A stretch of DNA of 64,000 nucleotides, taken from the IMG/VR virus record IMGVR_UViG_3300020048_000044, positions 32,001 to 96,000 of that record. The stretch is one strand, 5' to 3'. This stretch comes from a virus. The notes under the pieces are model-generated. The model was not told where the DNA came from, did no database searches, and saw only the letters and a list, made by a program, of their open reading frames with translations. Below are positions 1 to 64,000 of the stretch, piece after piece; position 1 is the stretch's first letter; each line of letters opens with the position of its first letter. Position numbers and translations under genes: made by a program.

Positions 1-196
1 GGATTTTTAAACGCAAGTGAGGAAGTTAAGGCTGATGATTATTGGGATAAGAAGACTGGAACAATGAGCGATTGGTATATTGAAAGTCTTGCTGAAAAAA
101 TAATTCGAAAAGATTACATTTAAAATTAGGAATTGTCAATTTTTATTATTACCTTTGTATCATACTAATAATTAATAATCTTTAAATCCAAACGTC

Positions 197-607
197 ATGA
201 AAAAAGTAACTGTATTCGTACCAATCGAAATGAACATTGAAGGAATCGATAGAACTTCAGAAGTTCAAAGAATATTAACCGCAATGGCAGAAATTATCAG
301 CCAGTCTGAATTAGAAGCTGACCCACGTATCAACGTAGAACTTGTTGGTGATGCCGAAATCGTTAATGACGATAATAACTTCACACCAAAAGAAAAAGCT
401 ATCTTATCAGAAGCTGGTGAACTTTTATCAGTTGATGATGATGATGATTTAATCTTCATGGTTAAAGCTATTATCAACCACGAAAACCAAGATGAATTAA
501 TTGACCACATTGATGGTGTTTATGTTTGGCAAAAGGTTGAACTTGAATTCACAGCTAAAGAATTTTGTGAAAAAATAGGTTATACTGGAAACGAATTTAA
601 AAACTAA
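197..607 (+). CDS. hypothetical protein
   Basis: ORF directly after promoter at 150. Confidence 0.8.
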   Translation: MKKVTVFVPIEMNIEGIDRTSEVQRILTAMAEIISQSELEADPRINVELVGDAEIVNDDNNFTPKEKAILSEAGELLSVDDDDDLIFMVKAIINHENQDELIDHIDGVYVWQKVELEFTAKEFCEKIGYTGNEFKN

Positions 608-613
608 GTAATT

Positions 614-985
614 ATGGCAAAAGAAGTTATGTGTCCAAAATGTGGTAGCCACAAAGTACACAGTTACGATAATGAAAGTCTTTCACATCCATCTGCTGAT
701 GAAATTGGAAACGAAGATTGTATGCAATATGACAATGAAGTTTATGTAATGTTTGAATGCGATAGTTGTGGTGAAAACTTTAAAAAAGTTTTCGATATGA
801 TTCTTCAAGAGAAACAAATTAGCGTTGTTGGTAGTATTAAAACACCACTTGAAATGACACAAGCTATACTTAAATCGATTAATAAGGTTGATGCACCCGA
901 AGAAGTTTTGATTGAAACTTACATTGACATAATGATTAAGCGACACGTGAAAGAAGCTATTGATGAATATATTAAAAACAATTAA
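614..985 (+). CDS. zinc-ribbon protein
   Basis: CPKC...CDSC. Confidence 0.65.
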   Translation: MAKEVMCPKCGSHKVHSYDNESLSHPSADEIGNEDCMQYDNEVYVMFECDSCGENFKKVFDMILQEKQISVVGSIKTPLEMTQAILKSINKVDAPEEVLIETYIDIMIKRHVKEAIDEYIKNN

Positions 986-997
986 AAACTAAACGTT

Positions 998-1687
998 ATG
1001 GGTGGATTTTGGACTCCAAAAAGTGTCTTTAAAGGCACTAATGCAGATGGTAGTAAATTTACTGTAAAAGAATGGGAATGGGGTAGTTTAGGTAGTGGAA
1101 TGCCAGGTCTTGGTGGTGTTGTAGGTATCTTGGTTGCTATAATGTTTACATCACTTATCGCTCCATTGATGCTGATTCTATCAGTATTGAGTTACAAAGG
1201 TAAATACCAAGTGACAAGTATAATTGGTATTGTAATTGGTGCTTATTTTTTATACGATGCGAACCATTTTTGGATGGCTAGCCAGTTAACTTCAATTTTA
1301 TTTGGTAGTAAGTTTGTCGCTTGGTGTGTCGCAATGACAACAGCCAGTATAGTTTGTCACATTGTATTATTATTAACGACACTAATAACTAAAGGTGAAA
1401 TCTTTTCTTATAGTAATACAATAAGGAATGATAAAAATGGCGGTATTTTAATGTTTATACTTGTTTGTGTCTTTTTAGTAACTTATCACTTAACTAAAAG
1501 TGTCACCAAAAACCATGGGACATATAACGAATACGAGAAACAAGATATTGCTAAAAAGAAGACAGAGGATAGCGTATTAAATCTTAGTAGTGAACAAATG
1601 GAAGATTACTACAATGATAAATATGAAAAACAGTGTCTTGAAAGAGGTGATTCACCCGAAGAAGCCCATAGAATAAGCCATGAATAA
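998..1687 (+). CDS. multi-pass membrane protein
   Basis: several hydrophobic segments. Confidence 0.7.
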   Translation: MGGFWTPKSVFKGTNADGSKFTVKEWEWGSLGSGMPGLGGVVGILVAIMFTSLIAPLMLILSVLSYKGKYQVTSIIGIVIGAYFLYDANHFWMASQLTSILFGSKFVAWCVAMTTASIVCHIVLLLTTLITKGEIFSYSNTIRNDKNGGILMFILVCVFLVTYHLTKSVTKNHGTYNEYEKQDIAKKKTEDSVLNLSSEQMEDYYNDKYEKQCLERGDSPEEAHRISHE

Positions 1688-1694
1688 AATAAAT

Positions 1695-1745
1695 AAAAAA
1701 ATATCACATTTTGTTAGGAAATGTGATATTTTTTTTATACCTTTG
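1695..1745 (+). terminator. terminator hairpin fused with promoter
   Basis: AAAAAAATATCACATT/AATGTGATATTTTTTT stem, -33 box in the loop, TACCTTTG at 1738. Same design at 7788, 32333, 33986, 34945, 35422, 38073, 39131, 47008, 47265. Confidence 0.8.
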
Positions 1746-1776
1746 TATCATACTAATCAATTAATACTTGTCAGTT

Positions 1777-2034
1777 ATGAAAACAATCACATTTAAAGGA
1801 AAAGAATATCCAACAAGAACATTTAACGTTGTATCTGAGGGTATTGATACTCAAATAACAATAGCTACTGATTCATTGTCAGAAGCTTTGATGAATGGTA
1901 AGATTGAGGATGGTGAAGCCATAGATAATGAAATCTACTTTTATGTAGAAGATGAAGTTATCCTTTTGTCGGGAGAAGAAATCTGTAAAGAACATTTGGA
2001 TATCGAAATGGAATTTATATCCGAAGAATTGTAA
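1777..2034 (+). CDS. hypothetical protein
   Basis: ATG after promoter leader. Confidence 0.75.
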   Translation: MKTITFKGKEYPTRTFNVVSEGIDTQITIATDSLSEALMNGKIEDGEAIDNEIYFYVEDEVILLSGEEICKEHLDIEMEFISEEL

Positions 2035-2037
2035 TCT

Positions 2038-2346
2038 ATGGATAATAACATTCATCATACACTCCTTGACATGGATGATTTGTATAGAAGACTATCACAT
2101 AGTCAGACATACTATTATCTAATGGGTTTGAGACAAATTAAACATGATGTTGGTCAAACCAAGAGTTGGTTGGAAACTAAACCAAGAACCCTTAGAAATG
2201 AGGAACTTTTATATCTTTCAAATAAAACATTATACTACGTTGATAGGAATATCTATACACTAGAAAATGTCTTAAGATGCTTTGAAACAAAGGTATATGA
2301 AAAACGCACATTATTCAATCGATTTGAAACACTTTGGTTAAACTAA
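2038..2346 (+). CDS. hypothetical protein; its stop codon lies in the first AAC box of the cassette array
   Basis: ORF track; AACTAAC at 2341-2347. Confidence 0.7.
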   Translation: MDNNIHHTLLDMDDLYRRLSHSQTYYYLMGLRQIKHDVGQTKSWLETKPRTLRNEELLYLSNKTLYYVDRNIYTLENVLRCFETKVYEKRTLFNRFETLWLN

Positions 2347-2448
2347 CGGTTGGCAATATGAAACGGTTGCCTAATAAGACGTTTCAAATTTAGTAATAAC
2401 TTGACGGCAACTGTTTTATATTGCTTTAGGTAAAGTAATTTAATTATC

Positions 2449-2661
2449 ATGAAAAAAATAGTAGTAGCTTATTGGAAAGAACGTGATTTAATACCTTACT
2501 TTGAACATAACTCTGAATTTGAATATTCTGTTGAAAAGCAAAGTGAGATAGTAAATATAATAATTGAACGAGGACTATCAGTAATGGTAAGACCTAATAT
2601 AGGAACGTATCAAGATACTTTGCTGATTTATATAGACAAAGGTAGATTTGGACAGTCTTAA
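2449..2661 (+). CDS. cassette ORF 1, hypothetical
   Basis: between elements 1 and 2. Confidence 0.75.
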   Translation: MKKIVVAYWKERDLIPYFEHNSEFEYSVEKQSEIVNIIIERGLSVMVRPNIGTYQDTLLIYIDKGRFGQS

Positions 2662-2765
2662 ATTGTGCCTAACGGTTGAGGCTAAACAATCGTTGCTTTT
2701 CGCAATGTTGTTTTAGCCTGTCTTAGTGGGGCTTTAGCCTTTACAGTTAAATTATTAAAAAAGAC

Positions 2766-2996
2766 ATGGTGATAAAAATAAACAAAATTTATAGAAGCAA
2801 AACAAGCAAGTATAAGATTGTTGAAAGAATTGATTGTGAAAATAATCCTTGTTATCACATTAAATTAGGATATAGGGGAATTTTATATCGTTGGGGTGAA
2901 TTACCAATTCATTACACTTTAGAAGAGGCTAAAATAACAATTCCTAATTTGATAGAATTAGATAAAGATAAACAACGATTTTGGTGGCTTTTTTAA
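2766..2996 (+). CDS. cassette ORF 2, hypothetical
   Basis: between elements 2 and 3. Confidence 0.75.
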   Translation: MVIKINKIYRSKTSKYKIVERIDCENNPCYHIKLGYRGILYRWGELPIHYTLEEAKITIPNLIELDKDKQRFWWLF

Positions 2997-3078
2997 TAAT
3001 TTAATTGCCACTAACGGTTACATATAACTGGTGTTGCCATTTTGAAATACAAATATTAAATTAAAAACAAATATAAAT

Positions 3079-3294
3079 ATGAAAGTAGAAATTAAAATAA
3101 CAGACGAAACTGGCAATGTTCAGTTATATGATGTTATACCATCGTTGTTTACAGAAGAAGGTATTGATAAAATTTTTGCATTTAGTGATGATGTACATTA
3201 TTTGGGGGATTTTATAGATGAAAATAATTGTAAAATTATGAAAGAAGGTGCAAAAATTTTATTACAAAAAATATTAAAAAACAATGTGGTATAA
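3079..3294 (+). CDS. cassette ORF 3, starts inside element 3
   Basis: N-terminus GNVQLYDVIPS is encoded by the hairpin arm. Confidence 0.7.
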   Translation: MKVEIKITDETGNVQLYDVIPSLFTEEGIDKIFAFSDDVHYLGDFIDENNCKIMKEGAKILLQKILKNNVV

Positions 3295-3356
3295 CGACTG
3301 CGTGTATGGAACGTTGCTTACACAGAACTTAATTAGAAACACTAAATTTTAAAAAT

Positions 3357-3569
3357 ATGAATAAAAATAATAAAAAAAATGGGCAGCAATGTGCTATACA
3401 CGATGTTAGCAAACGTTATTTTTTAATTAGAAGATATAATTGTGGAACGTATAATCCACAAACACAAAAAATGGATACAGATATTATTGGTATCACTACT
3501 GATGAAGAATATGCTAAAAGCAGACAATCAGTATTTTGTGGATATGAAGAAGTATGGATGCTGTCATAA
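3357..3569 (+). CDS. cassette ORF 4, starts inside element 4
   Basis: N-terminus QQCAIHDVSKRY is encoded by the hairpin arm. Confidence 0.7.
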   Translation: MNKNNKKNGQQCAIHDVSKRYFLIRRYNCGTYNPQTQKMDTDIIGITTDEEYAKSRQSVFCGYEEVWMLS

Positions 3570-3649
3570 TGTTTGCTAACGTAAAATGTATGGTGTCGTG
3601 GCTGCCATTAATCAAAGCCACATAGTTTCAAAACTTAACAAACTTTAAT

Positions 3650-3844
3650 ATGGAAAACGAACTTTCAAAAACCGAGCAGCCATGCACTATACATAGTGTT
3701 ATGCCTCGTTATTCTTCAATTGATATAGAATCTCAAAAGAAGAAAATAAGGCAAAATTTTGGTATTGGTGTAGATTCACAGTATTTGGCTCAATTATGGA
3801 ATCAACTTCATAAAATGCGTGGTTATGTTTCATATCAACTATAA
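3650..3844 (+). CDS. cassette ORF 5, starts inside element 5
   Basis: N-terminus EQPCTIHSVMPRY is encoded by the hairpin arm. Confidence 0.7.
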   Translation: MENELSKTEQPCTIHSVMPRYSSIDIESQKKKIRQNFGIGVDSQYLAQLWNQLHKMRGYVSYQL

Positions 3845-3896
3845 TGAGGCATAACTCGTTGCTAGCCGCAATTTCAAACTTGAAACCACTAGTTAT

Positions 3897-4130
3897 ATGA
3901 CTGAATACGAGCAAAATATATTAGATAGAATATCTCAATTGATTCATGAGGGTAAATTATCAAACGAGTTCTTGGTTTCAAACTTGAAACTATCATGTGA
4001 TTACCTTAATTTAAAGCGATTATCAGATTATGAGAAGGAAACTGGTAAATCAACTCAAGGTCTTAGAAAACAACATAAAGATAAAATCATTAAAATATGC
4101 GATTTTCAATTATTCATTGATAATGATTAA
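3897..4130 (+). CDS. small putative DNA-binding protein
   Basis: HTH-like LSDYEKETGKSTQGLRK. Confidence 0.5.
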   Translation: MTEYEQNILDRISQLIHEGKLSNEFLVSNLKLSCDYLNLKRLSDYEKETGKSTQGLRKQHKDKIIKICDFQLFIDND

Positions 4131-4194
4131 AATAAATTTGGTATTCTCATTTATTATGTTTACCTTTGTCTTCTAATCAATTAATACTTGTACC

Positions 4195-4497
4195 ATGAAA
4201 GGACGCAAAACAATCAACGTAGACAAATTAAAAGCATTTGCCAATACACAATTAGCACGAACTGATAAAGATGCAACAGAAGACTTTAAAAGTGGTATAT
4301 GCGTGATGTTAGAAAAGGCTTTACACTTGAGTGGAAACTATAAAGGATATAATGACCTTTATTGGATTGAAACTGGTGCTAATGAATGGAGAACCATTGG
4401 CAACGAAACTGAGGTTTGGGAAGTAAAAAAAGATTATATCTATGGTACTCCCGATAGCAAATATCATGGAAACAAATTCTCTAGATTGTATTACTAA
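4195..4497 (+). CDS. hypothetical protein
   Basis: ORF after promoter. Confidence 0.8.
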   Translation: MKGRKTINVDKLKAFANTQLARTDKDATEDFKSGICVMLEKALHLSGNYKGYNDLYWIETGANEWRTIGNETEVWEVKKDYIYGTPDSKYHGNKFSRLYY

Positions 4498-4509
4498 AAA
4501 AGAAATCTC

Positions 4510-4947
4510 ATGTCATTAAAGAAAAATAATTCAGAATTACATATCGAATGGGAAAATGATTTACCTAAATTCGAGGAACCAAAAAAGATTAAAACAGTTG
4601 CAATTGTAGGCAATGTTGGTGCTGGTCATAGTTATGCTATACAAAGTGTTATGGAAGGTTTAAAAGTTATTGAAACACCAGTTGCTAGTGTTAGTGCTAC
4701 CACAAGTGATTCTTACTTAAACACTAGCAACTTTTTATATACTAACATGTATGAAGGGTTGGATTTTCCATCGATGTATAATGAACCGAATAAGTTACAA
4801 ATGCTTCGTAATTTAAACCTAACCAAAGAACAAATTAGGTCACTGATTGATTCGCCAAATGCAAGAATGGAAGACGAGAGTCAAGAGGACTATAAGGTTA
4901 GACGAATGTTGTATAAGCTTTATTTAAAATATCGAGAAGTTTTGTAA
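4510..4947 (+). CDS. hypothetical protein
   Basis: ORF track. Confidence 0.75.
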   Translation: MSLKKNNSELHIEWENDLPKFEEPKKIKTVAIVGNVGAGHSYAIQSVMEGLKVIETPVASVSATTSDSYLNTSNFLYTNMYEGLDFPSMYNEPNKLQMLRNLNLTKEQIRSLIDSPNARMEDESQEDYKVRRMLYKLYLKYREVL

Positions 4948-4958
4948 AATAGAAAACG

Positions 4959-5195
4959 ATGAAAATAAAAGAAATTAAATATAAAAGAGGTACGACTAAT
5001 ACCTTTGTTGTTACTTTTATACCAAACTGGTTTGAAAAACTACTTGGTATAAAAGAGCAAGAAGATGAATATAAAGCCAATGGCAATATATATACTTTTG
5101 GTGATGGTCATGTTTATCTTAAAAAAAACGGGGAATTCTTAGGTAATCATAACTATATTGGTGAAGCAATAGATAAATGGCGTAGAAGTTGGTAA
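4959..5195 (+). CDS. hypothetical protein
   Basis: ORF track. Confidence 0.75.
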   Translation: MKIKEIKYKRGTTNTFVVTFIPNWFEKLLGIKEQEDEYKANGNIYTFGDGHVYLKKNGEFLGNHNYIGEAIDKWRRSW

Positions 5196-5283
5196 TTTTT
5201 ATAAAATAATCCATTTATAATTAGGAATTCTCATTTTTTATTCTTACCTTTGTAATCTAATAATTAATCTAAATCCAAAAACA

Positions 5284-5619
5284 ATGGCAAAAATTTACTC
5301 CGCACCAAGCAGCATAACGGTACCAGTATTAGATTTTAAAAATCTTAGTAACTACGATAAAGACTGTGAAAAATTCAAAGCTGAATTATCAGCATTTTGT
5401 TTAGCAAGAAAAAAAGACAAAAATGTTGGAGAGGTTATCAGATTCCAAGTAGCCGATGGTTATGCAGAATATATGGTAGCTAGTACTAAACCAGTAGAAT
5501 TGATTCATTTACCATTTTGGGATTGCTACCAATTTGAATATGCACATTTATTGACCGCCAAGGAAATTCAAGGAAAAATTGACCAAGAAGCCGCATTAGC
5601 TAAATTATTTAAGAAATAA
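5284..5619 (+). CDS. hypothetical protein
   Basis: ORF after promoter. Confidence 0.8.
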   Translation: MAKIYSAPSSITVPVLDFKNLSNYDKDCEKFKAELSAFCLARKKDKNVGEVIRFQVADGYAEYMVASTKPVELIHLPFWDCYQFEYAHLLTAKEIQGKIDQEAALAKLFKK

Positions 5620-5656
5620 ATTTGGAATTGTCATTTTTTTTTCATACCTTTGTAAT

Positions 5657-5800
5657 ATGAAAAAATTAATACTTATATCCACAACAATATTATTCGCATT
5701 ATCATTTGCGACTGTAATATCTAACCTATTCGTTATGGTGTCTTCTAAATCACCATATGCACCGACAGACAAGTATATAACCATTAAAAAGAAACACTAA
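5657..5800 (+). CDS. small leaderless membrane protein (47 aa)
   Basis: ATG 5 nt after TACCTTTG; hydrophobic N-terminal half; TAATG overlap with next ORF. Confidence 0.6.
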   Translation: MKKLILISTTILFALSFATVISNLFVMVSSKSPYAPTDKYITIKKKH

Positions 5801-6084
5801 TGCAGAGACAATTTATTGAAGGTGAATTAAACACAGCAGAAGAACATAATATCAATTCTCTTATCATGTCACAAGCTAGTGACACAGCAGAAAAGCTAAC
5901 AGAATTGGAATGTAAAATAGCTGGTATTCAGTGTTATGTTGTTGAAATGGAGGGTGAAACAGAAGTTTCATCATATACCGAAGAAGCACAAGACATATTT
6001 AATGTTCATTATGATGAACAAATGACCGAATTATATGATTTGTTAAACGCACAATTAAAAGTAATGGAGGTTCAATATGAATAG
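5800..6084 (+). CDS. hypothetical acidic protein
   Basis: ORF track. Confidence 0.75.
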   Translation: MQRQFIEGELNTAEEHNINSLIMSQASDTAEKLTELECKIAGIQCYVVEMEGETEVSSYTEEAQDIFNVHYDEQMTELYDLLNAQLKVMEVQYE

Positions 6085-6286
6085 TGAACAAATTTATTGG
6101 ATTGTAAGTGGTATCATATTTGTTTCTTTAGCCATATGGATTATAAATTATCTAACTGGTTGTCCACATGATTGGAAAGTAATTGAACGATATGAAAAAA
6201 CAAGGAATAACAAACTAGTTGGATATACGCTACTTAAAGAATGTAATTATTGTCACAAATTAAAAAAAGAGGAGATTTTACTATGA
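6077..6286 (+). CDS. membrane-anchored small Zn-binding protein
   Basis: TM segment, CPH...CNYC. Confidence 0.6.
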   Translation: MNSEQIYWIVSGIIFVSLAIWIINYLTGCPHDWKVIERYEKTRNNKLVGYTLLKECNYCHKLKKEEILL

Positions 6287-6489
6287 AAAACTTTGCACTT
6301 AAAAATAGTCTAAAAGAACTACTTGAAGATGCGGCTAATATAGTTGTCACCAAAGGTAGTGTTAGTGGTTGTTCGATTGAAATTGAACATAAAAATGAAC
6401 CACTATGTTACGATAGCATTTGCTATAATGGTAAGGTTGCTGACCGTGACGCTGATTTCATTGAATTAACAACCTTATTGGGAGTTTAA
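6283..6489 (+). CDS. hypothetical protein
   Basis: ATG overlapping previous stop. Confidence 0.7.
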   Translation: MKNFALKNSLKELLEDAANIVVTKGSVSGCSIEIEHKNEPLCYDSICYNGKVADRDADFIELTTLLGV

Positions 6490-6490
6490 G

Positions 6491-6766
6491 ATGGAAGACA
6501 TGGAAAAAGAATTCAAGGAAGCACTTGAAAGAAAGATTAAAGAAGAAGCTGATGCTAAACAGATTGCACTTTTAAAGGTTAGACTTAAATTAACTATTCT
6601 TGAACTTGTTGTATTTTTAATTGGTGGTGGAATAGTATGGTACCAAATAAATGGTTATGTTTTATGCGGTATTATGTTGATGATGTGGGGTAATAACCTA
6701 ACACTCATGCGAGCAGCACACAAATTAAAAAATAATTTTTACAAGAAGGTTTGGCAAGATTCTTAA
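6491..6766 (+). CDS. membrane protein
   Basis: two hydrophobic segments. Confidence 0.7.
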   Translation: MEDMEKEFKEALERKIKEEADAKQIALLKVRLKLTILELVVFLIGGGIVWYQINGYVLCGIMLMMWGNNLTLMRAAHKLKNNFYKKVWQDS

Positions 6767-6954
6767 TCTTTACCTTCAAGACCAATTAATACTGGTAGTT
6801 CGTTATGTATTGAATCAAACCATTTTTCAGCTTCATCAAAAGATGCTGGTATTTTTTGTGTAGTTGGTTTAATAGTAATAGTTTTACTTGTTGAACAAGA
6901 AACTAGTGTTAGGGTTAAAATTAAAATTAAAATCTTCATACAAATAAATATCAA
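6763..6954 (-). CDS. small putative lipoprotein
   Basis: signal peptide with LVSC lipobox. Confidence 0.55.
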   Translation of the reverse strand: MIFICMKILILILTLTLVSCSTSKTITIKPTTQKIPASFDEAEKWFDSIHNELPVLIGLEGKD

Positions 6955-7011
6955 AATAAATTTGGTATTGTATTAAATAATTATTACCTTTGCGTTATTA
7001 AATTATTTTAT

Positions 7012-7374
7012 ATGACTAGGATAAATGTAGGCGTTAAACCAATTGAACTTACTAATAAACATTTGATGGCAGAACATCGTGAGGTAAAACGGGTTCCAAA
7101 TTGTGTTGCTAAAGGTAGATATAATCTTAATAATGCCCCTAAAGAATTTACACTAGGTAAAGGTCATATTTCATTTTTTTACTCACGTCTTGGATATCTT
7201 AAGAAAAGATACGAAGAACTATATGCTGAATGTATCAGACGAAAGATAAACGTTCAGTATTATGGTGGTGCTTGGGATAATGTACCAAAAGAATTAATGA
7301 ATGATTACGAACCACAAGAACGTGATAGACAAATCATTATGAAACGTATCAAAGAAAGACTTGAAAAAAAATAA
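7012..7374 (+). CDS. denV: pyrimidine-dimer DNA glycosylase (T4 endonuclease V family)
   Basis: MTRIN...HLMAEHRE..R...FTLGKGH..FF motifs. Confidence 0.92.
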   Translation: MTRINVGVKPIELTNKHLMAEHREVKRVPNCVAKGRYNLNNAPKEFTLGKGHISFFYSRLGYLKKRYEELYAECIRRKINVQYYGGAWDNVPKELMNDYEPQERDRQIIMKRIKERLEKK

Positions 7375-7404
7375 AAATAAATTGAAAAAAAAAATAAAAA
7401 TAAC

Positions 7405-7782
7405 ATGGAAAAAGATACTGTAGTATTAGACCTTAAAACATATAATGAGTTAAGGGACTTCAAAACTGAAATTCTAGAAGGTAAAACGTGTACTTTTTAC
7501 ACAGCATATAATGGTTACAACCACGATTTAAACACCAAGTTTATTACAAAAGATGAAACTATCATAGCACTTTCAGAAGAAAATGAAAGAATGGGTAAAA
7601 AAGACCAAGAACATGGTGAAGAACTTAGAAGACTTCGTAATGAATTTTCAACTGAACGTGAAAAAAACATTAGATTAACTAAAGAGTTGGGTTATTTTGT
7701 TGATGAAAACAATAAGTTAAATGAAACTTTCTTAAAAACAAAAAAAATGTCCATTTGGGAATTTATTAAATGGAGAAAATAA
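7405..7782 (+). CDS. coiled-coil hypothetical protein
   Basis: ORF track. Confidence 0.75.
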   Translation: MEKDTVVLDLKTYNELRDFKTEILEGKTCTFYTAYNGYNHDLNTKFITKDETIIALSEENERMGKKDQEHGEELRRLRNEFSTEREKNIRLTKELGYFVDENNKLNETFLKTKKMSIWEFIKWRK

Positions 7783-7866
7783 ATTATAAAAAAATGAGAA
7801 TATATTTGGTATTCTCATTTTTTTTATATACCTTTGTATCATACTAATAATCTAAATCCAATAGTT

Positions 7867-8094
7867 ATGAAAAAAGTAAAAGTTTTATTCGGACAAATGA
7901 CCCACTTTAACGAAGTAATCGATGGGTTTGACGGAGTAATCGTCCACTCAATCCAAAAGGTGATGATGGTTGATGAAGATAAGTTAGATGATGTTTGTGA
8001 AGATGGTCTTCACGAATTTGATTCTTATCTTGTTCCCGAAGAATATCAGTTTGAAGTAACTTATGAATGTGAAATACCTAAAATCGAAGAATAA
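7867..8094 (+). CDS. hypothetical protein
   Basis: ATG after promoter leader. Confidence 0.75.
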   Translation: MKKVKVLFGQMTHFNEVIDGFDGVIVHSIQKVMMVDEDKLDDVCEDGLHEFDSYLVPEEYQFEVTYECEIPKIEE

Positions 8095-8513
8095 TGAGAA
8101 AATATTTAAAATTTGAAATTTTAGCTTCAATCCTTTTAATTATTGTTATTTTATTAGTTGTTTTTGGTGTGTTTAGTACTAAACCTAATATTAAACCTAA
8201 TATTAAACAAATAGTAATAGTTAATGATACTAATTCTAACACAATTTATTCTAATGAAGTTTATAATGGTTACACAGTAAACAATTATGAGGATTTAGTT
8301 AATTATTTTGAAATAATGGATAGTTTAGAAATGGTTTATAATAAACCATTTAAAATGGTAACTGAATATCATGGTATTACTTTAATTGATTATGGTACAT
8401 TTAAAGAACTTGATTCAATCAAATGTATTCGTTATCATGAAATGGAACTTAAAATAAAAGAGCAAGAAATAGTTGAAAAACAATTAGAAGACTTAAATAA
8501 ACCTTGTAAATAA
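8094..8513 (+). CDS. membrane-anchored protein
   Basis: N-terminal TM segment. Confidence 0.7.
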   Translation: MRKYLKFEILASILLIIVILLVVFGVFSTKPNIKPNIKQIVIVNDTNSNTIYSNEVYNGYTVNNYEDLVNYFEIMDSLEMVYNKPFKMVTEYHGITLIDYGTFKELDSIKCIRYHEMELKIKEQEIVEKQLEDLNKPCK

Positions 8514-8938
8514 TGGAATATCTTGTAACAAAAACGATTCCAAAAGAGGAATTAACAGAATATAAAGACTACGTTGGATTCCTTTTCAAAAACGAAAATG
8601 GTGTTTACAATGTATGTGCCACCGAAGAAGATGTTATTAAGTCTAACCAGTGGTTCAAGAACCTACCATTGAATACTATCATTGTATCTGATGATAAGAT
8701 TGAAGTCGGTGATGCGTTTCTAGCTATTGCAACCAATCAAGAATTGAATGGCAAGACCTTTAAGTATCTAGGATTAACCAAGGATGCTGTTGATATTATT
8801 GACGTAAAGGATAAGGATGGTAAGATATTCAATTCAACAGTAGCATTACTGTATGGTTCATACAAGTTTATACGTAGAGCCAATGCTGAGGATAAGATGA
8901 AATTGGTCAATGGTAAAATTAATGTTAAATCATTTTAA
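8513..8938 (+). CDS. hypothetical protein
   Basis: ORF track. Confidence 0.75.
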   Translation: MEYLVTKTIPKEELTEYKDYVGFLFKNENGVYNVCATEEDVIKSNQWFKNLPLNTIIVSDDKIEVGDAFLAIATNQELNGKTFKYLGLTKDAVDIIDVKDKDGKIFNSTVALLYGSYKFIRRANAEDKMKLVNGKINVKSF

Positions 8939-8944
8939 CGTATT

Positions 8945-9151
8945 ATGGCAAAGATTGAAATAGAAATAGAAAATTGTAAAGGTTGTCCTCATTTTGAAGA
9001 AAAGAGGATGTATACTGCTGATTCATGGGAAATGGCATTTGATTGGTTTTGTAAAAAAGAGGATGGTAAAAAGATTAGTGGATATGTCGAATGGTATGAC
9101 GAAAAGAAAATTAAGATACCCGATTGGTGTCCATGTTTAATAAAAAAATAA
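8945..9151 (+). CDS. small Cys-containing protein
   Basis: CKGCP..C..CPC. Confidence 0.7.
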   Translation: MAKIEIEIENCKGCPHFEEKRMYTADSWEMAFDWFCKKEDGKKISGYVEWYDEKKIKIPDWCPCLIKK

Positions 9152-9177
9152 CTTTGTATAAATAAAAAAATAAAACT

Positions 9178-9423
9178 ATGAGAAAATTTACAGTAGAATC
9201 ACCAATAACTTATTGTTTTGCATCAAAACTAAATCCGATTATTAAAATTGATAGCAAGCGAAATATTACTATCCATCAAACAGTAAGAGAAAAACTAGAA
9301 GCCTTTGAAACTAGAAAGAAAAGTGATAAATTTTTAATCACTTGGGGTGGACAATGGCGTAGTGATGTATTTGAAATATCCGAAGCTGATATAAAATTAG
9401 TTTTAGCAAATAATTGGAAATAA
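9178..9423 (+). CDS. hypothetical protein
   Basis: ORF track. Confidence 0.7.
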   Translation: MRKFTVESPITYCFASKLNPIIKIDSKRNITIHQTVREKLEAFETRKKSDKFLITWGGQWRSDVFEISEADIKLVLANNWK

Positions 9424-9477
9424 ATTTGGTTTTCTAAATAATTTTTATTACCTTTGTCTTATCTAAAAAACAAAATT

Positions 9478-9861
9478 ATGGAACAAGTAATAAATTTATC
9501 AGTTTACGCAGTAAGAAACAAGGAAGGTAAATTCTTTAAGTCTAAGGGTTCTTATGATATATATGTTAATTGGGTTGATGATATCAACAAGGCAAAGATA
9601 TTCATTAAGACTGGTGGTGCTAGAACATTAATGACTTGGTTTGCTGAAAAACATGGAATAGATAACTTGCCCGAACTATTAAAATTATCTGTTACTGGTA
9701 TTGAGGTAATGGATGAAGCAAGTCGAATTGAAAAAACCATTAAAAAGAAATCTGAGAGCCAAGCAAAACATCTTAAAACATTTGCTGAAATGCGTTTGAA
9801 AAATGCACAGCGTGATTTTGATAAAGCACAAGCAGAACTAAAAAAACTAAAAGGAGTGTAA
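9478..9861 (+). CDS. hypothetical protein
   Basis: ATG after promoter. Confidence 0.75.
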   Translation: MEQVINLSVYAVRNKEGKFFKSKGSYDIYVNWVDDINKAKIFIKTGGARTLMTWFAEKHGIDNLPELLKLSVTGIEVMDEASRIEKTIKKKSESQAKHLKTFAEMRLKNAQRDFDKAQAELKKLKGV

Positions 9862-9862
9862 T

Positions 9863-10051
9863 ATGTCTGATTTAAAATGTATTAATTGTAATAATCATGC
9901 AAGTCATGAATTTAAGTGTAACTTAGATGGTAGTAATACTTATGACCGAAAAGGTGATACAATCCAAGAGTGCTTCGTTTTGAGTGAACATTTAAAAAGT
10001 ATGGATAAGGCTATTGAGTTAACAGATAAACTCAATAATAAATTAAAATAA
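9863..10051 (+). CDS. hypothetical protein
   Basis: ORF track. Confidence 0.65.
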   Translation: MSDLKCINCNNHASHEFKCNLDGSNTYDRKGDTIQECFVLSEHLKSMDKAIELTDKLNNKLK

Positions 10052-10098
10052 ATTAAAATAAATTTGGAATTATCAATTTTTTGTTATACCTTTGTCTT

Positions 10099-11070
10099 AT
10101 GAATAAACAAGAACAAATATTAGCCAAAAAGCTTAAGCCAATCGAGATTGGTGATTTCGTTAAAGTAGAAATACCTTATACAACATACGAAACTGTTACT
10201 ACTGGCAAAGGCAAAAATAAACTAGTAACTCAAGTTCCTAAACCTAGCGTTTTTAGTGGTGGTTGCTATGTTCGTGATATCATTAATAGTGAAGAAGGGT
10301 TAATTTATCTTGTTGATACACAATCTATTAGAATACCTAATGAACTTTCATTAAAAAGAACATATGATAAACATGTTTCTTTATGTGAAGTAAAGGCTGA
10401 GTTTGTATCTCCGACTTATTTGGAATGCGGTGAAAATCCTTTCAAGAAAGAAAAATTTCGTGTTAGCTTTTATAATCAAGACATATCTTGTTTATTAGGA
10501 AAAGCTTGTTACGCTAAGCGTGATGAAAACTACATGGTTCCAAAATACAATGTTCACAATGGTCTTCCCGAAGCTGATTTAATGGGTAAAACCTATGATG
10601 GTGTTAACTTCAATCCTTATGTTACTGATGCCAATGGTGAAAAACAGTATTACCAACGTGATTTGGTATGGACACTTGAACAAAAGCGATTATTGATTGA
10701 TAGCATTTATAATGGTATTGAGATTGGTAAGTTCTTATTCAGATACAAGTCTTGGGAAGACATGGTAGAAGGAATGAGAGAGCAAGGTCATGGTTATTCA
10801 TGGGATTGTGTTGATGGCAAGCAACGTTTCTTTGCTATTTTAGAATTTGTCCAAGGCAAGTATAATGATTCTCATGGAAACAATTGGGAAGATTTATCGG
10901 CAAATGCTCAAAGACACTTTTTAGATTATAGTAATCTATCTTATGGTGAAATGGGTGAAAATGCTAAGGATTCAGATGTTGTGGAAACCTTTCTAACACT
11001 TAACTTCACTGGCACCCCAATGAGCAAAGAACACATCGAATTCGTTCAATCATTTAAAATGCAAAAATAA
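10099..11070 (+). CDS. DUF262 (ParB-like/GmrS) domain protein
   Basis: YQRDLVW..EQK..LIDSI....IG; VDGKQR. Confidence 0.8.
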   Translation: MNKQEQILAKKLKPIEIGDFVKVEIPYTTYETVTTGKGKNKLVTQVPKPSVFSGGCYVRDIINSEEGLIYLVDTQSIRIPNELSLKRTYDKHVSLCEVKAEFVSPTYLECGENPFKKEKFRVSFYNQDISCLLGKACYAKRDENYMVPKYNVHNGLPEADLMGKTYDGVNFNPYVTDANGEKQYYQRDLVWTLEQKRLLIDSIYNGIEIGKFLFRYKSWEDMVEGMREQGHGYSWDCVDGKQRFFAILEFVQGKYNDSHGNNWEDLSANAQRHFLDYSNLSYGEMGENAKDSDVVETFLTLNFTGTPMSKEHIEFVQSFKMQK

Positions 11071-11153
11071 TTGAAAATAAATTTGGAATTGTAGTTTTTT
11101 TATATTACCTTTGTCTTATCTAATTAACTAATTAATAATTTAAATTATAAAAC

Positions 11154-12215
11154 ATGGAATTCAAAACTAAAATTAAGAATTTAGGTGAACGTGTATTAAC
11201 CTTAAAAGACCAAGTACAAACTGAAGAAGCAACAAAAAATGCTTTTATAATGCCGTTCATTCAAGCATTAGGTTACGATGTTTTTAATCCAACCGAAGTT
11301 ATCCCCGAATTCACTGCCGACTTAGGTATCAAAAAAGGTGAAAAAATTGATTATTCCATTTTCAGAAATGGTGACCAAGTAATGTTGATTGAATGCAAAT
11401 CTTGCAATGAAAATCTAAACGTTCATGAAGGTCAATTGATGCGATATTTCCACGTATCGAAAGGTAGAATTGGCTTACTGACCAATGGTATCGTTTATCG
11501 TTTTTATTCTGACCTTGTTGATGCCAACAAAATGGATGAAAAACCATTCCTAGAGTTTAACATCACCGAAATTTCGGACAATCAAATTGATGAATTGTAT
11601 AAATTCCACAATTCAGTATTTGATATCGAAACAATACTTCGTAATGCCAGTGATTTAAAAATCATACATGAATTGAACTTATTGGTTAAAGCTGAGTTCA
11701 CAACACCTAGTGCTGAGTTTGTTAAGTATTTTGCTAAACAAATCTATACAAGCAATGTAACACCGAAAATCATCGACCAATTCACTAGTCTAGTTACTAG
11801 AGCAATTAAAAATCATACCAATGAAATCATTTCAATGAAATTGAAAAATGCTTTAAATGATGTTAGTATAGTTGAAAGTGTTATCGATGTTGATGTACCA
11901 ACCTCAGAGATTGATGCCGAAAATAAAATTGAAACTACCGTTGAAGAATTGGAGGCTTTCATGATTATCAAATCAATTCTAAGACAAAAGATTGATATCA
12001 AAAGACTTAGCTATCGTGATGCACAGAGTTACTTTGCGATTATTCTTGACGATAACAACAGAAAAACAGTCGCTAGGTTGTATTTCAATGGCAAAAAGAA
12101 ATATATTGCGTTTTTAGATGAATCTAAAAAAGAGCAAAAGATTGAAATTCAAAGTCTTGATGATATTTTCACTCACTCTGATTTATTTTTATCAAATGCT
12201 GAAAAAATAAATTAA
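11154..12215 (+). CDS. HsdR N-terminal (type I REase-like PD-(D/E)xK) domain protein
   Basis: TEEATKNAFIMPFIQALGYDVFNP.EV.PE...KKGEKIDY...IECK. Confidence 0.85.
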   Translation: MEFKTKIKNLGERVLTLKDQVQTEEATKNAFIMPFIQALGYDVFNPTEVIPEFTADLGIKKGEKIDYSIFRNGDQVMLIECKSCNENLNVHEGQLMRYFHVSKGRIGLLTNGIVYRFYSDLVDANKMDEKPFLEFNITEISDNQIDELYKFHNSVFDIETILRNASDLKIIHELNLLVKAEFTTPSAEFVKYFAKQIYTSNVTPKIIDQFTSLVTRAIKNHTNEIISMKLKNALNDVSIVESVIDVDVPTSEIDAENKIETTVEELEAFMIIKSILRQKIDIKRLSYRDAQSYFAIILDDNNRKTVARLYFNGKKKYIAFLDESKKEQKIEIQSLDDIFTHSDLFLSNAEKIN

Positions 12216-12269
12216 AAATAATTGAAAATAAATTTGGTAATGTCAAAAATAATCATTACCTTTGTAATA

Positions 12270-12695
12270 TCAAAAACATAGTATCAAAGCTTAAAGCATA
12301 TGTAAGGTTGAAGTCCTTACTTGATACTTAGTCCTAATGGGTTGCAAACCATGGGACGAGCCGTTGCAACGGTTAACTTGCTTGGACAAACGTTAAGTCG
12401 CCCATGTAGATTGGGAGGTGTGGAATCGGTAGCCACAGCAAGTACAAAGATAATGGTTTATAACGTATGCTGCCTTCGGGAGTATATTTTGGGTGTTAAT
12501 TCCCATTCACTTAATCTTAGTCTTATTGGTTCGAACCAATAAGACGAACATTTGCAAATGACCCGAAAGGGTAGCGGTATTAGTGTAATTGGAAGCACAT
12601 AGGTGTAGGTTTGTAAAGATGGTTCAAGCCCATCGTGTCTGTGGCGGTGACAACAATAATTCCCCCTAAAGTAAGGTTCGAGTCCTTGTACTGCA
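12270..12695 (+). ncRNA. large structured non-coding RNA candidate
   Basis: Own promoter (12257); GC-richer; GNRA/UUCG hairpins, four T-loop-like hairpins, multibranch stem ACTTGCT/AGCAAGT. Confidence 0.7.
12574..12695 (+). tRNA. tRNA-like element with ~61 nt in place of the anticodon loop
   Basis: acceptor GCGGTAT/GTACTGC, D-arm GTGT-AATTGGAA-GCAC, T-arm AAGG-TTCGAGT-CCTT. Confidence 0.6.
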
Positions 12696-12777
12696 CAAAT
12701 TAAAATAAATTTGGAATTGTAAAATATTGTTAGTACCTTTGTCTTATCGAATTATTAATAAACTAAAATAATTAATT

Positions 12778-13047
12778 ATGAAAGTTGTTAAAAAATTAAA
12801 TGCTACAATATCTGCAAAAGAACTTACATCAGATGTGCTTGAAAGACTAGATGGTATGGAATGTATGTCAAACAATGTGATAAACAATACAAACGACCAC
12901 GATATTAAATCTTTTGTCATTTACAGAATTAAAAGAATGTTAAATGACAAAGAGGATGATACAAACGAAACAACAAAAAATAGAATCGCTGAATTATATG
13001 AAGCAATTAAAGATTGTGAAATATTGACAATTCATTACGATTTATAA
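12778..13047 (+). CDS. hypothetical protein
   Basis: ORF after promoter. Confidence 0.75.
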   Translation: MKVVKKLNATISAKELTSDVLERLDGMECMSNNVINNTNDHDIKSFVIYRIKRMLNDKEDDTNETTKNRIAELYEAIKDCEILTIHYDL

Positions 13048-13049
13048 AA

Positions 13050-13292
13050 CATAAGGATAGAGGGTAATGCTGGCTATTAGGTTCATCTTGTCGGATGATA
13101 AAATATCTCGCCATCGGTTATCAAGTTCTCCCTCTACTCCTATGACATAATTAGAACTTGGTAGCTTATATGGGGGCTAGCACTGGATTACCCCTTGGCG
13201 ATTTAAAATGACTGACGCTTCGGAAATGACGAAGAGCAATTACAAACGGGTAGAGGGGGCAACTGATTTTTGGATTTTTCAGTTGTCCCTAA
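13050..13292 (+). ncRNA. structured intergenic RNA candidate
   Basis: ORF-free, GC-rich, several competing helices, 11-bp closing hairpin. Confidence 0.5.
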
Positions 13293-13321
13293 AACTCTTT
13301 AAAAACTAAAATTTTAACTAA

Positions 13322-13516
13322 ATGAATACACTTATAGTAACATTAATAATCATAATTTGGATTTTCATTGGTGGATTTATCTGCCATAAACGTAATTGGT
13401 ACAGAAATTTAAATGACGATAAAGAAATGAATATAGCTTTTAGTTTTATTCTTTCACCAATAGCTTTATTGGTAGCTATTTTCAGAGAAATGATATTAGA
13501 TGATTGGGATAACTAG
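13322..13516 (+). CDS. small membrane protein
   Basis: two TM segments. Confidence 0.7.
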   Translation: MNTLIVTLIIIIWIFIGGFICHKRNWYRNLNDDKEMNIAFSFILSPIALLVAIFREMILDDWDN

Positions 13517-13518
13517 TA

Positions 13519-13722
13519 ATGAAAAAAGAAACTCTTGCTATTTTAGATAAGGTTAAACGTGGCGAAATGACCATTGACCTTGCACAAAGACAACTATTTG
13601 TCTTATTCGATAAGGCTAAATCTGTTACATGTAAAGTGGATAAACTACCAAAAGACTGTTCAATAATTCAAAATACATCATTCAAAACTTGTGATGGTTG
13701 TGGTCATCATATAAAAAACTAA
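13519..13722 (+). CDS. hypothetical protein
   Basis: ORF track. Confidence 0.65.
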   Translation: MKKETLAILDKVKRGEMTIDLAQRQLFVLFDKAKSVTCKVDKLPKDCSIIQNTSFKTCDGCGHHIKN

Positions 13723-13726
13723 AAAT

Positions 13727-14059
13727 ATGAGCAAAGAAATTTTAATAGCGACTGTAGTTCCTTGTGGGTATTGCAGTGGTACTGGTAGAGTTGATTGGGA
13801 CAACTGTAAAGTATGTAATGGTACTGGACAAATATTGGGTGAACCATTATCCATTGACGAATTAAGGAAATACATCTATCCAGTAGAAGCATATAAAGTA
13901 GAACATAAAGAAACAATTGAATATAAAGAACCTAAGTGTAAGATATGTAATGACACTGGTTATTATCATTATGGTGGTTCATTCGGTGGCGGTGTAACAC
14001 AAGTTCCTTGTCATTGTCAAATACTTGGTGGATTTTTAAATATAAAAGAAGAAAAATAA
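13727..14059 (+). CDS. DnaJ-type zinc-finger protein
   Basis: CxxCxGxG repeats. Confidence 0.65.
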   Translation: MSKEILIATVVPCGYCSGTGRVDWDNCKVCNGTGQILGEPLSIDELRKYIYPVEAYKVEHKETIEYKEPKCKICNDTGYYHYGGSFGGGVTQVPCHCQILGGFLNIKEEK

Positions 14060-14061
14060 TT

Positions 14062-14337
14062 ATGGAAAGAAGAGAATGTACAGACGTAATAGCTAAAATG
14101 ATTGAGAAAATTCCATCAGATAAAGCTGAATTGATTAAAGATTTACAATGGAATTACGAAGATGCTAGCTATAAAGCACCCGAAGAAACGCTACAATGGG
14201 AAAGAACACATAGCACAATAATGAAGCATCTAGCTAATCCAGTTGAGGAATGGGAGTTTGAAGTGTTAAGTGTATTCACAACACATCCAGTTGAAAGATT
14301 AAAAGAATGGGTAGCGGAAGAAAATAAATCAAAATAA
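14062..14337 (+). CDS. hypothetical protein
   Basis: ATG at 14062. Confidence 0.7.
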   Translation: MERRECTDVIAKMIEKIPSDKAELIKDLQWNYEDASYKAPEETLQWERTHSTIMKHLANPVEEWEFEVLSVFTTHPVERLKEWVAEENKSK

Positions 14338-14401
14338 ATTTGGAATTGTCATTTTTATGTTATACCTTTGTATCATACTAATCAATTAATATTTTTAAAT
14401 C

Positions 14402-15271
14402 ATGAAAAATACAGACACAACAATTAAAAACATCGACTCGCAACTTGCTGATTTGGTAAGACTTTCGGAAAGCACTGCGGAAAAAATTCATAACCTACGT
14501 GTTTATAAACACAAATTGGAAACACCTAACGAAGGTGATTGGTTCATCGAAAATGATACCAATACTTATTATCAGTTTGTTAACTTTCCAGTTCCAAACG
14601 TAACTGTTGAATTGACACGAAAAGGTAATATTACTCGTTATGGTGTCAATTCATTCAAAAAGAATTTCAGACGTGCCAACGATTCTGAGGTAAAACAACA
14701 CTTAGAATTTCTAGCAAGTAGAGAACCAAAAAAACCAGTTGAAATGGGTAAATGGGTAATAGGTAAATGGACACCAGTTACCAACACATTTGATAATGTT
14801 AGCGTGAATAGTATCATCGTTAAAAAAGATGGTGGTAGACTATATAAAGTTACCAAAATTGAAAATGGTATCTTATTTTTGGATGGTATCACAAAAACTC
14901 GTGAAATATCTATTAAGGATTTAAACGAAAACTTTAAATTGGCTAGTTTTGAACAGTTTAGACAATATAAAAATTTGAAAGCTAGGCATAATGCTGAAAA
15001 AACGCTTGCTTCATGGAGACCCGAAGCTAACCAAGAACCACAAGTTAAACCATTTGATATCACCAAATGTGATTTCTATATGTTAACCATAAGAGGTGAA
15101 CATGGTTCAAAAGTAAGACATACTTCATACGAAATTGCAACAACAGAAGCCAAAAGACTTGCTAAACATGAACAACACCCAGTATATATCATGGGATTGG
15201 TAGCAGTTGCCGAATTAGAAGTAGAAATTTCAACAGTAAAAAAAGAAGTTATTAACATTAAATCTAAATAA
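14402..15271 (+). CDS. hypothetical protein with internally repeated small domain
   Basis: ORF after promoter; two similar modules ending F..A. Confidence 0.75.
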   Translation: MKNTDTTIKNIDSQLADLVRLSESTAEKIHNLRVYKHKLETPNEGDWFIENDTNTYYQFVNFPVPNVTVELTRKGNITRYGVNSFKKNFRRANDSEVKQHLEFLASREPKKPVEMGKWVIGKWTPVTNTFDNVSVNSIIVKKDGGRLYKVTKIENGILFLDGITKTREISIKDLNENFKLASFEQFRQYKNLKARHNAEKTLASWRPEANQEPQVKPFDITKCDFYMLTIRGEHGSKVRHTSYEIATTEAKRLAKHEQHPVYIMGLVAVAELEVEISTVKKEVINIKSK

Positions 15272-15273
15272 TC

Positions 15274-15927
15274 ATGAACTTAAATCAACACTCATTTCTT
15301 GCATCTTTTTACAGATACGCATATCAGACCGCTAACGTTCCAAAAGGATTCTGTGATTATTTTTGGAATCTAGTACTAGCATTCATTGCCCTACCACTTA
15401 TTTGGTTACCAATATTAATCAATGTGTTGGGCAAGAAGATTACCGTTTATGAATCAATGCAATATTGTGATGATATCGAAGATTTCAAGCTTGTTAAACG
15501 ATATAATGTATCATATAGCATAACTAAAAACTCCAACTCAATTTTATTCGCTATGGGGTTAATATTAATTGGTTTAATCACGTTGTCTGTCACACATTCA
15601 CAACTATTACTTGGTGATACCAAAGGATTGTCGGTATTGTTTAAGTTATACGGTATTGGTTCAGCTATAGTATTCGTTGGTATTTTAGTTTTTAGAATGT
15701 TATATATCTTAGTTATGTATGTATATGACGAAATGAAAGATAAGTTAGATGAAGCCGAATTAAGATTGAAACGTATTAAAAAGATTAGAAAACAAAGACT
15801 TAAAGATGAAAAATACTGGAAAAACTATGAATATAGACAACTACACCCTAGCTTTTTCAAATTAACTCTAATTGCATTCAAATCGAAAAAAGAGAAACAT
15901 TGCCCAAAAATTAATTGGGTTGACTAA
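15274..15927 (+). CDS. membrane protein
   Basis: three hydrophobic segments. Confidence 0.7.
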   Translation: MNLNQHSFLASFYRYAYQTANVPKGFCDYFWNLVLAFIALPLIWLPILINVLGKKITVYESMQYCDDIEDFKLVKRYNVSYSITKNSNSILFAMGLILIGLITLSVTHSQLLLGDTKGLSVLFKLYGIGSAIVFVGILVFRMLYILVMYVYDEMKDKLDEAELRLKRIKKIRKQRLKDEKYWKNYEYRQLHPSFFKLTLIAFKSKKEKHCPKINWVD

Positions 15928-16130
15928 TGAAAAAATTTAGACTTCCTAGAAAAATAAAAAAGAAACTGAAACGAAATTTCAGTTTCTTTTTTTATCCGCT
16001 TGATAAAACCAACAATTCATACCTTCTTGGATGTCCAACAGATTCCCAAAAAGAATATGACGATTATAAAAATGGTATTTTAAAACCATTAGAAGAAGTA
16101 ATAAAAGGTAGAAAAAATGAACAATCTTAA
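15927..16130 (+). CDS. hypothetical protein
   Basis: ORF track. Confidence 0.6.
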   Translation: MKKFRLPRKIKKKLKRNFSFFFYPLDKTNNSYLLGCPTDSQKEYDDYKNGILKPLEEVIKGRKNEQS

Positions 16131-16458
16131 ATCACTTGAAGAACAATACTGGCAACACTTATGCGATAAGATTCTTGTATCTAAAGAAGACTTAACACTT
16201 AATGAAGGTACACTAATAATTGAGTCGTATATTCTATTCAAAGACAAACTGGTTGATATTAAAACATTAGAGGATGAAGTGAAAAGACTATCACTTGAAT
16301 TGTCCAATCTAAAGGCAATGCAAGATGATAAGGATTATGATAATACTGATACCAGTAGCAATGATGTAGGTTGTCCATGTGAATTCCCATTGGAACAAAC
16401 CAAACCTTGGTGCCGTGGTTGTGAATATAAAAAAGAAGCTGAAAAAAATAGAAAATAA
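16117..16458 (+). CDS. hypothetical protein
   Basis: ORF track. Confidence 0.7.
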   Translation: MNNLKSLEEQYWQHLCDKILVSKEDLTLNEGTLIIESYILFKDKLVDIKTLEDEVKRLSLELSNLKAMQDDKDYDNTDTSSNDVGCPCEFPLEQTKPWCRGCEYKKEAEKNRK

Positions 16459-16509
16459 ATTTGGTATTCTAATTTATTAATTGTACCTTTGTAATCTAAA
16501 TTGAAAACT

Positions 16510-16956
16510 ATGAGAAACCTACTATTACTTTTATTTTTTATTCCTTGTCTTTCATTCGGACAATGGACGTATGGCGCATACAAAGATTTAAACACCAATG
16601 ACCCATATTCAGTAGCCACCAACAACAATCTGAGCGTAGAAAAACAATATACTTATCTTATTGTTACACTACATGATACAATAGCATTTACTAGCCGTAA
16701 TATCAAAATGATTATGACACCTACCGATTCAACGCTAGATGTTGTGAAGATTAAACGGTCATGCGTTGTTGATTCTAATGTATTATTCATTACGATGAAA
16801 CTTAGTTCAGAGAAATTCTATCAATCATTCAACGGTTCTAAAACACTATTGATACAAATACTAGATTCCAAAGGTTACTTTATAAAAGAATTCAATTTCG
16901 ATATGACCAACACTAGGGATGCTATCGGTTATCTGTTATCAACTAAACCTAAATAA
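16510..16956 (+). CDS. exported protein
   Basis: signal peptide ending SFG-Q. Confidence 0.7.
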   Translation: MRNLLLLLFFIPCLSFGQWTYGAYKDLNTNDPYSVATNNNLSVEKQYTYLIVTLHDTIAFTSRNIKMIMTPTDSTLDVVKIKRSCVVDSNVLFITMKLSSEKFYQSFNGSKTLLIQILDSKGYFIKEFNFDMTNTRDAIGYLLSTKPK

Positions 16957-16957
16957 C

Positions 16958-17164
16958 ATGCAACAGACTGATGCTGAATTACTTTCATTCTATTACCAAG
17001 GGTTTGAGGATGAATTAAATGGTTCTGAAAAGAAAACCTTTTTCAATACTTTAAACCAAAGAGCCTATGACTTAGGTTGTATCGATGCTATTGTTGGTGA
17101 AGATGTAAGGAGTGTTGATTATCAAACAGACGAAGAAATTTTAAAAAATATAAAAAATGGCTAA
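16958..17164 (+). CDS. hypothetical protein
   Basis: ATG at 16958. Confidence 0.65.
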   Translation: MQQTDAELLSFYYQGFEDELNGSEKKTFFNTLNQRAYDLGCIDAIVGEDVRSVDYQTDEEILKNIKNG

Positions 17165-18350
17165 GAAAAAAGTATGGTACGATTACGGTAATGAAATTTA
17201 CCATAAATATAAAGCAGTAATGCTTGATAAATTGGAAAATTGCGTTTATCGTTTATGTATCGATGAATATAAACAATTCTTTTTGGTTAAAGAAGTTGAT
17301 GAATACACGTTTCCGTATAAACTGTATAGCTTAGAATCTAAATTCATTGACCGTGTGATTAAATCTTATAGCGTAACCACTGGCAACATGGGTGTTCTGC
17401 TTAATGGATTGCGTGGAACTGGTAAAACCATTACAGCTAAAATAATCTGTAATACAATCAAACAACCAGTTATTATTATCAATTCTAAGATTGATGGTGC
17501 TAACGTATTTGTTAACTCTATTCCACAAGATATTACCGTATTCTTAGACGAATATGAGAAAATATTCGACAAGTCAACAGAAATGTTGACTATCATGGAT
17601 GGTTCATTAAATTCAGATTATCGTAGGTTATTCTTATTAACCACAAATAACTTGAATGTTGATGAAAATCTTATCCAACGTCCAAGTCGTATCAGATACC
17701 TTAAGAAATTCGAGGATTTAAACGTTGATGTTATTGAAGAAATCGTTGATGACTTGCTTATCAATAAGGACTTCAAGAAGGACTGTATCAAGTTTATCTC
17801 TAGCTTACAAATGATTACAGTCGATGTAGTTAAGGCTGTATTGAATGAGGTGAATATACACAACGAAAGTCCAAATGAATTTGGTGATGTATTCAATGTT
17901 AAAAAATTGAATGGCAAGTTCAACCTATCAATTCAATTGGCAAATGGAACATTTGTTCCGTTTATGAAAAATGTTGTTCTTGATGAAAGACCACCATACG
18001 ATGAAAAAGGAATTGGTTGGTGGTTTGAAGTGGATAACATATACTTAGCTAAAATAAGCAAGGTTATCAACAGAAATACAATTGAGTTAACACCTAATAA
18101 GGATAAAAACTCTTGTAAGATACTATCTAAACCAACAATCATTGTTGTTAGTGAAGCAGAAGAAACTCATTATAGCTATGCTTACGGTTATGGCAATGCT
18201 ACTAAATTCGGTATCGGACTTGAAGAACCAACAATGGGACTGGTTCAAGAAAATGAAATCGAAGCTATCTTGAAAAGACTTGAAGAAGAAAAATTGGGTA
18301 TTGATGAAGATGATGATGATGATGAACTTACAGAAGCGTCTCCAAAATAA
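17157..18350 (+). CDS. AAA+ ATPase
   Basis: Walker A GLRGTGKT, Walker B VFLDEYEK, LTTN, RPSR. Confidence 0.9.
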   Translation: MAKKKVWYDYGNEIYHKYKAVMLDKLENCVYRLCIDEYKQFFLVKEVDEYTFPYKLYSLESKFIDRVIKSYSVTTGNMGVLLNGLRGTGKTITAKIICNTIKQPVIIINSKIDGANVFVNSIPQDITVFLDEYEKIFDKSTEMLTIMDGSLNSDYRRLFLLTTNNLNVDENLIQRPSRIRYLKKFEDLNVDVIEEIVDDLLINKDFKKDCIKFISSLQMITVDVVKAVLNEVNIHNESPNEFGDVFNVKKLNGKFNLSIQLANGTFVPFMKNVVLDERPPYDEKGIGWWFEVDNIYLAKISKVINRNTIELTPNKDKNSCKILSKPTIIVVSEAEETHYSYAYGYGNATKFGIGLEEPTMGLVQENEIEAILKRLEEEKLGIDEDDDDDELTEASPK

Positions 18351-18462
18351 TTAGTTATGACAGATATAGAAAAAATAGAAAAACGATTACTCAAAGCATT
18401 TGAGAAAGAAACACCCGAAATGTTTGAAAACTTAGGTGATATTTTTGACTAAAAAAAACGAT

Positions 18463-19062
18463 ATGGAAACTGCAAAACAATTTATTGATAGAAAACAGCA
18501 AAAACATTTTGAAGGGTTAGGTGTCTACGCAGATACCAATAGCAAGATTGCTGAATGGATGGATGAATACGCTATCCAATTAACTAGACAAATTAATATG
18601 GACGATACTAAATCACACCTTTTAAAGCAATTTGGTGATGATTACTTCATCGTTCATAAAGAAAGAATAGTAGTGGGTGATTATGTATTTTCAGAGCCTA
18701 AAATGAGCCAAAAATCGGTTTCATTATGCGAAACTGAAAAGATGGGTAACTTGTGTAGCATTGTATCAAATAACTGGAAAATAATAGCTTCGACACTTCC
18801 TTTAGAGGGTGTTCAAAGGCTAGAAAAAATCCTAATCGAAGAATGGATTGATAGGCAACCTTGGTATAACTGTTTATATAGCAAAGACCAATTAGACCAT
18901 GCATATAAGACTGGTCATAGAAATGGACTTGCTTGTAGAACCGAATTTAGAAGGACAAGCAAATTCAATGTCATTTCTTTTGAACAATACTACGAAAAAC
19001 AATATCCACAAGATACTTGGGAATTGGACGAATATGACTTAAAACTTATTGAAACTGAGTAA
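18463..19062 (+). CDS. hypothetical protein
   Basis: ORF track. Confidence 0.7.
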   Translation: METAKQFIDRKQQKHFEGLGVYADTNSKIAEWMDEYAIQLTRQINMDDTKSHLLKQFGDDYFIVHKERIVVGDYVFSEPKMSQKSVSLCETEKMGNLCSIVSNNWKIIASTLPLEGVQRLEKILIEEWIDRQPWYNCLYSKDQLDHAYKTGHRNGLACRTEFRRTSKFNVISFEQYYEKQYPQDTWELDEYDLKLIETE

Positions 19063-19322
19063 TGTCCAATATTTATAGGACTCTTCAATTAGGTACATGC
19101 TCAGCTGTTGAAAAATATATTGCAGATACAACAGCTAAAAGTGTTAGATTTATCCAAAGTGATAATAAGTTTAACGTTATATGGTCATTGGGTGATGTAT
19201 TACATACTAGAACAATACGTGGTAAAGCAATCTACGCAATAGATGATGCCGAATTATTTGATGCTATTGAAGAAATATTAAATACTACAAACGAATACTT
19301 TAAAAATAAAGAAAATGAGTGA
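19062..19322 (+). CDS. hypothetical protein, paralog of 23715-23981
   Basis: shared VIWSLGD.LH...LNTTNEY. Confidence 0.75.
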   Translation: MSNIYRTLQLGTCSAVEKYIADTTAKSVRFIQSDNKFNVIWSLGDVLHTRTIRGKAIYAIDDAELFDAIEEILNTTNEYFKNKENE

Positions 19323-19572
19323 ATTAGAAATTTATCAAACAGCCGAAGCACTGGTAAAAGTTGATTATGATTGTAGAAAAATAAAACATTTAGATTGTGA
19401 TAAATGCCATTTTTCAAAACTTAGATGTTATGGAACTGGTTCAAAAGACCGACTTGTCGATAGAATTATTGAACAAGTCCAAATGGTTTTACGAAATAAA
19501 CCTAAACATCTTAATACAGATGTCCCAAGCAAAATTAAATCAAACAAATATCAATTACTAAGGAGAAAATAA
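19315..19572 (+). CDS. Cys-rich family member with IKSNKYQLLRRK tail
   Basis: C..C..C..C pattern. Confidence 0.7.
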   Translation: MSELEIYQTAEALVKVDYDCRKIKHLDCDKCHFSKLRCYGTGSKDRLVDRIIEQVQMVLRNKPKHLNTDVPSKIKSNKYQLLRRK

Positions 19573-19573
19573 T

Positions 19574-19828
19574 ATGAATAAAGTAGAAATTGCTGAACAG
19601 CTTAAGGATGTAGATTATTTCTGTGACGAATTATCAGATAACTTGGATTGTTCAAAGTGTCCATTTACTAATCAATGCGATGGTCTTGATGAAGATGATA
19701 GACTTTATGATAATACTATTCAAATCATTGAAGATTGTTTAAAAGAAAACAATGGAGGTAATACTAGTAAAAAAGTTGAAGTTAAATCAATTAAATCAAA
19801 CAAATATCAATTATTAAGGAGAAAATAA
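19574..19828 (+). CDS. Cys-rich family member with IKSNKYQLLRRK tail
   Basis: C..C..CP..C pattern. Confidence 0.7.
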   Translation: MNKVEIAEQLKDVDYFCDELSDNLDCSKCPFTNQCDGLDEDDRLYDNTIQIIEDCLKENNGGNTSKKVEVKSIKSNKYQLLRRK

Positions 19829-19829
19829 A

Positions 19830-20363
19830 ATGACACATTTAGAAGCCGCTTTAAAAATTAAAAAGAACAATTACAATTGTGATGTCTTATGTCACGAATG
19901 TCCACTAGAAGATATTAATAGACATGAAAGTTGTGGTAGTGAAAGGGATAAAACTATCAAAGACAAAGAACTTGACGAAGATTATCAAGTTCGTGTAAAA
20001 CTGATTGATGATTTTATCAAAGATGGTATCAATCCAATACAAAAAATCTACTTAAAAACCGTTAAAACAATCCTCGAAAGTGGTAATTGTTCTTGTGATG
20101 ATGTAAGTTGTGACGAATGTCCATTTTATTCAGATAGCTATGATGGTTGCGGTGGTGAAAGAGATACCGATATCGATGATGTCGATGAAGACGAAGAGTA
20201 TCAAACACGCAAAGAATATGTTCGTGATTATTTGGAAAAGGTAAGAAATATTGTTACTACACCACAACCAACAAGTGAACCATCAACAAATGAAGGCGTT
20301 GTGTTTAGAAGTGAACTAATTTTCCAATCACCAAAAAAATACTATCGCTTGATTAAATGGTAA
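19830..20363 (+). CDS. Cys-rich family member, two tandem modules
   Basis: C..C.ECP(L/F)...CG.ERD twice. Confidence 0.75.
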   Translation: MTHLEAALKIKKNNYNCDVLCHECPLEDINRHESCGSERDKTIKDKELDEDYQVRVKLIDDFIKDGINPIQKIYLKTVKTILESGNCSCDDVSCDECPFYSDSYDGCGGERDTDIDDVDEDEEYQTRKEYVRDYLEKVRNIVTTPQPTSEPSTNEGVVFRSELIFQSPKKYYRLIKW

Positions 20364-20503
20364 CTGAAAGATACTGCTCAATCTGTGGTAGAAGACTGGC
20401 ACCACACGATGAAGACCGATATACATGCAATACATGTATCAAAGCCAATGAAGAAAAAGAAGATATAAAATCTAAAGAAAAAGAAGATGATGAAATTGTT
20501 TAA
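20357..20503 (+). CDS. small zinc-finger protein (48 aa)
   Basis: CSICG...CNTC. Confidence 0.55.
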   Translation: MVTERYCSICGRRLAPHDEDRYTCNTCIKANEEKEDIKSKEKEDDEIV

Positions 20504-21122
20504 AATAGGCACCAATTACCATTTGGCTAACCTTGAAAGTATTAAAGAAGGTGACTTAATTCTTGTAGTAAGTAAAACTCATGGTAATGAACTTATACGT
20601 GCCAATGTGGATAATTCACAACCAACAGTATGTTATAAGGTATTAGCTACTACATGTGGTAGCATTGATAGTGAATTGCCATTATTGGACTTGGTTGAAA
20701 TCAATAAGCTATTGGGTGTGGTTGTCTTAGACAATCTAGCAATGGAATATGCCGATGAACAACATGCAAAGTTCGGTAAGATAGACCATCATGCTAGTAT
20801 GTGCAATTTTAAAGCTGGTTATAAGAAATGTGAACAACTTTCTAATAAATCATTTACCCTTGAAGATTTGAAAAGAGGTGTTGAATTTGGAATGTGGTTC
20901 TATAAAACCTATAGAGGGATTCCCGATACAGAATCAATTAATGATTTAGTTAACGGATTACTTAAGACTAAAACTGAATGGAATGCTGAGGTTCAGACAT
21001 ATAAAAGAGCAGTATTCAGCGGTGGATTGGTTGGTAGTCAAACTAAACAAGGTATTCAGATACATGAATCAATGGAATTAGATATTGATAATGGTTATGT
21101 TAAGATATTAAACTTATACTAA
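20487..21122 (+). CDS. hypothetical protein
   Basis: ORF track. Confidence 0.7.
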   Translation: MMKLFKIGTNYHLANLESIKEGDLILVVSKTHGNELIRANVDNSQPTVCYKVLATTCGSIDSELPLLDLVEINKLLGVVVLDNLAMEYADEQHAKFGKIDHHASMCNFKAGYKKCEQLSNKSFTLEDLKRGVEFGMWFYKTYRGIPDTESINDLVNGLLKTKTEWNAEVQTYKRAVFSGGLVGSQTKQGIQIHESMELDIDNGYVKILNLY

Positions 21123-21325
21123 AACATAAAATAAATTTGCTTTTCTGATTTTTTTATCGTACCTTTGCTTTATGAAATCAATTATTACAATATACCATTA
21201 CATAGTAACCATCATTTTAGTGCTATATTCAAAGAAGAAATCCTTCATATATTACACTAAGCATATTGGGGGTTATGAATTTGAACAAAAAGAAATCGAT
21301 GAATTTTTTAAATCTTTAAAATAAC

Positions 21326-21721
21326 ATGAAAATAACAAACTTAATACGTGTAATAATCTTTTCAATACTAGGGCTATACGCTAGTTATTGTTCATATCTA
21401 TTTTTAGCTACACCATTGCACCCAACATATCTTGATTGCGGTGTGGTTAAATCTAAGTCAAACGATGAAGTAGTTATCAAATATGGTACTAGTACCGAAT
21501 TGTATCTTAATGTCCAATTTGAAAAGGCTGGCTTCAAATCAGTAAAAGTCTCTGAAACAACTTATTTTGGAAATAAGGTAGGTGAAAAGGTTTGTTTCGA
21601 TTTAGATATTGAAGTCCCACTTTGGGTTGTTATACATCAAATTATTGGTGTATTAATTTTATTCTGTTTAAGTGTTGTTGGTTTTGTATTAATATGTGTT
21701 TTTTTATTTAATTGGGATTAA
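21326..21721 (+). CDS. membrane protein
   Basis: N- and C-terminal TM segments. Confidence 0.7.
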   Translation: MKITNLIRVIIFSILGLYASYCSYLFLATPLHPTYLDCGVVKSKSNDEVVIKYGTSTELYLNVQFEKAGFKSVKVSETTYFGNKVGEKVCFDLDIEVPLWVVIHQIIGVLILFCLSVVGFVLICVFLFNWD

Positions 21722-21723
21722 TT

Positions 21724-22020
21724 ATGAGTGAAAAAGAATGTATTGAACAAATGGATGCTATTCGTCAAGAATGGTATGAAAAGAAATTGGCATTGTTAAA
21801 CCAATTTGCTATCGATAACGCTAAATTTCAAATTGGTGACTTTATTGGTTGGGGTGGTATTATCATTAAAATTGATAACATTAAAGGTGTTGAGTATTTT
21901 GGGCATCCTCAAATAAATTATAGCGGTGTTAAATATAAAAAGGTTAAGGGTGAAATACTCCCACTTAAAGAAATAAAAAAAGGTTGCTTATACAATAACG
22001 AAAGATTGAGGAAATACTAA
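21724..22020 (+). CDS. hypothetical protein
   Basis: ATG at 21724. Confidence 0.7.
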   Translation: MSEKECIEQMDAIRQEWYEKKLALLNQFAIDNAKFQIGDFIGWGGIIIKIDNIKGVEYFGHPQINYSGVKYKKVKGEILPLKEIKKGCLYNNERLRKY

Positions 22021-22125
22021 TGAAAAAAATGGAAATATTCGTAGAGTTAATCAAAGGCTTAATAGCTTTTGGAATTGGTTATGCAATGATGTACGTAATG
22101 ATGAAATATTGTAAATAATATAGTT

Positions 22126-22617
22126 ATGACAGAAAGAGAAATAGTACAAAAAATAAAAGATGATGGTTATAATTGTAACCATACTAGTGTTGAATGCCAA
22201 ATATGTCCATTATCTATTATAAATAATGATGGGGTTGGGTGTGGTAAGTCATTAAATGACAAAGCAACACATGAAGACCATCTTAAACGGATTAAGTTGG
22301 TTGATGAATATCTTAATGAATCTTTTCTAGAATATATTGAAAAATTGGAAGAAAACTTTAGAACTGATAAAGAACGTATTGAAGCAGTGTTTAGAAATAG
22401 GGTTCGTATTAAACCCGAACCTAAATATAAACCATACACTAAGCCAAACTATGACTTATGTGGGGTGGTAATCAAAGATAAAAATAAGAATCATTTTCTT
22501 ATTACAGCAGTTTCGGAAGATAATAAATATTTTATACTTGGTTCTTTTAAAACCGCAAATCAATTATTTAGTTGTTACGTTAATAAAGATGATAAACCAT
22601 TGGGAGAGGAAATATAA
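22126..22617 (+). CDS. Cys-rich family member
   Basis: YNC..ECQICPL...GCG module. Confidence 0.7.
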   Translation: MTEREIVQKIKDDGYNCNHTSVECQICPLSIINNDGVGCGKSLNDKATHEDHLKRIKLVDEYLNESFLEYIEKLEENFRTDKERIEAVFRNRVRIKPEPKYKPYTKPNYDLCGVVIKDKNKNHFLITAVSEDNKYFILGSFKTANQLFSCYVNKDDKPLGEEI

Positions 22618-22619
22618 TC

Positions 22620-23039
22620 ATGGAACTTTCAACCAAAGACCTACGAATAGGCAACCTTATTACACGTAAATCAAATGGTGCAATAACCGAAGTTAAAGAA
22701 GTATTATCAAATATGATACTTTGTATCAATTCTGCGTTGACTAATACTAAATTAACAACATCAATGATACGGAATTTTGAACCAATTCCTTTAACATCAG
22801 ACTTATTAACCATTAACCTTGGCTTCATCACCGAAATGGATAACTGTGCATTCTTATTGAAAGATGGTATTGGTGAAAACAAATGGCAAATGCGGATTTG
22901 GAATATGGGTGATTATTGGTGTTGGAATGCTGATGGTAATTTTGTGATAAAGTTTCACTATGTTCATGAATTACAAAACCTATTCCATAGCCTTACCAAT
23001 ACTGAATTAATTTGGACTGGTGGAATTTCTTTAAAATAA
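22620..23039 (+). CDS. conserved Bacteroidota phage hypothetical protein
   Basis: DLRIGN...PIPLT...VHELQNLF..LT..EL. Confidence 0.7.
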   Translation: MELSTKDLRIGNLITRKSNGAITEVKEVLSNMILCINSALTNTKLTTSMIRNFEPIPLTSDLLTINLGFITEMDNCAFLLKDGIGENKWQMRIWNMGDYWCWNADGNFVIKFHYVHELQNLFHSLTNTELIWTGGISLK

Positions 23040-23096
23040 ATTTGGTTGTGTCATTTTTTATTCGTACATTTGTAATATAATTTAAAACTTATCATT

Positions 23097-23708
23097 ATGT
23101 ATATCGAAACCAACAATGTATTATCTAGAATATTTGCGTTAAACGGTCTTAAATTTAACGAAAAAGGTTTATTTTATCCAATACGCAACACAGCCTACGA
23201 TGTATTCATTACCAATGATATGAATAAGGTTTGTAAACTAATTGACTTAGATAAATCATTGATTGAGAAAGCCAATTATGAGGAATTTTTTGATATGGTA
23301 TGTCAGTCTAAGTTCTTCTTCAAGAGTAAATTCATTGAAGATGCTTCCAAAGGTGAATGCCACATACTTACATTGATGGCTGAATACCTAAATGCACGTG
23401 AAGTGGTATCTAAAAAAAGAGAAAAGCTAGAATTAACAACATTGTTTGCCTACTTCAAAGATGAAGACTTCGGTAACCAATATGCTAAGTATATCTCTGT
23501 TGTTACAAATAAAGCAAAGATTAATAAAAAATATAGCGGTTCAACAATACTGTTCTTAAAACCAAACTACGATAGAACAAAGTTAAGTATTACAATGCCA
23601 TTTTTTAAATCAACCATGAGTGACATTGACTTTCAATACTTTATTCTTATGTCAAGTCATGAAGAAATTGTTGATAAGTTTGAATTAGCTACTAACCATT
23701 TAATATAA
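23097..23708 (+). CDS. hypothetical protein, resembles C-terminal part of phage nucleotidyltransferases
   Basis: GLKF..KGL...ITND...SKFF; no catalytic motif seen. Confidence 0.4.
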   Translation: MYIETNNVLSRIFALNGLKFNEKGLFYPIRNTAYDVFITNDMNKVCKLIDLDKSLIEKANYEEFFDMVCQSKFFFKSKFIEDASKGECHILTLMAEYLNAREVVSKKREKLELTTLFAYFKDEDFGNQYAKYISVVTNKAKINKKYSGSTILFLKPNYDRTKLSITMPFFKSTMSDIDFQYFILMSSHEEIVDKFELATNHLI

Positions 23709-23714
23709 AACACC

Positions 23715-23981
23715 ATGGGATATATAGATGAAGTATTTGGTATCAAATCAGCCAAAAGCGTACAAAAACATATTGAGAAGATAACAGCTAAAGATATCCA
23801 TGTATATAAGTCTGCCGACTTTGTACACGTTATTTGGTCACTTGGTGATAAATTACACGAATATAAAATAAAATGTCATGTTATCTACGTAATGAAAGAA
23901 GAAGAATTACAAAAAGCTGTAGATATGGTGCTTAATACAACCAACGAATACCATAAAAAAAAATATGAAAGCACTAATTGA
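23715..23981 (+). CDS. hypothetical protein, paralog of 19062-19322
   Basis: VIWSLGDKLH...LNTTNEY. Confidence 0.75.
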   Translation: MGYIDEVFGIKSAKSVQKHIEKITAKDIHVYKSADFVHVIWSLGDKLHEYKIKCHVIYVMKEEELQKAVDMVLNTTNEYHKKKYESTN

Positions 23982-24388
23982 AATTTATAAAGGTTACGAA
24001 ATTAGTTAAAAACACTATAATTTATTTGGTGGTCTGAATTATTATTAGTACATTTGTAATATAAAATAAAAAAACTATGGCTAAAAAAATTTCAAAAACA
24101 AATTGGCGAATGGAATTTTGAATTAGAACATTCATTCGATTTAAAACATGGTATTGGATGGTTTTGTCAATGCTGGCATAATGACCCACATCATAGATTT
24201 GAAGGATTCGGATTCAGTAAAAATAAATTTACAGCTTTTAGATTAGCTAACAAAAAAAATAAAAGATTTTAATGAAAAAAAATAATTGGGTTGAAGTTGC
24301 GGTTGGAACTTGGTTCTCACTGTGATAAAGCAATTGAATATCTAAGAGAAGAACTTGATGAAAATAACGAAGAAGAAAACTAGAAACA

Positions 24389-24700
24389 ATGGAAAAAGAA
24401 ATTAAATGGGATGAAATACCAGTAGGTACATTATTTAGAGCCTATATACGTGGTAAAAAAGTTAGTGGTAAGATACAAAAAGAAGATGATATAATTTTTT
24501 TGTGTCAAGATGAAGAACATGGCTTAGAATGTAACGATAAATTAGGTTTTCAATACTCATATACAATTAATGATGGGTCAACCGATTATATCCAAAAAAA
24601 TCATGTCGGAGCCTTACAATTGATACCCGATTTTCCATCGTGGATATCTTCAACACCTTCAACCATTAAAAATAATCGTTATCTTTTAATTAAAAAATAA
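24389..24700 (+). CDS. hypothetical protein with IKNNRYLLIKK tail
   Basis: ORF track. Confidence 0.7.
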   Translation: MEKEIKWDEIPVGTLFRAYIRGKKVSGKIQKEDDIIFLCQDEEHGLECNDKLGFQYSYTINDGSTDYIQKNHVGALQLIPDFPSWISSTPSTIKNNRYLLIKK

Positions 24701-24704
24701 ACCA

Positions 24705-25202
24705 ATGAAAGAACAAATCATAGAACTTATTAACAAATGTATCTCTAATAAAGATTACTTGCTAAACCCTATCAAAACTGCTGGTTCTTATTCAACTGGT
24801 GTTATGTATGAATCTAATAAAGTACAAGATAGATGGCAATATGAAAACAAATATCCTCGTTTAAATGAACAGATTACTTCATTTAAAGGTAGACATAAGT
24901 TATTATTCGTTTTCACTGATTCACCATCAATCAACATCTATTCGAGGTCTTCTGATGAAGTAATTGGTGAAATGATTGTCTATACCAAAGAATCATTCCT
25001 AGGATTTTCATATCCAAAAAAACATATAGTTAAAACTTGTAGTCGTGAATATACATATATCTTGTCATACGGTGAACTTAAATTTGAACTGCCCGAATAT
25101 CAAGTTAATGATATCGTTGCCGACTATCAAAGAAACTTAGAAGGATTCAGACAAGAAAAATATACTGAACAAATTAAACAACGTATCGAAAAATATTCCT
25201 AA
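24705..25202 (+). CDS. hypothetical protein, tandem paralog A
   Basis: KCISNKD...RIEKYS. Confidence 0.75.
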   Translation: MKEQIIELINKCISNKDYLLNPIKTAGSYSTGVMYESNKVQDRWQYENKYPRLNEQITSFKGRHKLLFVFTDSPSINIYSRSSDEVIGEMIVYTKESFLGFSYPKKHIVKTCSREYTYILSYGELKFELPEYQVNDIVADYQRNLEGFRQEKYTEQIKQRIEKYS

Positions 25203-25213
25203 TTCAAAAAACT

Positions 25214-25792
25214 ATGGTAGAAAAAATTATAACAGAAAGATTAGAAAAGCTTGAAGCTATTAAAAAAAATATGCTTCACCTTATCGAAAAGTGTATTAGT
25301 AATAAAGATTTCTTGTTTAGAAGAATAAAAGTTAAACAAGAAGTAGAGTACTCACCAATGGGTGCACGTCATATTATTGTTTATTCTGGTGTCAAATGTT
25401 ACCAAGAAGACCTTTCGCTAACAGAACCAGCTCGTCATGAGGATAACTATACTTGGGATGCTGTTCATAGTAAAATTAAAAAACATGTTCTAAATCTAAC
25501 ATTCGAAGACGAACCATGCATCACGATAAGAGCTGTTGGAACACCAAGAATAGAAAAAAATGTTAGGGTTATTATTGATAAAACATTCTTAGGCTATTGT
25601 TACCAAAAACAATGCGTAATAGATATAGAACATAACGATTACCATTATGAAATGACTTGCGGTAAACATGTATTTGTATTAACAGATGATGTTGTGAATG
25701 ATATCGTATTCAACTACGAAATAAATAAAAATCATTTCGAAAATATCGTATTCGAAGAACAACTTCAAAAACGTATCGAAAAATACTCATAA
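25214..25792 (+). CDS. hypothetical protein, tandem paralog B
   Basis: KCISNKD...RIEKYS. Confidence 0.75.
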   Translation: MVEKIITERLEKLEAIKKNMLHLIEKCISNKDFLFRRIKVKQEVEYSPMGARHIIVYSGVKCYQEDLSLTEPARHEDNYTWDAVHSKIKKHVLNLTFEDEPCITIRAVGTPRIEKNVRVIIDKTFLGYCYQKQCVIDIEHNDYHYEMTCGKHVFVLTDDVVNDIVFNYEINKNHFENIVFEEQLQKRIEKYS

Positions 25793-25795
25793 GAT

Positions 25796-26011
25796 ATGAA
25801 AAATTTTAAAAGAATACTTTATATTCTAGTAGTAACAATCCTACTAGTTAGTTGTGAAAACGTAAGTCAGTATTCACCTAATTGTAAAGGAAAAGTTGTT
25901 GATAAAATAACCGAATCACCCACGACAACTAAAATATATTTTACTGATGGTTCTTCTTATACTACTTCATCTAATGATTTAGTTTTTGTTACTTATAAAA
26001 ATAAACAATAA
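25796..26011 (+). CDS. small lipoprotein
   Basis: LVSC lipobox. Confidence 0.6.
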   Translation: MKNFKRILYILVVTILLVSCENVSQYSPNCKGKVVDKITESPTTTKIYFTDGSSYTTSSNDLVFVTYKNKQ

Positions 26012-26199
26012 TGTATACAGAACTAACTTTCGAAATGTATCTTATTAATGTAGGTGTCAGAAGTCTTGAATATGACTTTGAAGAAACTGTATTATTCGAA
26101 AATGTAGCATACTTCAAAAAATGCTACGATGCTGAACTATCACCATATAAAGCATTGCTATTCCTACATGATTACTTAAACGGTGAATATATAATTTAA
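26011..26199 (+). CDS. hypothetical protein
   Basis: ORF track. Confidence 0.65.
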   Translation: MYTELTFEMYLINVGVRSLEYDFEETVLFENVAYFKKCYDAELSPYKALLFLHDYLNGEYII

Positions 26200-26216
26200 A
26201 CTTAAAACTTAAAAGA

Positions 26217-26498
26217 ATGCCAACATTTGATATAGAATACGATGGAGTTGACGAACATGAAATAGAACCATGGGAATTCGTTGATAAATGCGATAAGGAC
26301 GAAATTGAAGACCTTATTGACTACCTTAGAGAAGAAGGTAAATTACTGCCTTGCTCTTGTGAAAAACTGGAACAATCAAACCCAATCGTGTTGAGAACGG
26401 AATGGCTATCAATAATCAATAAACTGATGTATAACCAACACCAACTATCAAACGAAGAAGAAACAATAATATTTAATATCGCAAATAAATTAGGTTAA
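26217..26498 (+). CDS. hypothetical protein
   Basis: ORF track. Confidence 0.7.
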   Translation: MPTFDIEYDGVDEHEIEPWEFVDKCDKDEIEDLIDYLREEGKLLPCSCEKLEQSNPIVLRTEWLSIINKLMYNQHQLSNEEETIIFNIANKLG

Positions 26499-26743
26499 TC
26501 GTAACCTAATATTTTTAACACCAATAAAATGATAACAGCTATTATAACATCCTTGGACTGGTACTATTAATGTTTTTCGGAACATTTTATATCGGTAAAT
26601 TTATATGTAAAATATTTAATGATAATGATACCCCTATATTAATTACATTCGCTATGGGTGTGGTAGGTTGGTGTATTATAATATTACTAATATTACTTTG
26701 GTATGCAATCTTTAACGCTATATACCCATTAATAAACTAACCT

Positions 26744-26992
26744 ATGAAAAAAGATATCCAAAATCTTCTTGATATATATAGAGAAATGCATGGTAACGTA
26801 TGTCGTGACCTAGCCAATAAACCATTCATCGGTAATTGTGACGATAGATTTACTAAAAAACATCTATTGGAACACATGATGGAAAGCCTTATCGCTATAC
26901 TCAAAACTCAAACAATAACAGAAGAAATAGAAAGTATCCAAAAGCTTATTGAAGAAAAAGAACTTGAACTTAAAAATCTTAAAGCAGAATAA
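26744..26992 (+). CDS. hypothetical protein
   Basis: ORF track. Confidence 0.7.
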   Translation: MKKDIQNLLDIYREMHGNVCRDLANKPFIGNCDDRFTKKHLLEHMMESLIAILKTQTITEEIESIQKLIEEKELELKNLKAE

Positions 26993-27207
26993 TGTGAAAA
27001 ACTTCTTAATTAAATTCTTTTGGAGAATAATTCTATTTCCTATGCTTTCACTAATGATTATTTGGGTGCCATCGTATATTATTATTTCTGTCCTATTATG
27101 GTTTCTTATCGGGAAAAATTGCTTCAATAACTTTGAAGAAATAATAGAAAAATATGTGATATATTTTTGGGATAAGGTATTTAACGAAAAATTATCTATC
27201 GACTATA

Positions 27208-27555
27208 ATGCTTAAACAAAAAGCAATATTCTACCCTAACTCAGATATCATCAAAGAATTTTACGAATATATCGATGATGTATTGGTTTATATGGAAGAA
27301 ACCAATGAAGAACAAACAAAAGCATACGGACTTGATTACGAACTTAAAGAATACTGGTATAGTTTATTGAACGGGAAAAGAATTATATTATTGAATAAAT
27401 TGAGTGGTGCTGTTTTCGCAGCTTATGTAACAGTTGAATTACCACCTTTAATTATAGATGGTTTCACACCAAGAAGAGCAATATCTTCAAGATACGCTTT
27501 AGCAACAGTAAACCCTAACTTCTACGGAGTAATTGACCCAATTGGAATACAATAA
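27208..27555 (+). CDS. hypothetical protein
   Basis: ORF track. Confidence 0.7.
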   Translation: MLKQKAIFYPNSDIIKEFYEYIDDVLVYMEETNEEQTKAYGLDYELKEYWYSLLNGKRIILLNKLSGAVFAAYVTVELPPLIIDGFTPRRAISSRYALATVNPNFYGVIDPIGIQ

Positions 27556-27579
27556 CATTAAAACTTAAGACAAAACAAT

Positions 27580-27864
27580 ATGAACATTTTCTACGATACA
27601 CAAAAACACTTAGATGCTATACATCAAGAAACCAAAGCACTATTTAAACCTCATAACGAAAGAATTACATACCTCGTTACTCATTTCGATTTCGATATAA
27701 TTACTTGCGTTACCTTCACAGCAATGGGCGAAATGACCGTTAAATACCTAAATGTAGATAACGGAAATATCCATAAGTTTACTTGCGATAAAACATTCAT
27801 CGAAACATTTAAAGATAAAGAAGAAATGAGATTCATTATTAATAAACTTAATATCCAACACTAA
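27580..27864 (+). CDS. hypothetical protein
   Basis: ORF track. Confidence 0.7.
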   Translation: MNIFYDTQKHLDAIHQETKALFKPHNERITYLVTHFDFDIITCVTFTAMGEMTVKYLNVDNGNIHKFTCDKTFIETFKDKEEMRFIINKLNIQH

Positions 27865-28226
27865 TGCTAGAACTTAAATTTAGACTGGAACTGCCATCAT
27901 ATTACGGTGATATCGTTACTAAGTTGCTTAAATCTTGTGACCCAAATATCGAATACGATGTTTATACAATTAACGATAACCTTGAAGTTGTTAAGATTAA
28001 AGGTGTCATAAGAAATAATGGATATTGGAACTATCACCATAACTATGACGATTCATCAAATGAACTACAAATAATTAATAAAAATGGCTCCTATACCCCA
28101 AAATGGTTCACATTCTACGAAAAAGAAGCAATAGAAATACAACAACAACTGGTGGAGAAATGGAAACAAATTCTTAATAACGAAATTAAAAGACTTGATG
28201 AACTAAAAATTCCAAAACAAAAATAA
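27864..28226 (+). CDS. hypothetical protein
   Basis: ORF track. Confidence 0.7.
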   Translation: MLELKFRLELPSYYGDIVTKLLKSCDPNIEYDVYTINDNLEVVKIKGVIRNNGYWNYHHNYDDSSNELQIINKNGSYTPKWFTFYEKEAIEIQQQLVEKWKQILNNEIKRLDELKIPKQK

Positions 28227-28227
28227 T

Positions 28228-28524
28228 ATGAAACCTATCGAAATAATGCCAAAAATATTCCTTGAAGGATTCGATGATAAAGAAGATGCCGATGTTAAAT
28301 GGTTTAATCACCTTGATTGGGATAACTATCGTGGTATGAAAAACTATGAACTACTATATAACGGTAAACTATCTGATATCCCTAGAGAACTGGCTAAAAA
28401 ATGCTTCGACCACGGATATGACGATTTGGAACTAATATATACATCCATCGATGAATCCATTGAAATAGCTTGTAAACAACAATTCTGCCTAATCTATAAA
28501 GAAAACCCTCTTCAACAAAAATAA
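28228..28524 (+). CDS. hypothetical protein
   Basis: ORF track. Confidence 0.7.
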   Translation: MKPIEIMPKIFLEGFDDKEDADVKWFNHLDWDNYRGMKNYELLYNGKLSDIPRELAKKCFDHGYDDLELIYTSIDESIEIACKQQFCLIYKENPLQQK

Positions 28525-28529
28525 CCAAT

Positions 28530-28841
28530 ATGTTAATAGATAATATAACAATAAAAGGAATTACTTACAACCTTATCCCACAATCCAAAAATATAACACA
28601 CCCTTGTGAAAATTGTGACTTTAATAACGTGGATGATACCAAAACAACTTGCCAAACACTTAAAACATTCTGTACTACTGTAAATGATTCTGACCCAAAA
28701 AACTATATATATGATAACTATATATTCTCTAAACAAAAGAAACTCCCCTCAACTCAAAAAGAATGCTCAGATATTATAGACTGTATAGGTTATCAAATAT
28801 ACGGAATAAAAGCTTGTATTATATGTAAACATAAAACATAA
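28530..28841 (+). CDS. Cys-rich hypothetical protein
   Basis: CENC..C..C; CIIC. Confidence 0.65.
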   Translation: MLIDNITIKGITYNLIPQSKNITHPCENCDFNNVDDTKTTCQTLKTFCTTVNDSDPKNYIYDNYIFSKQKKLPSTQKECSDIIDCIGYQIYGIKACIICKHKT

Positions 28842-29460
28842 ACACATATATACACAATTGTGTACATGAAGAACGAAAATACCTATATGAAACAATATAC
28901 AAATAATATCTAAAAAAAATTTTTTTATATTTATTTCTAAATGGAGGTATATATGAAAATCATTCACAAATTCAAAATCCGTAAAGATAATAAACTTACC
29001 CTATACGCCAAAACTTCTGACCAAGAATATACAAAATCATACCTAGTGAATAATAACTTTACTTTCGACTTCATCTCAAAAGAAGAATATATAACAGCAC
29101 TAGCCACACTCCTCCTATACAATAAAGAACTAAACTAACTCATATACACAATTGTGTATACAGTCATATACCCATAAGGCTATGTTCCATATAGTTATAA
29201 ATACCCATCTAAATAAACCCCTATAATAGCACGTTAAGGCTGTTTGGGAAAATTTATGGCATAGTGGTATAAGGTGGTAAAAAGTGGGAAAACTTAACGT
29301 AATTATATGCCTATATTGGTAAGGAACATAATTATCGTATGTAGAGCATAGAATGAATGACATAATGATATATAAAACCGTAGGTAAGATATATAAGAAA
29401 AACATTATGCTATTCAAAAACACTGACCACATATTTTCAGCCAATAATTTACAACAATAT

Positions 29461-29476
29461 TTTTTCACGTGGAACG
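29461..29476. promoter_or_regulatory. parS-like site
   Basis: TTTTTCACGTGGAACG, 14/16 to TGTTTCACGTGGAACA. Confidence 0.4.
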
Positions 29477-29668
29477 TTACGCATATAATACATAATCACA
29501 GTGAGTTACAGACATAAAATAGTTCTGTACACAAAAGTGTATATGGATATGCAGCAGCAGACCACCGAAGTATTAAAAAGGATTATATGTATTATCTTCT
29601 AATTTTTTTCATATATGAAAGATTAATGAATAATTAAATTGCAGTATATATCAGATACACGAATATAA

Positions 29669-29711
29669 AGGATTATTGCATATATAAGATTCTTATATAT
29701 GCAATAATCCT
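29669..29711. repeat. perfect inverted repeat, 21-bp arms with 1-nt centre
   Basis: AGGATTATTGCATATATAAGA-T-TCTTATATATGCAATAATCCT. Confidence 0.95.
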
Positions 29712-30085
29712 ATTGGAATATAAACACAAAAAGCCTATACCCTTATGTTGAGTTTGGAGTAAACTCTGCTAAAGCTAGGCAATGGAATTTACACACCTAT
29801 ATATAGATGATACCTAATAATACTATTTGTATTATCTGAATTGTAAAGGAATATAAAAAATATTACATTTCCAAATTTATTTTCATAAATTCAGTTATAT
29901 AGAATTATTCTAAATAAAGTTCGATTAAGATACAAATTAAAAAGATATGACTAGCGATAAAGTTCGACTAGTCCAAAAAGAATTTGCAAAGGTAAGAAAA
30001 AAATAATTAAAAAACAAGTGAAATAAATTTTTTTTATAACTTTTTTTATTATATCTTTGCATTAAATAATTTAATACTATATTAT

Positions 30086-30322
30086 ATGTTAAGTCCTTTT
30101 TATATTTCAGAACAAAAAATGTTATATCCATATAGAAAATATATGAATAACGAAAATGATGTATATTTGCATATATGTTTTTTAGTTGATAATCGGATTA
30201 AAACTATTGAACAATTACGGGCAATGAGTTTTGTTATATTGAAACGTGAATATTTTACAAATGTCAGTAATGAAGACCTTTACAACGGTTTTTATAATTA
30301 TTTTGTAAAAAACAAAAAATAA
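30086..30322 (+). CDS. hypothetical protein
   Basis: ORF after promoter. Confidence 0.6.
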   Translation: MLSPFYISEQKMLYPYRKYMNNENDVYLHICFLVDNRIKTIEQLRAMSFVILKREYFTNVSNEDLYNGFYNYFVKNKK

Positions 30323-30385
30323 ATTTGTTTTTGTCAAAAATTATATCTATCTTTGCATTCTAATATTAATCAACTAAATTTTATT

Positions 30386-31056
30386 ATGGAAAAAATTAAT
30401 GTTTCAAAGTCTACACGTGTTAATTACTTAATACCTAGCAAAGGTAGGGGTTTATTATATAATGGAATTTATATAAGTCCTTTACGATTAGTCAAAGGTA
30501 ACAGTAAATTAGTTAATATCCTAATTTTTGATTTAACAGCCGTAAAAAGTTGTTTAAATTGTGAGGACTGCAAAAATACTTGTTATGCCGTTAAAGCTGA
30601 ACGTATCTATACTGATACCCTTATTTTTAGAGATACAAACCTTTGTATGGTAAAAAATGATTTACCTTTATTAAAGGAATTAATTTGTAAGCAATTGGAT
30701 AAAACCAAAATTACAAGCCTACGTATACATTCAAGCGGAGATTTTTTAAGCCAAGAGTATATAAATTTTTGGAGTGAAATTATTTCTTTATATCCTAGTA
30801 TAAAATTTTATGCTTATACAAAGGTTGAACAAATTTTGGATTTTTCACAAATACAAACCAATACAAATTTTAACCTTATCAATTCATTAATCGAAAATAA
30901 GGTATTAAATTATGGTAGTTTAGAGTATTGTGAGGACTTGAAAAAACATATAATACATTTATTTGCCCAGCAACAAAAAAACGTAGTGAGATAAAATGTG
31001 GTAAAGAATGTAGTTATTGTATTACTAAAAAGAATGTCTGTTTTATTCAACACTAA
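30386..31056 (+). pseudogene. phage Gp88-like (radical-SAM-related) protein with apparent frameshift near 30941
   Basis: SCLNCEDC..CYA, RIHSSGDF, FYAYTK; Cys-rich tail CPA..C..C..C..CFIQH continues in the -1 frame to 31056. Confidence 0.6.
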
Positions 31057-31176
31057 ATAAGCCGTTTTAAACAACTTTATATCGTTGATAGGTTAGTTTA
31101 TTCAAGTTAGGATAAACTAACCTTAAAACGCTTTAAAATCGTCCCTAGAGATATAAATTCGTTTCTTATTATATAT

Positions 31177-31250
31177 AAAAAAATATAAGGTAGGTTGGAG
31201 TATACCTCCCAATATTTTTTGAATATTGTCACGTCATATCTAATTGACTC
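31177..31250 (-). ncRNA. small RNA family copy B
   Basis: reverse promoter at 31253; three hairpins; ends TACCTTATATTTTTTT. Confidence 0.55.
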
Positions 31251-31432
31251 TACAAAGATAGAAATAATAATTTAGATATCCTAATAAAAAGTGAATTATT
31301 TTACATAGAGTTATTAACAATTAAAATGTTAATAAGTATGGTGAAAATAAATGCAAATAAATTTGGTGGTTTGGTTTTTTCTTTATATCTTTGCCTTATC
31401 AAATTTAATTAATCAACTTAAAACAACTTATT

Positions 31433-32317
31433 ATGAAAGCAAAAGCAAATGAAATTTTAGCTAATCACGAATTAGATTTTACAATTGAAAAAGAACAATT
31501 AATTGGTGCTGTTAGTGGTAGGGAAACACCATATTTTGGATTGTTCAATAACAGTTCAAATGAATGTATAAACACTGTTAAAAAAGGTTATACTGTATCA
31601 CAAAACATTGATGTAGTAGAATTGGTATTAATGGGTATTGAGCCATTTGGTGATAAATTAACAGTTCAAAAAGCTGGTAGTTTGAATGGTGGTAGAAAAG
31701 TATTTTTACAATTAGCAATTGAAGGAAATGGAATTGTAGGTAATGACGTTATTAAACGTTATGTAACTATTATTGATTCAAATGACGGTTCAACTTCATT
31801 ATCAATTGGAATTGGTGATTTAACAATGAGTTGTTCAAATCAATTTTTCAAGTTTTATAAACAAGGTGAAGCTAAATTTAGACATTCAGCGAGCCTAACT
31901 GAAAAAATCAAAGGTATTCCAAGCCTTATTGAATTGGCATTAGGTGAAAGCCTTAAACAAATTGAGTTGTATAAACAATTCGTTTCAACTGATATTACCA
32001 AAGACCTTGCAAATCGTATGGTAAAACACGTTTTAGGTTATGATAGGGAATATACAAGTATGGACGAGTTATCGAAAAAATCTACAAAATCCATTAACAT
32101 AATGGATAAATTGTATAATCATATTGAACGTGAAACAGCCGACAAAGGTTTAAATCTTTGGGGGTTGCATTCTGGAGTAACAAGTTACACAACCCACGAA
32201 ATTTCAGTTCCAAAAAGACATAATGCCCATATTGAAAGTTCATTGATTGGTTCAGCTTATAAAATGAACAATGACAGTTTAGGGTTTGTTACAAAACGCT
32301 TAGCCTTAACAGTTTAA
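31433..32317 (+). CDS. DUF932 family protein
   Basis: Y.V.QN...AGSLNGGRKVFLQL...DSNDGS.S...MSCSNQF...LWG. Confidence 0.85.
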   Translation: MKAKANEILANHELDFTIEKEQLIGAVSGRETPYFGLFNNSSNECINTVKKGYTVSQNIDVVELVLMGIEPFGDKLTVQKAGSLNGGRKVFLQLAIEGNGIVGNDVIKRYVTIIDSNDGSTSLSIGIGDLTMSCSNQFFKFYKQGEAKFRHSASLTEKIKGIPSLIELALGESLKQIELYKQFVSTDITKDLANRMVKHVLGYDREYTSMDELSKKSTKSINIMDKLYNHIERETADKGLNLWGLHSGVTSYTTHEISVPKRHNAHIESSLIGSAYKMNNDSLGFVTKRLALTV

Positions 32318-32407
32318 AAATAGATGAATAATAAACCACAATTTATTTGGAATTGTGGTTTTTTATATCTATCTTTGTCAAACAATAATCAACTAAAATA
32401 AAACATT

Positions 32408-32779
32408 ATGTCAGAATTTAGAATGGAGTTTGAAAAATCCAATGGTGGTATTCCATATAAACATTGCACCAAATGTGGTATAAAAGAAGAGGAAACCGTA
32501 ATGACAAATACACCCGATGGTTGGTTTTGTTGTGATTGCTACCCACCAACGATGTTATGTAAGGAATCACCAACGGCACACGAAATGGTTAATAAAGTTA
32601 TTGGTTTATTAAACAATATTAATATTGACGGTGAAACGATGCAATATATATTAGGACGTGTTGGAATGGAAGACCAAATGTTATCTCAATTGGTTAGGGG
32701 TTGTGAGGATAGACAAATAGTTGAGGAACTTTTGAATGAAAGCGATGAAGCTTGGAGAAATGATTTAAAAAAAAACTAA
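32408..32779 (+). CDS. zinc-finger-containing hypothetical protein
   Basis: CTKCG...CCDC. Confidence 0.65.
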   Translation: MSEFRMEFEKSNGGIPYKHCTKCGIKEEETVMTNTPDGWFCCDCYPPTMLCKESPTAHEMVNKVIGLLNNINIDGETMQYILGRVGMEDQMLSQLVRGCEDRQIVEELLNESDEAWRNDLKKN

Positions 32780-32849
32780 AAGATATTAGGAATTATGAAA
32801 AAAATTCTTTATCTTTGTCGTATAAAATTAATCTATTAAAAAGAATGTT

Positions 32850-33206
32850 ATGGGAAATTTGAATAATAGTATATCTTTAATTACTGCAAGGGTAAAAAGA
32901 GGTGAAGTAAATGAAAAGGCTTTATATGATATTTTTGCTAGTGATAGCGATTTTAGTCAAAATGAAGATGAGTATCAATATGATACTTTAGATAAGGGTT
33001 TTGAAAATGAAGCCGATAGACAAGCAACTGAAATTTGGGTTAAATATAAAAATGTTAAAAACGAAAGGGAACGTTTATTTTTAATGATGGACGAAGTTTT
33101 TAAAGTTAGTGGTTTTATTGGTAATTCAAGTTATTACGGTAACTATTCGCTAGAGATAATTGAAACCGACACTGAATTTATTATTATCATTGGAGTAATT
33201 ATGTAA
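32850..33206 (+). CDS. hypothetical protein
   Basis: ORF after promoter. Confidence 0.75.
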   Translation: MGNLNNSISLITARVKRGEVNEKALYDIFASDSDFSQNEDEYQYDTLDKGFENEADRQATEIWVKYKNVKNERERLFLMMDEVFKVSGFIGNSSYYGNYSLEIIETDTEFIIIIGVIM

Positions 33207-33274
33207 AAATAAATTTGGTAGTGTGAATTTAATTACTTATCTTTGCACTACCAAATTATTAAAACCTTTATATT

Positions 33275-33493
33275 ATGGCAAAAAAACCAACCAATACAGA
33301 AATTGAAAATTTCGTAGATACATACGAATTTACTGAAAATGAAATTGCAGACGTTGAAGAAATCGAATTTGACGATGAAACGGCAATCAATTTAGGTTAT
33401 GTTTATTCGACAACTAGAAATTCTTGGTTTAAAAAGAATAATTCACTTTATACCGAGAGAGAAGAAGAAATTGTAAATTATTTAACCAACTAA
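33275..33493 (+). CDS. hypothetical protein
   Basis: ORF after promoter. Confidence 0.75.
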   Translation: MAKKPTNTEIENFVDTYEFTENEIADVEEIEFDDETAINLGYVYSTTRNSWFKKNNSLYTEREEEIVNYLTN

Positions 33494-33675
33494 AAATAAA
33501 ACGGTATGAAATATTGGCACGTAATTAAAACAAAAAACTCAATAAAGGTTACACCAAAATTAACAATGGAGTGTAAAGACGTTAAAGGTTCAATAGCTTG
33601 TTATCTCACAAGGAGTGGTGCAATTGCTGATTTGAATACAAGACAATTAAAATAACCAACTAAAAATAAAACGGT

Positions 33676-33978
33676 ATGAATGCTGAATTTAAAAACAGAC
33701 AAATAGCAATTTTCAATGCTGAACAAGTATTACACGTTACAACTGAAAAATTGCTTTTAGATATTTTAAAAGTATTGACAGATGAACAACTAAACGAATT
33801 AGACGCTTACCCGTTTAGTGATTTTGAAGAGTTTCAATCCTACGAAAAGGAATCACAAAATTTTGTAATTTTTGATACTGATATGGATGAAGAAAAAAAT
33901 GTTGATATTAGCGACCTTTCGCAAGAGCAACAAAAAGATTTGATTGATACGATTATGGTGCAAATTTTCAACATGTAA
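33676..33978 (+). CDS. hypothetical acidic protein
   Basis: ORF track. Confidence 0.7.
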   Translation: MNAEFKNRQIAIFNAEQVLHVTTEKLLLDILKVLTDEQLNELDAYPFSDFEEFQSYEKESQNFVIFDTDMDEEKNVDISDLSQEQQKDLIDTIMVQIFNM

Positions 33979-34062
33979 AATAATTAAAAAAAACCACAAA
34001 TAAATTTGGATTTGTGGTTTTTTTGTTTTATCTTTGTGGTATCAAATTTAAAATAGAATAGT

Positions 34063-34518
34063 ATGTATATGTATTTAGCCAATGAATTTAGCAATTTGAA
34101 TAAGGTAGTCCCTAATATTCATTATGGAGGTTGTTGTTTATTTGCCGAAGAGGTTTTCACCTTATTAAAAAAGCTTAAGAAAAAACCTAGAGTTATCATA
34201 TTAACCACAACCCCAAAAACAGTTAAACACTATGTCAAGTATTTTCCAAAGGTTAGTGAAACAATAACAGATATTGGACACGCTGTTATTTATGTAGATG
34301 GTGTTTTTATTGATAATAACGGCATTTATAATAAATTGACTGATGTTCTACATTATGAAAACGAAAAACGTTATAAACGTTTAAGAATAAGCAAAAAAGA
34401 ATTATCGTTTATCAATGAGAATATGGAAAATTGGAATCCTAGATTTGAAAGAGAAAAATTAAGTGTTGTAAAAAATACTTTAAAAAACATTGAAAATTAT
34501 TTGGTATCTTCAAAATAA
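34063..34518 (+). CDS. hypothetical protein
   Basis: ORF after promoter; GGCC..H..D motif. Confidence 0.75.
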   Translation: MYMYLANEFSNLNKVVPNIHYGGCCLFAEEVFTLLKKLKKKPRVIILTTTPKTVKHYVKYFPKVSETITDIGHAVIYVDGVFIDNNGIYNKLTDVLHYENEKRYKRLRISKKELSFINENMENWNPRFEREKLSVVKNTLKNIENYLVSSK

Positions 34519-34556
34519 TTTCTTATCTTTGTCAAACAAATTTAAACCAATTAAAA

Positions 34557-34937
34557 ATGCAAGCAAGCGATTTAATACCAAAAAATAAATTACCACTTGA
34601 CCAAGTTGAGGGTAAGTTAAAAGAATTAGGTTTATTAGTTAATGATAAACCAATATCTTATACCAAATTTAAAAAAGAATATGCCGATGTTCATTGTTAT
34701 ACGGGCAGACTTTGGGGTAAACGTGTTAAACAATATGTTATTTACGTTGGAACACGTGAAAATAAGTTTGGATTTTATCCACCACTAGCACCAAAAGAAG
34801 AAAGTTTAAAAATGGCTTATCAATATTATTTAGATACGGCAACAAGCGATTTTAAAATGGACTTTACTTCTGGATTGGTTATGTGGGGTAATTGTGGTAT
34901 TCCATTGACAAGCAGACCTTTAAGATGTGATTTATAA
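34557..34937 (+). CDS. hypothetical protein
   Basis: ORF after promoter. Confidence 0.75.
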   Translation: MQASDLIPKNKLPLDQVEGKLKELGLLVNDKPISYTKFKKEYADVHCYTGRLWGKRVKQYVIYVGTRENKFGFYPPLAPKEESLKMAYQYYLDTATSDFKMDFTSGLVMWGNCGIPLTSRPLRCDL

Positions 34938-35026
34938 AATAAATAAAAAAAACTACAATTTTATTAGGAATTGTAGTTTTTTTGTTTTATCTTTGTCAAA
35001 CAATAATCAACTAAAAATAAAACGGT

Positions 35027-35410
35027 ATGAATAAGTCAAACATTATTAGCGAAAAATTAAAACAACTTGAAAAAGAAAGTTGTGATTTGTTTTCTATCTT
35101 AAGAAACAAAAGACCAATATATGATTTTCTAGGTAAATTGGATTTTGACAAAGAGGGTTTAACGACTATTCCTTTTTTGGTAGATTTAGCCGATGAACAA
35201 GAAGTTTTAGAAGAGTTACCAATCGTTGAAATGAGAAGTGATTTAGACGGTGGAACTTTCGATGTTCACGTTTTGAGGGTAGATGAAAACGGTTTAACGT
35301 GTGTTAATTACAATGACCATACAGTTATTAATACCTACGGTTTTAATGATTTATCAAACATAGATTATCGTTTAATCGTATTGAATGAAATGTATGAAAT
35401 TGATAACTAA
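35027..35410 (+). CDS. hypothetical protein
   Basis: ORF after promoter. Confidence 0.75.
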   Translation: MNKSNIISEKLKQLEKESCDLFSILRNKRPIYDFLGKLDFDKEGLTTIPFLVDLADEQEVLEELPIVEMRSDLDGGTFDVHVLRVDENGLTCVNYNDHTVINTYGFNDLSNIDYRLIVLNEMYEIDN

Positions 35411-35506
35411 AAAATAATTATAAAAAAACTACAATTTTATTAGGAATTGTGGTTTTTTTGTTTTATCTTTGTAGTATCAAATTAATCAACTAAAAACTTT
35501 TCAATT

Positions 35507-35908
35507 ATGCACGTAGATTTAAAAAATATCAAAGGTTCATTAGAAGATATGAACAATTTATTTGATGATGCTGAAAGATTCAGTGTTAGAAATTACAAAC
35601 CAAATGAAAAAAATCCTAGTAATTTTGATATTACTATTCGATGTGGTGATGAACTTGCAAAGATAATCAAAACTAAAAAAAGTCTTAAATCTTTGATTAA
35701 GATTTCAAAAAATGTTAAGGTAGTTGTTAAAAAATCGTATAAGATTTGGGTTGTTATTGAAGAGCAAACAGAATTTAGCGATGGTTCGGAAGAGTTAAAA
35801 GATTTAGAAGACAACACACAAAGTTGTGGGTATTTTGATACGCTAGAAGAAGCTGAAAGGGCATTAGCTGAAATAAATGCTAATTATGAGGGAGATTTTA
35901 GAAAATAA
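35507..35908 (+). CDS. hypothetical protein
   Basis: ORF after promoter. Confidence 0.75.
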   Translation: MHVDLKNIKGSLEDMNNLFDDAERFSVRNYKPNEKNPSNFDITIRCGDELAKIIKTKKSLKSLIKISKNVKVVVKKSYKIWVVIEEQTEFSDGSEELKDLEDNTQSCGYFDTLEEAERALAEINANYEGDFRK

Positions 35909-35973
35909 ATTTGGAATTATAATTTTTTATTCTTATCTTTGTCTTATCAATTAATCAACTAAAACCAATTACA

Positions 35974-36558
35974 ATGAATACTTTTGAAAACGATAATTTT
36001 AAATTAACTATTGATTTGGATTCTGACCCAATAAACCCTAGAGGAAACGATAATATGTTTACAATATATTGTGACCATAAACGCTACGATTTAGGTGATA
36101 AGAAAGATGTTAAACCACCTAGTTATTGTTATTGTTGGGAACAAGTAAAAGCATTTTTAATAAGAGAAAAAAATGCAGTTATTATTGAACCGATTTATAT
36201 GTATGACCATAGTGGTATTACAATATCAACTAAACCGTTTAGTTGTAAATGGGATTCGGGGCAAATAGGTTTTATTTATGTTAGCCGTGAAAAATTATTA
36301 GAAGAGTATAATTGTAAACGTATTACAAAAAAGATACGTGAAACAGCGATGCAAGTTTTAGAAGCTGAAATAAAAGAATACGACCAATATTTAACGGGTG
36401 ATGTTTATTTCTTTGAATTGCTAGATAAACGAACCAATGAAGAGGATTCGTGTTACGGATTTTTTGGTAGTAACATTTTTGAAAATGGAATGTCTGATTA
36501 TTTAAGTGATGAATGTATTGAAAGCCTTGAATTAAAAAAATCATATAAAACAGTATAA
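35974..36558 (+). CDS. conserved phage/mobile-element hypothetical protein
   Basis: YDHSGITIS...WDSGQIG...YDQYL.G.VY. Confidence 0.75.
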   Translation: MNTFENDNFKLTIDLDSDPINPRGNDNMFTIYCDHKRYDLGDKKDVKPPSYCYCWEQVKAFLIREKNAVIIEPIYMYDHSGITISTKPFSCKWDSGQIGFIYVSREKLLEEYNCKRITKKIRETAMQVLEAEIKEYDQYLTGDVYFFELLDKRTNEEDSCYGFFGSNIFENGMSDYLSDECIESLELKKSYKTV

Positions 36559-36560
36559 AA

Positions 36561-36782
36561 ATGGCAAGTATAAAAGATTGTTGTATTCAACGCATAGAAG
36601 CTGATATAAGAGCTTTAAAAAATAGAACTAAGCAACCACAAGAACTAACTGCTGAACGTATGTTAGATAAGCTTAAAACGATTGATTTGGCGTGGTATGA
36701 TGAGATGGGAACTAAGTTTTATAATGCCCTTGATGAATATCGAAGGAAAGAAAAAAATAAACAAGAAAAAGTTTGGAATTAA
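36561..36782 (+). CDS. hypothetical protein
   Basis: ORF track. Confidence 0.7.
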   Translation: MASIKDCCIQRIEADIRALKNRTKQPQELTAERMLDKLKTIDLAWYDEMGTKFYNALDEYRRKEKNKQEKVWN

Positions 36783-36828
36783 CAAATATTATTCTTATCT
36801 TTGTCAAACAATTTAAAACTAGAAACAA

Positions 36829-37218
36829 ATGGAAAAGTTTAGAATATTCAGAGAGGGAAATAAGGTTAATATAGCACAGTGTTATTTAACAGATGAAGTA
36901 GGTATTAATGCACATGCAACCCCAACGGCAACAATATTATCAGAGCCAAAGGATAATGAAGAGTTGGTTTGTGTTCTTTATGAAAATGGATTAATTGACC
37001 ACGTGCCACAATACATACTTGAAAATATTGAGAGTAAGGAATTATTTGAAAATCAAATTGATTTGATGTGTGAGATACAAGGCGAATTAAATATTAACAT
37101 TGTTAATTGTGGTAATTGTGGGGGCGTTTTCCTTCATAAATTAAATGAAACAGAAATAAAATGCCCTTATTGTTGTTTTAATTCAGAGCCTTGCGATTTT
37201 CCCGATTTTATTAGTTAA
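36829..37218 (+). CDS. zinc-ribbon protein
   Basis: CGNCG...CPYC..C. Confidence 0.7.
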   Translation: MEKFRIFREGNKVNIAQCYLTDEVGINAHATPTATILSEPKDNEELVCVLYENGLIDHVPQYILENIESKELFENQIDLMCEIQGELNINIVNCGNCGGVFLHKLNETEIKCPYCCFNSEPCDFPDFIS

Positions 37219-37261
37219 AAATATACTTTAGTTGGTTAAGTTCGGAGTGAAACCGAACACT

Positions 37262-37289
37262 AAAGGACTTCTTTTTGAAGTCCTTTTTT
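37262..37289 (+). terminator. intrinsic terminator
   Basis: AAAGGACTTC/GAAGTCCTTT stem plus T-run. Confidence 0.85.
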
Positions 37290-37300
37290 ATTATACCTAT

Positions 37301-37370
37301 AAAAAAAATATAAGGTAAGGTGGAGTATACTTTCCGTCTATGTTGGTAGTCGTAACGTCATATTGACAAG
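37301..37370 (-). ncRNA. small RNA family copy C
   Basis: reverse promoter at 37372; ends TACCTTATATTTTTTTT. Confidence 0.55.
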
Positions 37371-37525
37371 ACAAAGATAGAAATAAAAAACCACAATTCC
37401 AAATTTATTTGATATTATTTTATATGAAGTTATTAACAATTAAAATATTAATAAAATGTTGATAAAAACTTGACATTGTGGAATTTATTATGTATCTTTG
37501 TAGAATAAATTTAAAATTATAAGAT

Positions 37526-38074
37526 ATGAAACTTTACAGATTAAACAAAAGAACATTATTATTTGAGGAGGTTAATAATCGATTAATGTATTTTAGTGTT
37601 GGATTATTTTTATTTGTCAGTGCATTAACAACGTATTTGATTTTAAATAATGTTAATCAAATTAAGTTGATAAGTGGAGAAACAAAAACGCTTATATTAA
37701 ATGAGCAACATAGTTTCACCAAAGAAAAATTCAAAGCAACTTTATTAGAATTAAATTTAAAATATCCGCATATAGTATATGCACAAGCTGTTTTAGAAAG
37801 TGGTTCGTTTACTAGCAAATTATTTAAAGAAAATAATAACGCTTTTGGAATGAAAGTTGCAACACAAAGACCAACAACAAATAAAGGGGCTGAAAACGGA
37901 TACGCTTATTATAATAATTATTTTGATTGTATTGTAGATTATGCGTTCTATCAGTCAAAATTTTTATCAAAGATAACGAGTGAATCCGAATATTTTAATT
38001 ATCTAAAACAGAATTATGCAGAAGACCCGACATATATAGATAAGTTAAAAGAAATAATCGAAAAAAATAAATAA
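37526..38074 (+). CDS. membrane-anchored glucosaminidase (GH73) domain protein
   Basis: N-terminal TM; AQAVLESG...NNNAFGMK...YAEDPTY. Confidence 0.85.
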   Translation: MKLYRLNKRTLLFEEVNNRLMYFSVGLFLFVSALTTYLILNNVNQIKLISGETKTLILNEQHSFTKEKFKATLLELNLKYPHIVYAQAVLESGSFTSKLFKENNNAFGMKVATQRPTTNKGAENGYAYYNNYFDCIVDYAFYQSKFLSKITSESEYFNYLKQNYAEDPTYIDKLKEIIEKNK

Positions 38075-38279
38075 AAAAAAAACACAAATTATTAGGATTT
38101 GTGGTTTTTTTGTTTTATCTTTGTAGTATCAAATTAAAACATATACCAATGAGAACTTTAACTGTATCAACAAAGACCTTTACTGAAATGTTATCGGGAT
38201 TAATCCAATCGGGTGTAACATTTGAAGCAGAAGAAAAAAACGGTGAAATAGTAATAACATTTACGGGAGGATATTAATT

Positions 38280-38549
38280 ATGGCACGAACACAATTATAC
38301 ATTATTTGGATTGAGGGTTTTGAATACAAGACTGGCGAAAAGGTTAATAATTTAACCGACCACGGATTTAGTTATACTACAAAAATGACTGAAAGCCTAC
38401 GTATCAAACAAGATGATATACTACAAATGAAACACTATATGAAAAGGCACGGTATCGCTAAATGGGTTATTGATAGTAGTGAAACATTTATCAAAACAAG
38501 CTATGCACCAAAAGGAACAATATTAAATTCAAAAAAAATTGCATTTTAA
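38280..38549 (+). CDS. hypothetical protein
   Basis: ORF track. Confidence 0.7.
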   Translation: MARTQLYIIWIEGFEYKTGEKVNNLTDHGFSYTTKMTESLRIKQDDILQMKHYMKRHGIAKWVIDSSETFIKTSYAPKGTILNSKKIAF

Positions 38550-38616
38550 TTTGGTAGTGTCATTTTTTATTATTATCTTTGTCGTATCAAATTAATCAAC
38601 TAAAAAAAATTACACA

Positions 38617-38916
38617 ATGGCAACAAAAACTTGGAAAATCGGAGAATATTGTAAAGGTGGTATTATCACCGTAGAAACAACTAAAAAACAAGTTACCATT
38701 ATTGGTAAAGAATGGGATATGTCAAAGGGTTGTAGAAGAAGTTCAGACCAATCGAATGCAAAGGAATGGACTAGAAAGACTGTACAAATTGATAACCGTA
38801 ATATTGATAGAGAGTTAAACGACTTTTTATGTGATTTATCAACGTCTTATTATGCTGATGAAATAATGAAATGGATTGAAAGTAAGATAGAAACTAAAAA
38901 TAGAATATTTTGGTAA
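38617..38916 (+). CDS. hypothetical protein
   Basis: ORF after promoter. Confidence 0.75.
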   Translation: MATKTWKIGEYCKGGIITVETTKKQVTIIGKEWDMSKGCRRSSDQSNAKEWTRKTVQIDNRNIDRELNDFLCDLSTSYYADEIMKWIESKIETKNRIFW

Positions 38917-38939
38917 AAATAAATTAAAAATAAAACGCT

Positions 38940-39119
38940 ATGAAAAAAACAGTATTTAACATTGAGTATGATACAGACGGTGAAATCCTTGATTTACCAA
39001 CTACATTAGAAATTGAAGTTCCTAAAGAATTAACAGATGATGAAGAAATTAATGAGTTTTTAAGTGATGAAATAAGCAATATTACTGGGTTTTGTCATTT
39101 AGGTTTTGAAATAAAATAA
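38940..39119 (+). CDS. small acidic protein (59 aa)
   Basis: IEYDTDGE..DLP...ISNITGFCH.GF. Confidence 0.65.
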   Translation: MKKTVFNIEYDTDGEILDLPTTLEIEVPKELTDDEEINEFLSDEISNITGFCHLGFEIK

Positions 39120-39214
39120 AAAAAAATAAAAAATAAACCACAAATTATTAGGATTTGTGGTTTATTTGTTTTATCTTTGTAGTATCAAATTAATTAATTA
39201 AAACTTTGTCAATT

Positions 39215-39406
39215 ATGGGTATCAAAAAAGAGGACGTTGAATTAGTTGCTAAAAGCCTTAATTTCAAACCGACTGACGAACAAATAAAAGATATAATTTC
39301 ATTATATCCGTCTGCACAAGAAAATGACCCAACGGGAACGTGGGATTTAGTAGTAGAGAATTTGTTATATGAGTTAGAAGTTGAACAAACTAAAACCGTG
39401 AAATAA
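39215..39406 (+). CDS. hypothetical protein
   Basis: ATG after promoter. Confidence 0.7.
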   Translation: MGIKKEDVELVAKSLNFKPTDEQIKDIISLYPSAQENDPTGTWDLVVENLLYELEVEQTKTVK

Positions 39407-39591
39407 TGGATTATTTTGAACATTACGAATTACTTCCTATTGAAATAAAAACAATAATTGATGAATTTTGCAATGGTGAAAATTCATACGAAAATTGTGC
39501 TAACCTCGTAACTGCTTTAGAACTAGAGGGTTGGACTTGTGATTATGGATTAGATGCTGAACCGTATAATTTACATAAAATAATTGAATAA
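39406..39591 (+). CDS. hypothetical protein
   Basis: ORF track. Confidence 0.7.
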   Translation: MDYFEHYELLPIEIKTIIDEFCNGENSYENCANLVTALELEGWTCDYGLDAEPYNLHKIIE

Positions 39592-39650
39592 AAGTTTGGT
39601 ATTGTCAAATTAATTACTTATCTTTGTAGAACAATAATCAACTAGAAATT

Positions 39651-39929
39651 ATGGCAAAAATTGACGTAGGAACACAAGGGTTCAAAGGTGGTAAAATAAC
39701 ACACCAACACAAAGGATATGCTGAATTGCATACAGACATTAAAGGTTGTAACTTTGCCGTTATTATGGACGGTTACAAGGGACAAGGTAAAGACTATCAA
39801 CCACGTGACGAAGCGAATATAAAATTCAATTTCCCGAATGGTAAAAGTATTGAGTTTGAAACTATTGAAGCATTTTATATAGCTTTGACGGGTTGCAAAG
39901 AAGATGAAACAGGTTTTCCACCGTTTTAA
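39651..39929 (+). CDS. hypothetical protein
   Basis: ORF after promoter. Confidence 0.75.
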   Translation: MAKIDVGTQGFKGGKITHQHKGYAELHTDIKGCNFAVIMDGYKGQGKDYQPRDEANIKFNFPNGKSIEFETIEAFYIALTGCKEDETGFPPF

Positions 39930-40086
39930 AATATAGTTGATGTGTTAAATTGATAATTAGTCATTGGTGGTTCTTTGACTAGTGGAATAAGGTAAGATAG
40001 AAATATTTTACCTTTTTTTTGTGTTTTTATTTGGAATTGTAAAATATTATTCTTATCTTTGTCTTATCAATTTAAAACGAACTATT

Positions 40087-40320
40087 ATGTTAATATTACA
40101 CACATTTGAAAAATTAGGTTATACAGCTTTTATCGGCTCTAATGGTAATAAATTTATATTTAATATTCAACCTAGCGATGAACCAAAATGTTGTGGTGGT
40201 TATCCAAACTTAAATTATATTTGTAGAGTTAAAGGGTTGCTACTTGATGAAAGGAAAATATTAATAGATAAGGCTGAAAAAATAATGGGTAAAACTATTA
40301 AAGAAAATTTGGAATTGTAA
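40087..40320 (+). CDS. hypothetical protein
   Basis: ATG after promoter. Confidence 0.7.
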   Translation: MLILHTFEKLGYTAFIGSNGNKFIFNIQPSDEPKCCGGYPNLNYICRVKGLLLDERKILIDKAEKIMGKTIKENLEL

Positions 40321-40369
40321 AATATTTGTTTTATCTTTGTCAAACAATAATCAACTAAAACTTTATATT

Positions 40370-40834
40370 ATGCGTATTAAAAAAATAATCCTAACCAAAG
40401 AAGATATAAAAAATTTAATGCTAAACAAAACTATTAGTATTGAACGTGAAGATGTTTGGAATGTGCCAAAATCCAGTATTGTTTATGGTGTTGGTTGTAA
40501 TGGTATGTTTGATAAGGTTGATTATCGTTGGGTTTATGGTGATACTGACCAATATATTACAGATAAAAAAAATGTTGGTAGACGTGCCGAAGACTATCCA
40601 AATAACGAAATAAGTTCACAAAGTGGGTGTTTATGGTGGGATTTTAACAAACACTATTCACCATTTAATAAAGTAGGTGAAACTGTTATCAATGGCAAAA
40701 AAAATCCTATCAAATTTAAAATAGAAAACATAATCATTGATAAACTAACTGATGTTGAATGTATTGATAGTTATAAGCAAAAACGTAGGTATCACAAAAT
40801 AATATTTAAAATTGATATAAAAATAATTGAATAA
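40370..40834 (+). CDS. hypothetical protein
   Basis: ATG after promoter. Confidence 0.75.
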   Translation: MRIKKIILTKEDIKNLMLNKTISIEREDVWNVPKSSIVYGVGCNGMFDKVDYRWVYGDTDQYITDKKNVGRRAEDYPNNEISSQSGCLWWDFNKHYSPFNKVGETVINGKKNPIKFKIENIIIDKLTDVECIDSYKQKRRYHKIIFKIDIKIIE

Positions 40835-40899
40835 AAGTTTGGAATTGTCATTTATTTGTTTTATCTTTGTCAAACAATAATCATTTAAAACTTTATACA

Positions 40900-41169
40900 A
40901 TGGGAATAGTAACTGATATGTTAATGGCAAAAGACCAAAATCCAAAAAATCGTTTTATGATTGGGGATAATCTATATGAATTTGAAACGATGCAACCCGA
41001 AATTAAAGAGGGTGATATTTTCACTACTGAAATTAAAATGTTTGTTTTAACTGCTGATTGTATTGATGAAACTTTAAAGGGTGTTAAATTTATTGAAGAC
41101 TTTGGTCACGATATGATTTGCCCATATAAAAAAGCAATTAAATTAAGATTCATAAAAACAATAAAATAA
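40900..41169 (+). CDS. hypothetical protein
   Basis: ATG after promoter. Confidence 0.75.
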   Translation: MGIVTDMLMAKDQNPKNRFMIGDNLYEFETMQPEIKEGDIFTTEIKMFVLTADCIDETLKGVKFIEDFGHDMICPYKKAIKLRFIKTIK

Positions 41170-41228
41170 ATTTGGAATTGTCATTTATTATGTTTATCTT
41201 TGTCTTATTAATTTAAAACTTGTCAATT

Positions 41229-41609
41229 ATGGTATATGAAATAAGAACATACAATTTAATAGGCACAACACTTTATACATATAAAGAAATGCCTAATCTT
41301 ATTGAAGTTAAACGCAATGGAAATTTTATATTCGTTGATAAAGATACTGATGAAGTACCATTTAGACCAATGAATTGGAGTTATTCAACTGAAAAGCCTT
41401 TAGGTGCTATTAATAGTAGAGTGGAATTTTTACCATATATTGCCGATGTTACAGAAGACCTACCAAGTCATTGTAAATTTGAACCAAAAACATATAAGAA
41501 ATGTTTATTAATGGCTGAAACACATGGTAGTTGTTTACAATTTTACCATGAAGAAAGTAAAGAAGTTTTAAGAATAGCTTTAAATTCACATACATATAAA
41601 CCCGTTTAA
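41229..41609 (+). CDS. hypothetical protein
   Basis: ATG after promoter. Confidence 0.75.
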   Translation: MVYEIRTYNLIGTTLYTYKEMPNLIEVKRNGNFIFVDKDTDEVPFRPMNWSYSTEKPLGAINSRVEFLPYIADVTEDLPSHCKFEPKTYKKCLLMAETHGSCLQFYHEESKEVLRIALNSHTYKPV

Positions 41610-41610
41610 A

Positions 41611-41826
41611 ATGGACTATACAAAAGTAACACATACAATCGAGGGTTATTTAGTTAAGGACTTAAGATTTAAACCAGTTGATAATATCATTGTCGGGTTA
41701 TGTAAAGACCCTATACACCCGATTGATTTACATAATGGATTCGTGGCGATGCAATGGACAAGACAAGGCAAACCGTTAAGGATAAATAAAGGTAGAACAG
41801 ATTTAATATTAAACTTCAATGAATAA
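41611..41826 (+). CDS. hypothetical protein
   Basis: ORF track. Confidence 0.7.
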   Translation: MDYTKVTHTIEGYLVKDLRFKPVDNIIVGLCKDPIHPIDLHNGFVAMQWTRQGKPLRINKGRTDLILNFNE

Positions 41827-42001
41827 AGAAATAGAATTTTCTGATGAAATTGATTTAGCACCTATTGGTGTTATTTTATGGAAATCTACATTCTTTAAAC
41901 CCGTTAAAGGAATTTATTTGGATTTGGAAGAGGGTAGTGACAAACATCTCGATGCAATACTTGACGGAACACTTGAAAATTATTTAAAGTTTTTTGAATA
42001 A
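41819..42001 (+). CDS. hypothetical protein
   Basis: ORF track. Confidence 0.65.
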   Translation: MNKEIEFSDEIDLAPIGVILWKSTFFKPVKGIYLDLEEGSDKHLDAILDGTLENYLKFFE

Positions 42002-42060
42002 TTATTTGGTATTGTCATTTATTTATATTATCTTTGTCTTATCAAATTAAACTAAACTAT

Positions 42061-42504
42061 ATGAAAATAGATATTACACCAATTATCGAACTTGGCGAGG
42101 GAACAAACAGAATAGCAATTGATATGAGAAATATTAGTGGTTTATATGTTTTCAGACTTGCAAACGGAAAAGATTATACAACCCTATTCAGTCCTAAAGA
42201 ACTTGAAGAATTTCAACCAAGTAAGAACGTTTCTGAAATGATTAAAGAATGGGAAGACAATATCAAAAGAAGACACGAAACGTGTGTTAAATGTATTGAA
42301 ACTGGGTTACACCATACAAATACAACAATACATAAAGTAATGAAAAATATTTCATTGCCTAATGGACAAATAATAGAAATGCCAACGGGTGAAACAGAAA
42401 TAAGACCCGTAGTATTAAGAAAAGATTGGATTGATTCATATAAAAATGAAGCTAGAGAATTGGCTGAACAATTTGGTAAAATAAGTTTCATAAAAATTTG
42501 TTAA
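42061..42504 (+). CDS. hypothetical protein
   Basis: ATG after promoter. Confidence 0.75.
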   Translation: MKIDITPIIELGEGTNRIAIDMRNISGLYVFRLANGKDYTTLFSPKELEEFQPSKNVSEMIKEWEDNIKRRHETCVKCIETGLHHTNTTIHKVMKNISLPNGQIIEMPTGETEIRPVVLRKDWIDSYKNEARELAEQFGKISFIKIC

Positions 42505-42551
42505 TCTCAATGATTTGTATTATCTTTGTTAAACAATTAAAATAAACGATT

Positions 42552-42779
42552 ATGAGTGATAAAATAAGAATAACTGATTTTAATTTTGTGTTTAGTGGAT
42601 ATGGACATTATAAAGTAACGTATGTTAATCCATTAAATAGTAAATCATATTATTGCACAACTTCAAATATGCAATTAATTGATTTAACAAAAAATGCTGA
42701 ACACCCTAAAAGAATACATTTAGAACAGTTAAAAAAATTGTGTAAAAATAATTTTAAACAACTTGGTTACAAATGGTAA
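42552..42779 (+). CDS. hypothetical protein
   Basis: ORF after promoter. Confidence 0.75.
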   Translation: MSDKIRITDFNFVFSGYGHYKVTYVNPLNSKSYYCTTSNMQLIDLTKNAEHPKRIHLEQLKKLCKNNFKQLGYKW

Positions 42780-42850
42780 AATAAGTTGAATAAAATTTGT
42801 TAATCTCAATATAAATTCTTATCTTTGTCAAACAATTAAATTAAACGATT

Positions 42851-43036
42851 ATGGGTAAAGAAAAATTAACTATCAATATTAAAATAAGTGGTAGTGGAAC
42901 GCCAAATGAAGTAATTAAATCATTAGAGGGTTTAATCGAATCAATAAAAGAAACCAATAAGGGCAAAGATAAAATTGCTATTTTTGATGGTGCTGAATGG
43001 GAAGACGAAACTTTAATAACCGAAATAAATTGTTAG
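42851..43036 (+). CDS. hypothetical protein
   Basis: ORF after promoter. Confidence 0.7.
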   Translation: MGKEKLTINIKISGSGTPNEVIKSLEGLIESIKETNKGKDKIAIFDGAEWEDETLITEINC

Positions 43037-43190
43037 ATTATGGTAGACTATTTTAAAGAAAATAGAATTTCAGATACACATTCACAACCACTCGAATATA
43101 AAGACGGGAAACAAAAAAGGCGTGAACGTAGAGCCAAAAAACGCAAGGCAAAAGAATTAATGAATTACGTAATTAATAACTCTTAAACCT

Positions 43191-43406
43191 ATGGAAATTA
43201 AAATTATAAATAGGAAAAAAAATAAAAGTCTTTATTTTTGTGATTATAATCCTTTGTTAGACGAAGCTATTAATAATTTCAAATCAGCAAAAACCGTAAA
43301 GGTAATAAATGGTATTTGTTATATTAGTTTTGTTTCACTTGGTTATTTCACTGAAATTTTATCTAAAAATAATATAAGTTTCACAATAATAACAACTTTA
43401 AATTAA
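43191..43406 (+). CDS. hypothetical protein
   Basis: ORF track. Confidence 0.6.
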   Translation: MEIKIINRKKNKSLYFCDYNPLLDEAINNFKSAKTVKVINGICYISFVSLGYFTEILSKNNISFTIITTLN

Positions 43407-43412
43407 TAACTT

Positions 43413-43607
43413 ATGTATTCTGAAATATATTATAAACAAATGCAAAATTGGGCATTTACAAAAAATGGTGGTGAATATCCACAATATTCAATACACGGAT
43501 TGAGATATAGAAGTGAATATACATTAAAACAAGTATCACAAATGAAAATAGGAGATACGATTGTTGTTAATGGTTCGCAAATAAAACGTATAAAAGATAG
43601 AGAATAA
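43413..43607 (+). CDS. hypothetical protein
   Basis: ORF track. Confidence 0.65.
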   Translation: MYSEIYYKQMQNWAFTKNGGEYPQYSIHGLRYRSEYTLKQVSQMKIGDTIVVNGSQIKRIKDRE

Positions 43608-43643
43608 TTTGCTTTTCTTAATATAATTTCGTACCTTTGTATT

Positions 43644-43913
43644 ATGGAATTTATATTATTAGAAGTTAATTCACCAAGTTGGAATTATATATGGGATTTT
43701 GTTGAAAATCATCCAATAAATGACGGTATTGAATTACCAAAGTCTGCTTTAAATAATGGTTATCAATGGGAATATATGGGCAGTTATAAACAAGGTAATA
43801 ATGTTATTAGTAAAATAATACATAAATCACACCCGAAAACCCAAGAACTATACACTATCAATATTTCACACGAAATAACACAAGAACAAATAACTAAATC
43901 AATTAAAATATAA
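43644..43913 (+). CDS. leaderless hypothetical protein
   Basis: ATG 5 nt after TACCTTTG. Confidence 0.7.
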   Translation: MEFILLEVNSPSWNYIWDFVENHPINDGIELPKSALNNGYQWEYMGSYKQGNNVISKIIHKSHPKTQELYTINISHEITQEQITKSIKI

Positions 43914-43919
43914 AACACT

Positions 43920-44105
43920 ATGAAATTCTTAGGACTTTTTTCTTTTATTATCTTTATCCTTTGCCTAGTAGGTGAAGTGAAATGTTGCTACAAAGCATAT
44001 AATTGCAATTGGGAACCAATTGGTAAGGCTGAGGTAATTTACACGGCTTCAGCTTGTTGTGGTTTAGGTTCAATTGTCGGTTGGTTTAATATCGAAGATA
44101 AATAA
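43920..44105 (+). CDS. small membrane protein
   Basis: hydrophobic; CNWEPIGKAEVIY. Confidence 0.7.
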   Translation: MKFLGLFSFIIFILCLVGEVKCCYKAYNCNWEPIGKAEVIYTASACCGLGSIVGWFNIEDK

Positions 44106-44166
44106 AAATAATTGAAAATAAATTTGGTAGTGTCATTTATTATTACTACCTTTGTATTGTTAAAAT

Positions 44167-44271
44167 AATTAACCCAAAGTAACGGATACCAAACCGCCAT
44201 TCGCCACTCGTTGCACGTATGCAAAACTCGGCACTCAAGGCATTATAAATGGAACGTGAAATGGGTTAATT
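44167..44271 (+). ncRNA. stem-enclosed small RNA candidate
   Basis: AATTAACCCA/TGGGTTAATT closing stem just after promoter 44147; C-rich interior. Confidence 0.4.
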
Positions 44272-44278
44272 TTAAAGA

Positions 44279-44352
44279 AGCTTATTAGTTCAATTGGTAG
44301 AACGCTAGAGCCGAAACTCTGGATGTTACGGGTTCGAATCCCGTATAAGTTT
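44279..44352 (+). tRNA. tRNA with non-canonical 8-nt anticodon loop (GCCGAAAC); identity uncertain
   Basis: AGCTTAT/ATAAGTT acceptor, GTTC-AATTGGTA-GAAC D-arm, ACGGG-TTCGAAT-CCCGT T-arm. Confidence 0.8.
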
Positions 44353-44398
44353 CAACAAATGTTTTTTCATTGCATTTGTTATTCTGTATTTTAATGTT

Positions 44399-44431
44399 AA
44401 AAACCCCATCTAGCTAATGGGGTTTTTTTTA
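44399..44431 (+). terminator. intrinsic terminator
   Basis: AAAACCCCAT/ATGGGGTTTT stem plus T-run. Confidence 0.85.
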
Positions 44432-44596
44432 TTGCCCTATGTACACAAATGTGTATATGCACCTCGCATTTTAGGTCGTGGCTGATAGTTTGTCTATCTC
44501 ACGGGAGAAAGTGTCTTAGAACGCATTAAAATAAGTCAGTGATATATGTTTGAGGTGGTGGAAACATACGGACATAAAAAAACCCCTATTAAGGGG

Positions 44597-44890
44597 TTAA
44601 AATTCTTTAACAAGTGTATAATCTTTATGTGTTTTAAAACGCTCACTCCATTCTCTAGGTTCGTCTAGTATGGTCATACCACAAATACTTTTCATATCCT
44701 CAATAGTATAAGATATTTCTAAACCAAAACGATTGAAGTAATGTGTTGAAAATAAAACGGGAATCATACCAACACCATAAACATACTTTTGTAAATGAAA
44801 TAAACGTAAATGTGTAGCACCCAATTTTTTCGCTTCTAAATCATAATTAGATTTAGTTTCATTTTCTAACAATAATTTTCTAGTTGCCAT
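44597..44890 (-). CDS. hypothetical protein
   Basis: ORF track. Confidence 0.7.
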   Translation of the reverse strand: MATRKLLLENETKSNYDLEAKKLGATHLRLFHLQKYVYGVGMIPVLFSTHYFNRFGLEISYTIEDMKSICGMTILDEPREWSERFKTHKDYTLVKEF

Positions 44891-44900
44891 ATATTAAAAA

Positions 44901-45068
44901 TTAATTACGTGTATAAATTAATCCATCAAATTTGCATTTAAGACGTTTTTTAATTGAACCGTCTTTTTTCAAATAATCGGTTGCTTCAAAGTCTTTGTAA
45001 TGGGTTGCACCCTCGCCAAATTTAATTTCGCTTTGTGTTGGTTTGCGTGAATATTCTAATTTTTTCAT
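44901..45068 (-). CDS. small hypothetical protein (55 aa)
   Basis: MKKLEYSRKPTQSEIKFGEGATHY..; leader AAAAAACCTTATT as in neighbouring genes. Confidence 0.7.
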   Translation of the reverse strand: MKKLEYSRKPTQSEIKFGEGATHYKDFEATDYLKKDGSIKKRLKCKFDGLIYTRN

Positions 45069-45198
45069 AATAAGGTTTTTTAATTAACTTTTAATAGTGC
45101 ATTTAATTTGCCCGTTTTCGTTACGAATATTAATATTTGAAGTTGGTATATTGTTTTTTAATTTACCAATATTTTGTAAATGACAAACTAATATATTA

Positions 45199-45705
45199 GT
45201 TATATCCAATTTAAGAAACGATTATACATTCCTCATCGTAATCATTAGTTGTAAACTCAATACACGATGATTTTTTAATCATTTCTATTGCTTTTGCTAT
45301 ATTTTTTGAGTGTTCAATAGCCATTTTCTTTTTTTCTAATTCAATTCCAGAATAATAATCTTTCCACGCTTTCCTGTCTTTTGAACACTCATAGCAGAAT
45401 AAATCATTATAATCATCTTCATTCCCTCTTTTTGATTCATAATGTTCGACAATTAAATAATATCCTTTTATTTCTTTCTTACACGTTTTACAAATCATAG
45501 AACCGCACTTGCACGATTCTGAATTTGTTATTTGAGTTGATGTTCCGTATTTTCCCATAATTAAATAAAAACTGGCTATAACCAGTGGTATAGTTAATTG
45601 CCGTGTTTGTACTAATTTGAAGCGTTACCACCCGCTTGTAATTCTGTGTATTTTGATATGGAAGTAGCCCGCATTAGGCAACTAACCATACCACCAACGT
45701 TATTT
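45199..45705 (-). mobile_element. attC-like cassette carrying ORF 45211-45558
   Basis: hairpin element 45574-45705; flanking boxes GTTATAGCC and GGATATAAC (8/9 complementary) on - strand. Confidence 0.6.
45211..45558 (-). CDS. cassette-borne Cys-rich protein
   Basis: CKCG..CKTC..CYEC. Confidence 0.7.
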   Translation of the reverse strand: MGKYGTSTQITNSESCKCGSMICKTCKKEIKGYYLIVEHYESKRGNEDDYNDLFCYECSKDRKAWKDYYSGIELEKKKMAIEHSKNIAKAIEMIKKSSCIEFTTNDYDEECIIVS

Positions 45706-45750
45706 CACTTTGTTCTAATTCTATTGTTATTGATTCCTTCATATAGGTTT

Positions 45751-45960
45751 TTATTTAGTTAGTTTAGTATATGCAAAGATATTGAATGATAATATAGAAA
45801 CACAAATACCAATATAAAGCATTGGGATTGCGTGTAAAGGTGTTTCTTTTTGAAACGATACAATGAGAGCAGCTAATAAGATTAAACCACTCAGACCACT
45901 TGAAACGGCTAAATAAACCATAGCTACAAATTCAAAGATGTTTTTGATTACTTTTTTCAT
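45751..45960 (-). CDS. small membrane protein
   Basis: after reverse promoter; two TM segments. Confidence 0.7.
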   Translation of the reverse strand: MKKVIKNIFEFVAMVYLAVSSGLSGLILLAALIVSFQKETPLHAIPMLYIGICVSILSFNIFAYTKLTK

Positions 45961-46179
45961 ATCAGTTTGTTTTTAGTTGATTAATTGATAAGGCAAAGAT
46001 AGATATAATATTTTACAATTCCAAACTTTTTATTAAAATAATTTATTTTATTTTTAAATTGGTTGAATATCAATGTTTTAAAAAATAAATGAAAAAAAGT
46101 TGCCCAGGAATTTGGTAATTACAAAAACATTTTCTATCTTTGCCCTATCAATTTAATTAACCAACTAAAAAACCTTATT

Positions 46180-46998
46180 ATGAAAACATTAATTAACGAA
46201 ACAGTATTAGCAAATTTTGAAACAACAACAAAAGAAGTATTAGCTAAAAAATTAAATGTATCAGTAAGAAGTATTGTAGCTACATTTTCATCACTAAAAA
46301 GACGTAAATTAATACCAACAAATAAACATTTATTAAGTAGTTTAACTATTGAAACTCCAAAAATTGAAATTAAAGCAAAAGAAAAATTTCAAAATGTTAA
46401 AGGTGAAAAAAAACAAGTTGCTAGAGATTTAATGGTTAAATCAATTGTTCAAAGTGAAATTTCAAAAGGAACAATTTTAACACTGCCTTTTATACATTGT
46501 AAAATTGAACAACAATTGATTAACATTGTAGGTAAAAAATACAACTTTTTAGGATGCGAAAACGACCCAATTGTTTATAATCAAATGCTTATGACAATTG
46601 CACAAAATAACCTACCAATTAGCACCCATAAAGGCAATATAAAAGATAAAATAAATATTGCAAATGAAAATGAATACTCACATTTAATATTAGATTATTG
46701 CGGTCAACTAGGAACAACACACGAAGAGATTAAAACAGCAATTGAAAATAATATTGTTCAAGTTGGGGGCGTTATTGCAATAACATTAAATAAAAGAATA
46801 ACTCCAAATACAGAATTTATTTATGAATTAATGGAAAAATTAAATCCACGAACAAAAGAAGACGAGGATACAAGGTGTGAACACGCTTTAAGAACTTTTA
46901 TAAACCGTATCGGTGGGTTAAATTATGCTATTGAATCAGTTTTAAATTATCACGATACTACAAGTATGATTTTAATGATAGTTAGACGAATAAATTAA
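46180..46998 (+). CDS. N-terminal HTH plus possible SAM-methyltransferase-like domain
   Basis: LAKKLNVSVRSIV; FLGCEND; LILDYCG. Confidence 0.5.
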   Translation: MKTLINETVLANFETTTKEVLAKKLNVSVRSIVATFSSLKRRKLIPTNKHLLSSLTIETPKIEIKAKEKFQNVKGEKKQVARDLMVKSIVQSEISKGTILTLPFIHCKIEQQLINIVGKKYNFLGCENDPIVYNQMLMTIAQNNLPISTHKGNIKDKINIANENEYSHLILDYCGQLGTTHEEIKTAIENNIVQVGGVIAITLNKRITPNTEFIYELMEKLNPRTKEDEDTRCEHALRTFINRIGGLNYAIESVLNYHDTTSMILMIVRRIN

Positions 46999-47092
46999 TT
47001 TTAAAAATAAATGACAATTTATTTGGAATTGTCATTTATATTTTCTATCTTTGCCTTATCAATTTAAAACAAACCAACTAAAAAACCTTATT

Positions 47093-47260
47093 ATGATTGC
47101 TTTAATTAATACCTCAATCAACTACAAAGCAGAAGCCGAAAAAATTTCAGCTACATTCAATTATTATCAATGGTTAATAGATGCCAAAAAAGAATGCCGA
47201 ATAGATTTAACCCTAATCGAATTGTGGAAAAAAATAACCGTTAATTTACCACAAAAATAA
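47093..47260 (+). CDS. hypothetical protein
   Basis: ATG after promoter leader. Confidence 0.6.
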   Translation: MIALINTSINYKAEAEKISATFNYYQWLIDAKKECRIDLTLIELWKKITVNLPQK

Positions 47261-47314
47261 TTTGAAAAAAAACCACAATTTATTTGGAATTGTGGTTTTT
47301 TTGTTTTATCTTTG

Positions 47315-47388
47315 TTGTGTTGATAATGACAACGGGCTGAGCTGAAAACTTAGAAGAGTAGACTCGCTAGTACCTTATATTTTTTTTA
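47315..47388 (+). ncRNA. small RNA family copy A
   Basis: promoter 47307, no ORF, three hairpins, ends TACCTTATATTTTTTTT. Confidence 0.6.
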
Positions 47389-47498
47389 TTTAGATAAATT
47401 ATAAATAACAAAATAATTGAAAATAAATTTGGATATATCAAATTTTTGTTTTATCTTTGTCTTATCAATTTAACATTAACCAACTAAAAAACCTTATT

Positions 47499-48056
47499 AT
47501 GAAAAACTTAATCCAAACAAACCAAAAAATTGAAGTTGCTAACTATCCATACGGTTATACATTAAAAACAATTTTATTTGATACTATGGAGTTTAATGCA
47601 AAAAAAGGTTATAGACATATAACACAAACAATAAACCCAAAAAATGGTAGGTTAAACGCTGAAAAAAAATCTACTTATGCACCTTTAAAAGTTAGATTTT
47701 TTGATGAAAACGGACATATTAAGGTTATTGTTTTTGATTTTAACGGTGGCAAAGCTATTAACAAAGCAATGAATTTTATTAATGAAAACTTTGAACTTTT
47801 CACAACTAAAGAAATAGAGTATTTTTATTATTTAGCCTTCTCAATGCTTAAATGTGATGTTATGGCGTTGATTCAATACGCTGGTATGAAGTTTGACGAT
47901 TTAAAACCAATCTATAATGAAATTTCAAACAAAATGATTGAGGGAATAAAAAACCCTACATTAAATAATTTTAATGTTAATTTAGATGTTGAAAAAATTG
48001 ATAGTTTGAGAGATGTAAATTATCAACCTTTTAAAATTGTTGAATACAATTATTAA
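47499..48056 (+). CDS. hypothetical protein
   Basis: YPYG..L.T...G.R...QT.NPK.G. Confidence 0.75.
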   Translation: MKNLIQTNQKIEVANYPYGYTLKTILFDTMEFNAKKGYRHITQTINPKNGRLNAEKKSTYAPLKVRFFDENGHIKVIVFDFNGGKAINKAMNFINENFELFTTKEIEYFYYLAFSMLKCDVMALIQYAGMKFDDLKPIYNEISNKMIEGIKNPTLNNFNVNLDVEKIDSLRDVNYQPFKIVEYNY

Positions 48057-48175
48057 AATAATAATAAATAAAAAAACCACAATTCTAAATTGTGGTTTTT
48101 TTATTTAATCATATACACAATTGTGTATATCATCTAATAAAATTCAATAATTAGATACTTAAAAGATATTTATTT

Positions 48176-48250
48176 TTATTCTGACATAAAAAAAAGTCCC
48201 GTAGGACTTTTTATTCTGATATAAAAAAAAATCCCGTAGGACTTTTTTAT
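48176..48250 (-). terminator. tandemly duplicated terminator (~37-bp unit)
   Basis: TTATTCTGAyATAAAAAAAArTCCCGTAGGACTTTT twice. Confidence 0.75.
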
Positions 48251-48480
48251 TTAATCATTTTGTTTAATTCCAGTTTAATTCTTTTTGCAGTTTCACCACG
48301 CCACGAACTAGCATTCGATAAAAAATACAAAATAATACTTTTGCCTGTATCTAAACCGTATTTATCATTTACATTTGATAGCGTTTGCATAGCTTGTAAA
48401 TAAGGAACAGCCCCAAAATTTACTTTTTTCCAATCTGTTTTTATTTCATTTGCAATTACATTTAATTTTCTCTTTTCCAT
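48247..48480 (-). CDS. conserved phage hypothetical protein
   Basis: W..V..GAVPYL.AM...YG.D...YFLSNA..WRGE. Confidence 0.75.
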   Translation of the reverse strand: MEKRKLNVIANEIKTDWKKVNFGAVPYLQAMQTLSNVNDKYGLDTGKSIILYFLSNASSWRGETAKRIKLELNKMIK

Positions 48481-48699
48481 ATTAATTTTTTTAGTTGGTT
48501 TATAATAAATTGACACCACAAAGATAAAACAAATTTTTGATAAAAACAAATTTTTTTATCTTTTTTTATTATGGGTAAAATATTTGTTTATTTATAATGT
48601 TTATAAATAAGAAATTATTTAAAATAATTGTTTGTATATTCAAATTTTATTTCTATATTTGCATATCAATTTATTATAAACCAACTAAAATTTTAAATT

Positions 48700-48981
48700 A
48701 TGAGCTTTTTTAAAAAAATAGATTTTATAAACCAACAACTAAAAGTTAACAGTTTAACTTTAATTGCAGATTTTTTTCTTACTAATGTAAAAACTTGCAA
48801 AGTGGTTGAAATAGACGTAAATACAGAAAATAACACTAATACGTGGCTAATTAAATTAGAAGCAATTGGATTAGTTAAAAACGTTTCAATTGTTAATTTT
48901 GAATTATCAGAAATAGACGAAGCAAACAAATTTTTAATTCAAAATTATATTAATAAAACACTAGCTAATTATTTAGAATAA
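48700..48981 (+). CDS. hypothetical protein
   Basis: ORF after promoter. Confidence 0.6.
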   Translation: MSFFKKIDFINQQLKVNSLTLIADFFLTNVKTCKVVEIDVNTENNTNTWLIKLEAIGLVKNVSIVNFELSEIDEANKFLIQNYINKTLANYLE

Positions 48982-49081
48982 TTCTAAATAACAATTATTT
49001 TAAAATAATTGTTTGTATATCCAAAAATTAATTGTATCTTTGCCTTATCAAATTAACACAAACCAACTAAAAATCTTTATT

Positions 49082-49630
49082 ATGAAAAATGTAACTGTAA
49101 AGGAATTAACTCAAATTTTATTAGAAACTAAGTTAATCAAAGGAATGAATATGTTTGCTTCTGTTTTGCAAATCACCGAACCAAAAACAACCGTAAAAGA
49201 TAGAAACAACAAAGACAATAAAAACCCATACGTGAAAATACAAAAATTTTCAAAGGTTTCTATCTTATTAAATGCTGATTATGTAACAGCCGTAATTAAT
49301 CAATTAGAACGAGAAAACAAAGAACAAACAGAATATAAACAAGGCAAAAATACAATGCCTTTAGTATTCGGTGAAAATAACCAATTTTTAGGTTTTTACG
49401 GTGGTAGTCCTGTTTTACAATATCGTCCTAATGATAATGTAAAATCAAAAAGCAAATATTTAGCTGATGGAAAATTAATCGACAAAGCAAAAATTGAGGG
49501 ATTTTTACCACTCGTAAAAAATGCCGAAAATCAAGGAACGGACAGAGAAATTTTTTGGAGAAAACTATACCTAAAAAATGTAAAAAAATTGACATTCAAC
49601 GGACAAACTTACAAAGTAATCGGAGAATAA
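49082..49630 (+). CDS. hypothetical protein
   Basis: ATG after promoter leader. Confidence 0.75.
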   Translation: MKNVTVKELTQILLETKLIKGMNMFASVLQITEPKTTVKDRNNKDNKNPYVKIQKFSKVSILLNADYVTAVINQLERENKEQTEYKQGKNTMPLVFGENNQFLGFYGGSPVLQYRPNDNVKSKSKYLADGKLIDKAKIEGFLPLVKNAENQGTDREIFWRKLYLKNVKKLTFNGQTYKVIGE

Positions 49631-49842
49631 AAATACACTCCGAACAACTACAAAATGAAAAAGGGATTAACTCCCTTTTTTTGTGTAATTTTTCTTTATA
49701 CATAATCATTCTAAATAACATAATTGTTAATAACTTTATACTATATTATTTGCTATTAAAATAAATTTTACACGACACAATATAAAGCGTTTTAAGCAAT
49801 GTTATGTATAAATGATATACGGACACAACCAAAAAAAGATAG

Positions 49843-49924
49843 TCCCATACAACCCCCCTGTGCACCCCTACCCCCGTGTTACCCCCCCCGTCTATGCCCC
49901 ACCGTGTAGGGTGAAATAGGGGGG
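49843..49924. other. C-tract (G-quadruplex-prone on - strand) at a skew inversion
   Basis: C runs of 6,4,5,8,4 then a G6 run. Confidence 0.7.
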
Positions 49925-49940
49925 ATGATGCTGTTCACTA

Positions 49941-50130
49941 AAATTTTTTCCAGAATTTTTTTATAACATATTTGGACCTTGTTCGCTAAAATTTTTTCTA
50001 GGATTTTTTTATATATCATATTTGGACCTTGTTACCCAAAATTTTTTCCTAGGATTTTTTCACATATTATATTAGGGGGGTCTTATATCGAAAAAAAATT
50101 TTTTAGAAATTTTTTTGATATATATTTGGT
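49941..50130. repeat. four ~50-bp tandem iteron-like repeats
   Basis: AAATTTTTTC..AG.ATTTTTT...CATATTTGGACCTTGTT units at 49941, 49989, 50039, ~50096. Confidence 0.75.
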
Positions 50131-50159
50131 AGTCTCAAAATTTATTAATACCTTTGCAT

Positions 50160-50531
50160 ATGAAAAAAATTCTAGTATTATTATTTATGTTATTAAGTGG
50201 GATATGTTTGTCACAGGTTCCAGAGTTTAGGCCCAATCAATTTAGGTTATTGGATAATTCATCGGATGCTAGCATTTTGGTATATCGTCCAGTGAAGCAG
50301 ATTAAGATAACGTTTAAGACGATGATAAATGATAATGTTGTTGATAACATATTTGAGGATTTATCTGAGGGTATTGATTTGGGTGAGGCAGATTATTTAG
50401 GTATTGGTAAGTATGATATAAGGTTAAAGTATTATATGAATTCGAGGTTACGTTTATTGGGTAGGTTAGTAGTACGGAGGTTGGATATGGGTGATGCGAG
50501 TTATTATATTGGATTTGAGTATAAATTTTAA
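50160..50531 (+). CDS. leaderless exported protein, possible outer-membrane beta-barrel
   Basis: signal peptide; C-terminus YYIGFEYKF. Confidence 0.55.
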   Translation: MKKILVLLFMLLSGICLSQVPEFRPNQFRLLDNSSDASILVYRPVKQIKITFKTMINDNVVDNIFEDLSEGIDLGEADYLGIGKYDIRLKYYMNSRLRLLGRLVVRRLDMGDASYYIGFEYKF

Positions 50532-50534
50532 AAT

Positions 50535-51191
50535 ATGTATATGGAGTTTAAAAAGTTTAGTGTTAGGGTTATCAATGAAGTTGGCAGTCCTATTAGTATT
50601 GGGATGAACATTTCGTTAATTCATAGGGTCCCTAGAATCTTGAGTGATATTGGGGTTATTGAGACTTATGAGAAGGATTATTCTGGATTTAGTTATGGTG
50701 TAAGAAACTTAGGTACGAATAAGATAAGCATCATGCATATTTCTAGTATTCGTCCTATAGGATTAGTATTAACGTCTGAGGATGAAGTTTGTGTTGGTGA
50801 TATATTTTATCATGATGGAGAGCTTCACAAGTGTATTGAAATTAGTGGTGGTGTTATTGCTGAGAATGGTATAAGGTATCATAGTCAACCATATTCTAAG
50901 GTTGTTGCGTTATCGAATGAGATTGGTTATAGTTATAATCGTGGTCCGATTCACGACCACAATCATAGTTGGAGGGATGGGGTTTATTTAGAGGATTTTA
51001 ATGATGGGGTTGCACGTAAGTTATATGAGATGCATTCTGTTTATGTATTGGTTAGTGAGCAGTGTTTGGAGCATGGGTTAGATTGTTCATGCAAGAGTGG
51101 TTTTGTTATCAAGCCTATATTACATGATGGTAAGATAATCATGGACACATATGACATTACTGGTAATGAATCGTATTATTTTCACAATTAA
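50535..51191 (+). CDS. hypothetical protein
   Basis: ORF track. Confidence 0.7.
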   Translation: MYMEFKKFSVRVINEVGSPISIGMNISLIHRVPRILSDIGVIETYEKDYSGFSYGVRNLGTNKISIMHISSIRPIGLVLTSEDEVCVGDIFYHDGELHKCIEISGGVIAENGIRYHSQPYSKVVALSNEIGYSYNRGPIHDHNHSWRDGVYLEDFNDGVARKLYEMHSVYVLVSEQCLEHGLDCSCKSGFVIKPILHDGKIIMDTYDITGNESYYFHN

Positions 51192-51203
51192 AAAATCGTA
51201 TTT

Positions 51204-52469
51204 ATGAAGAAGAAGAGTTTAAAGGTTAAGGATTTGGTTGAGCAAGAGAAGCCAGAGTGGGAATTGATATCTGAGAGCAAGAATGATAATATTGATTTAT
51301 TATTTGAGATATATAAACAGGACAAGGCTAAGGCTAGGATAATTTATCATCAGCGGAAGTTACATAATCAGAATGCATATCTTCAGACACGTATTGTATT
51401 TTTCAAGTGGTCCAATGGGAATTTCAAGTTTGCTAAGTTTGTTGAGAGTGTTGGCATTGGTAAGACTGGAATAATATATAAGTCTAAGAAGTTGGAGGAG
51501 GCTATATTATATAAGGATAAGAAGTTTTATCATATTACTAGCAATAGGATATATCAGTTAACGTATAATAGTCTTAATAATTTCGTAAATACTTATTCAT
51601 TTGATGGGAATCGTAAGGGTAATTATGTTTATGATTATTTGGTAAAGGATTTTGGGTGGTTGCGTAATTTAGCTGAATCTAGGTATGGTGGTAATATATC
51701 ATTTAACACAATAATTTCTAAGAAGTTATTTAATGAGAAGGCTATTTTCAAGTATATTTATGGTTTTTCGTATCCAGTTTCAAAGATATTATCGGTTAAT
51801 GGATATTCTACGAAGCCTCAGTTGTACAAGTTAAAGAATTCGGTTATTAACATTGAGAATTTAAAGGCTGAGATGTTAAATAGCACGTTATTTAATGATA
51901 CATTAAACATGGCCAATACACTTGGTCGTAAGATAAATTGTTCATGGAGCTTGAAGCGATTAAAGCAAGAGCATGATAAGTGGGCTAAGGAGATTATTGA
52001 GGTTATTCTTGAGTTTGAGCCATTAGAGGAATTAAAGATTTCAAAGGTTTATAGGGATTTTGCTGAGTTTAGTGGATATGAGTTATTATTAACGAATCAT
52101 GATTTGATATCTGAGGGCAAGGTAATGTCTCATTGTGTTGGAACTTATTCTGGGAAGGTTAATTCTGGAAATTGTGCGATATTTCGTGTGGAGGGTCACA
52201 CATTAGAGGTAGGTTTTTGCAAACAATATAGCACAGATGGTCAGAGATTATCGGTATTATATGGTAGCAAATTAAATAAGATGTTACAGATGGTTCAGTG
52301 CATGGGTTTTGATAATGTATCTGCTAATAATGTATTAAAGGATAAGATTAATGATTGTATTCATAAGTTTAATGAGAAGGGGATAGAGCAGTATGATTCT
52401 GATAGTAATTTTAGGCATACTACGGATGATTTTTTTAATAATGCGTTAGTTGAAGAGTTACCATTTTAA
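51204..52469 (+). CDS. PcfJ-like domain protein
   Basis: L..EGKVMSHCVGTY....IF...TLEV. Confidence 0.8.
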   Translation: MKKKSLKVKDLVEQEKPEWELISESKNDNIDLLFEIYKQDKAKARIIYHQRKLHNQNAYLQTRIVFFKWSNGNFKFAKFVESVGIGKTGIIYKSKKLEEAILYKDKKFYHITSNRIYQLTYNSLNNFVNTYSFDGNRKGNYVYDYLVKDFGWLRNLAESRYGGNISFNTIISKKLFNEKAIFKYIYGFSYPVSKILSVNGYSTKPQLYKLKNSVINIENLKAEMLNSTLFNDTLNMANTLGRKINCSWSLKRLKQEHDKWAKEIIEVILEFEPLEELKISKVYRDFAEFSGYELLLTNHDLISEGKVMSHCVGTYSGKVNSGNCAIFRVEGHTLEVGFCKQYSTDGQRLSVLYGSKLNKMLQMVQCMGFDNVSANNVLKDKINDCIHKFNEKGIEQYDSDSNFRHTTDDFFNNALVEELPF

Positions 52470-52471
52470 AT

Positions 52472-52499
52472 AAAAAAGAGGGAATTACCCTCTTTTTTT
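52472..52499. terminator. bidirectional terminator
   Basis: AAAAAAGAGGG/CCCTCTTTTTT between convergent genes. Confidence 0.85.
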
Positions 52500-53618
52500 A
52501 TTAGCATATTTTGCGGCTAGTTTTTCTTGTCTATCTAGAACGTCTTGTTTTTCTTTATCGGATATTGAGAGTTCTTGTTTAGGTGTATTGTTAGCTATAT
52601 CTTTTCTTTCTTTTTTAGCGGCTATTGTTGGTGACATTTTTTCTTTGGATATATTAGGTCCTTTTTTATCTAGATATGTTGTTTTATCTGTTGTATTAAC
52701 GTAGTTACTTTGTTTAATATATTTAACTTCGGCTAAAGAATTAAGTTTTTCTTTAATCAAGCTTTTCATATTTTCGTTTATTGATACGATTTCATCGTAT
52801 GCTTTATTTTTGAATGAATCTAGTTGGTCCATGAAAGGTGTTCTACGAAGTGTTTTGAACACTATATTTTCTAAGCTAAATTCTCCACCACTTTCTAGGC
52901 CAGCGTTTCTCATTTGTTTTATTTTATGTTTAAGGTGTGTTGCCATTTTGAGAACTAGTTTATAGTCATTATTGACGTAAGCTTTTTTAATGCTTCTAAG
53001 TTGGTTAACGAATAGCTTAGCTTTACGTTTAACGGCATCTTTATCTAGCTTAAACTTTTCATGTTTTGGAATTATCAACCATTTATCGTTAAGTATTGAG
53101 TATATTGCTGATGAAATATGCTTTGCGTGTTTATCTTGGATATACATTTCCACTGGGTATCCGAATATTTTGATATCATGGTCGATGCTCCAAGTTGTTT
53201 TTTTCTCACGGAAGAAGTCTTGAATCATTTGGGGGTCACCATCGATTAGTTTAAAGTCTATTATAATATGGAGGTCGATATCAGAGAACTTAGACCAATT
53301 GAAGTTAGCAAGGGAGCCAGTGAAGATAATATCTTTAATTTGGACTTCAGAAGGAAGTTCAAGGTCGGTATAGAAATCGGTAGCTATTTTAAGTAGTTTA
53401 TCTTTAACCTTAGGGTTAAGGACACCCTCTATCCATATTTGTGGATTAAGGGTATCTTTAATTTTAAAGCTATCGAGTACATCTTTAGGTATTATGATTT
53501 CTTTAGTGATATTATCATCGAGTGAATTATCAATTTCATCAATTTCGTCCAATACTCTTTTTGGTTGAATTGGTTGATATGATTCATTAAGTTCTATTTT
53601 ATTAATTAAAAATTTCAT
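52485..53618 (-). CDS. Pol-beta superfamily nucleotidyltransferase
   Basis: TGSLANFNWSKFSDIDLH (GS-x-DxD). Confidence 0.85.
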   Translation of the reverse strand: MKFLINKIELNESYQPIQPKRVLDEIDEIDNSLDDNITKEIIIPKDVLDSFKIKDTLNPQIWIEGVLNPKVKDKLLKIATDFYTDLELPSEVQIKDIIFTGSLANFNWSKFSDIDLHIIIDFKLIDGDPQMIQDFFREKKTTWSIDHDIKIFGYPVEMYIQDKHAKHISSAIYSILNDKWLIIPKHEKFKLDKDAVKRKAKLFVNQLRSIKKAYVNNDYKLVLKMATHLKHKIKQMRNAGLESGGEFSLENIVFKTLRRTPFMDQLDSFKNKAYDEIVSINENMKSLIKEKLNSLAEVKYIKQSNYVNTTDKTTYLDKKGPNISKEKMSPTIAAKKERKDIANNTPKQELSISDKEKQDVLDRQEKLAAKYANKKRG

Positions 53619-53692
53619 TTGGTATAAAGTTTTTTATATAAATATTTGGAATTGTCGATTAGTTTTCATACCTTTGTATAAAATAATAGATT

Positions 53693-54010
53693 ATGAGTGA
53701 AATAACAAAATTATACCGATATGTACGAGGTAGTCGTGAATTCAATACCATTTATTTAGATGAATATAGTATTGTAAAGGAGACACCTAAAGGTTATCGA
53801 ATTAGTGTTCACACTAAAGGTGATAGGTTAGTATTAAAAGAGGGTCGAAAGCGATTTGCACATGAGACACCAGAATTGGCGTTGGAGAGTTTTATTTTAA
53901 GAACTCAAAAATGTCTTAAGATACAGCAAGGGTTAGCTGATTTAACCAAAGGTTTTTTACACACAGCAATTAAATTAAAAGAAACATGGGACTTACAAGT
54001 GAAGAAATAA
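53693..54010 (+). CDS. hypothetical protein
   Basis: ORF after promoter; VKETPKGY. Confidence 0.75.
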   Translation: MSEITKLYRYVRGSREFNTIYLDEYSIVKETPKGYRISVHTKGDRLVLKEGRKRFAHETPELALESFILRTQKCLKIQQGLADLTKGFLHTAIKLKETWDLQVKK

Positions 54011-54399
54011 AAGAAGGTAATGAATTAATTGTTAGGTTCTTAGGGTGGGAATATCAGCCAAGCACCAGTAATAATTTTCCCAGTGGCACTTGGTATGATG
54101 GTCATGTTGGTCATTGTGCTGATAATGGTTTAAGGTGGCATAAGTCATGGGATTGGGTTTTTCCAGTAATAACTAAAATCAATGGATTAGGCAAGGAATA
54201 TAGCTTTGCAATTTTTAAGACTTACGTATCGTTGACTGTAGAGAAGGGTGGTAAGTTTTACAAGGATTTTAGTTATGCTTATTCGGAGTATATAACATCT
54301 GAGCAGACTGCATTGGAGGCGGCATTTAAGATGGTTGTCAGATATATTAAATGGCATAATGAAAATATTTTAATAAAAGTTTTGGATTTGTCAAAATAA
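53986..54399 (+). CDS. hypothetical protein
   Basis: N.LI..FLG...WHKSWDW. Confidence 0.7.
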   Translation: MGLTSEEIKEGNELIVRFLGWEYQPSTSNNFPSGTWYDGHVGHCADNGLRWHKSWDWVFPVITKINGLGKEYSFAIFKTYVSLTVEKGGKFYKDFSYAYSEYITSEQTALEAAFKMVVRYIKWHNENILIKVLDLSK

Positions 54400-54444
54400 A
54401 TTCATACCTTTGTAATTCAATATTATTAACTTAAAAACAAACAA

Positions 54445-54984
54445 ATGAAAAAATTATTCTTTTTTGCGGTGGCTTGCGTTATAGCCTTATCAAGTTGCGA
54501 CAATCATAATGGTCGTGTTTATGTAAATGACAATAACACAGGTGATGTTATTGTAACCCCAGAGGTAGCTAACCTCGGTGATGATTTAAACTTACAAGCT
54601 TTGGGTGAAATGGTTAAGTCCAGTCAGAATGCTGAAGACTTAGAGAACAAATTAAATCAGCCAAATTCAATCAACAATTTAGACTTAGATGGAAATGGTA
54701 GTGTTGATTACATCAATGTAACCGAATATGGCCAAGATGCGTCTAGAGGTTTTTCTTTTACGGTAGATTTAGGCAATGGTCAGAAGCAAGAGATTGCAAC
54801 GATTGAAATGCAGAAGGGTCAAGGTGACCAAGCAATAATGAACATTAATGGCAACCAGAATTTATATGGTAATAATGGCTATTATTCTTCAAGTTATTTA
54901 ATGCGTGATTTATTAATATGGCATTATTTATATCAGCCGCATCCATATTATGCAAGTAGTAAACCTATACGCAAAGTATTTTGA
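54445..54984 (+). CDS. lipoprotein with EF-hand-like loop
   Basis: LSSC lipobox; DLDGNGSVDY. Confidence 0.75.
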   Translation: MKKLFFFAVACVIALSSCDNHNGRVYVNDNNTGDVIVTPEVANLGDDLNLQALGEMVKSSQNAEDLENKLNQPNSINNLDLDGNGSVDYINVTEYGQDASRGFSFTVDLGNGQKQEIATIEMQKGQGDQAIMNINGNQNLYGNNGYYSSSYLMRDLLIWHYLYQPHPYYASSKPIRKVF

Positions 54985-54994
54985 TTACTTAAAA

Positions 54995-55567
54995 ATGTAT
55001 GACATATATTGTGCTGTAGATTTGGATAAGGGTGAGTTTGCATTTTCAAGCATCAATAATGATTGGACTGATGAACAATGGTTTAACTTCCTTGGTAACG
55101 AAAGATTTAGTGATGTTCGTGTTGCTGTTGCTGAGTTCAAGGGTCTTAATCCAGTGGAGATTGTTTTCTTATCATTTCTAAATGAGAACAGATTTGATTG
55201 TACCGCACCTAAATGGGAGGATAATTTAACTGCTGATGGAATTTGGAGAGAGATTGAAGAAATATGTAATACAGCCATTTCAGCTGATTATTTGAAAGAA
55301 GGTGGTGTTATTGAAGATGTTATCACCCAAGGTACTGCCATAGCTTTAGAACTCATTAAATCGGCTACAGAAGCTATTAATAACGAAGCGGAAAGTGAAG
55401 CATATGATAATGGGGATATGTATGAAGAAACAACTGAAACTACAACGACTACTGAGTATGTTGATATTGTAGAGGAGCCATATTACGGGTATGATTATTG
55501 GGACCCATATTACGACCCATATTATGTATCACCGTTATGGATTGTTCCAGTAGTATTATTATTTTAA
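54995..55567 (+). CDS. hypothetical acidic protein with Tyr/Pro-rich tail
   Basis: ATG at 54995. Confidence 0.65.
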   Translation: MYDIYCAVDLDKGEFAFSSINNDWTDEQWFNFLGNERFSDVRVAVAEFKGLNPVEIVFLSFLNENRFDCTAPKWEDNLTADGIWREIEEICNTAISADYLKEGGVIEDVITQGTAIALELIKSATEAINNEAESEAYDNGDMYEETTETTTTTEYVDIVEEPYYGYDYWDPYYDPYYVSPLWIVPVVLLF

Positions 55568-55580
55568 AACAAAAGACCGC

Positions 55581-56186
55581 TTATTTAGGCGGTCTTTTTT
55601 TTGGTTTAGTTGTAGTAATTTTAGGGGTTGTAGCTTTGGTTGTTGTTTTTTTCTTTTTACGTTTCTTTTTATATTTTTTAACAACAAATTTACGTGTTCC
55701 AGTTTCTTTGATTTTAATGCAATATGGTTCTTCTTTTAACAAAGTTATATCAAGCATCCATTCGTATTTAGAACGTTCTCTATGGAGCTCAAAAGAGGCT
55801 AAAACGTGGTCATTTATATCATCGATATCCCATTTATTAATCTTAGCTAATTGGTGGAAGCAAACTGATTGTTTTCCGATAGCTATTGCACGGCCAAGAT
55901 GTTTAACTTGGTGGCAAGTTGGGCAAAGGGAAATAAGACCTACTAGCTTTTGTATATGGTTAACATCGTCATATTCCCATATTTCATGACATTCGACATC
56001 GTGTGGGTATCCTTGTTGTTTACCAGTTTCACCACATATTTCACACTTATGGCCAGCGGCTTCGTATGATATATGTCTAATCTTATCCCATTCTATTGGT
56101 TTTACGGTTGTTCTAACGTTTGAGAAATGGCAAGTGCTTGGGACTAGTTCTACAGTTAGTTTAGGTTTTTTAGACTTCAGTGACAT
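55581..56186 (-). CDS. HNH endonuclease-like protein
   Basis: CEICG...ECHE.W...LCPTCHQVKH. Confidence 0.8.
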   Translation of the reverse strand: MSLKSKKPKLTVELVPSTCHFSNVRTTVKPIEWDKIRHISYEAAGHKCEICGETGKQQGYPHDVECHEIWEYDDVNHIQKLVGLISLCPTCHQVKHLGRAIAIGKQSVCFHQLAKINKWDIDDINDHVLASFELHRERSKYEWMLDITLLKEEPYCIKIKETGTRKFVVKKYKKKRKKKKTTTKATTPKITTTKPKKRPPK

Positions 56187-56628
56187 AGAACCATTTTTTA
56201 AATTCTTTTCTGTTTATTAGGTATCCATGGGTTTCGGACCCATGGTCACCAGCATCTTTGAATACTGGGAAATCATTTTCTGTGATAAGCATTTTAAGTT
56301 GGTCTGATTTGATGAACCATAGTTCTCTAAGGTAGATAAAATATGTAACGAACCAATCGGCTTGTGTAACTTCTATACCAGAGGGTTTTTTCCTAGAGGA
56401 AAATTCTATAAAGATATTTCCAGTATCGAATAGTAGAGCTACCTTGACATCGGTTTTAACTTCGTAAGTGATTTCATTACTACCAACATTAGTAGCCATT
56501 TTGATATCATATTTATTATCATTATTTGATGAGACGTATGTTAATCCTTTGGTTTCAAGGAATTTAACAATTGCTTGTTCACCTTGATTTCCTAGGATTA
56601 GGTCTTGTCTAAAATTTAAATTTGCCAT
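56170..56628 (-). CDS. PD-(D/E)xK nuclease-like protein
   Basis: G..GE...YD...YEVKTD...TGNIFIE...SGI..T.AD. Confidence 0.7.
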   Translation of the reverse strand: MANLNFRQDLILGNQGEQAIVKFLETKGLTYVSSNNDNKYDIKMATNVGSNEITYEVKTDVKVALLFDTGNIFIEFSSRKKPSGIEVTQADWFVTYFIYLRELWFIKSDQLKMLITENDFPVFKDAGDHGSETHGYLINRKEFKKWFYVTEV

Positions 56629-56683
56629 TTATAAATATACTATTTAATTTTGTAATAATCAACAATATTTATAAATAAAAGAT

Positions 56684-57133
56684 ATGAAAATTAGAATAAC
56701 TGAGGACCAAGCTAAAAGGCTTAATATTGGTCAACCGTCAAATCCATTAGAATCTTTTAAAAAAGGTTGTGAGATTGCAAACAAGCAATTAAACCATGTT
56801 TTTCTTATAGTTTCAACATATACCAACGATGAAATATTGAATGGTGAATTGGATGTTCATGCTTACGAGATGAAGGTATTTGGTATAAGTGATGACGTAC
56901 ATGTTTTATATATGGGAGCGTATGATTATTTGGATACATTACCCGAAAACGAGTTAGATAGAGTTATTGATGATTTGAAGGACAGTGTTGATAAGAAGTT
57001 AATGTTTTTAGAGAAGTTTTTAGATACTTGCGGTAAGTTGGAGGAGAAACCGAATTTAGGTGGTGTTTTAGATAAATTAAGAGAAACCAATTTATTTGAT
57101 GATATTGAGTCTATTGATATTACTAATAATTAA
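56684..57133 (+). CDS. hypothetical protein
   Basis: N-terminal KIRITEDQ. Confidence 0.7.
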   Translation: MKIRITEDQAKRLNIGQPSNPLESFKKGCEIANKQLNHVFLIVSTYTNDEILNGELDVHAYEMKVFGISDDVHVLYMGAYDYLDTLPENELDRVIDDLKDSVDKKLMFLEKFLDTCGKLEEKPNLGGVLDKLRETNLFDDIESIDITNN

Positions 57134-57200
57134 AATTTTTAAGAAAAAATTTGGAATTTAGGATTATTTGTTGTACCTTTGATAAATAAACTAAATAGTC

Positions 57201-57788
57201 ATGAAAAAAATTACAACAAATTTCTTAAGATTATTAGCGATAGTTATAATCTTATCATCGTGTCAAAAGGAGTTCGATTACCCTACAAACAGATATGCCG
57301 ATGCAACTATTGTTGATGGTGATACTGTCGGTAGATGGGGAACCTTCATTGTTGTTGATGCGGTTATGTATGTTGAGAACTTAGAGACTGGTGAAAAGAA
57401 AGTATATCAACATTTTAGTCCAACCAAGCGTATTTCTAGCTTAAGGTGGGAAGGCAGTATATATCCAATAGAAACCATAATTAAAGATTCTACAACATAT
57501 ACATTTTACAGACCACGTGGTAGTTATGGTAATTTTGTATTGAATAGTGATACAAGCCAGCATTATAATGTTTATTATAAGGGTATGTATTCTACAATCA
57601 TTGAGGACCCAGTATATGGGATGCAGCAGCAGATGATGGGTGGCTCAGCTAGGCCATTTAGTTGTCAAGTATGGGATTCTAAGGAAAAGACTATAGCGAT
57701 GCAGATACAGGAGACGGCTGATAATATAGATGGTTATAATGTAAGATATTGGACGCAATTAAAATTGAAAAAGATAGTTGAGTTTTAA
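57201..57788 (+). CDS. lipoprotein
   Basis: LSSC lipobox. Confidence 0.75.
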   Translation: MKKITTNFLRLLAIVIILSSCQKEFDYPTNRYADATIVDGDTVGRWGTFIVVDAVMYVENLETGEKKVYQHFSPTKRISSLRWEGSIYPIETIIKDSTTYTFYRPRGSYGNFVLNSDTSQHYNVYYKGMYSTIIEDPVYGMQQQMMGGSARPFSCQVWDSKEKTIAMQIQETADNIDGYNVRYWTQLKLKKIVEF

Positions 57789-58045
57789 TTTAGCTTAAGG
57801 AATTCTTTAACAACATTTCTAGCTATCAATTCGTTACAAGTAAATACCTTGGTCATTATTTGTGTTAGTATTTGTATAATTGGTGGTTGGTTTGATATAT
57901 TAATATCTGTTTTATTAAGGAAGTAGATACTACCATTATCAAGCAATATTCCACGTTTAAAACGCATATTTTGTTTAAATCTAGATACTGGATAGTTTCT
58001 TTGTAGAAATTTAAGCATCATTTGTTTATCGATATCGTTAATCAT
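57785..58045 (-). CDS. hypothetical protein
   Basis: ORF track. Confidence 0.7.
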   Translation of the reverse strand: MINDIDKQMMLKFLQRNYPVSRFKQNMRFKRGILLDNGSIYFLNKTDINISNQPPIIQILTQIMTKVFTCNELIARNVVKEFLKLN

Positions 58046-58076
58046 AGTTTCAGTTTAATATAAATATTTTAAAAAA

Positions 58077-58394
58077 ATGAATTCATTAGATAACTTTATA
58101 TATTTGACAATATGTGAAGCATCATTAGATTGTTTCGATAAAAATCAGTTTAAATCATTTAAAACATATTCATCATATTGTTCAAACATGAATTTATCAT
58201 TAAAAGATGGTAAATTAAATAAGCGTGAAATGACTGATATAATGGAAATTATGGATATATTGGATAAGATTTATTCTATGACAATAGATGAAAATGGTTT
58301 TTACATAGCTAAGTATTTCGCCACTTGTGATTTTGAGTTATTCGAAAAGAATGTTCGTTTGACTAGAATTTGTTTTCCACATTCTAATGGTTAA
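58077..58394 (+). CDS. hypothetical protein
   Basis: ORF track. Confidence 0.65.
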   Translation: MNSLDNFIYLTICEASLDCFDKNQFKSFKTYSSYCSNMNLSLKDGKLNKREMTDIMEIMDILDKIYSMTIDENGFYIAKYFATCDFELFEKNVRLTRICFPHSNG

Positions 58395-58642
58395 TATAAT
58401 GATTTAACTCGTATTTGGCCTTTAAGATATAGTTTTTTTTTCATTTCAAGGAATCCGATTATAGTAGTTTTGATAATATGCTCAGAAATAGCTGGATAGA
58501 ATATTTGTTTAATTAATGGTGTTACTCGTTGAATTGCGGTATTAGGGCTTCTAACGTTACCACATACATATAAATAAATGACTGGGTGGTCATTTGGGTA
58601 TTCTCTATCTAAAAAAGACCAAATTAAAGTTGAATCGCTCAT
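58391..58642 (-). CDS. hypothetical protein
   Basis: ORF track. Confidence 0.7.
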   Translation of the reverse strand: MSDSTLIWSFLDREYPNDHPVIYLYVCGNVRSPNTAIQRVTPLIKQIFYPAISEHIIKTTIIGFLEMKKKLYLKGQIRVKSLY

Positions 58643-58701
58643 TTATTTTTAATTGTTTTTTATTATATTTATAAATATAAATAAAATAAAAATTTAAGTA
58701 A

Positions 58702-59013
58702 ATGATGATAGAGATAACCGATGCGAATTTCGCAGAAATAGTAGATGCAAAAGACATAACAGTAATTGATTTTTTTGCAGAATGGTGTGGCCCATGTAAG
58801 ATGTTAACACCAGTAATTGAAAATATTGCCAAAAATAACAATGATATAACCGTTGGTAAGATTGATATTGATGCTAATAGGACCATTACTAATCAATATG
58901 GTATTAGAAGTGTACCAACGATTGTATTCATGAAGAATGGAATATTAGCTGATAAGCTTGTTGGCGTAAAAAGCATACATGAAATTCAAGCTAAGATTGA
59001 TTCTTTGAAATAA
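58702..59013 (+). CDS. trxA: thioredoxin
   Basis: DFFAEWCGPCK...IRSVPT. Confidence 0.95.
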   Translation: MMIEITDANFAEIVDAKDITVIDFFAEWCGPCKMLTPVIENIAKNNNDITVGKIDIDANRTITNQYGIRSVPTIVFMKNGILADKLVGVKSIHEIQAKIDSLK

Positions 59014-59030
59014 TCAAAATATTTATTAGT

Positions 59031-59372
59031 ATGAAAAAGAAACTTATTATTACGGAGTCTCAAATGGCCCGTTTAAAGAAAAATATCATGACAGAAAGTA
59101 CTCATTCTTCAATGGTTAAGAGAATCAAGGAAGAATTAGATGCTAACTACTTGAAAACTGAAAAGTTTGTTAAAGAGGGTGGTGATTATCATAGTAGTTT
59201 AATGTTTGAGATTAAGGCTGATGGTGAAGTAATTTCGGCTGAAGCATTATGTGAATATTTGACTAGGAAATATAAAACCAAAGAGGATTTTACACAACAA
59301 GTAATAAAAGACTGGGTTGATGGGAAGATAAGCGAACATGGTATGTTAAGCAAAAATGTTACACCATTTTAA
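59031..59372 (+). CDS. hypothetical protein
   Basis: N-terminal KLIITESQ. Confidence 0.75.
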   Translation: MKKKLIITESQMARLKKNIMTESTHSSMVKRIKEELDANYLKTEKFVKEGGDYHSSLMFEIKADGEVISAEALCEYLTRKYKTKEDFTQQVIKDWVDGKISEHGMLSKNVTPF

Positions 59373-59376
59373 TGAA

Positions 59377-59700
59377 ATGAATATCAAGATTAAAATAAGA
59401 CGAGCTTTAAAAGAGCAATATGGTGAGTTTATAACTTATTTGGACCACAAGTATGAAAATAAATTGACTGAAAATCTTATTCTTGGTGATTTAGATAAAA
59501 AGATGGAATGGATTACTTATAATCAAGTAATATTAGAATTAAAAAACTCATTAAAAAACAATCTAAAATTAAGGGAATTGCAGTATAAGTTAACCGATAA
59601 TTCGGACCCAAATCAAGTGGTGATTGAGGTAATCGAAGACATAAAAACGGAAACATCTGAGTTAGAGAGATTATATTATAAAATATCGAATTTTGCTTAA
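59377..59700 (+). CDS. hypothetical protein, related to 59800-60141
   Basis: shared YxLTDxxxPNxVxxxI. Confidence 0.7.
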   Translation: MNIKIKIRRALKEQYGEFITYLDHKYENKLTENLILGDLDKKMEWITYNQVILELKNSLKNNLKLRELQYKLTDNSDPNQVVIEVIEDIKTETSELERLYYKISNFA

Positions 59701-59799
59701 AAACCCTTATAAAATAAGGGTTTTTTATTTAGAAAAAATGGTTTATTCGGGTTTGAAATGATATTTATAGTTAAATAACATTTAATTTAAACTACACCT

Positions 59800-60141
59800 A
59801 TGGAAGCTAATAATTTTTTTATAAAAGCTGGTAGAGGTAAGAAAACTACACTAGATAAAGCATATTTTAAACACATAATAAATGTAATAGAAACGCTTGA
59901 TGAGGAACAGGAAGAAAGATGGGAAACATACAATGTTATCATTCAAGAATTGATAAATCAAAACAAGGGAAATTATTTCGAAGAAATAAAATATAGATTA
60001 ACTGATGGGGAAAATCCAAATGATGTTATTTTAGATATCATTGAAAAAGAGGTAGATGAAGTAACTGGATTAATTTGGATTCTCAAAAAAAGGGTTGAAG
60101 AATATAAAGATGAAGATTTAATGAGGCGTTTCTGTTTATAA
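59800..60141 (+). CDS. hypothetical protein, related to 59377-59700
   Basis: YRLTDGENPNDVILDII. Confidence 0.7.
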   Translation: MEANNFFIKAGRGKKTTLDKAYFKHIINVIETLDEEQEERWETYNVIIQELINQNKGNYFEEIKYRLTDGENPNDVILDIIEKEVDEVTGLIWILKKRVEEYKDEDLMRRFCL

Positions 60142-60191
60142 TACTTGTCTTATTCAAATATTTTTAGTATATTTGCAACAAAAGACAAAAT

Positions 60192-61652
60192 ATGAAAGAA
60201 ATTGACATATCTGAGAGATTAGCATATCTAGCCGAAGAATTCGATGTTTTCGATTGTTCTGATAAAGAGGAACTTAAGACTAGGTTCGAAGAATTAACTG
60301 CTGATGGTTATCGTCCTGTGTTAATTTATAAGAATCATGTCACACAAAACTTTTTAGATGTTTCCGATTTGACTGGTGTTATAGCCATTTATTCTGTTAA
60401 GCAGAATGAAAAAGAGAGGTTATTAAAAAAAGTTAGTGTTTGTTCTGATATTTTTTCGGAAATGATTTCAGCTGACCCAACGAAAAATAAGATGTATTTG
60501 CAATGGATGTTAAATTTATTTGCAAGACTAATCAAGGATGGTAAAGAACAGAATAAAGAAGCTGCAATACGTTTAGTTAGCGAGGATTTACCACAAGCTA
60601 ATCAATACTTAACCTTATTTGATGAAAATAAGCGTAAGAAGAAGTTTAGTGAGTTGTGCAAGGGAAATTACACGTTAATGCATGTAACGGACCCAAGTGA
60701 TATTAATCAATATAAATCGCTTGCACAATTATTTGATGTGGTTGACCCATTTATTGAAAAGGAACCAAGTGCATTAGAAAGAACTCTACAAAAGTTTGTA
60801 GATGCTGGCCAAGCAGTGATACCAGTAAAGGATAGAAAGTTTACTGTATTTATACCAAAAACAAGAGATGCGAATGTAGCATTTGATAATTTTGCTAGTT
60901 GGTGTACAGCTAAAAAGGATAATGGGATGTTTAAGAGTTATACTGAAGGACATAAAAAGCCGAATGGTAAAAACTCTGATATTTATATTATTATCGACAA
61001 TAGATTTTTCTCTGGTGAATCGGATGTATTATATCAAATTCATTTTGAGTCTAATCAGATAAAAAATAGACAAAACGGTCAAAACATTAGTATTTTTGAG
61101 ACTGTTTTATCTGAGAGTGAAGGCTTAACCAATTTTTTCTATGAAGAATTAATGGGGATGGCCAAAGAGAATAAGAACGGATGGGAAAATAACAAGTATT
61201 TGGATTTTCTAATTCAATTTGGATTTGCTGAGAGCTTATTTGAATTGATGGATGAACAAACACCATTAATAAGATTTATGACAAGAGAAATACCAAGATT
61301 ACCAGACATTAGTAGATTTAAAAAGCTAGACCAGTTAATTATAACTGGTGCGAAGCTAGTTGAATTACATCCGTCTATTGGTAAATTGGCCAGTCTAGAG
61401 ATGCTTGTGCTTTCGGATAATCGAATTAAAGAATTACCGAAAGAGATTGGCAATCTTAAAAATCTAACATTTTTAAATCTAACGGGGAATCCTATTAAGA
61501 GTTTTCCAGAGGAAATTAAATATTTAGATAAAAGCAACGGTGGGTCGCTATATAGACTCGGTGTTAAAGAAGGAGATATAGGTGAAGATAACTATAAGAA
61601 ATTGAAAGCGTTATTACCAAAAACGTTACCATTTTCTGAAGAAAAATCTTAA
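60192..61652 (+). CDS. leucine-rich-repeat protein
   Basis: C-terminal LxxLxxLxLsxNxIxxLP repeats. Confidence 0.85.
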   Translation: MKEIDISERLAYLAEEFDVFDCSDKEELKTRFEELTADGYRPVLIYKNHVTQNFLDVSDLTGVIAIYSVKQNEKERLLKKVSVCSDIFSEMISADPTKNKMYLQWMLNLFARLIKDGKEQNKEAAIRLVSEDLPQANQYLTLFDENKRKKKFSELCKGNYTLMHVTDPSDINQYKSLAQLFDVVDPFIEKEPSALERTLQKFVDAGQAVIPVKDRKFTVFIPKTRDANVAFDNFASWCTAKKDNGMFKSYTEGHKKPNGKNSDIYIIIDNRFFSGESDVLYQIHFESNQIKNRQNGQNISIFETVLSESEGLTNFFYEELMGMAKENKNGWENNKYLDFLIQFGFAESLFELMDEQTPLIRFMTREIPRLPDISRFKKLDQLIITGAKLVELHPSIGKLASLEMLVLSDNRIKELPKEIGNLKNLTFLNLTGNPIKSFPEEIKYLDKSNGGSLYRLGVKEGDIGEDNYKKLKALLPKTLPFSEEKS

Positions 61653-61710
61653 ACTAAGGGCTCCAATTGGGGCCCTTTTTTATTATAATATGTTTTTAAA
61701 ATTGAAAAAG

Positions 61711-62220
61711 ATGAAATGGAAAAGAAACAACAAAGTTATTGAAGAACCAATAACTGAGTATTTAGAAAAGTTATTCGATGAAGAATTAGCTAAAGGAAAC
61801 AAAATCAAGGTATCTGTCGGTACTGACTCTCAAAAAGACACAAAATCAAGCTATAAATTTGCTACTGTTATTTTAATATCAACTAGTGAAGATTTAGGTA
61901 GTGGTGTTGTTGTTGGTCGTGGTGGTATGATTGTGGCCGCAACATATTTCCACACATTTAAACAAAGAGATAAAGAGTTGGTAAATGAAAGAATGTTATT
62001 TGAGGTAGGGAAATCAATTGAGGTTGCTTATGAAATAGCACCATTATTGGACCTATACGACATCAAATTAGAAATACATGCGGATATTAACCCAGACCCA
62101 ATACATGATTCTAATAAAGCTTTACAACAAGCGGTAGGTTATATTCTTGGAATGGGTTATGAATTCAAGATAAAACCTAATGCACCAGCATCATCAAATT
62201 GTGCTGATAAATTATGTTAA
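61711..62220 (+). CDS. RNase H-like YkuK family protein
   Basis: VGTDSQ...GRGG...EV..S...EIHADIN...IKP.A.ASS..AD. Confidence 0.8.
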   Translation: MKWKRNNKVIEEPITEYLEKLFDEELAKGNKIKVSVGTDSQKDTKSSYKFATVILISTSEDLGSGVVVGRGGMIVAATYFHTFKQRDKELVNERMLFEVGKSIEVAYEIAPLLDLYDIKLEIHADINPDPIHDSNKALQQAVGYILGMGYEFKIKPNAPASSNCADKLC

Positions 62221-62421
62221 ATATTTATTTTATGTGTTGAGTTTATATTTATAATAAACTCAACACATGAAAAGATATGCTCTAAAAACTAAAACTGGTG
62301 AAAAATTAGATTCAACAATTGCTACCGATTCATTGGATGCGGCTGTTTATTTCTCATTAAGAAAAAAACTAGAACTAAATGATTTACTTGATATATTTAT
62401 AATAGAAGAAATATTTTAACC

Positions 62422-63165
62422 ATGAAACAATATATCAAAGAAAGTCTTAGAAGACATTTAACTGAAAACGAACAAGTAACTGGCAAAAATCTAGCCGATG
62501 CTTTGAAGCAGTTTGGTTTAACAGATACAACTGCAACTGTTAATATTAGTAACGAAAAAACTGGTAAAGAAGATGTATTAACAGTAGTTGCTGATGAAAA
62601 TGGCAATCTGAAAAAAGGTGGTTTAAAAGAAATATCGACACTAGGAAAAATAGTTATTAGTTGTGTTATAGCAGCAACAGGATTAGCTTCTTGTACCAAA
62701 GAAAATATGGGCTACAGCTATAATGCTAATGCTTTTAAAACCGAATATAAAAAAGGTGGAACACCAAATAAAACTATTGCAGTATATTCTGGCGGTAAGG
62801 TTAATTATTTTGATGTTGATACAATGAGACAAGTAAAAGCTGAACCATCAGCTATCAGTAGTGGTACATTATTAAAAGCAATACCATCACCACAAGAAGC
62901 AAAGATTTATTCATTAGGTTTTGATACTAGACAAGAAGCTGGTGTTGGTGTTCAATCTAACTCATACCTAGATTATAGCGTTGATAAATCGGATTTATAT
63001 CAAGTAAGTGGGGATTATGGTGGTGAGCCAATTGATATATGGGAAGACCCAGCATTTATTGACGGTTTAAAATTTGCAGCATCTGACCCAGAATTTTTTA
63101 AATCTGAAACAGGTTTAGACCCACAAGAAATGTTATCAATATATGGAAAATATTTAAAAAATTAA
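62422..63165 (+). CDS. hypothetical protein with internal lipobox-like segment
   Basis: VIAATGLASC at ~aa 80-90. Confidence 0.65.
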   Translation: MKQYIKESLRRHLTENEQVTGKNLADALKQFGLTDTTATVNISNEKTGKEDVLTVVADENGNLKKGGLKEISTLGKIVISCVIAATGLASCTKENMGYSYNANAFKTEYKKGGTPNKTIAVYSGGKVNYFDVDTMRQVKAEPSAISSGTLLKAIPSPQEAKIYSLGFDTRQEAGVGVQSNSYLDYSVDKSDLYQVSGDYGGEPIDIWEDPAFIDGLKFAASDPEFFKSETGLDPQEMLSIYGKYLKN

Positions 63166-63227
63166 TTTTTTCTAGAAAATCAATATATTTATAAGTAAGA
63201 TAATAAGAATAATTAAACCGTAAGAAT

Positions 63228-63419
63228 ATGTCAGACACAAAAAAAACAGTAAAAATCAAAGAAGCAGAACTTGTTGATTTAATCGATAACATCGTTAACG
63301 AAGCAGTTGCTGAGAAAAAGAAACAATGGTTAGCTGAACAAGCTACTTCATCTAAAACAGCTGTTTTAGAAGGTAAACTTGCTGCTTTAGAGGCTAAAAT
63401 TAACAAACTTATTAAATAA
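63228..63419 (+). CDS. hypothetical protein
   Basis: KIKEAEL..LI..IVNE. Confidence 0.75.
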   Translation: MSDTKKTVKIKEAELVDLIDNIVNEAVAEKKKQWLAEQATSSKTAVLEGKLAALEAKINKLIK

Positions 63420-63502
63420 GTTTAGTTCTAAAATTAAATTAAAAGGTTGGGATTTCCCAACCTTTTTTGTTTACTTTAAAATGTTTTAGATTAATTTTAC
63501 AT

Positions 63503-64000
63503 ATGGATAAATTAATAGAAAAATTAGAAAGACTTTCAGAACCATTAACTGTTAGTGTTGATAGGGATGATTATATAAGTGCTAGTGAAAAAGCATTCGA
63601 TTGTGAATTTGATGGAACTTCTAAATTTTATCCATGGAAATTTCCAACTAAGATTCCAGAAAAGTTTAAGATTGGTGTTATTGTCGGTTCTTCTGGTTCT
63701 GGCAAATCAACCATTCTAAAAGAATTTGGAATAGAGGAAACGCCCATATGGGACCCAAATAAATCAATTGTTTCACACTTCGATTCACCAGATGATGCTA
63801 TCAATAAATTAGGTAGCGTTGGGTTGAATTCGGTACCTTCTTGGTACAAGCCATATCACGTATTATCCAATGGTGAAAAATTCAGAGCTGATTTGGCCCG
63901 AAAGATAAAGACTGGTGCTGTTATAGATGAGTTTACAAGCGTTGTGGATAGGAATGTAGCTAAGGCGGCCAGCGTATCTTTATCTAGATACGTTAAGAAT
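63503..64000 (+). CDS. ABC-type ATPase, partial (runs off window)
   Basis: GSSGSGKST, LSNGEKFR, VIDEFTS. Confidence 0.85.
   Translation, partial: MDKLIEKLERLSEPLTVSVDRDDYISASEKAFDCEFDGTSKFYPWKFPTKIPEKFKIGVIVGSSGSGKSTILKEFGIEETPIWDPNKSIVSHFDSPDDAINKLGSVGLNSVPSWYKPYHVLSNGEKFRADLARKIKTGAVIDEFTSVVDRNVAKAASVSLSRYVKN

Follow-up and report, generated by a model that had tools for sequence, protein, structure and literature searches.

The closest described systems are integrons, especially sedentary chromosomal ones, and CALINs, which share with the sites reported here short, mostly single-gene cassettes, imperfect hairpins with ..AAC and GTT.. at their borders, and a length variation driven by the loop. 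Complementary cassette ends are likewise common to integrons and the present sites, and the bacterial arrays described below further resemble integrons in carrying a tyrosine recombinase at one end, group II introns, and methylase or restriction-type cargo. Invasion of attC sites by group II introns is known. In the case of CTX phage attP, a hairpin of single-stranded DNA is acted on by host XerCD, a Xer-type enzyme devoid of the integron insertion; the outcome there, however, is the insertion of an entire filamentous phage at dif, and no cassette arrays are involved. Integron integrases themselves are thought to recombine folded single-stranded hairpins thanks to a special inserted helix (PMC7790495). 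In phages, clusters of attC have been reported by Qi et al. (2023), in virulent phages devoid of an integrase, whose small genes and methylase genes have attC-like sites between them (PMC9892861). One such site, P12002L_attC1 from Polaribacter phage P12002L, was predicted by HattCI only and failed with IntI1 (PMC9892861). The PeSLs of T4-type phages are comparable in that they are conserved intergenic stem-loop modules, located beside variable small genes where the genomes of large phages are plastic, but they act via sequence identity and general recombination and have neither cassette-specific end complementarity nor a dedicated recombinase (PMC2839356, PMC4122927).

The window analysed here, a stretch of 64,000 nt from a 121-kb phage record that is 34% complete, carries a short, partly decayed integron-style cassette row in which the genes are reversed relative to bacterial cassettes. 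Positions 2347-3854 probably represent a run of five small cassettes, each with one gene, that belong to an integron-like system found in Bacteroidota and their phages. Five homologous hairpin elements, E1-E5, span 2342-3703 and follow one plan: TAAC, 4-5 nt, an 18-24-bp arm, a loop of 5-70 nt, the second arm, 1-3 nt, and (G)TTA. The common geometry, noted in a preliminary description of this DNA, was confirmed by an anchored hairpin scan of the entire 121-kb record, which returned E1-E5 as its top five matches, and by arm scores of 31-42 within one element as compared to 11-24 across different elements. TAAC is present in all five and GTTA in E3-E5; the G of GTT is gone in E1 and E2, where TTA only is kept, in agreement with the decay described earlier for these two sites.

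All features of the array lie on the + strand. Site E1 (2342-2430) has TAAC at 2344-2347 and arms at 2352-2371/2406-2425 enclosing a 34-nt loop, followed by TTAGG; ORF1 (2449-2661, 70 aa, no known family) lies in cassette 1 (2347-2672). Site E2 (2668-2727; TAAC 2670-2673, arms 2679-2696/2702-2719) is a short-loop form of 5 nt and, when compared by eye, is closely similar to P12002L_attC1. It is followed by ORF2 (2766-2996, 76 aa) in cassette 2 (2673-3014), which is flanked by TTAGTGG 2723 and CCACTAA 3008 and also holds an inner 23-nt inverted repeat (91%, 2744-2766/2985-3007). Site E3 (3010-3138; TAAC 3012-3015, arms 3021-3044/3105-3130, GTTA 3133-3136) is ~74% identical to a hairpin common to phage records G002 and G005. 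Its loop contains an A-rich leader and the ATG (3079) of ORF3 (3079-3294, 71 aa), the stop codon of which is the TAA of the following TAAC; cassette 3 (3015-3294) is closed by an end stem at 3133-3150/3279-3295. The same arrangement is seen for E4 (3290-3410; TAAC 3292-3295, arms 3301-3324/3380-3402, GTTA 3405-3408), with the ATG of ORF4 (3357-3569, 70 aa) at 3357 in the loop and an end stem at 3403-3419/3566-3582 of cassette 4 (3295-3579), and for E5 (3575-3703; TAAC 3577-3580, arms 3586-3605/3676-3694, GTTA 3698-3701), with the ATG of ORF5 (3650-3844, 64 aa) at 3650 in the loop and an end stem at 3698-3732/3821-3855 of cassette 5 (3580-3854). Thus, the GTT box does not precede each small ORF, as had been proposed: in ORF3-5 the ATG is inside the hairpin loop and the box forms codon 17-19. 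The reading of GTTA-NNN-GCTG as a lipoprotein signal peptide was rejected, as the preceding residues lack hydrophobic character and members differ in frame. At the right array edge (3846-3894), the end box GAGGCATAAC is intact and the site after it degenerate, with a short TTGC/GCAA hairpin and GTTAT at 3890. Neither PHROGs nor Pfam gave an above-threshold family for the ten ORFs of 1768-4944, the five cassette ORFs included.

Complementarity of the cassette ends was evaluated next to the hairpins. Cassette-specific box pairs had been claimed for the whole array, with a weaker pair in cassette 1, and for cassettes 3, 4 and 5 this holds, with box-pair scores of 33.5, 32.5 and 33.5 where wrong partners reach 9-24. 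Conversely, the pairs of cassettes 1 (TTAGG/CCTAA) and 2 (TTAGTGG/CCACTAA) score 17, which is not above wrong partners or background. As TTA-N..N-TAA pairs occur at chance frequency genome-wide, the significance of the box pairs rests on their anchoring beside hairpins. Cassettes 4 and 5, and a lone cassette of the same family at 45.2-45.7 kb, have an end stem of 13-14 bp in which position 11 is G.T; the end stem of cassette 3 has G.T at position 11 together with a 1-nt bulge, and cassettes 1-2 are without this feature. The lone cassette (45199-45704, - strand) comprises a site at 45577-45704 (-) and an ORF of 115 aa, Cys-rich, at 45211-45558 (-). Its end boxes GTTATAGCCAG / ..TTGGATATAAC are paired at 12/14 positions, including the G.T at position 11, and its downstream site is decayed. 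In the Bacteroidota family at large, the end-pairing rule holds for 101 of 136 adjacent site pairs as compared to 1.8% of random pairs. Here, positions 1-9 are always paired and position 11 is never Watson-Crick, with G versus T in 88 of the 101. The rule was also obeyed by 9/9 cassettes in other phage records.

Membership in this family was established with a covariance model, R1, built from 45 Bacteroidota bacterial and metagenomic elements, none of which came from the window. R1 recovered E3 (49.8 bits, E 1.5e-9), E4 (46.5 bits, E 8.9e-9), E5 (31.3 bits, E 3.3e-5) and the lone cassette (40.6 bits, E 2e-7), E1 weakly (21.1 bits, E 2e-4 within 1.8 kb) and E2 marginally (10.6 bits, E 0.064). 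The sixth site at 3852-3894 is a remnant with a score of 3.2 bits, which is not significant. A 24-base pattern of the family has matches in the genomes of at least 120 species, almost all of them Bacteroidota, and likewise in at least 120 contigs from metagenomes; a scan detected 337 elements in 199 of 240 loci. The stems covary, with double-sided changes in 18/18 stem pairs and 238 such cells as opposed to 84.5 in shuffles. Rfam contains no family matching these sites, and no published name was found for a Bacteroidota attC-like hairpin family with a Xer-like recombinase. The combined data support the assignment of E1-E5 and their cassettes as attC-like sites in a cassette arrangement.

The most frequent neighbour of the bacterial sites is a tyrosine recombinase of ~370 aa (16 loci), located upstream of the array and facing the same way as the cassette genes in 14 of the 15 loci with detected sites. 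In an alignment the enzyme is collinear with XerA (5hxy), and it is ~40 residues shorter than IntI4 (2a3v) at the integron-integrase insertion. TIGR02249 matches it in two pieces with 194 bits, under the cut-off of 265. The neighbouring recombinase is Xer-like and lacks the insertion specific to integron integrases (I2 helix region). Group II intron reverse transcriptases are encoded in five loci of the family, and the cargo of its arrays includes methylases and restriction-type genes. The absence of a tyrosine recombinase from the window, stated before, extends to the rest of the 121-kb record (34% complete), where PF00589 found none, so that none heads this array; nor was one found in five other site-bearing phage records. 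The earlier proposal of an attC-type system served by a tyrosine recombinase is therefore retained in part. The family is tied to such an enzyme in Bacteroidota chromosomes, but because this enzyme is Xer-like without the insertion and P12002L_attC1 fails with IntI1, it is not a classical attC/IntI system.

Further differences from integrons are found in the sites. The family end stems are 13-14 bp long and always leave position 11 non-paired, a one-sided bulge of 4 nt serves as spacer, 1x1 mismatches take the place of bulged extrahelical bases, and one site type is conserved phylum-wide; in this phage, moreover, the ORFs are inverted and in 3/5 cases start inside the site. The phage clusters of PMC9892861 are treated there as classical attC, without a Bacteroidota-wide family, a Xer-like recombinase, an end-pairing rule or inverted polarity. 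Additional sites of similar appearance were picked up in P12002L by the hairpin scan. R1 detected no site in this phage at E <= 0.01, and its sites are thus diverged.

In bacterial cassettes of the family the gene precedes its site, with one orientation in 133 of 135. The polarity is reversed in all five window ORFs, three of which start within the hairpin loop. By analogy to the bacterial arrangement, the cassette junction would be TAA|C on the 5' side of each hairpin, not GTT, and each ORF would thereby be inside one cassette together with its start codon. Such a cassette would start, on the + strand, with the C of TAA|C, followed by a one-sided bulge of 4-5 nt, a covarying 18-24-bp stem, a variable loop and T-GTTA, and its end box would be complementary to the bases after its own GTTA. 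Upon circularisation, the cassette ends and the hairpin would consequently form one long imperfect hairpin, as in integron attC. The + strand of the window would correspond to the bottom strand of bacterial arrays and is proposed to fold as single-stranded DNA, on which a Xer-like tyrosine recombinase may act at the conserved TAAC/GTTA cores. In this phage, where the array presumably was active in the past, the enzyme would have come from the host or from the two thirds of the phage genome that lie outside the sequenced part. Three window ORFs use the hairpin loop for leader and start codon. Invertible segments with heterospecific sites were considered and rejected, given the co-orientation of 133/135 bacterial cassettes and an open antisense frame in cassette 5 only.

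Modular breaks at the cores, which fit the cassette reading, are seen in comparisons of other records. G002 and G005 have 95% identity in the hairpin alone, and L084 and L085 have 93%, while the flanks are unrelated on both sides, which a single crossover point is insufficient to explain. Homology between L403 and the window stops exactly at GTTA 3136: ORF3 of the window and the L403 ORF at 2428-2634 share a leader, MKVEIKIT.ET.NVQLYDV (first 19 residues, ~89% identical), followed by unrelated in-frame bodies after GTTA. A tentative reading, which we regard as rather doubtful, is that the cassettes of phages, with their reversed polarity, make up a pool of their own in which the hairpin doubles as a translation start module (A-rich leader, ATG and the first 17-19 codons). 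In-frame exchange at GTT would then set different bodies behind a constant leader.

Alternatively, the stems may act mainly in the phage mRNA, with start regions displayed in A-rich loops and ORF bodies closed by a long-range helix, so as to tune translation or stability of an early polycistronic transcript; the likeness to cassettes would then be inherited baggage. This is an unlikely account of the array, albeit one with several points in its favour. Folding is much more favourable for the + strand than for the - strand (-380 vs -303 kcal/mol), the minimum-energy fold recovers 5/5 arm stems and three end stems, and an ATG with an A-rich leader is found in the loops of E3-E5 and of many phage members. 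When transition-type stem mispairs were scored strand-neutrally, G.T was in large excess over A.C, with a ratio of 20:2 in the window, i.e. G.U over A.C on the mRNA strand, and of 39:14 in bacterial stems. As the + strand of the window is the mRNA strand too, the bias there cannot separate DNA from RNA folding. In bacteria, by contrast, the G.T-rich strand is antisense to the genes and hence not their mRNA, and the bias speaks for the cassette reading. End boxes that pair over 0.35-6.9 kb are implausible for an mRNA structure, and the invariant TAAC/TGTTA cores with the fixed non-paired position 11 suggest recognition by a protein rather than pairing alone. Still, an additional RNA role of the hairpins in phages may exist.

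We consider it improbable that the hairpin is a MITE inserting at TA (TA|AC...GT|TA), moved by a transposase in trans, with the genes as ordinary DNA between insertions. The ~125-bp module occurs alone at 93-95% identity in unrelated contexts (95% across two phages), is bounded exactly by TA..TA and ends in inverted repeats of ~25 bp, and a published catalogue places elements common to Bacteroidota hosts and their phages under the generic label of MITEs (PMC11602168). However, TA is self-complementary, and insertion at TA cannot yield the complementarity between the flanks of successive copies seen in 101/136 pairs and, across cassettes, in the window. Copies of the family stand in oriented arrays beside a tyrosine recombinase, not a transposase, and the five arrayed copies of the window are all mutually different.

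Marginally less probable again is a phage-borne CALIN (a cluster of attC sites with no integrase), in which genuine integron attC sites would be served by a classical integron integrase that the host encodes. The geometry and the range of sizes (57-129 nt) do fit attC, and arrays of this kind have been published for virulent phages, some with sites recombined by IntI1 (PMC9892861). Against this stand the asymmetric spacers (4-5 nt vs 1-3 nt), the XerA-like neighbouring recombinase with its sub-cut-off TIGR02249 score, and the E2-like P12002L_attC1, a HattCI-only prediction that gave no verified IntI1 recombinant. Lastly, PeSL-like regulatory repeats, at which genes would be shuffled through ordinary homologous recombination in the manner of T4-type phages, are highly improbable. 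The presence of repeated intergenic stem-loops among small ORFs, in an early region that is variable, fits this idea, as do the modular breaks at repeats, but the window copies are too dissimilar for homologous exchange (arm cross scores of 11-24) and both end-pairing rule and recombinase link have no PeSL counterpart.

Under the favoured cassette reading, the array looks old and decaying, because model scores are low, the G is lost in E1 and E2, and the sixth site is dead. The R1 scores of the window sites (50, 47, 31, 21 and 11 bits) compare to 32-105 bits, mostly 60-105, in other phages. The phage had earlier been suggested to capture or shuffle genes, of which there is no present-day sign given these low scores, the lack of a recombinase and the lack of a close relative in our searches. 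A blastn search with 2000-4300 gave no match in the phage collection, the neighbouring 229-aa protein has no relatives in viral contigs, and no close relative of the array was found that would show gain or loss here. Exact 16-18-mers of the E3/E4 arms match nine viral contigs, none of which has a family site or wider similarity, and these matches were discarded as chance. The related pair L100/G001 was likewise set aside, as its differences lie away from the site and are uninformative on gain or loss.

The same cassette logic spans the whole phylum and phages, yet the associated enzyme is Xer-like without the inserted helix; no description of such a cassette system was found in the literature searched. 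If the proposed mechanism is true, the integron-specific domain was not needed for cassette capture to evolve, or is not needed for it to work. Bacteroidota would then have a large reservoir of mobile genes that probably goes unnoticed by standard integron finders, and virulent phages would share that reservoir with their hosts. The methylase and restriction-type cargo is relevant to phage-host conflict. The window contributes a decayed case of inverted gene polarity from a phage, which raises the question of the role of the site at the 5' end of phage genes. Elsewhere in this record, the nuclease gene at 11154-12212 has no cassette-type repeats in its flanks; its homologue in L002 is flanked by cassette-type repeats.

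Five intergenic elements between positions 2342 and 3703 of the window (E1–E5) are built on one plan: TAAC, 4–5 nt, an arm of 18–24 bp, a loop (5, 34, 60, 66 or 70 nt across the five elements), the complementary arm, 1–3 nt and (G)TTA. The five hairpins of common geometry reported in the preliminary description are borne out; they were the best matches when the entire IMG/VR record (121,733 bp, 29.6% G+C, estimated completeness 34%) was scanned for anchored hairpins. The arm fit is element-specific, with own-arm scores of 31–42 versus 11–24 across elements. The spaces between the hairpins are occupied by five ORFs of 64–76 aa, for which no family was recognised in PHROGs or Pfam. The ATG lies 3' of the hairpin in E1 and E2 and inside the loop in E3–E5 (3079, 3357 and 3650); GTT forms codon 19 in E3 and codon 17 in both E4 and E5.

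The bases 3' of each GTTA are complementary to those 5' of the next TAAC. In cassettes 3–5 these end boxes give stems of 15–17 bp or longer, scoring 33 versus 9–24 with wrong partners, whereas the short boxes of cassettes 1 and 2 score no higher than wrong partners; the cassette-specific box pairs proposed earlier are retained for cassettes 3–5 only. Cassette 2 carries an additional inner 23-nt repeat. Genome-wide, complementary box pairs occur at chance frequency, and the evidential weight therefore rests on their fixed placement beside the hairpins.

The wider family was reached through a homologue of a nuclease gene in the window (11154–12212), which led to a contig, L002, with three elements of the same plan. 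Between its hairpins lie the gene of a restriction-type nuclease (1.2 kb) and a pair made up of a methylase and GmrSD/HNH (2.5 kb); these cassette genes are antisense to the hairpins, and the end boxes match at 13/14 and 12/14 positions. The window gene (+ strand) encodes a 353-aa HSDR_N / PD-(D/E)XK nuclease (phrog_4225) whose relatives among viral contigs number over 500, and its flanks are free of cassette-type repeats; the homologue (L002 2796–3878) is a hairpin-bounded cassette adjoining that of the EcoRI-like methylase and GmrSD/HNH genes.

A pattern search extended the family to several relatives of Polaribacter phage P12002L among the phage records, where the end-pairing rule is kept in 9/9 cassettes with exactly one G·T each. 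A stricter 24-base pattern, run on species genomes and metagenome contigs, matched at least 120 of each. Among the matches listed, the genomes are nearly all Bacteroidota (Flavobacterium, Chitinophaga, Sphingobacterium, Pedobacter, Hymenobacter, Cytophagales, Saprospiraceae and Bacteroidales). In the 240 loci listed, 337 elements were found; the largest arrays contain six, and cassette lengths are 356–6864 nt. With end pairing defined as complementarity at seven or more of the ten variable box positions, 101 of 136 adjacent pairs in these loci keep the rule, compared to 1.8% of random pairs. Within the 101 pairs, end-stem positions 1–9 pair without exception, position 10 in half, and positions 12–14 are paired; position 11 is Watson–Crick in none, with G opposite T in 88. 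At sites of locus L084 and phage records G003 and G005, the end box is preceded, at a distance of ~10 nt, by a conserved motif (~GTC.TC.TA) and the start box is followed by a T-rich run, thus the conserved site may extend past the 14-bp end stem.

A covariance model was built on 45 members, all of them bacterial or metagenomic, whose alignment shows double-sided changes in all 18 stem pairs. It recovered E3 (49.8 bits, E 1.5e-9), E4 (46.5 bits, E 8.9e-9) and E5 (31.3 bits, E 3.3e-5), with E1 at 21.1 bits (E 2e-4) and E2 at 10.6 bits (E 0.064) in a 1.8-kb search. Other phage records reach 32–105 bits, the majority 60–105; as the window sites score below most of these, they are diverged members of the family.

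In bacterial cassettes the gene is antisense to the hairpin orientation (TAAC at the 5' side) in 133 of 135 cases, an order of gene then site that is shared with integrons. The bottom strand of integrons thus has its counterpart in the window + strand, where TAA↓C, 5' of the hairpin, takes the place of the canonical G↓TT crossover. With this junction, cassettes 1–5 span 2347–2672, 2673–3014, 3015–3294, 3295–3579 and 3580–3854, and every ORF falls with its start codon inside a single cassette. At E1 and E4, the preceding ORF terminates with the TAA of TAAC. The integron-like reading holds in kind, but the array is a non-classical variant of such a system, with its junction at TAA↓C.

The stems at first pointed to mRNA structure: under strand-neutral scoring, the ten window stems contain 179 Watson–Crick pairs, 20 G·T, 2 A·C and 7 other mismatches, and folding of the + strand is favoured over that of the − strand by 77 kcal/mol. 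However, the G·T bias is also present in the bacterial stems (39:14, plus a nearly invariant G·T next to the core), where the biased strand is antisense to the cassette genes rather than their mRNA, which favours single-stranded DNA folding over mRNA structure as the property under selection. Because the + strand is also mRNA in the phage, an additional RNA role may exist there.

Single hairpins are shared between otherwise unrelated contexts, with 95% identity between phage records G002 and G005 and 93% between loci L084 and L085, flanks being unrelated on both sides. A 93-nt stretch that runs in the window from the E3 loop to GTTA 3136 is also present in a further contig, L403, which has three good sites of its own. 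One 19-residue N-terminal leader, coded by hairpin loop and right arm, opens both L403 2428–2634 (which lacks the left arm) and window 3079–3294, and continues in frame into unrelated protein bodies in the two phages. The shared hairpins and the end of this homology at GTTA place breakpoints at both conserved cores, a pattern that one canonical crossover point leaves unexplained.

The most frequent neighbour among the bacterial loci listed is a ~370-aa tyrosine recombinase (16 loci); where sites were detected (15 loci), it is located upstream of the array and in the direction of the cassette genes in 14. Its match to TIGR02249, the integron-integrase model, is in two separate pieces only (194 bits, cut-off 265); it aligns collinearly with archaeal XerA (5hxy), and is ~40 residues shorter than IntI4 (2a3v) where integron integrases have their special insertion. 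Absence of a tyrosine recombinase from the window, as stated earlier, was confirmed and extends to the whole record and to five other site-bearing phage records. The window array is small, diverged and recombinase-free in the available sequence, 34% of the estimated whole. Group II intron reverse transcriptase/maturase genes occur inside or beside Bacteroidota arrays at five loci (L174, L184, L221 and others), recalling the group IIC introns that target attC in integrons.

Reviews name Bacteroidota among the integron-bearing phyla, and 17 attC clusters without integrase have been described in phages, P12002L included (Qi et al. 2023, PMC9892861). P12002L_attC1, predicted by HattCI only and the sole site without a verified IntI1 recombinant (PMC9892861), looks very like E2 by eye. 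No account of a Bacteroidota-wide site family, its Xer-like recombinase or inverted phage cassettes was found in the literature searched. Overall, what was observed in the preliminary description was largely right.

The same family is represented by a solitary cassette at 45199–45704 (−), on the strand opposite to the array and within a short cluster of minus-strand genes. It is headed by a site found with the covariance model (45577–45704 (−), 40.6 bits, E 2e-7) and holds a Cys-rich ORF of 115 aa (45211–45558 (−)). Its end pair, GTTATAGCCAG/..TTGGATATAAC, matches at 12/14 positions with the position-11 G·T, and its downstream site is decayed. At 44279–44353 (+), ARAGORN detected a tRNA-like gene with a two-base anticodon left uncalled.

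Follow-up and report, generated by a model that had tools for sequence, protein, structure and literature searches.

An integron-like array of small gene units, probably of reverse polarity, in a viral genome fragment

The row of small genes at positions 2344-3855 of the window raises the question of whether the hairpins lying between the genes belong to the gene before them or to the gene after them. The window, which is the whole stretch of 64,000 nucleotides analysed here, comes from a virus record of 121.7 kb with 30% GC that is rated 34% complete. In integrons, the textbook gene-capture system, the site follows the gene, and expression is driven from one promoter at the insertion point. 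If such canonical polarity applied here, a cassette would be a gene with its downstream hairpin, the crossover would take place at G^TT, and ATGs in the hairpin loops would be incidental. The initial annotation of the region had proposed the opposite, namely that the hairpin moves together with the gene after it and supplies its start codon and N-terminus. Our analysis indicates that 2344-3855 is probably an integron-like array of five mobile units with this reverse polarity and without a recombinase of its own, accompanied by a sixth, solitary unit at 45199-45702.

The region was found to contain five small co-oriented genes with repeated elements between them, and each of the five units consisted of a hairpin followed by a gene body ending in ..TAAC. 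On the plus strand, an element opens with (C/A)TAAC and a spacer of 5 nt, frequently GGTTG. The hairpin that follows has a left arm 18-20 nt long and a loop of between 5 and 71 nt, and GTTA comes 2-3 nt past its right arm. The gene bodies are bracketed by inverted boxes, GTTA-N6-GT at the start and AT-N6-TAAC at the end. Indeed, an inverted-repeat search detected the arms (I4, I14, and I16) and also a second set of repeats around the gene bodies (I1, I2, and I21).

The left edge of the array is the plus-strand entry box TAAC at 2344-2347, which overlaps the stop codon of ORF 2038-2346, the position at which insertion of the array had been suspected. The box ending there (2334-2347) was also thought to have no partner upstream, and a search for one gave 19 matches against 20.7 expected by chance. 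The modules that follow all lie on the plus strand. Hairpin module E1 (2348-2424; arms 2353-2371 and 2406-2424) forms 17 Watson-Crick and two G.T pairs with a z of -4.5, and its loop contains no start codon. Gene module 1 (2425-2673) has a degenerate start box, TTTAGG.., an ORF of 70 aa at 2449-2661, and the end box ..GTGCCTAAC. E2 (2674-2745; arms 2679-2696 and 2702-2719; z -3.9) has a short loop and precedes gene module 2 (2746-3015), where the start box GTTAAATTATT.. is followed by an ORF of 76 aa (2766-2996) and then by CCACTAAC; the inverted partner of this start box lies at 2985-3007 (I2, 23 nt, 91% complementary). E3 (3016-3132, 117 nt; arms 3021-3039 and 3111-3130) holds the ATG 3079 in its loop, and gene module 3 (3133-3295) extends from GTTATACCATCG to TGGTATAAC, the stop of ORF 3079-3294 being the TAA of TAAC. 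E4 (3296-3404; arms 3301-3318 and 3385-3402, with 15 Watson-Crick pairs, two G.T pairs, and one mismatch) holds the ATG 3357, and gene module 4 (3405-3580) is the body of ORF 3357-3569. Thirteen Watson-Crick pairs and a G.T at position 11 join its box GTTAGCAAACGTTAT, located at 3405, to ATAATGTTTGCTAAC, which ends at 3580. E5 (3581-3697; arms 3586-3605 and 3677-3695) holds the ATG 3650, and gene module 5 (3698-3855), the body of ORF 3650-3844, is bounded by GTTATGCCTCGTTAT and ATAATGAGGCATAAC, with a G.T at position 11.

On the right, the array ends with the TAAC at 3852-3855. The backbone at 3856-3896 (plus strand) carries mini-stems only, as had been anticipated for the sixth site of the row: two of 4-5 bp were found, with -4.3 kcal/mol and a z of -1.5, and the orphan GTTA box at 3892 has no downstream partner. 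The gene at 3897-4130, just past the array, is not a cassette. The solitary sixth unit lies on the minus strand (45199-45702) and begins with TAAC at 45702-45699. Its hairpin arms form 16 Watson-Crick and four G.T pairs, its start box GTTATAGCCAGTTT is at 45582, its end box AAATTGGATATAAC ends at 45199, and its ORF (45558-45211, 115 aa) has an ATG of its own after the box. A PHROGs search found a function for none of the cassette proteins.

Two short motifs recurred in the loops. A AAACTTAA-type motif, found for example at 3330-3350 and 3625-3645 of the window and also upstream of a gene body, here called gene X, in loci L006, L013, L014, and L016 of other phages, precedes the ATG by 15-25 nt. 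Some loops share TTCAAATTTAGTACAAAC (window 2380-2400; 45610-45625 on the minus strand; locus L008). Such motifs might act as signals for translation or as promoter signals, or they might be bound by a protein.

Next to the anatomy, a strand bias was observed. When the five window elements were folded with DNA parameters, the antisense strand was never the more stable of the two, in line with the earlier remark that G-T wobbles stabilise the sense strand. The values for sense versus antisense were -14.6 versus -11.3 kcal/mol for E1, -13.8 versus -12.0 kcal/mol for E2, -10.3 versus -10.1 kcal/mol for E3, -11.3 versus -5.2 kcal/mol for E4, which had the largest gap of the five, and -14.4 versus -12.8 kcal/mol for E5. 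Taken singly, the long-loop hairpins exceeded shuffles by a small margin only (z -1.3 to -2.1), and the weight of the evidence lies in the family. Minimum-free-energy folding of TAAC...GTTA hairpins was too noisy, since it penalises long loops, and gapless scans for arms and for box pairs (14-nt pairs of GTT... with ...AAC, G.T allowed) were used instead. The box-pair scan yielded 10 cassettes in L006 and nine in L007, on one strand only. The 14-nt inverted boxes around genes numbered 8-10 in each of these two loci, against about 0.5 in shuffles (L007 shuffled), and a chance origin of the boxes and hairpins was ruled out by the shuffle controls.

In 39 of 44 distinct box pairs, drawn from about 30 loci, position 11 of the start box was a G.T wobble, always on the coding strand, and the reverse arrangement, T.G, was present at this position in none of the 44. 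These pairs gave the consensus T|GTTR-N6-GT at the start and AT-N6-YAAC|G at the end, and the strings YAACG and TGTTR varied hardly at all among the 44 cassettes. Hairpin wobbles were likewise unequal (58 G.T versus 15 T.G in 25 distinct modules), and the sense strand was the more stable one in 20 of these 25. Since each G.T wobble turns into an A.C mismatch on the antisense strand, the design marks one strand, the coding one, although the recombining strand itself has not been observed. This finding counts against canonical polarity, under which the template strand and not the coding strand should fold better.

A G.T pair on the coding strand fits an mRNA structure as well as single-stranded DNA, and a reading without any dedicated recombinase has to be considered at this point. 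The hairpins would then be regulatory mRNA elements, for example presenters of translation starts or promoter/terminator cassettes resembling the PeSLs of T4-type phages, and the genes would be shuffled by homologous or short-homology recombination of a general kind, acting at the conserved sequences. The structure does lie on the transcribed strand, the loops do hold starts and the conserved AAACTTAA-type motif, and T4-type phages are known to shuffle genes at PeSL repeats (PMC2839356, PMC4122927). However, homologous exchange has no use for gene-specific box pairs that show compensatory changes and a single fixed wobble, and many independent junctions were located in a core of 4-7 nt (TAAC or T|GTT) with unrelated sequence on each side.

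About 40 phage contigs share this design, as do cultured Polaribacter phages; a pattern built from E4/E5 recovered six viral contigs with the same architecture. No close relatives of the phage carrying the window were obtained by megablast or blastn against GenBank phages, the flanking proteins at 2038-2343 and 4195-4494 matched no viral loci, and an AAA protein had only relatives of 29-34% identity. One gene body, gene X (358-370 nt, boxes GTTATGCCCCGTTAT and TAATGGGGCATAAC), was collected in 27 loci, and a search of bacterial genomes gave no match to it.

Unit boundaries could be read from near-identical phages in four comparisons that are independent of one another. L018 carried one extra hairpin-plus-gene unit in comparison with L016/L017 (flanks 99.6-100% identical), with the direct repeat TAACGGT on both sides. 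Polaribacter phage P12002S had one unit more than P12002L (flanks about 99% identical), consisting of a hairpin, a methyltransferase gene, and ..GCTAAC, and located after GGTAAC with the repeat TAACGT. L037 contained an additional 2.5 kb of units in comparison with L036 (99.8% identical), exactly between the TAAC of the shared cassette and the next region. L022 and L028 shared a backbone (93% identical) and a hairpin with gene X (98.8-100% identical), and the shared block started right after the preceding box; downstream of X, L022 had two hairpin-plus-gene units and L028 one, and both ended in ..TAAC followed by the same backbone. In all four comparisons, the hairpin travelled with the downstream gene and the junction lay within TAAC. 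The exact cleavage point within TAAC is inferred; no circles or junctions have been observed.

These comparisons bear out the main proposal of the initial annotation, a cassette made of hairpin, gene, and end box with the crossover at AAC, and they supply, for the element family, the empty-site relatives that it had asked for. For the array in the window, the support for this polarity rests on relatives of the element. They also contradict canonical polarity, since all four recent indels were AAC-bounded and carried the upstream hairpin; no indel of a gene with its downstream hairpin was present among the four pairs examined. Furthermore, the arrays ended with TAAC followed by backbone and had no terminal hairpin. 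In pairs of gene X with at least 99% identity the upstream hairpin was always kept while the downstream one could differ, and this held for copies of X that were 100% identical.

On a longer time scale, the picture was less simple. Copies of gene X with 86-96% identity had unrelated hairpins on both sides, that is, the linkage was lost at 96% identity or below. Homology of X started 1-4 nt before GTT and stopped 0-3 nt after AAC, and in dozens of pairs homology ended within 0-4 nt of the boxes, with unrelated flanks. Similarly, E5 was 81% identical to a hairpin in L007, yet the two lie between different genes. Because the copies of X and the E5 homologue sit among unrelated neighbours, the GTT box must be regarded as a junction too, on a slower time scale, and a model with crossover at AAC only leaves this junction unexplained by itself. 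The polarity originally proposed thus needs the qualification that the GTT box also breaks over longer times, so that leaders and gene bodies reassort. That the GTT box has been a junction is a point in favour of canonical polarity, and inverted boxes around the genes are expected under either polarity; nevertheless, with the recent indels, the array ends, and the folding strand all against it, canonical polarity seems to us very improbable.

The reassortment also suggests a system with two junctions, comparable to the dif modules of Acinetobacter, in which both boxes would be equivalent crossover sites and bodies and hairpins would be independent modules with no preferred unit. Such a system would account for gene X lying behind at least seven unrelated hairpins, for the recurrence of the E5 hairpin, and for the joining of the cassette-4 body of the window to many different leaders. 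On the other hand, each recent event broke only at AAC, the linkage between a hairpin and its downstream gene was kept in all pairs with a gene identity of at least 99%, and the fixed G.T wobble makes the boxes and the strands unequal. The pdif sites of Acinetobacter plasmid dif modules are 28-bp double-stranded sites with conserved XerC/XerD arms and a 6-bp centre. The phage arrays resemble them in that an Xer-family enzyme is involved, any segment between sites can be a module, and inverted site pairs surround genes. They differ in that the phage site is a folded hairpin plus boxes with six variable inner bases, and in that there is a clear preferred unit and insertion point. Conservation is limited to GTTR, to GT at positions 11-12, and to the T/G on the flanks, and the site needs its hairpin; it is therefore not a pdif site. 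We therefore regard equivalent junctions as quite unlikely and retain the hairpin-plus-gene unit with its crossover at AAC. One possible cause of GTT breakage under the latter, which we can only infer, may be rare recombination of the other strand; for attC sites, other-strand recombination is known at low frequency.

At a further junction, hairpin X is preceded by a GTTAGC box, whereas its reverse complement, GCTAAC, is usual (L012 2879-2904 and L028 797-822). Where these loci read GTTAGC, L014 (2585-2904) and L022 (1837-2156) have GCTAAC and an extra cassette, and the tail of the upstream gene differs. The GTTAGC junction is not explained by simple crossover at either box.

A hairpin that precedes its gene may also serve in the translation of that gene. 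Translation starts in all modules were inferred from open frames only. The ATGs at 3079, 3357, and 3650 are indeed located in the hairpin loops of E3, E4, and E5, and the right arms, together with the GTTA boxes, encode in frame the N-termini ..GNVQLYDVIPS, ..QQCAIHDVSKRY, and ..QPCTIHSVMPRY, as the initial annotation had described; every feature listed there was found at the coordinates given. The view that a cassette brings its own leader and start codon extends to the family, in which 16 of 25 distinct hairpin modules had an ATG whose reading frame stays open across the start box and as far as the end box; before gene X, all seven different hairpins supplied one. The long hairpin modules were strikingly constant in length (114-119 nt). 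Among 32 gene bodies whose frame is open beginning with the start box, GTT itself is a codon (phase 0) in 26, and the stop codon was the TAA of TAAC in 14. The protein of window cassette 4 had 19 homologues that align from VSKRY, which corresponds to the start box, to the end, with N-terminal leaders unrelated in sequence and length. A homologue in L038 showed 67% protein identity and letter-identical boxes with a different hairpin. Since the start box is where conservation sets in, with no relatedness among the leaders, the leader peptides look like by-products of the site and not like parts of the proteins.

RNase III-type processing stems were also considered for the hairpins and rejected, since cutting would separate the loop ATG from its gene. 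In L004 (7180-7440), the leader-like peptide motif LPIHNVSHRY, which corresponds to a right arm plus start box, was found some 50 residues into a longer reading frame, and no left arm precedes it; this looks like a fusion that remained after loss of half a hairpin.

We then asked which enzyme could move such units. No tyrosine recombinase was found in the genome carrying the window, of which the 121-kb fragment (34% complete) was available, and none was present in a record with terminal repeats, a 100%-complete record, the complete P12002L, P12002S, or Cellulophaga phage phi12:1. In three phages, G002 (locus L006), L036, and L037, a gene for a tyrosine recombinase of 270 aa was observed (in L006 at 5081-5890, minus strand). 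It begins 49 nt beyond the final TAAC and runs in the same direction as the cassettes. The additional units of L037 lie at the TAAC next to this gene, and new units thus enter beside the recombinase as in integrons. Viewed from the recombinase, the polarity of the sites is integron-like: the insertion point adjoins its gene, and within a cassette the hairpin lies at the end away from it. The genes of the cassettes, however, are all oriented towards the recombinase. The protein matched PF00589 and a SAM-like N-terminal domain. It was nearest to XerA/XerC models, below all cut-offs, and its best solved relatives were archaeal XerA proteins. The integron-integrase model TIGR02249 gave 74 bits (cut-off 265) over the N-terminal half only. 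Judged by these matches, the array-linked enzyme is a small Xer-like recombinase and not IntI, and because of this association the sites are not canonical attC sites, a second qualification to the initial annotation. In bacterial genomes, only one distant match to the recombinase, from Psychromonas, was found.

From the final TAAC up to the ATG of the recombinase gene, a stretch of 49 nt (4952-5000 in L035, L036, and L037) is conserved among phages with recombinases of 66% identity and contains two or three TTAAACC-like repeats. From its sequence and position, this region is a candidate for an attI-like docking site. No attI-like sequence or region of the 49-nt type was found in the genome carrying the window.

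That most array-bearing phages lack a recombinase would again favour a reading in which no dedicated enzyme takes part. Nevertheless, the recombinase lies at a fixed 49 nt from the array end in three phages and insertions accumulate there; together with the confined junctions and the gene-specific box pairs, this leads us to consider shuffling by homology alone unlikely. A different enzyme could be imagined from the elements themselves, which are strand-specific, bear hairpins, and are inserted after a fixed tetranucleotide. These are features of IS200/IS605-type HUH 'peel and paste' transposition, in which the enzyme would recognise the hairpins and insert 3' of TAAC. However, no match to the Y1 transposase (PF01797) was found in five records, complete ones included, the units have paired terminal boxes that are absent from IS200/IS605 elements, and the enzyme found beside arrays is a tyrosine recombinase. 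We find this explanation scarcely credible.

Returning to a unit of hairpin, gene, and end box moved by an Xer-like recombinase, we propose the following mechanism, in which the layout of the units, their strand bias, their boundaries in related phages, and the position of the recombinase gene are observed. A unit comprises a 5-nt spacer, an imperfect hairpin of 16-20 bp, a start box GTTR-N6-GT, the gene body, and an end box AT-N6-YAAC. In an inferred intermediate, with the coding strand folded as single-stranded DNA, the two boxes of a unit would form a 14-bp stem in which position 11 is a G.T, and the hairpin would stack beside this box stem to give a two-part, attC-like site composed of R stem, unpaired spacer, L stem, and variable loop. 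Excision and insertion would occur by crossover in the 5' AAC box of the folded strand, and the hairpin would therefore move with the downstream gene. Because the site lies upstream of the gene, its A-rich loop would be a translation start region, often with an ATG; the right arm and start box would become the first 15-20 codons, and the end box would often give the stop codon. The likely enzyme, also by inference, would be the small tyrosine recombinase of Xer-like type whose gene lies directly behind related arrays; it would act in trans on the array of the window.

Among known systems, the closest kind is the integron cassette, and for the window the CALIN, a cluster of attC sites without an integrase. 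Qi et al. 2023 (PMC9892861) described CALINs from virulent phages, among them Polaribacter phage P12002L. The phage arrays share with integron attC sites and CALINs the inverted AAC...GTT core boxes, the imperfect hairpin, the unpaired spacer, the variable loop, and the complementarity of one cassette's boxes beyond the core, here a 14-nt pairing. They also share small promoter-less co-oriented genes in arrays, insertion beside a tyrosine recombinase gene, and a strand-specific fold. In contrast to integron attC sites, the phage site lies ahead of its gene, and the crossover, in coding-strand notation, is at AAC; the strand that folds is the coding strand here and the bottom or template strand there, with the reservation on the recombining strand made above. 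The R stem of the phage site spans 14 bp and has its G.T fixed at position 11; one spacer measures 5 nt and the other 2-3 nt. The start codon is contained in the loop, and the stop codon often in the end box. Whereas integrons are served by an IntI integrase with the IntI-specific insertion, the enzyme linked to the phage arrays is a 270-aa Xer-like recombinase that falls below the IntI model cut-off and is encoded downstream of the array, co-oriented with it.

The site named P12002L_attC1 was called by HattCI only and was the sole one of six sites without verified IntI1 recombinants in an attC x attI1 assay (PMC9892861). We found that the published primer sequence of this site is the hairpin between gp36 and gp35, which aligns with E2 of the window and is homologous to it. 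The failure with IntI1 agrees with a site that belongs to a different enzyme.

PeSLs of T4-type phages consist of a promoter and a terminator, and exchange takes place by homologous recombination within the repeat (PMC2839356, PMC4122927). Both kinds of element are stem-loop repeats that lie between small accessory early genes of large T4-like phages and mark the borders of swapped genes. The arrays studied here differ in the confinement of their junctions to a core of 4-7 nt, in the gene-specific complementary box pairs, and in the recombinase linked to related arrays. Exchange anywhere in the repeat, as in PeSLs, was not seen, the homology ending at the boxes with unrelated flanks. A literature search found no paper describing an Xer-like system of reverse polarity.

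If the proposed system exists, the folded-site logic of integrons would be used here with the opposite gene polarity, an Xer-like enzyme, and a start codon in the site. Since the site carries the start codon, a captured gene would be translation-ready wherever it is placed in the row. We may extend this to a general proposal, for which we see an even chance, that Bacteroidota phages run a form of gene capture in which an Xer-like enzyme moves coding-strand units, the site serves as a translation start module with an ATG and a throw-away leader, the end box serves as the stop, and the phase-0 rule allows any leader to be joined to any body. Such joining would be a viral counterpart of exon shuffling. 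The system would explain the trade in small accessory genes, including methyltransferases, among phages of Flavobacteriia and relatives, and also why a published phage 'attC' failed with IntI1. P12002L and P12002S, which are cultured and one unit apart, offer a system in which it can be tested. It would further carry a warning for annotation, as the first 15-20 residues of many small phage proteins would be site-encoded and interchangeable.

As for the host, sequences matching the promoter consensus of Bacteroidota, TTTG-N19-TAnnTTTG, were seen, by eye only, at 4140-4190 and, on the minus strand, at 46000-46060; they precede the gene after the array and minus-strand early genes and are not located in loops. 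These promoter-consensus matches point to a Bacteroidota host.

In P12002L (L040), a plus-strand unit at 14622-15197, with an upstream hairpin and a box pair with G.T at position 11, encloses gp24, which is annotated on the opposite strand; this is either a wrong annotation or a rare reverse-oriented cassette gene. The same phage shares a methyltransferase cassette body of about 90% identity (30093-30848) with Cellulophaga phage phi12:1 (L042, 1938-2690). These two phages belong to different genera and have different hosts, and their boxes and hairpins at this cassette are unlike.

Follow-up and report, generated by a model that had tools for sequence, protein, structure and literature searches.

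The window, by which we mean the whole stretch of 64,000 nucleotides that was analysed, corresponds to positions 32001-96000 of the 121.7-kb IMG/VR record IMGVR_UViG_3300020048_000044. CheckV places the completeness of the record at 34%, which implies a genome of roughly 350 kb, about two thirds of it outside the record. Terminase, portal and major head genes are encoded. The terminase is 77-83% identical to those of many uncultured giant-phage contigs and only about 30% identical to those of T4-like phages of Flavobacterium, Microcystis and Synechococcus; by its sequence, the source appears to be a giant phage that is distantly T4-like. The window has a GC content of 30%. Stop-codon recoding was considered as the cause of its many short open reading frames and small genes, and was rejected.

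The locus described here occupies positions 12271-12696 of the window, where the GC content rises to 0.42, compared with 0.30 in the window and 0.17-0.34 in the flanks. Its longest open reading frame would encode 73 amino acids from a TTG start. The coding reading of this frame was rejected, and no other frame is credible. The features of the locus are as follows.

12233-12264, plus strand: promoter of the RNA locus, with the -33 element TTTG at 12233-12236, a 20-nt spacer and the -7 box TACCTTTG at 12257-12264
12271-12699, plus strand: predicted primary transcript, free of open reading frames, 42% GC
12280-12328, plus strand: module A, a mini tRNA-like Y with an 8-bp acceptor-like stem, a 3-bp hairpin and a 6-bp T-arm with the loop UUGAAGU
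12280-12287 and 12321-12328, plus strand: the AGTATCAA/TTGATACT stem, enclosing GTAAGG-TTGAAGT-CCTTAC at 12302-12320
12331-12357 and 12361-12372, plus strand: hairpins H1 and H2, with GUUGCAA in both
12376-12448, plus strand: module C, a 69-nt cloverleaf (12376-12444) with trailer; the minimum free energy (MFE) fold is exactly this cloverleaf
12376-12382 and 12437-12443, plus strand: the ACTTGCT/AGCAAGT stem, closing three hairpins
12452-12553, plus strand: module D, a four-way junction whose closing helix AAUGGUU/GAACAUU forms six of seven pairs around hairpins H3, H4 (12490-12505) and H5
12466-12486, plus strand: C(UUCG)G hairpin H3, within module D
12520-12545, plus strand: perfect 26-nt palindrome H5 with the centre GGUUCGAACC, within module D
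12561-12572, plus strand: hairpin H6, ACCC-GAAA-GGGU, from the sequence and RNAfold
12574-12699, plus strand: module B, a 122-nt tRNA frame (to 12695) with the trailer CAAA, from ARAGORN with introns
12607-12656, plus strand: insert of module B, with a stalk UUGU/ACAA and hairpins at 12618-12634 and 12636-12652 (UGUC-UGUGGCGGU-GACA)
12618-12634, plus strand: GATGG-TTCAAGC-CCATC hairpin inside the module B insert
12671-12687, plus strand: T-arm GTAAGG-TTCGAGT-CCTT of module B
12710-12741, plus strand: promoter of the next gene (89-aa open reading frame, 12778-13047), of the same consensus, with a TACCTTTG copy at 12734

All of the motifs listed in the initial annotation can be read from the sequence where it had placed them. 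Its description of a T-loop-rich non-coding locus transcribed from the plus strand under its own promoter is borne out by the lack of a credible reading frame and by the full consensus promoter. These 430 nt contain three T-arm hairpins with a GG...CC closure; elsewhere in the 121.7-kb record there are just five, all inside tRNA genes. Together with the ARAGORN call, the GC content and the promoter copies described below, this exceeds what is expected by chance. Promoters had also been proposed on both sides of the locus, and full consensus copies are present, with -7 boxes at 12257 and 12734.

The -7 box TACCTTTG is found 30 times in the window against 2.7 expected, an 11-fold over-representation. 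The two copies that bracket the locus have the full extended consensus of TTTG, 20 nt and TACCTTTG. About 20 plus-strand copies, each ahead of genes, share the extended form AAATAAATTTGGwATT...N...TACCTTTG. The layout of TTTG, 20 nt and TAnnTTTG (-33/-7) is that of the Bacteroidota housekeeping promoter, which suggests a Bacteroidota host and early transcription by the host polymerase. The RNA is predicted to start at about 12270-12273. No promoter or terminator was found inside the locus, and no intrinsic terminator was found on the plus strand after it.

An extended promoter of the form AAATAAATTTGGwATTsTCA...TACCTTTG precedes most small genes in the left 21 kb of the window, with examples at 150, 1738, 4161, 5245, 5645, 6985, 7829, 9449, 10087, 11106, 14363 and 16484. 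Such a set resembles a regulon of early genes under a Bacteroidota-type sigma factor. A tRNA gene at 44279 in the window is preceded by the same promoter type as the RNA locus.

The surroundings of the locus are a hypervariable accessory region, as the flanking small genes have no relatives: none were found for the neighbouring 89-aa and 289-aa open reading frames. The only neighbour common to related phages is an AAA ATPase 4.5 kb downstream, and synteny is absent. Upstream of the locus, at 10081-12215, two genes carry GmrSD_N (DUF262) and HSDR_N/PD-(D/E)XK nuclease domains. The second of them (HSDR_N/PD-(D/E)XK) has homologues of 55-62% identity in hundreds of unrelated viral contigs. Just 3' of the 89-aa frame, at 13050-13300, lies another GC-enriched stretch (0.42-0.43) that is free of open reading frames and has strong predicted hairpins; ARAGORN found nothing tRNA-like in it.

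The locus can be modelled as four tRNA-shaped modules, in the order A, C, D and B, together with three extra hairpins, all of them locally closed. The model contains 112 base pairs, five of which are G.U pairs possible on the plus strand only, and its stems are intact except for two mismatches. Its energy of -99 kcal/mol is well above that of the global MFE fold, -118 kcal/mol. The thermodynamic z-score lies between -3 and -3.7 for 12220-12399 and 12460-12639, and is -2.0 for the whole stretch. Taken alone, modules C and B are thermodynamically unexceptional, with z = -0.5 and -0.4, respectively. No long-range helix stands out in the locus.

Module A has no anticodon arm. Its MFE fold equals the Y-shaped fold, with z = -2.8. 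Module C is closed by a 7-bp acceptor stem, ACUUGCU/AGCAAGU, has arms of 3, 4 and 4 bp, and has connectors of 2, 1, 4 and 0 nt, which are the lengths found in tRNA. Its loops are not tRNA-like: the D-loop-like sequence AAUCGGUAG sits on the third arm and the middle loop is UGUAGAU. The middle arm has a 4-bp stem and a G at position 33, and thus does not carry a canonical anticodon loop. The cloverleaf ends in A444 (position 12444), which is followed by the trailer CAAA. Module D is the least tRNA-like of the four. Its closing helix and three hairpins, including the 4-bp hairpin H4, are given by RNAfold of 12445-12574. The Rfam tRNA model (RF00005) matched none of modules A, C and D.

Module B keeps the frame of a tRNA. 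With introns allowed and at the default threshold, ARAGORN called 12574-12696 a tRNA, and made no such call in five block-shuffled copies of the record (5 x 121 kb). The acceptor stem GCGGUAU/GUACUGC has 7 bp and contains G3.U70, with A73 as the discriminator. Its D arm reads GUGU-AAUUGGAA-GCAC, and AAGG-UUCGAGU-CCUU forms the T arm. The nucleotides U8, A14, G18-G19, A21 and A26 and the pair A15:U48 are all retained. Compared with a canonical tRNA of the class II or Leu type, module B is alike in its 7-bp acceptor, its 4-bp D arm with GG, its 5-nt variable loop, its T-loop UUCGAGU and its A73, and its 3' trailer is that of the clade. It differs in its 4-bp T stem, in the branched insert that replaces the 7-nt anticodon loop, and in its score, as RF00005 gave only a partial match at 12581-12634 with 14.8 bits against a gathering score of 29.

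The insert is 50 nt long (about 50-57 nt) and is held by the anticodon stem AGGUG/CCCCU. Its loop UUCAAGC, of which one sequence is available, is compatible with the T-loop consensus and with a Leu(CAA)-type anticodon loop alike. If it is an anticodon loop, decoding would be prevented by the distance of the modelled arm from the elbow, which is about nine base pairs too great. A canonical tRNA has a 7-nt loop with U33 and a purine at position 37, on a stem of 5 bp that lies at the usual distance from the elbow; neither module B nor module C has such a loop. What module B has is the make-up of an oversized or "intron"-bearing phage tRNA-like gene, in which the acceptor, D and T frame is intact and the anticodon region is enlarged by a long insert.

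The 3' ends of the modules were compared with 34 tRNA genes from the source record and its 233-kb relative G004. In all 34 a C follows immediately 3' of the discriminator, and in 18 the sequence is CAA, mostly CAAA. In place of an encoded CCA, the tRNA genes of this clade (source record and G004) thus have a specific 3' trailer, N73-CAAA. The same ending, A followed by CAAA, is seen in modules B and C, and CAAA has a window-wide frequency of 0.009 per nt; the trailer and cloverleaf patterns were noticed in retrospect, and their weight is to be set accordingly. Module D has the motif shifted one nucleotide downstream, and it is absent from module A. At position -1, modules B and C have A, whereas most of the clade tRNA genes have T. 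The trailer ties modules B and C to the tRNA genes of the clade and suggests that they share their 3' processing.

Aberrant tRNA-shaped genes are a feature of the clade and extend beyond this locus. At record positions 20869-21590 there is a cluster of one normal tRNA-Asn and three oversized tRNA genes of 98, 124 and 102 nt. The latter score 34-40 bits, above the Rfam tRNA threshold, and have Leu-type D arms and an expanded or replaced anticodon region. The tRNA at 44279 in the window (44147-44353 with its promoter) scores 52.6 bits and has a 124-nt GC-rich leader; its anticodon loop has 6 nt, and ARAGORN labels it "tRNA-???" with a two-base anticodon. The large tRNA arrays of G004 include canonical members. 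They also contain a unit of 119 nt in which a 6-bp anticodon-like stem encloses a 58-nt insert and whose 5' acceptor strand shares GCGGUA with module B, and a 94-nt unit with two T arms, in which a T-arm-like hairpin replaces the D arm.

Two further observations concern genes of this kind. The oversized-tRNA cluster sits 3 kb upstream of the gene for the phage SmpB. Metagenome contigs of an unrelated phage-like lineage (33-37% GC) carry, between genes, a tRNA-shaped RNA of about 115 nt with a second T-arm-like hairpin inside; among four variants there is one compensatory change, UCAC/GUGA against UCGC/GCGA.

The initial annotation had suggested that the RNA might be GOLLD, ROOL or a Y-like RNA, and had proposed a covariance-model search for GOLLD, ROOL, YrlA and tmRNA. 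This search was run, and no family matched. At the gathering scores, Rfam gave no match in the locus when the whole window was searched. At E<=10, GOLLD (RF01998), ROOL (RF03087), YrlA, tmRNA and the permuted tmRNAs were all unmatched in 12100-12900, where the partial tRNA match in module B was the sole related hit. There is also no TROVE/Ro gene in the 121.7-kb record, which holds about one third of the genome, and an identity with any of these RNAs is not borne out.

A homologue of the locus was found in none of the collections searched, and near-identical records possibly lie outside the searched set. Searches by blastn of 50,697 phage records with 12200-12780 and with module B gave no homologue, nor did nhmmer searches of 80 loci that have homologues of the upstream 353-aa gene and are not syntenic with this one. 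The same result was obtained for 20 terminase-related giant-phage records, both by BLAST and with a covariance model of 12276-12446 (R1). IMG/VR was scanned with patterns of the duplicated T-arm, of the module C acceptor with its trailer, and of a D-loop and T-loop spaced by 70-100 nt, and only ordinary tRNAs or chance matches in coding sequence were returned. A D-loop/T-loop pattern in metagenome contigs and a two-T-arm pattern in 185,579 species genomes likewise gave no homologue.

The best-supported reading, which seems to us somewhat probable, is that the locus encodes a tRNA-operon-like precursor which yields non-decoding tRNA mimics, and from its anatomy we infer how such products might be processed, kept stable and used. 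In favour of this reading are the consensus promoter, the ARAGORN call, the tRNA bases retained in module B, the cloverleaf of module C, the trailer, the intact stems, the other aberrant tRNA genes of the record and of G004, and the Lak megaphage precedent. Host RNA polymerase would start at about 12271, and the transcript would fold locally into modules A, C, D and B and the three hairpins. RNase P would then cut just 5' of every acceptor-like stem, and trimming of the 3' ends and addition of CCA would take place at the N73-CAAA trailer found also in the tRNA genes of this phage; no CCA enzyme gene is present in the 121.7-kb record, about two thirds of the genome being outside it. The expected products are stable RNAs of roughly 49, 69, 100 and 122 nt. 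They would be non-decoding because no module has a canonical 7-nt anticodon loop. Module B could still be handled by proteins that do not depend on the anticodon, such as the enzymes of tRNA processing, the CCA enzyme and, less certainly, AlaRS or LeuRS, because its full elbow and its acceptor with G3.U70 and A73 are kept. As mimics, the products would most likely tie up host tRNA-binding factors, or redirect them, in the infected cell. Against a processed array stand the orphan status of the locus, the lack of an exact trailer in modules A and D, and the lack of a thermodynamic signal in modules B and C. The energy gap to the global MFE fold, the failure of modules A, C and D to match the tRNA model, the A at position -1 and the retrospective recognition of the patterns also count against it.

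The locus might instead be the decaying remnant of a tRNA gene array, a set of transcribed pseudo-tRNAs without function, which we regard as unlikely while giving it appreciable weight. A straightforward match to a decayed tRNA cluster was the outcome that the initial annotation had set against its own proposal. The locus comes close to it, being clearly tRNA-derived by the ARAGORN call and the trailer, and large arrays of canonical tRNA genes exist in relatives. Its anticodon arms have been disrupted or replaced, the Rfam tRNA model does not recognise three of the modules, and the absence of a homologue in the 20 related records or elsewhere is what would be expected of a lineage-specific leftover. 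Decay, however, should affect stems and loops alike, and here the stems are intact bar two mismatches, including acceptor stems of 7-8 bp and a palindrome of 11-13 bp. The GC content of 0.42 in a 0.30 genome is at the level of this phage's tRNA genes, and the nucleotides of module B that make tertiary contacts are kept, so a plain case of decay does not fit. A full consensus promoter has also been kept, and the five G.U pairs of the model exist on the plus strand only. That the RNA acts as one large structured unit of about 430 nt, with the T-loops serving as tertiary-contact modules, appears improbable. Such a unit would be in keeping with the single promoter and the absence of internal promoters and terminators, with the many hairpins and several T-loop-like motifs, and with the z-score of -2.0 over the whole region. 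However, the sequence resolves well into modules that are each closed locally, two of them ending in tRNA-gene trailers, no long-range helix is outstanding, GOLLD, ROOL and all other Rfam families are unmatched, and the covariance model of the 5' half found no homologue. The proposal of one ornate RNA of about 420 nt, perhaps of a new class, stands as far as it concerns a T-loop-rich non-coding RNA. A single unit is less likely than a tRNA-derived array because two modules carry the clade trailer and one is an ARAGORN tRNA with an insert.

Two further readings would give the locus a part in translation. Module B, and perhaps other modules, could be genuine tRNA genes interrupted by short introns, whose removal by splicing would produce tRNAs able to decode. 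ARAGORN indeed models a 50-nt intron in the anticodon loop, and tRNAs with introns have been reported in Lak megaphages (PMC6784885). The insert of 50 nt, however, is far below the size of a self-splicing group I intron, and no splicing endonuclease, RtcB or Rnl-type ligase is encoded in the 121-kb record, which covers about one third of the genome. The spliced product would have the loop UUAAUUC, hence the anticodon AAU with U37, on an Ala-type G3.U70 acceptor, an implausible decoder, and we consider this reading very unlikely. Self-splicing group I introns are far longer than 50 nt.

The chance that the phage SmpB has its partner in this locus, as a tmRNA-like RNA in rearranged form, seems slighter still. 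Module B would then be the alanine-accepting tRNA-like domain, and the tag frame would be GCA AAU GAC CCG AAA GGG UAG at 12554-12574. SmpB is indeed encoded in the record (179.6 bits, record position 24608-25036), as it is in the relatives G004 and G005, and ARAGORN at its default found no tmRNA in the 121-kb record. The locus resembles tmRNA (RF00023) in its G3.U70/A73 acceptor, in its size of close to 400 nt and in the presence of SmpB in the phage. The sequence UUGCAAAUGAC at 12551-12561 is similar to a tmRNA resume region, and at a 70% threshold ARAGORN reports a "permuted tmRNA" at the locus. Nevertheless, the Rfam tmRNA and permuted models remained unmatched at E<=10 or E<=1, and a search of the whole record with RF00023 matched only the T-loop of a tRNA. 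With the putative tag placed before the acceptor strand, on its 5' side, the RNA has a topology that would probably be unable to thread into the ribosome. The acceptor strands of module B enclose 107 nt, that is, about 100 nt without a plausible tag frame or pseudoknots, which is not the architecture of a tmRNA. The tRNA-like domain of tmRNA lacks a normal D stem and anticodon stem, whereas both are normal in module B.

The relative G004 argues in the same direction, as its SmpB is paired with an ordinary one-piece tmRNA, so that possession of SmpB does not single out the locus. This tmRNA is divergent, with a score of 44.4 bits just under the Rfam threshold of 47, and was missed by ARAGORN. 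The similarity of the locus to it is within the range of shuffled sequences. As its neighbourhood has no counterpart in the source contig, the phage's own tmRNA is probably in the missing two thirds of the genome. The tmRNA identity was rejected on these covariance-model, topology and relative-genome grounds. A two-piece pairing of the 5' 300 nt with the module B insert was also rejected, the duplex energy being no better than with shuffled inserts.

Returning to the mimics that a tRNA-operon-like precursor would yield, a stronger version is that they are processed and stable and that at least one of them, module B with its G3.U70, A73 and Leu-type elbow, is CCA-tailed and aminoacylated though non-decoding, for use as a decoy or effector. 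We think this improbable. If it were true, charged or chargeable tRNA look-alikes would serve as decoys or effectors against a host tRNA-directed system; the candidate targets would be an anticodon nuclease, a synthetase or, through the phage's own SmpB, a pathway of ribosome rescue. The suggestion of the initial annotation, that multiple T-loops could act as decoys for tRNA-targeting defences, is likewise a hypothesis.

Stable RNAs that resemble tRNA have a long history in phages. The species 1 and 2 RNAs of T4 (rnaC and rnaD) and the tRNA-like stable RNAs of T5 are encoded in phage tRNA clusters, and we know of no function for them; they may be regarded as functional analogues of the RNAs proposed here. 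They are like the present locus in being small and non-coding, in their association with tRNA genes and in their tRNA-like ends, and the source terminase is distantly T4-like. Compared by description, the T4 RNAs are single species of 120-140 nt, in contrast to the multi-module array found here. YrlA and the bacterial Y RNAs are non-decoding, are bound by Ro, and mimic the tRNA elbow with look-alikes of the T-arm and D-arm. The locus would share with them the non-decoding character and the elbow mimicry, but it has no Rfam match, the record has no TROVE/Ro gene, and it ends in an acceptor stem rather than a Ro-binding stem.

The closest published case is that of the "enigmatic introns" in tRNAs of the Lak megaphages of Prevotella (Bacteroidota), one of which is itself tRNA-like (Devoto et al. 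2019, PMC6784885). In both instances the phages have Bacteroidota hosts, the host type here being suggested by the promoter, and the genes are oversized by an insert in the anticodon region; the tRNA-like insert of the Lak phages may be compared with that of module B, which carries a look-alike of a T-arm or anticodon arm (PMC6784885). The Lak cases are single tRNAs with assignable anticodons, found among ordinary tRNA sets and conserved across cohorts (PMC6784885). The locus is set apart from them, as far as the descriptions go, by its four-module array, by three modules that the tRNA covariance model does not recognise and by the absence of any homologue found. A survey published in 2023 lists tRNA-like candidates in viruses, which are uncharacterised (PMC10690425). 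The locus is a real and unusual non-coding one, a variant of the poorly understood phage genes that look like tRNAs, and is neither a GOLLD/ROOL-type RNA nor a new class of giant RNA.

Phage tRNA genes are usually seen as aids to codon usage or as substitutes for tRNAs that host defences cleave. Several tRNA-shaped genes of this phage are non-decoding, four of them in this locus behind one early-type promoter. This points to a second use of the tRNA scaffold: RNAs that engage tRNA-binding proteins could be built on it as a frame that is both stable and processable. At present the locus is an anatomical description to which a function is attached by inference. Phage RNAs that look like tRNAs have been noted since T4 and the Lak phages and, to our knowledge, have never been explained. 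If the products of this locus are processed and a host factor is bound, they would provide a concrete handle on this class of RNA.

Follow-up and report, generated by a model that had tools for sequence, protein, structure and literature searches.

An uncatalogued family of small non-coding RNA genes in phages, mostly of Bacteroidota, with DUF932 and GP88 genes as recurrent neighbours

What does a phage make from an early-type promoter that is followed by no gene? The question is raised by position 47307 of the window, by which we mean the whole stretch of 64,000 nucleotides analysed here, corresponding to bases 32001-96000 of a 121.7-kb IMG/VR virus record. As the initial annotation had noticed, the promoter at this position leads into no credible open reading frame: the sole overlapping frame, which has 27 codons and begins with TTG, spans the promoter itself, and the gene that comes next is driven by its own promoter at 47452. 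To our knowledge, few small RNAs encoded by phages have been described and most of these are poorly understood, with almost nothing known for Bacteroidota phages, and the Bacteroidota themselves are, as far as we know, without Hfq and ProQ. The unit that begins here, copy A, is laid out as follows.

47283-47314, plus strand: copy A promoter, of Bacteroidota type, with the -33 element TTTG at 47283 and the -7 box TATCTTTG at 47307-47314
47307-47388, plus strand: copy A, from the promoter -7 box through the T-run
47319-47388, plus strand: copy A RNA of about 70 nt, its predicted start placed from promoter geometry
47319-47333, plus strand: hairpin P1, GTTG/CAAC
47334-47336, plus strand: GGG
47337-47353, plus strand: hairpin P2, CTGAG/CTTAG
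47354-47357, plus strand: AAGA
47358-47366, plus strand: box, GTAGACTCG
47367-47380, plus strand: tail, reading TACCTTATAT at 47371-47380 and followed by eight T, the T-run ending at 47387

The -33 region of this promoter and the upstream gene's terminator hairpin (47266-47302) overlap. Both the GTTG/CAAC and the CTGAG/CTTAG hairpins had been proposed before, and both are present; a third proposed hairpin, GAGT-AG-ACTC, would need an impossible loop of 2 nt, and at most GAG-UAGA-CUC pairs, an arrangement that is unconserved across the family described below. Copy A departs from the family consensus where its box meets its tail (CTCG CTAG in place of CTCC AACC). The two further copies that the initial annotation had placed at 31.2 and 37.3 kb also carry the shared motifs; their strand had been left unstated, and both lie on the minus strand, oriented against their neighbouring genes.

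31260-31177, minus strand: copy B
31260-31253, minus strand: copy B promoter -7 box
31248-31233, minus strand: copy B P1, GTCA/TGAC
31228-31210, minus strand: copy B P2, CAATATT/AATATTG
31209-31197, minus strand: GGAG-GTATA-CTCC
31196-31183, minus strand: copy B tail, AACCTACCTTATAT, followed by a T-run to 31177
37379-37301, minus strand: copy C
37379-37372, minus strand: copy C promoter -7 box
37367-37357, minus strand: copy C P1, GTCA/TGAC
37352-37335, minus strand: copy C P2, CGACTA/TAGACG with one mismatch, followed by GAAA
37330-37322, minus strand: copy C box, GTATACTCC
37321-37308, minus strand: copy C tail, ACCTTACCTTATAT, followed by a T-run to 37301

All three copies thus have a Bacteroidota-type early promoter of their own, no open reading frame, a 5' hairpin, a variable second hairpin, GTA(G/T)ACTC, and TACCTTATAT with a T-run. 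The exact TACCTTATAT sequence occurs three times in the window, and three times in the entire 121.7-kb record, each time inside copy A, B or C, which are the sole units of this build there. Their promoters are of the TATCTTTG class, as are those of the surrounding block of small early-type genes. The earlier view of stand-alone, promoter-driven small-RNA genes that encode no protein is supported. When each sequence was folded singly and compared with its shuffles, copy B was more stable (z -2.85), while copies A (z 0.5) and C (z -0.5) were not. The case for a structured RNA is carried by comparison across the family and not by the three single sequences alone.

Two exact-pattern scans of IMG/VR identified about 45 phage contigs that hold 56 distinct members; in view of this manner of collection, the conservation of the parts that the patterns specify looks inflated. 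These contigs measure 4-340 kb, and as many as four copies were seen on one contig within the DNA retrieved; the family as a whole is spread from 12-kb fragments to giant phages of 360 kb. Among isolate genomes, blastn added one member in Tenacibaculum phage Larrie (genus Cbastvirus), where it lies in an unannotated gap and is opposed to all annotated genes. Across the family, the stretch after the promoter, of 8-35 nt, usually forms the small hairpin P1 (absent in some members); next come A(C/A)GGG, P2, four purines (GAGA, AAGA or GAGG), GUA(G/U)ACUCC and the tail NNCCUACCUUAUA, which is rich in C and U. The units of this phage close with a U-run. The conserved part therefore consists of GGG, a hairpin, RAGA-GUAGACUCC and the C/U-rich tail. 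In a wider sample drawn from DUF932 loci the tail is more variable (UACCCU, UACACC, CACGCC) and RAGA-GUAGACUCC is constant.

The 5' half of the RNA is so variable that MAFFT could not align it, and conservation of the hairpin was measured with custom scripts instead of a covariance model. P2 has a mean contiguous stem of 5.0 pairs, against 3.25 +/- 0.17 in shuffles, and its 5' arm takes 45 different forms among 54 sequences: the sequence of P2 is nearly free, and its pairing is maintained by compensatory changes. Among stem pairs, G-U combinations (56) exceed A-C combinations (31), an excess which indicates that the promoter strand is the one under selection. The conserved scaffold with a variable insert that had been proposed from copy A was accordingly right in recognising conserved and variable parts; the insert is a compensated, self-complementary hairpin and not guide-like. 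Copies B and C and a few relatives are without GGG before P2, and most of them, copy B included, have GGAG after it instead (GAAA in copy C), which could pair with CUCC. For the box itself, about 90 sequences were inspected by eye for GGG/CUCC, GGG with either CCU of the tail, GAG-UAGA-CUC and GUAG/CUAC, and no clean covariation was seen among these candidates; the single possible case is ACGUG with CACGU in one locus (L182), which may be due to chance. A minigene or leader peptide starting from the ATG of the ATGAC motif was rejected, as frames and lengths vary among the copies and their relatives.

How far does this family extend beyond phages, and has it been described? An exact-pattern scan of 185,579 prokaryotic species genomes gave 101 pattern matches, none of them a family member, and a less strict search of 401 Flavobacteriaceae genomes gave matches at chance level only, the two best of those inspected being coding sequence. 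The 3 kb around copy A had no blastn match in 50,697 phage records. Against Rfam 15, the window gave only the tRNA at 44279 at gathering score, a permissive scan of copy A gave chance matches (E 0.3-8), the loci of five relatives gave nothing at E <= 1, and 33 further loci gave only tRNAs at gathering score; the initial annotation had likewise recognised no named family. Neither ARAGORN nor the Rfam tRNA model called a tRNA or tmRNA at any of the three copies, and at gathering score neither the window nor the 33 related loci showed a hammerhead ribozyme immediately before the RNA. A full-text literature search found no paper on such an RNA. Together, these results show that the three units, each with its own promoter, are paralogous genes of an uncatalogued, phage-only family of small non-coding RNAs that occurs mostly in Bacteroidota phages.

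The simplest dismissal of such a family, anticipated in the initial annotation, would be that the shared motifs are no more than a terminator duplicated along with promoter cassettes. Many members have no T-run after the tail and continue into a hairpin and TCTAAATAAG, into iterons or into G-rich sequence, and the box is retained in them; in three members (L151, L165 and L174) it also stands behind promoters of TATAAT type. Since the box is kept without a T-run and behind another type of promoter, it is more than a terminator copied together with a promoter cassette. Nor does the unit have the form of an intrinsic, Rho-independent terminator, a candidate that we rejected: no G+C-rich hairpin abuts the T-run, the terminator scan detects only that of the upstream gene, and in the RNA, CUCC and the U-run are 13-15 unpaired bases apart.

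We also rejected a CRISPR guide or RNA anti-CRISPR. The variable part is paired with itself and, at up to 3 mismatches, matches nothing else in the 121-kb phage record; the box had no repeat-array-like match in the 401 Flavobacteriaceae genomes, a result that covers those genomes only. Pairing with 16S rRNA, or mimicry of the anti-Shine-Dalgarno sequence, fared no better: the duplex energy of the box against the whole 16S of two Flavobacteriaceae was about that of a shuffled box (p ~0.25-0.3), a value of p ~0.02 being obtained only when the comparison was limited post hoc to the last 75 nt.

Turning to the transcriptional setting, promoters of the Bacteroidota type (TTTG, about 19 nt, TAnnTTTG) number 52 in the window against 7.7 expected. 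They fall into two classes by region, with the -7 box TACCTTTG at 4100-24100 and 50100-57200 and TATCTTTG at 30300-49100, the latter block containing all three RNA genes. Between 30000 and 49100 the leaders of early mRNAs are stereotyped, consisting of TATCTTTG, YCTTATCAATTTAA, A(A/T)CAACTAAAA and then (CC)TTATTATG (examples at 46135-46182, 47046-47095, 47452-47501 and 49035-49084); four leaders near copy A read AACCAACTAAAAAACCTTATTATG and show a same-sense likeness to the RNA tail CCAACCTACCTTATAT. The promoters of L151, L165 and L174 are built from a repeated GTAACC, about 17 nt and CGTATAAT and are not of the Bacteroidota type; these phages carry the same RNA family, and still carry GP88 and DUF932. 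The early genes of the window include a glucosaminidase-type endolysin gene (37526-38074, plus strand), divergent from copy C, and a tRNA gene (44279-44353, plus strand) that scores 52.6 bits with the Rfam tRNA model and whose anticodon loop ARAGORN could not read ('tRNA-???').

Clustering of the open reading frames around 62 sites identified two recurrent neighbours, DUF932 and GP88, one or other of which lies within 3.5 kb of the RNA at 28 of these sites, mostly 110-700 bp away. In the window, copy B is situated between a gene of each kind.

30386-30994, plus strand: GP88-family gene (PF17338, E 6e-20), a short divergent member of the family, convergent with copy B
31433-32317, plus strand: DUF932 gene (PF06067, TIGR03299; E 2.5e-18), divergent from copy B

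Seen from the DUF932 side, the box lies 75-380 bp beyond the DUF932 stop codon, on the opposite strand, in about 24 of 29 loci (at least 46% identity), and several DUF932 loci also have a copy of the RNA about 200-300 bp upstream. The complete trio of GP88, RNA and DUF932 is found in the window and in loci L028 and L160, and the linkage persists in phages with TATAAT promoters, to GP88 in L151 and to DUF932 in L174. Copies A and C are adjacent to neither gene, and the proteins encoded around them show no likeness to the two families. From the GP88 side, the RNA is present at three of the best 80 loci, all three among the closest relatives of the GP88 gene in the window. Because GP88 at large is unlinked to the RNA, part of the adjacency between RNA and gene may be gene order inherited within one phage group.

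As to the proteins, a PDB sequence search with DUF932 and GP88 gave no solved relative, a model of DUF932 (pLDDT 81) gave no informative structural match, and the literature on DUF932, YfjQ and YafZ yielded no functional study. The GP88 family has a nearly invariant C-x6-C-x3-C motif, which is not the canonical CX3CX2C of radical-SAM enzymes, a superfamily marked by a three-cysteine cluster site close to the N-terminus of a partial TIM barrel. When a GP88 model (pLDDT 80) was compared with known structures, radical-SAM enzymes made up 13 of the first 14 VIA-align matches, which were weak (Z 5.2-6.1); the structural matches include lipoyl synthase, QueE and spore photoproduct lyase. Foldseek gave nothing clear, and GP88 matched no Pfam radical-SAM model. 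We treat this weak resemblance of a predicted structure as a lead, not a classification. Complex prediction for DUF932 with GP88 offered no support for a complex, and the neighbouring proteins matched no PADLOC model.

We tentatively favour, at a little short of an even chance, a reading in which the RNA serves not as a guide but as partner or substrate in a phage RNA-protein module whose conserved protein recognises the box. The multiple copies with early promoters, the invariance of the 3' part next to hairpins of free sequence, the confinement to phages and the two linked genes together point to the box and tail as the surface that is recognised. Under this scheme, several gene copies would be transcribed by host RNA polymerase into abundant RNA early in infection; the working surface would be formed by the invariant box and tail, with the hairpins as scaffold only; a conserved phage protein, most likely DUF932, would read the box in a sequence-specific manner; and GP88, which is weakly radical-SAM-like, might act with DUF932 or on the RNA. 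Y RNA genes offer a precedent for such an arrangement, in that they adjoin the Ro (rsr) gene in bacteria and some phages and their products act as an RNA-protein complex. The likeness lies in a small structured RNA gene, sometimes multicopy, beside a conserved protein gene; sequence and structure are unlike, neither DUF932 nor GP88 is a TROVE protein, and here the association is known from gene adjacency.

We consider rather unlikely the more specific proposal that the RNA is a dedicated subunit or substrate of a module formed by DUF932 and a radical-SAM-like GP88, which would bind the GUAGACUCC box, and perhaps modify it chemically, at the start of infection. If it were true, it would provide the first function for two families that are widespread in phages and, in the case of DUF932, plasmids. 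Annotation pipelines meet DUF932 and GP88 constantly and cannot name them, and both would gain a function if the RNA were the partner of either. The RNA family itself is widespread, multicopy, strongly conserved and linked to both, and the existence of a cultured carrier, Tenacibaculum phage Larrie, puts bench work within reach.

A conserved unpaired stretch would also be expected of a trans-acting antisense RNA, for which the box and tail would be the seed on host or phage mRNAs and the several copies would serve dosage. The RNAs FopS/GibS of Bacteroides thetaiotaomicron are of this kind, about 65-70 nt long, with a canonical Bacteroidota promoter and many paralogous copies, some antisense to neighbours; FopS has a conserved unpaired R1 seed at its 5' end, variable parts and a terminator hairpin, and forms a complex with the protein RbpB (PMC11697453). 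The phage RNA resembles them in size, promoter type, multicopy layout and the possession of one conserved unpaired stretch beside variable parts (PMC11697453). FopS, however, is a host RNA with a 5' seed and a normal terminator hairpin, whereas the phage RNA is found in phages only, has a 5' hairpin, a conserved 3' part and no terminator hairpin at its U-run, and shows no sequence likeness to FopS; Rfam, which should include a FopS model (PMC11697453), gave no such match in our scans. Complements of the box do occur downstream of the RNA in L173 (GGTTGGAGTCTAC, in a hairpin loop) and L144 (GGAGTCTAC), and the former suggests that the box engages in RNA-RNA pairing at least in cis. Against a role in trans, no convincing box-complementary site exists elsewhere in the 121-kb phage record, a search of five Flavobacteriaceae genomes for conserved targets, with up to 3 mismatches allowed in 19 nt, found none and BLAST gave only chance-level matches (short seeds cannot be judged statistically), and the roughly 25 conserved nucleotides exceed a typical seed, so that we regard an antisense function as doubtful. 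The unit might, on the other hand, act at the level of DNA or of transcription: a cassette of promoter plus stop that would insulate or end convergent transcription and offer a point for recombination in the shuffling of genes, with the transcript a by-product. This is how it would resemble the PeSL elements of T4-type phages, in which a terminator stem-loop is followed by an early promoter and which are repeated among small early genes and can bracket genes (PMC2839356, PMC4122927). The copies here are likewise short, repeated, promoter-containing elements in a setting of small early genes; they frequently point towards a gene's 3' end and bracket one gene in L010, L141 and L175, and, by our reading, the sequence immediately beyond the T-run often completes a dyad with it and the tail. 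The ordinary promoters of this phage are indeed fused to terminator hairpins in the PeSL manner (PMC4122927), and it is these, not the RNA unit, that match the PeSL layout. The RNA unit has the reverse order, with a promoter, about 70 transcribed bases and a T-run, on which ground we rejected its identification as a PeSL cassette. Moreover, PeSLs are defined within closely related genomes, whereas the 25-nt box hardly varies among widely differing phages or between two promoter types, and is kept without a T-run; no G+C-rich hairpin stands at the T-run; and compensation in P2 and the G-U bias indicate selection on the RNA strand. A role as transcriptional punctuation is therefore, in our assessment, unlikely.

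The initial annotation had raised a decoy as well as an antisense role, and nothing that we found points to either. As a decoy or mimic, the RNA would soak up a host factor early in infection, be it a defence nuclease, a CRISPR protein or a protein that binds mRNA leaders. RNA anti-CRISPRs, or solitary repeat units, are small promoter-driven phage RNAs with a conserved hairpin and flank, defined by their resemblance to a CRISPR repeat of the host. The early promoter, the multiple copies and the phage-only occurrence would all suit a decoy role; the hairpin GGAG-GUAUA-CUCC of copy B with its tail has what we take to be the general look of a CRISPR repeat, and between the tail CCAACCUACCUUAUAU and the stereotyped leaders of adjacent early mRNAs, AACCAACUAAAAAACCUUAUUAUG, there is a likeness in the same sense. 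That last likeness, however, is seen in this one phage; the 401 Flavobacteriaceae genomes and the pattern scan of 185,579 species hold no array or repeat-like match to the box, which sets it apart from RNA anti-CRISPRs; nothing similar appears in five genomes of host type; and the lack of PADLOC matches among neighbouring proteins also counts against a decoy, which we judge quite improbable. More improbable still is a cis-acting signal for replication or transcription, whether an origin primer or R-loop RNA, for which the T4 origins oriE, oriF and oriG would be the model, or an antitermination RNA like put of phage HK022, which is likewise a structured RNA directly after a promoter. Here, too, about 70 nt of structured RNA begins immediately after a promoter; in L150, L155 and L163 the RNA gene precedes an array of 4-6 iterons, and copy A lies 2.4 kb from a region of repeats and a C-tract. 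But copies A, B and C have no iterons, and the iterons elsewhere adjoin a terminase gene and may be packaging sites; the tail is C-rich and not G-rich, which disfavours a stable R-loop; and copies B and C face oncoming genes, with no operon to antiterminate. The favoured reading remains that of an RNA whose box is recognised by a conserved phage protein.

Three further sequence features recur around the RNA genes. A 14-mer, AATTGTTAATAACT, has three exact copies, the sole ones in the 121-kb record, at approximately 31297-31310 (minus strand), 37416-37429 (minus strand) and 49721-49734 (plus strand). Two of them precede the promoters of RNA copies B and C at a short distance (about 40-50 nt in the case of B), the third adjoins the repeat and C-tract region near 49.8 kb, and the word is also found near RNA genes in L010, L166, L173 and loci of the L144 type. 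In L150, L155 and L163, 4-6 direct repeats (CATATTAAAC or GTACTATGTTTAAG) are situated between the RNA gene and the gene for the terminase large subunit, and may be packaging or origin sites. Finally, a motif resembling the T4 late promoter (TATAAATA, or TCTAAATAAG preceded by TTAGAATCAG) comes directly after the RNA gene and in the same direction at 47389-47410 of the window and in L142, L148, L151, L155, L163, L165 and L174, regardless of the type of early promoter.
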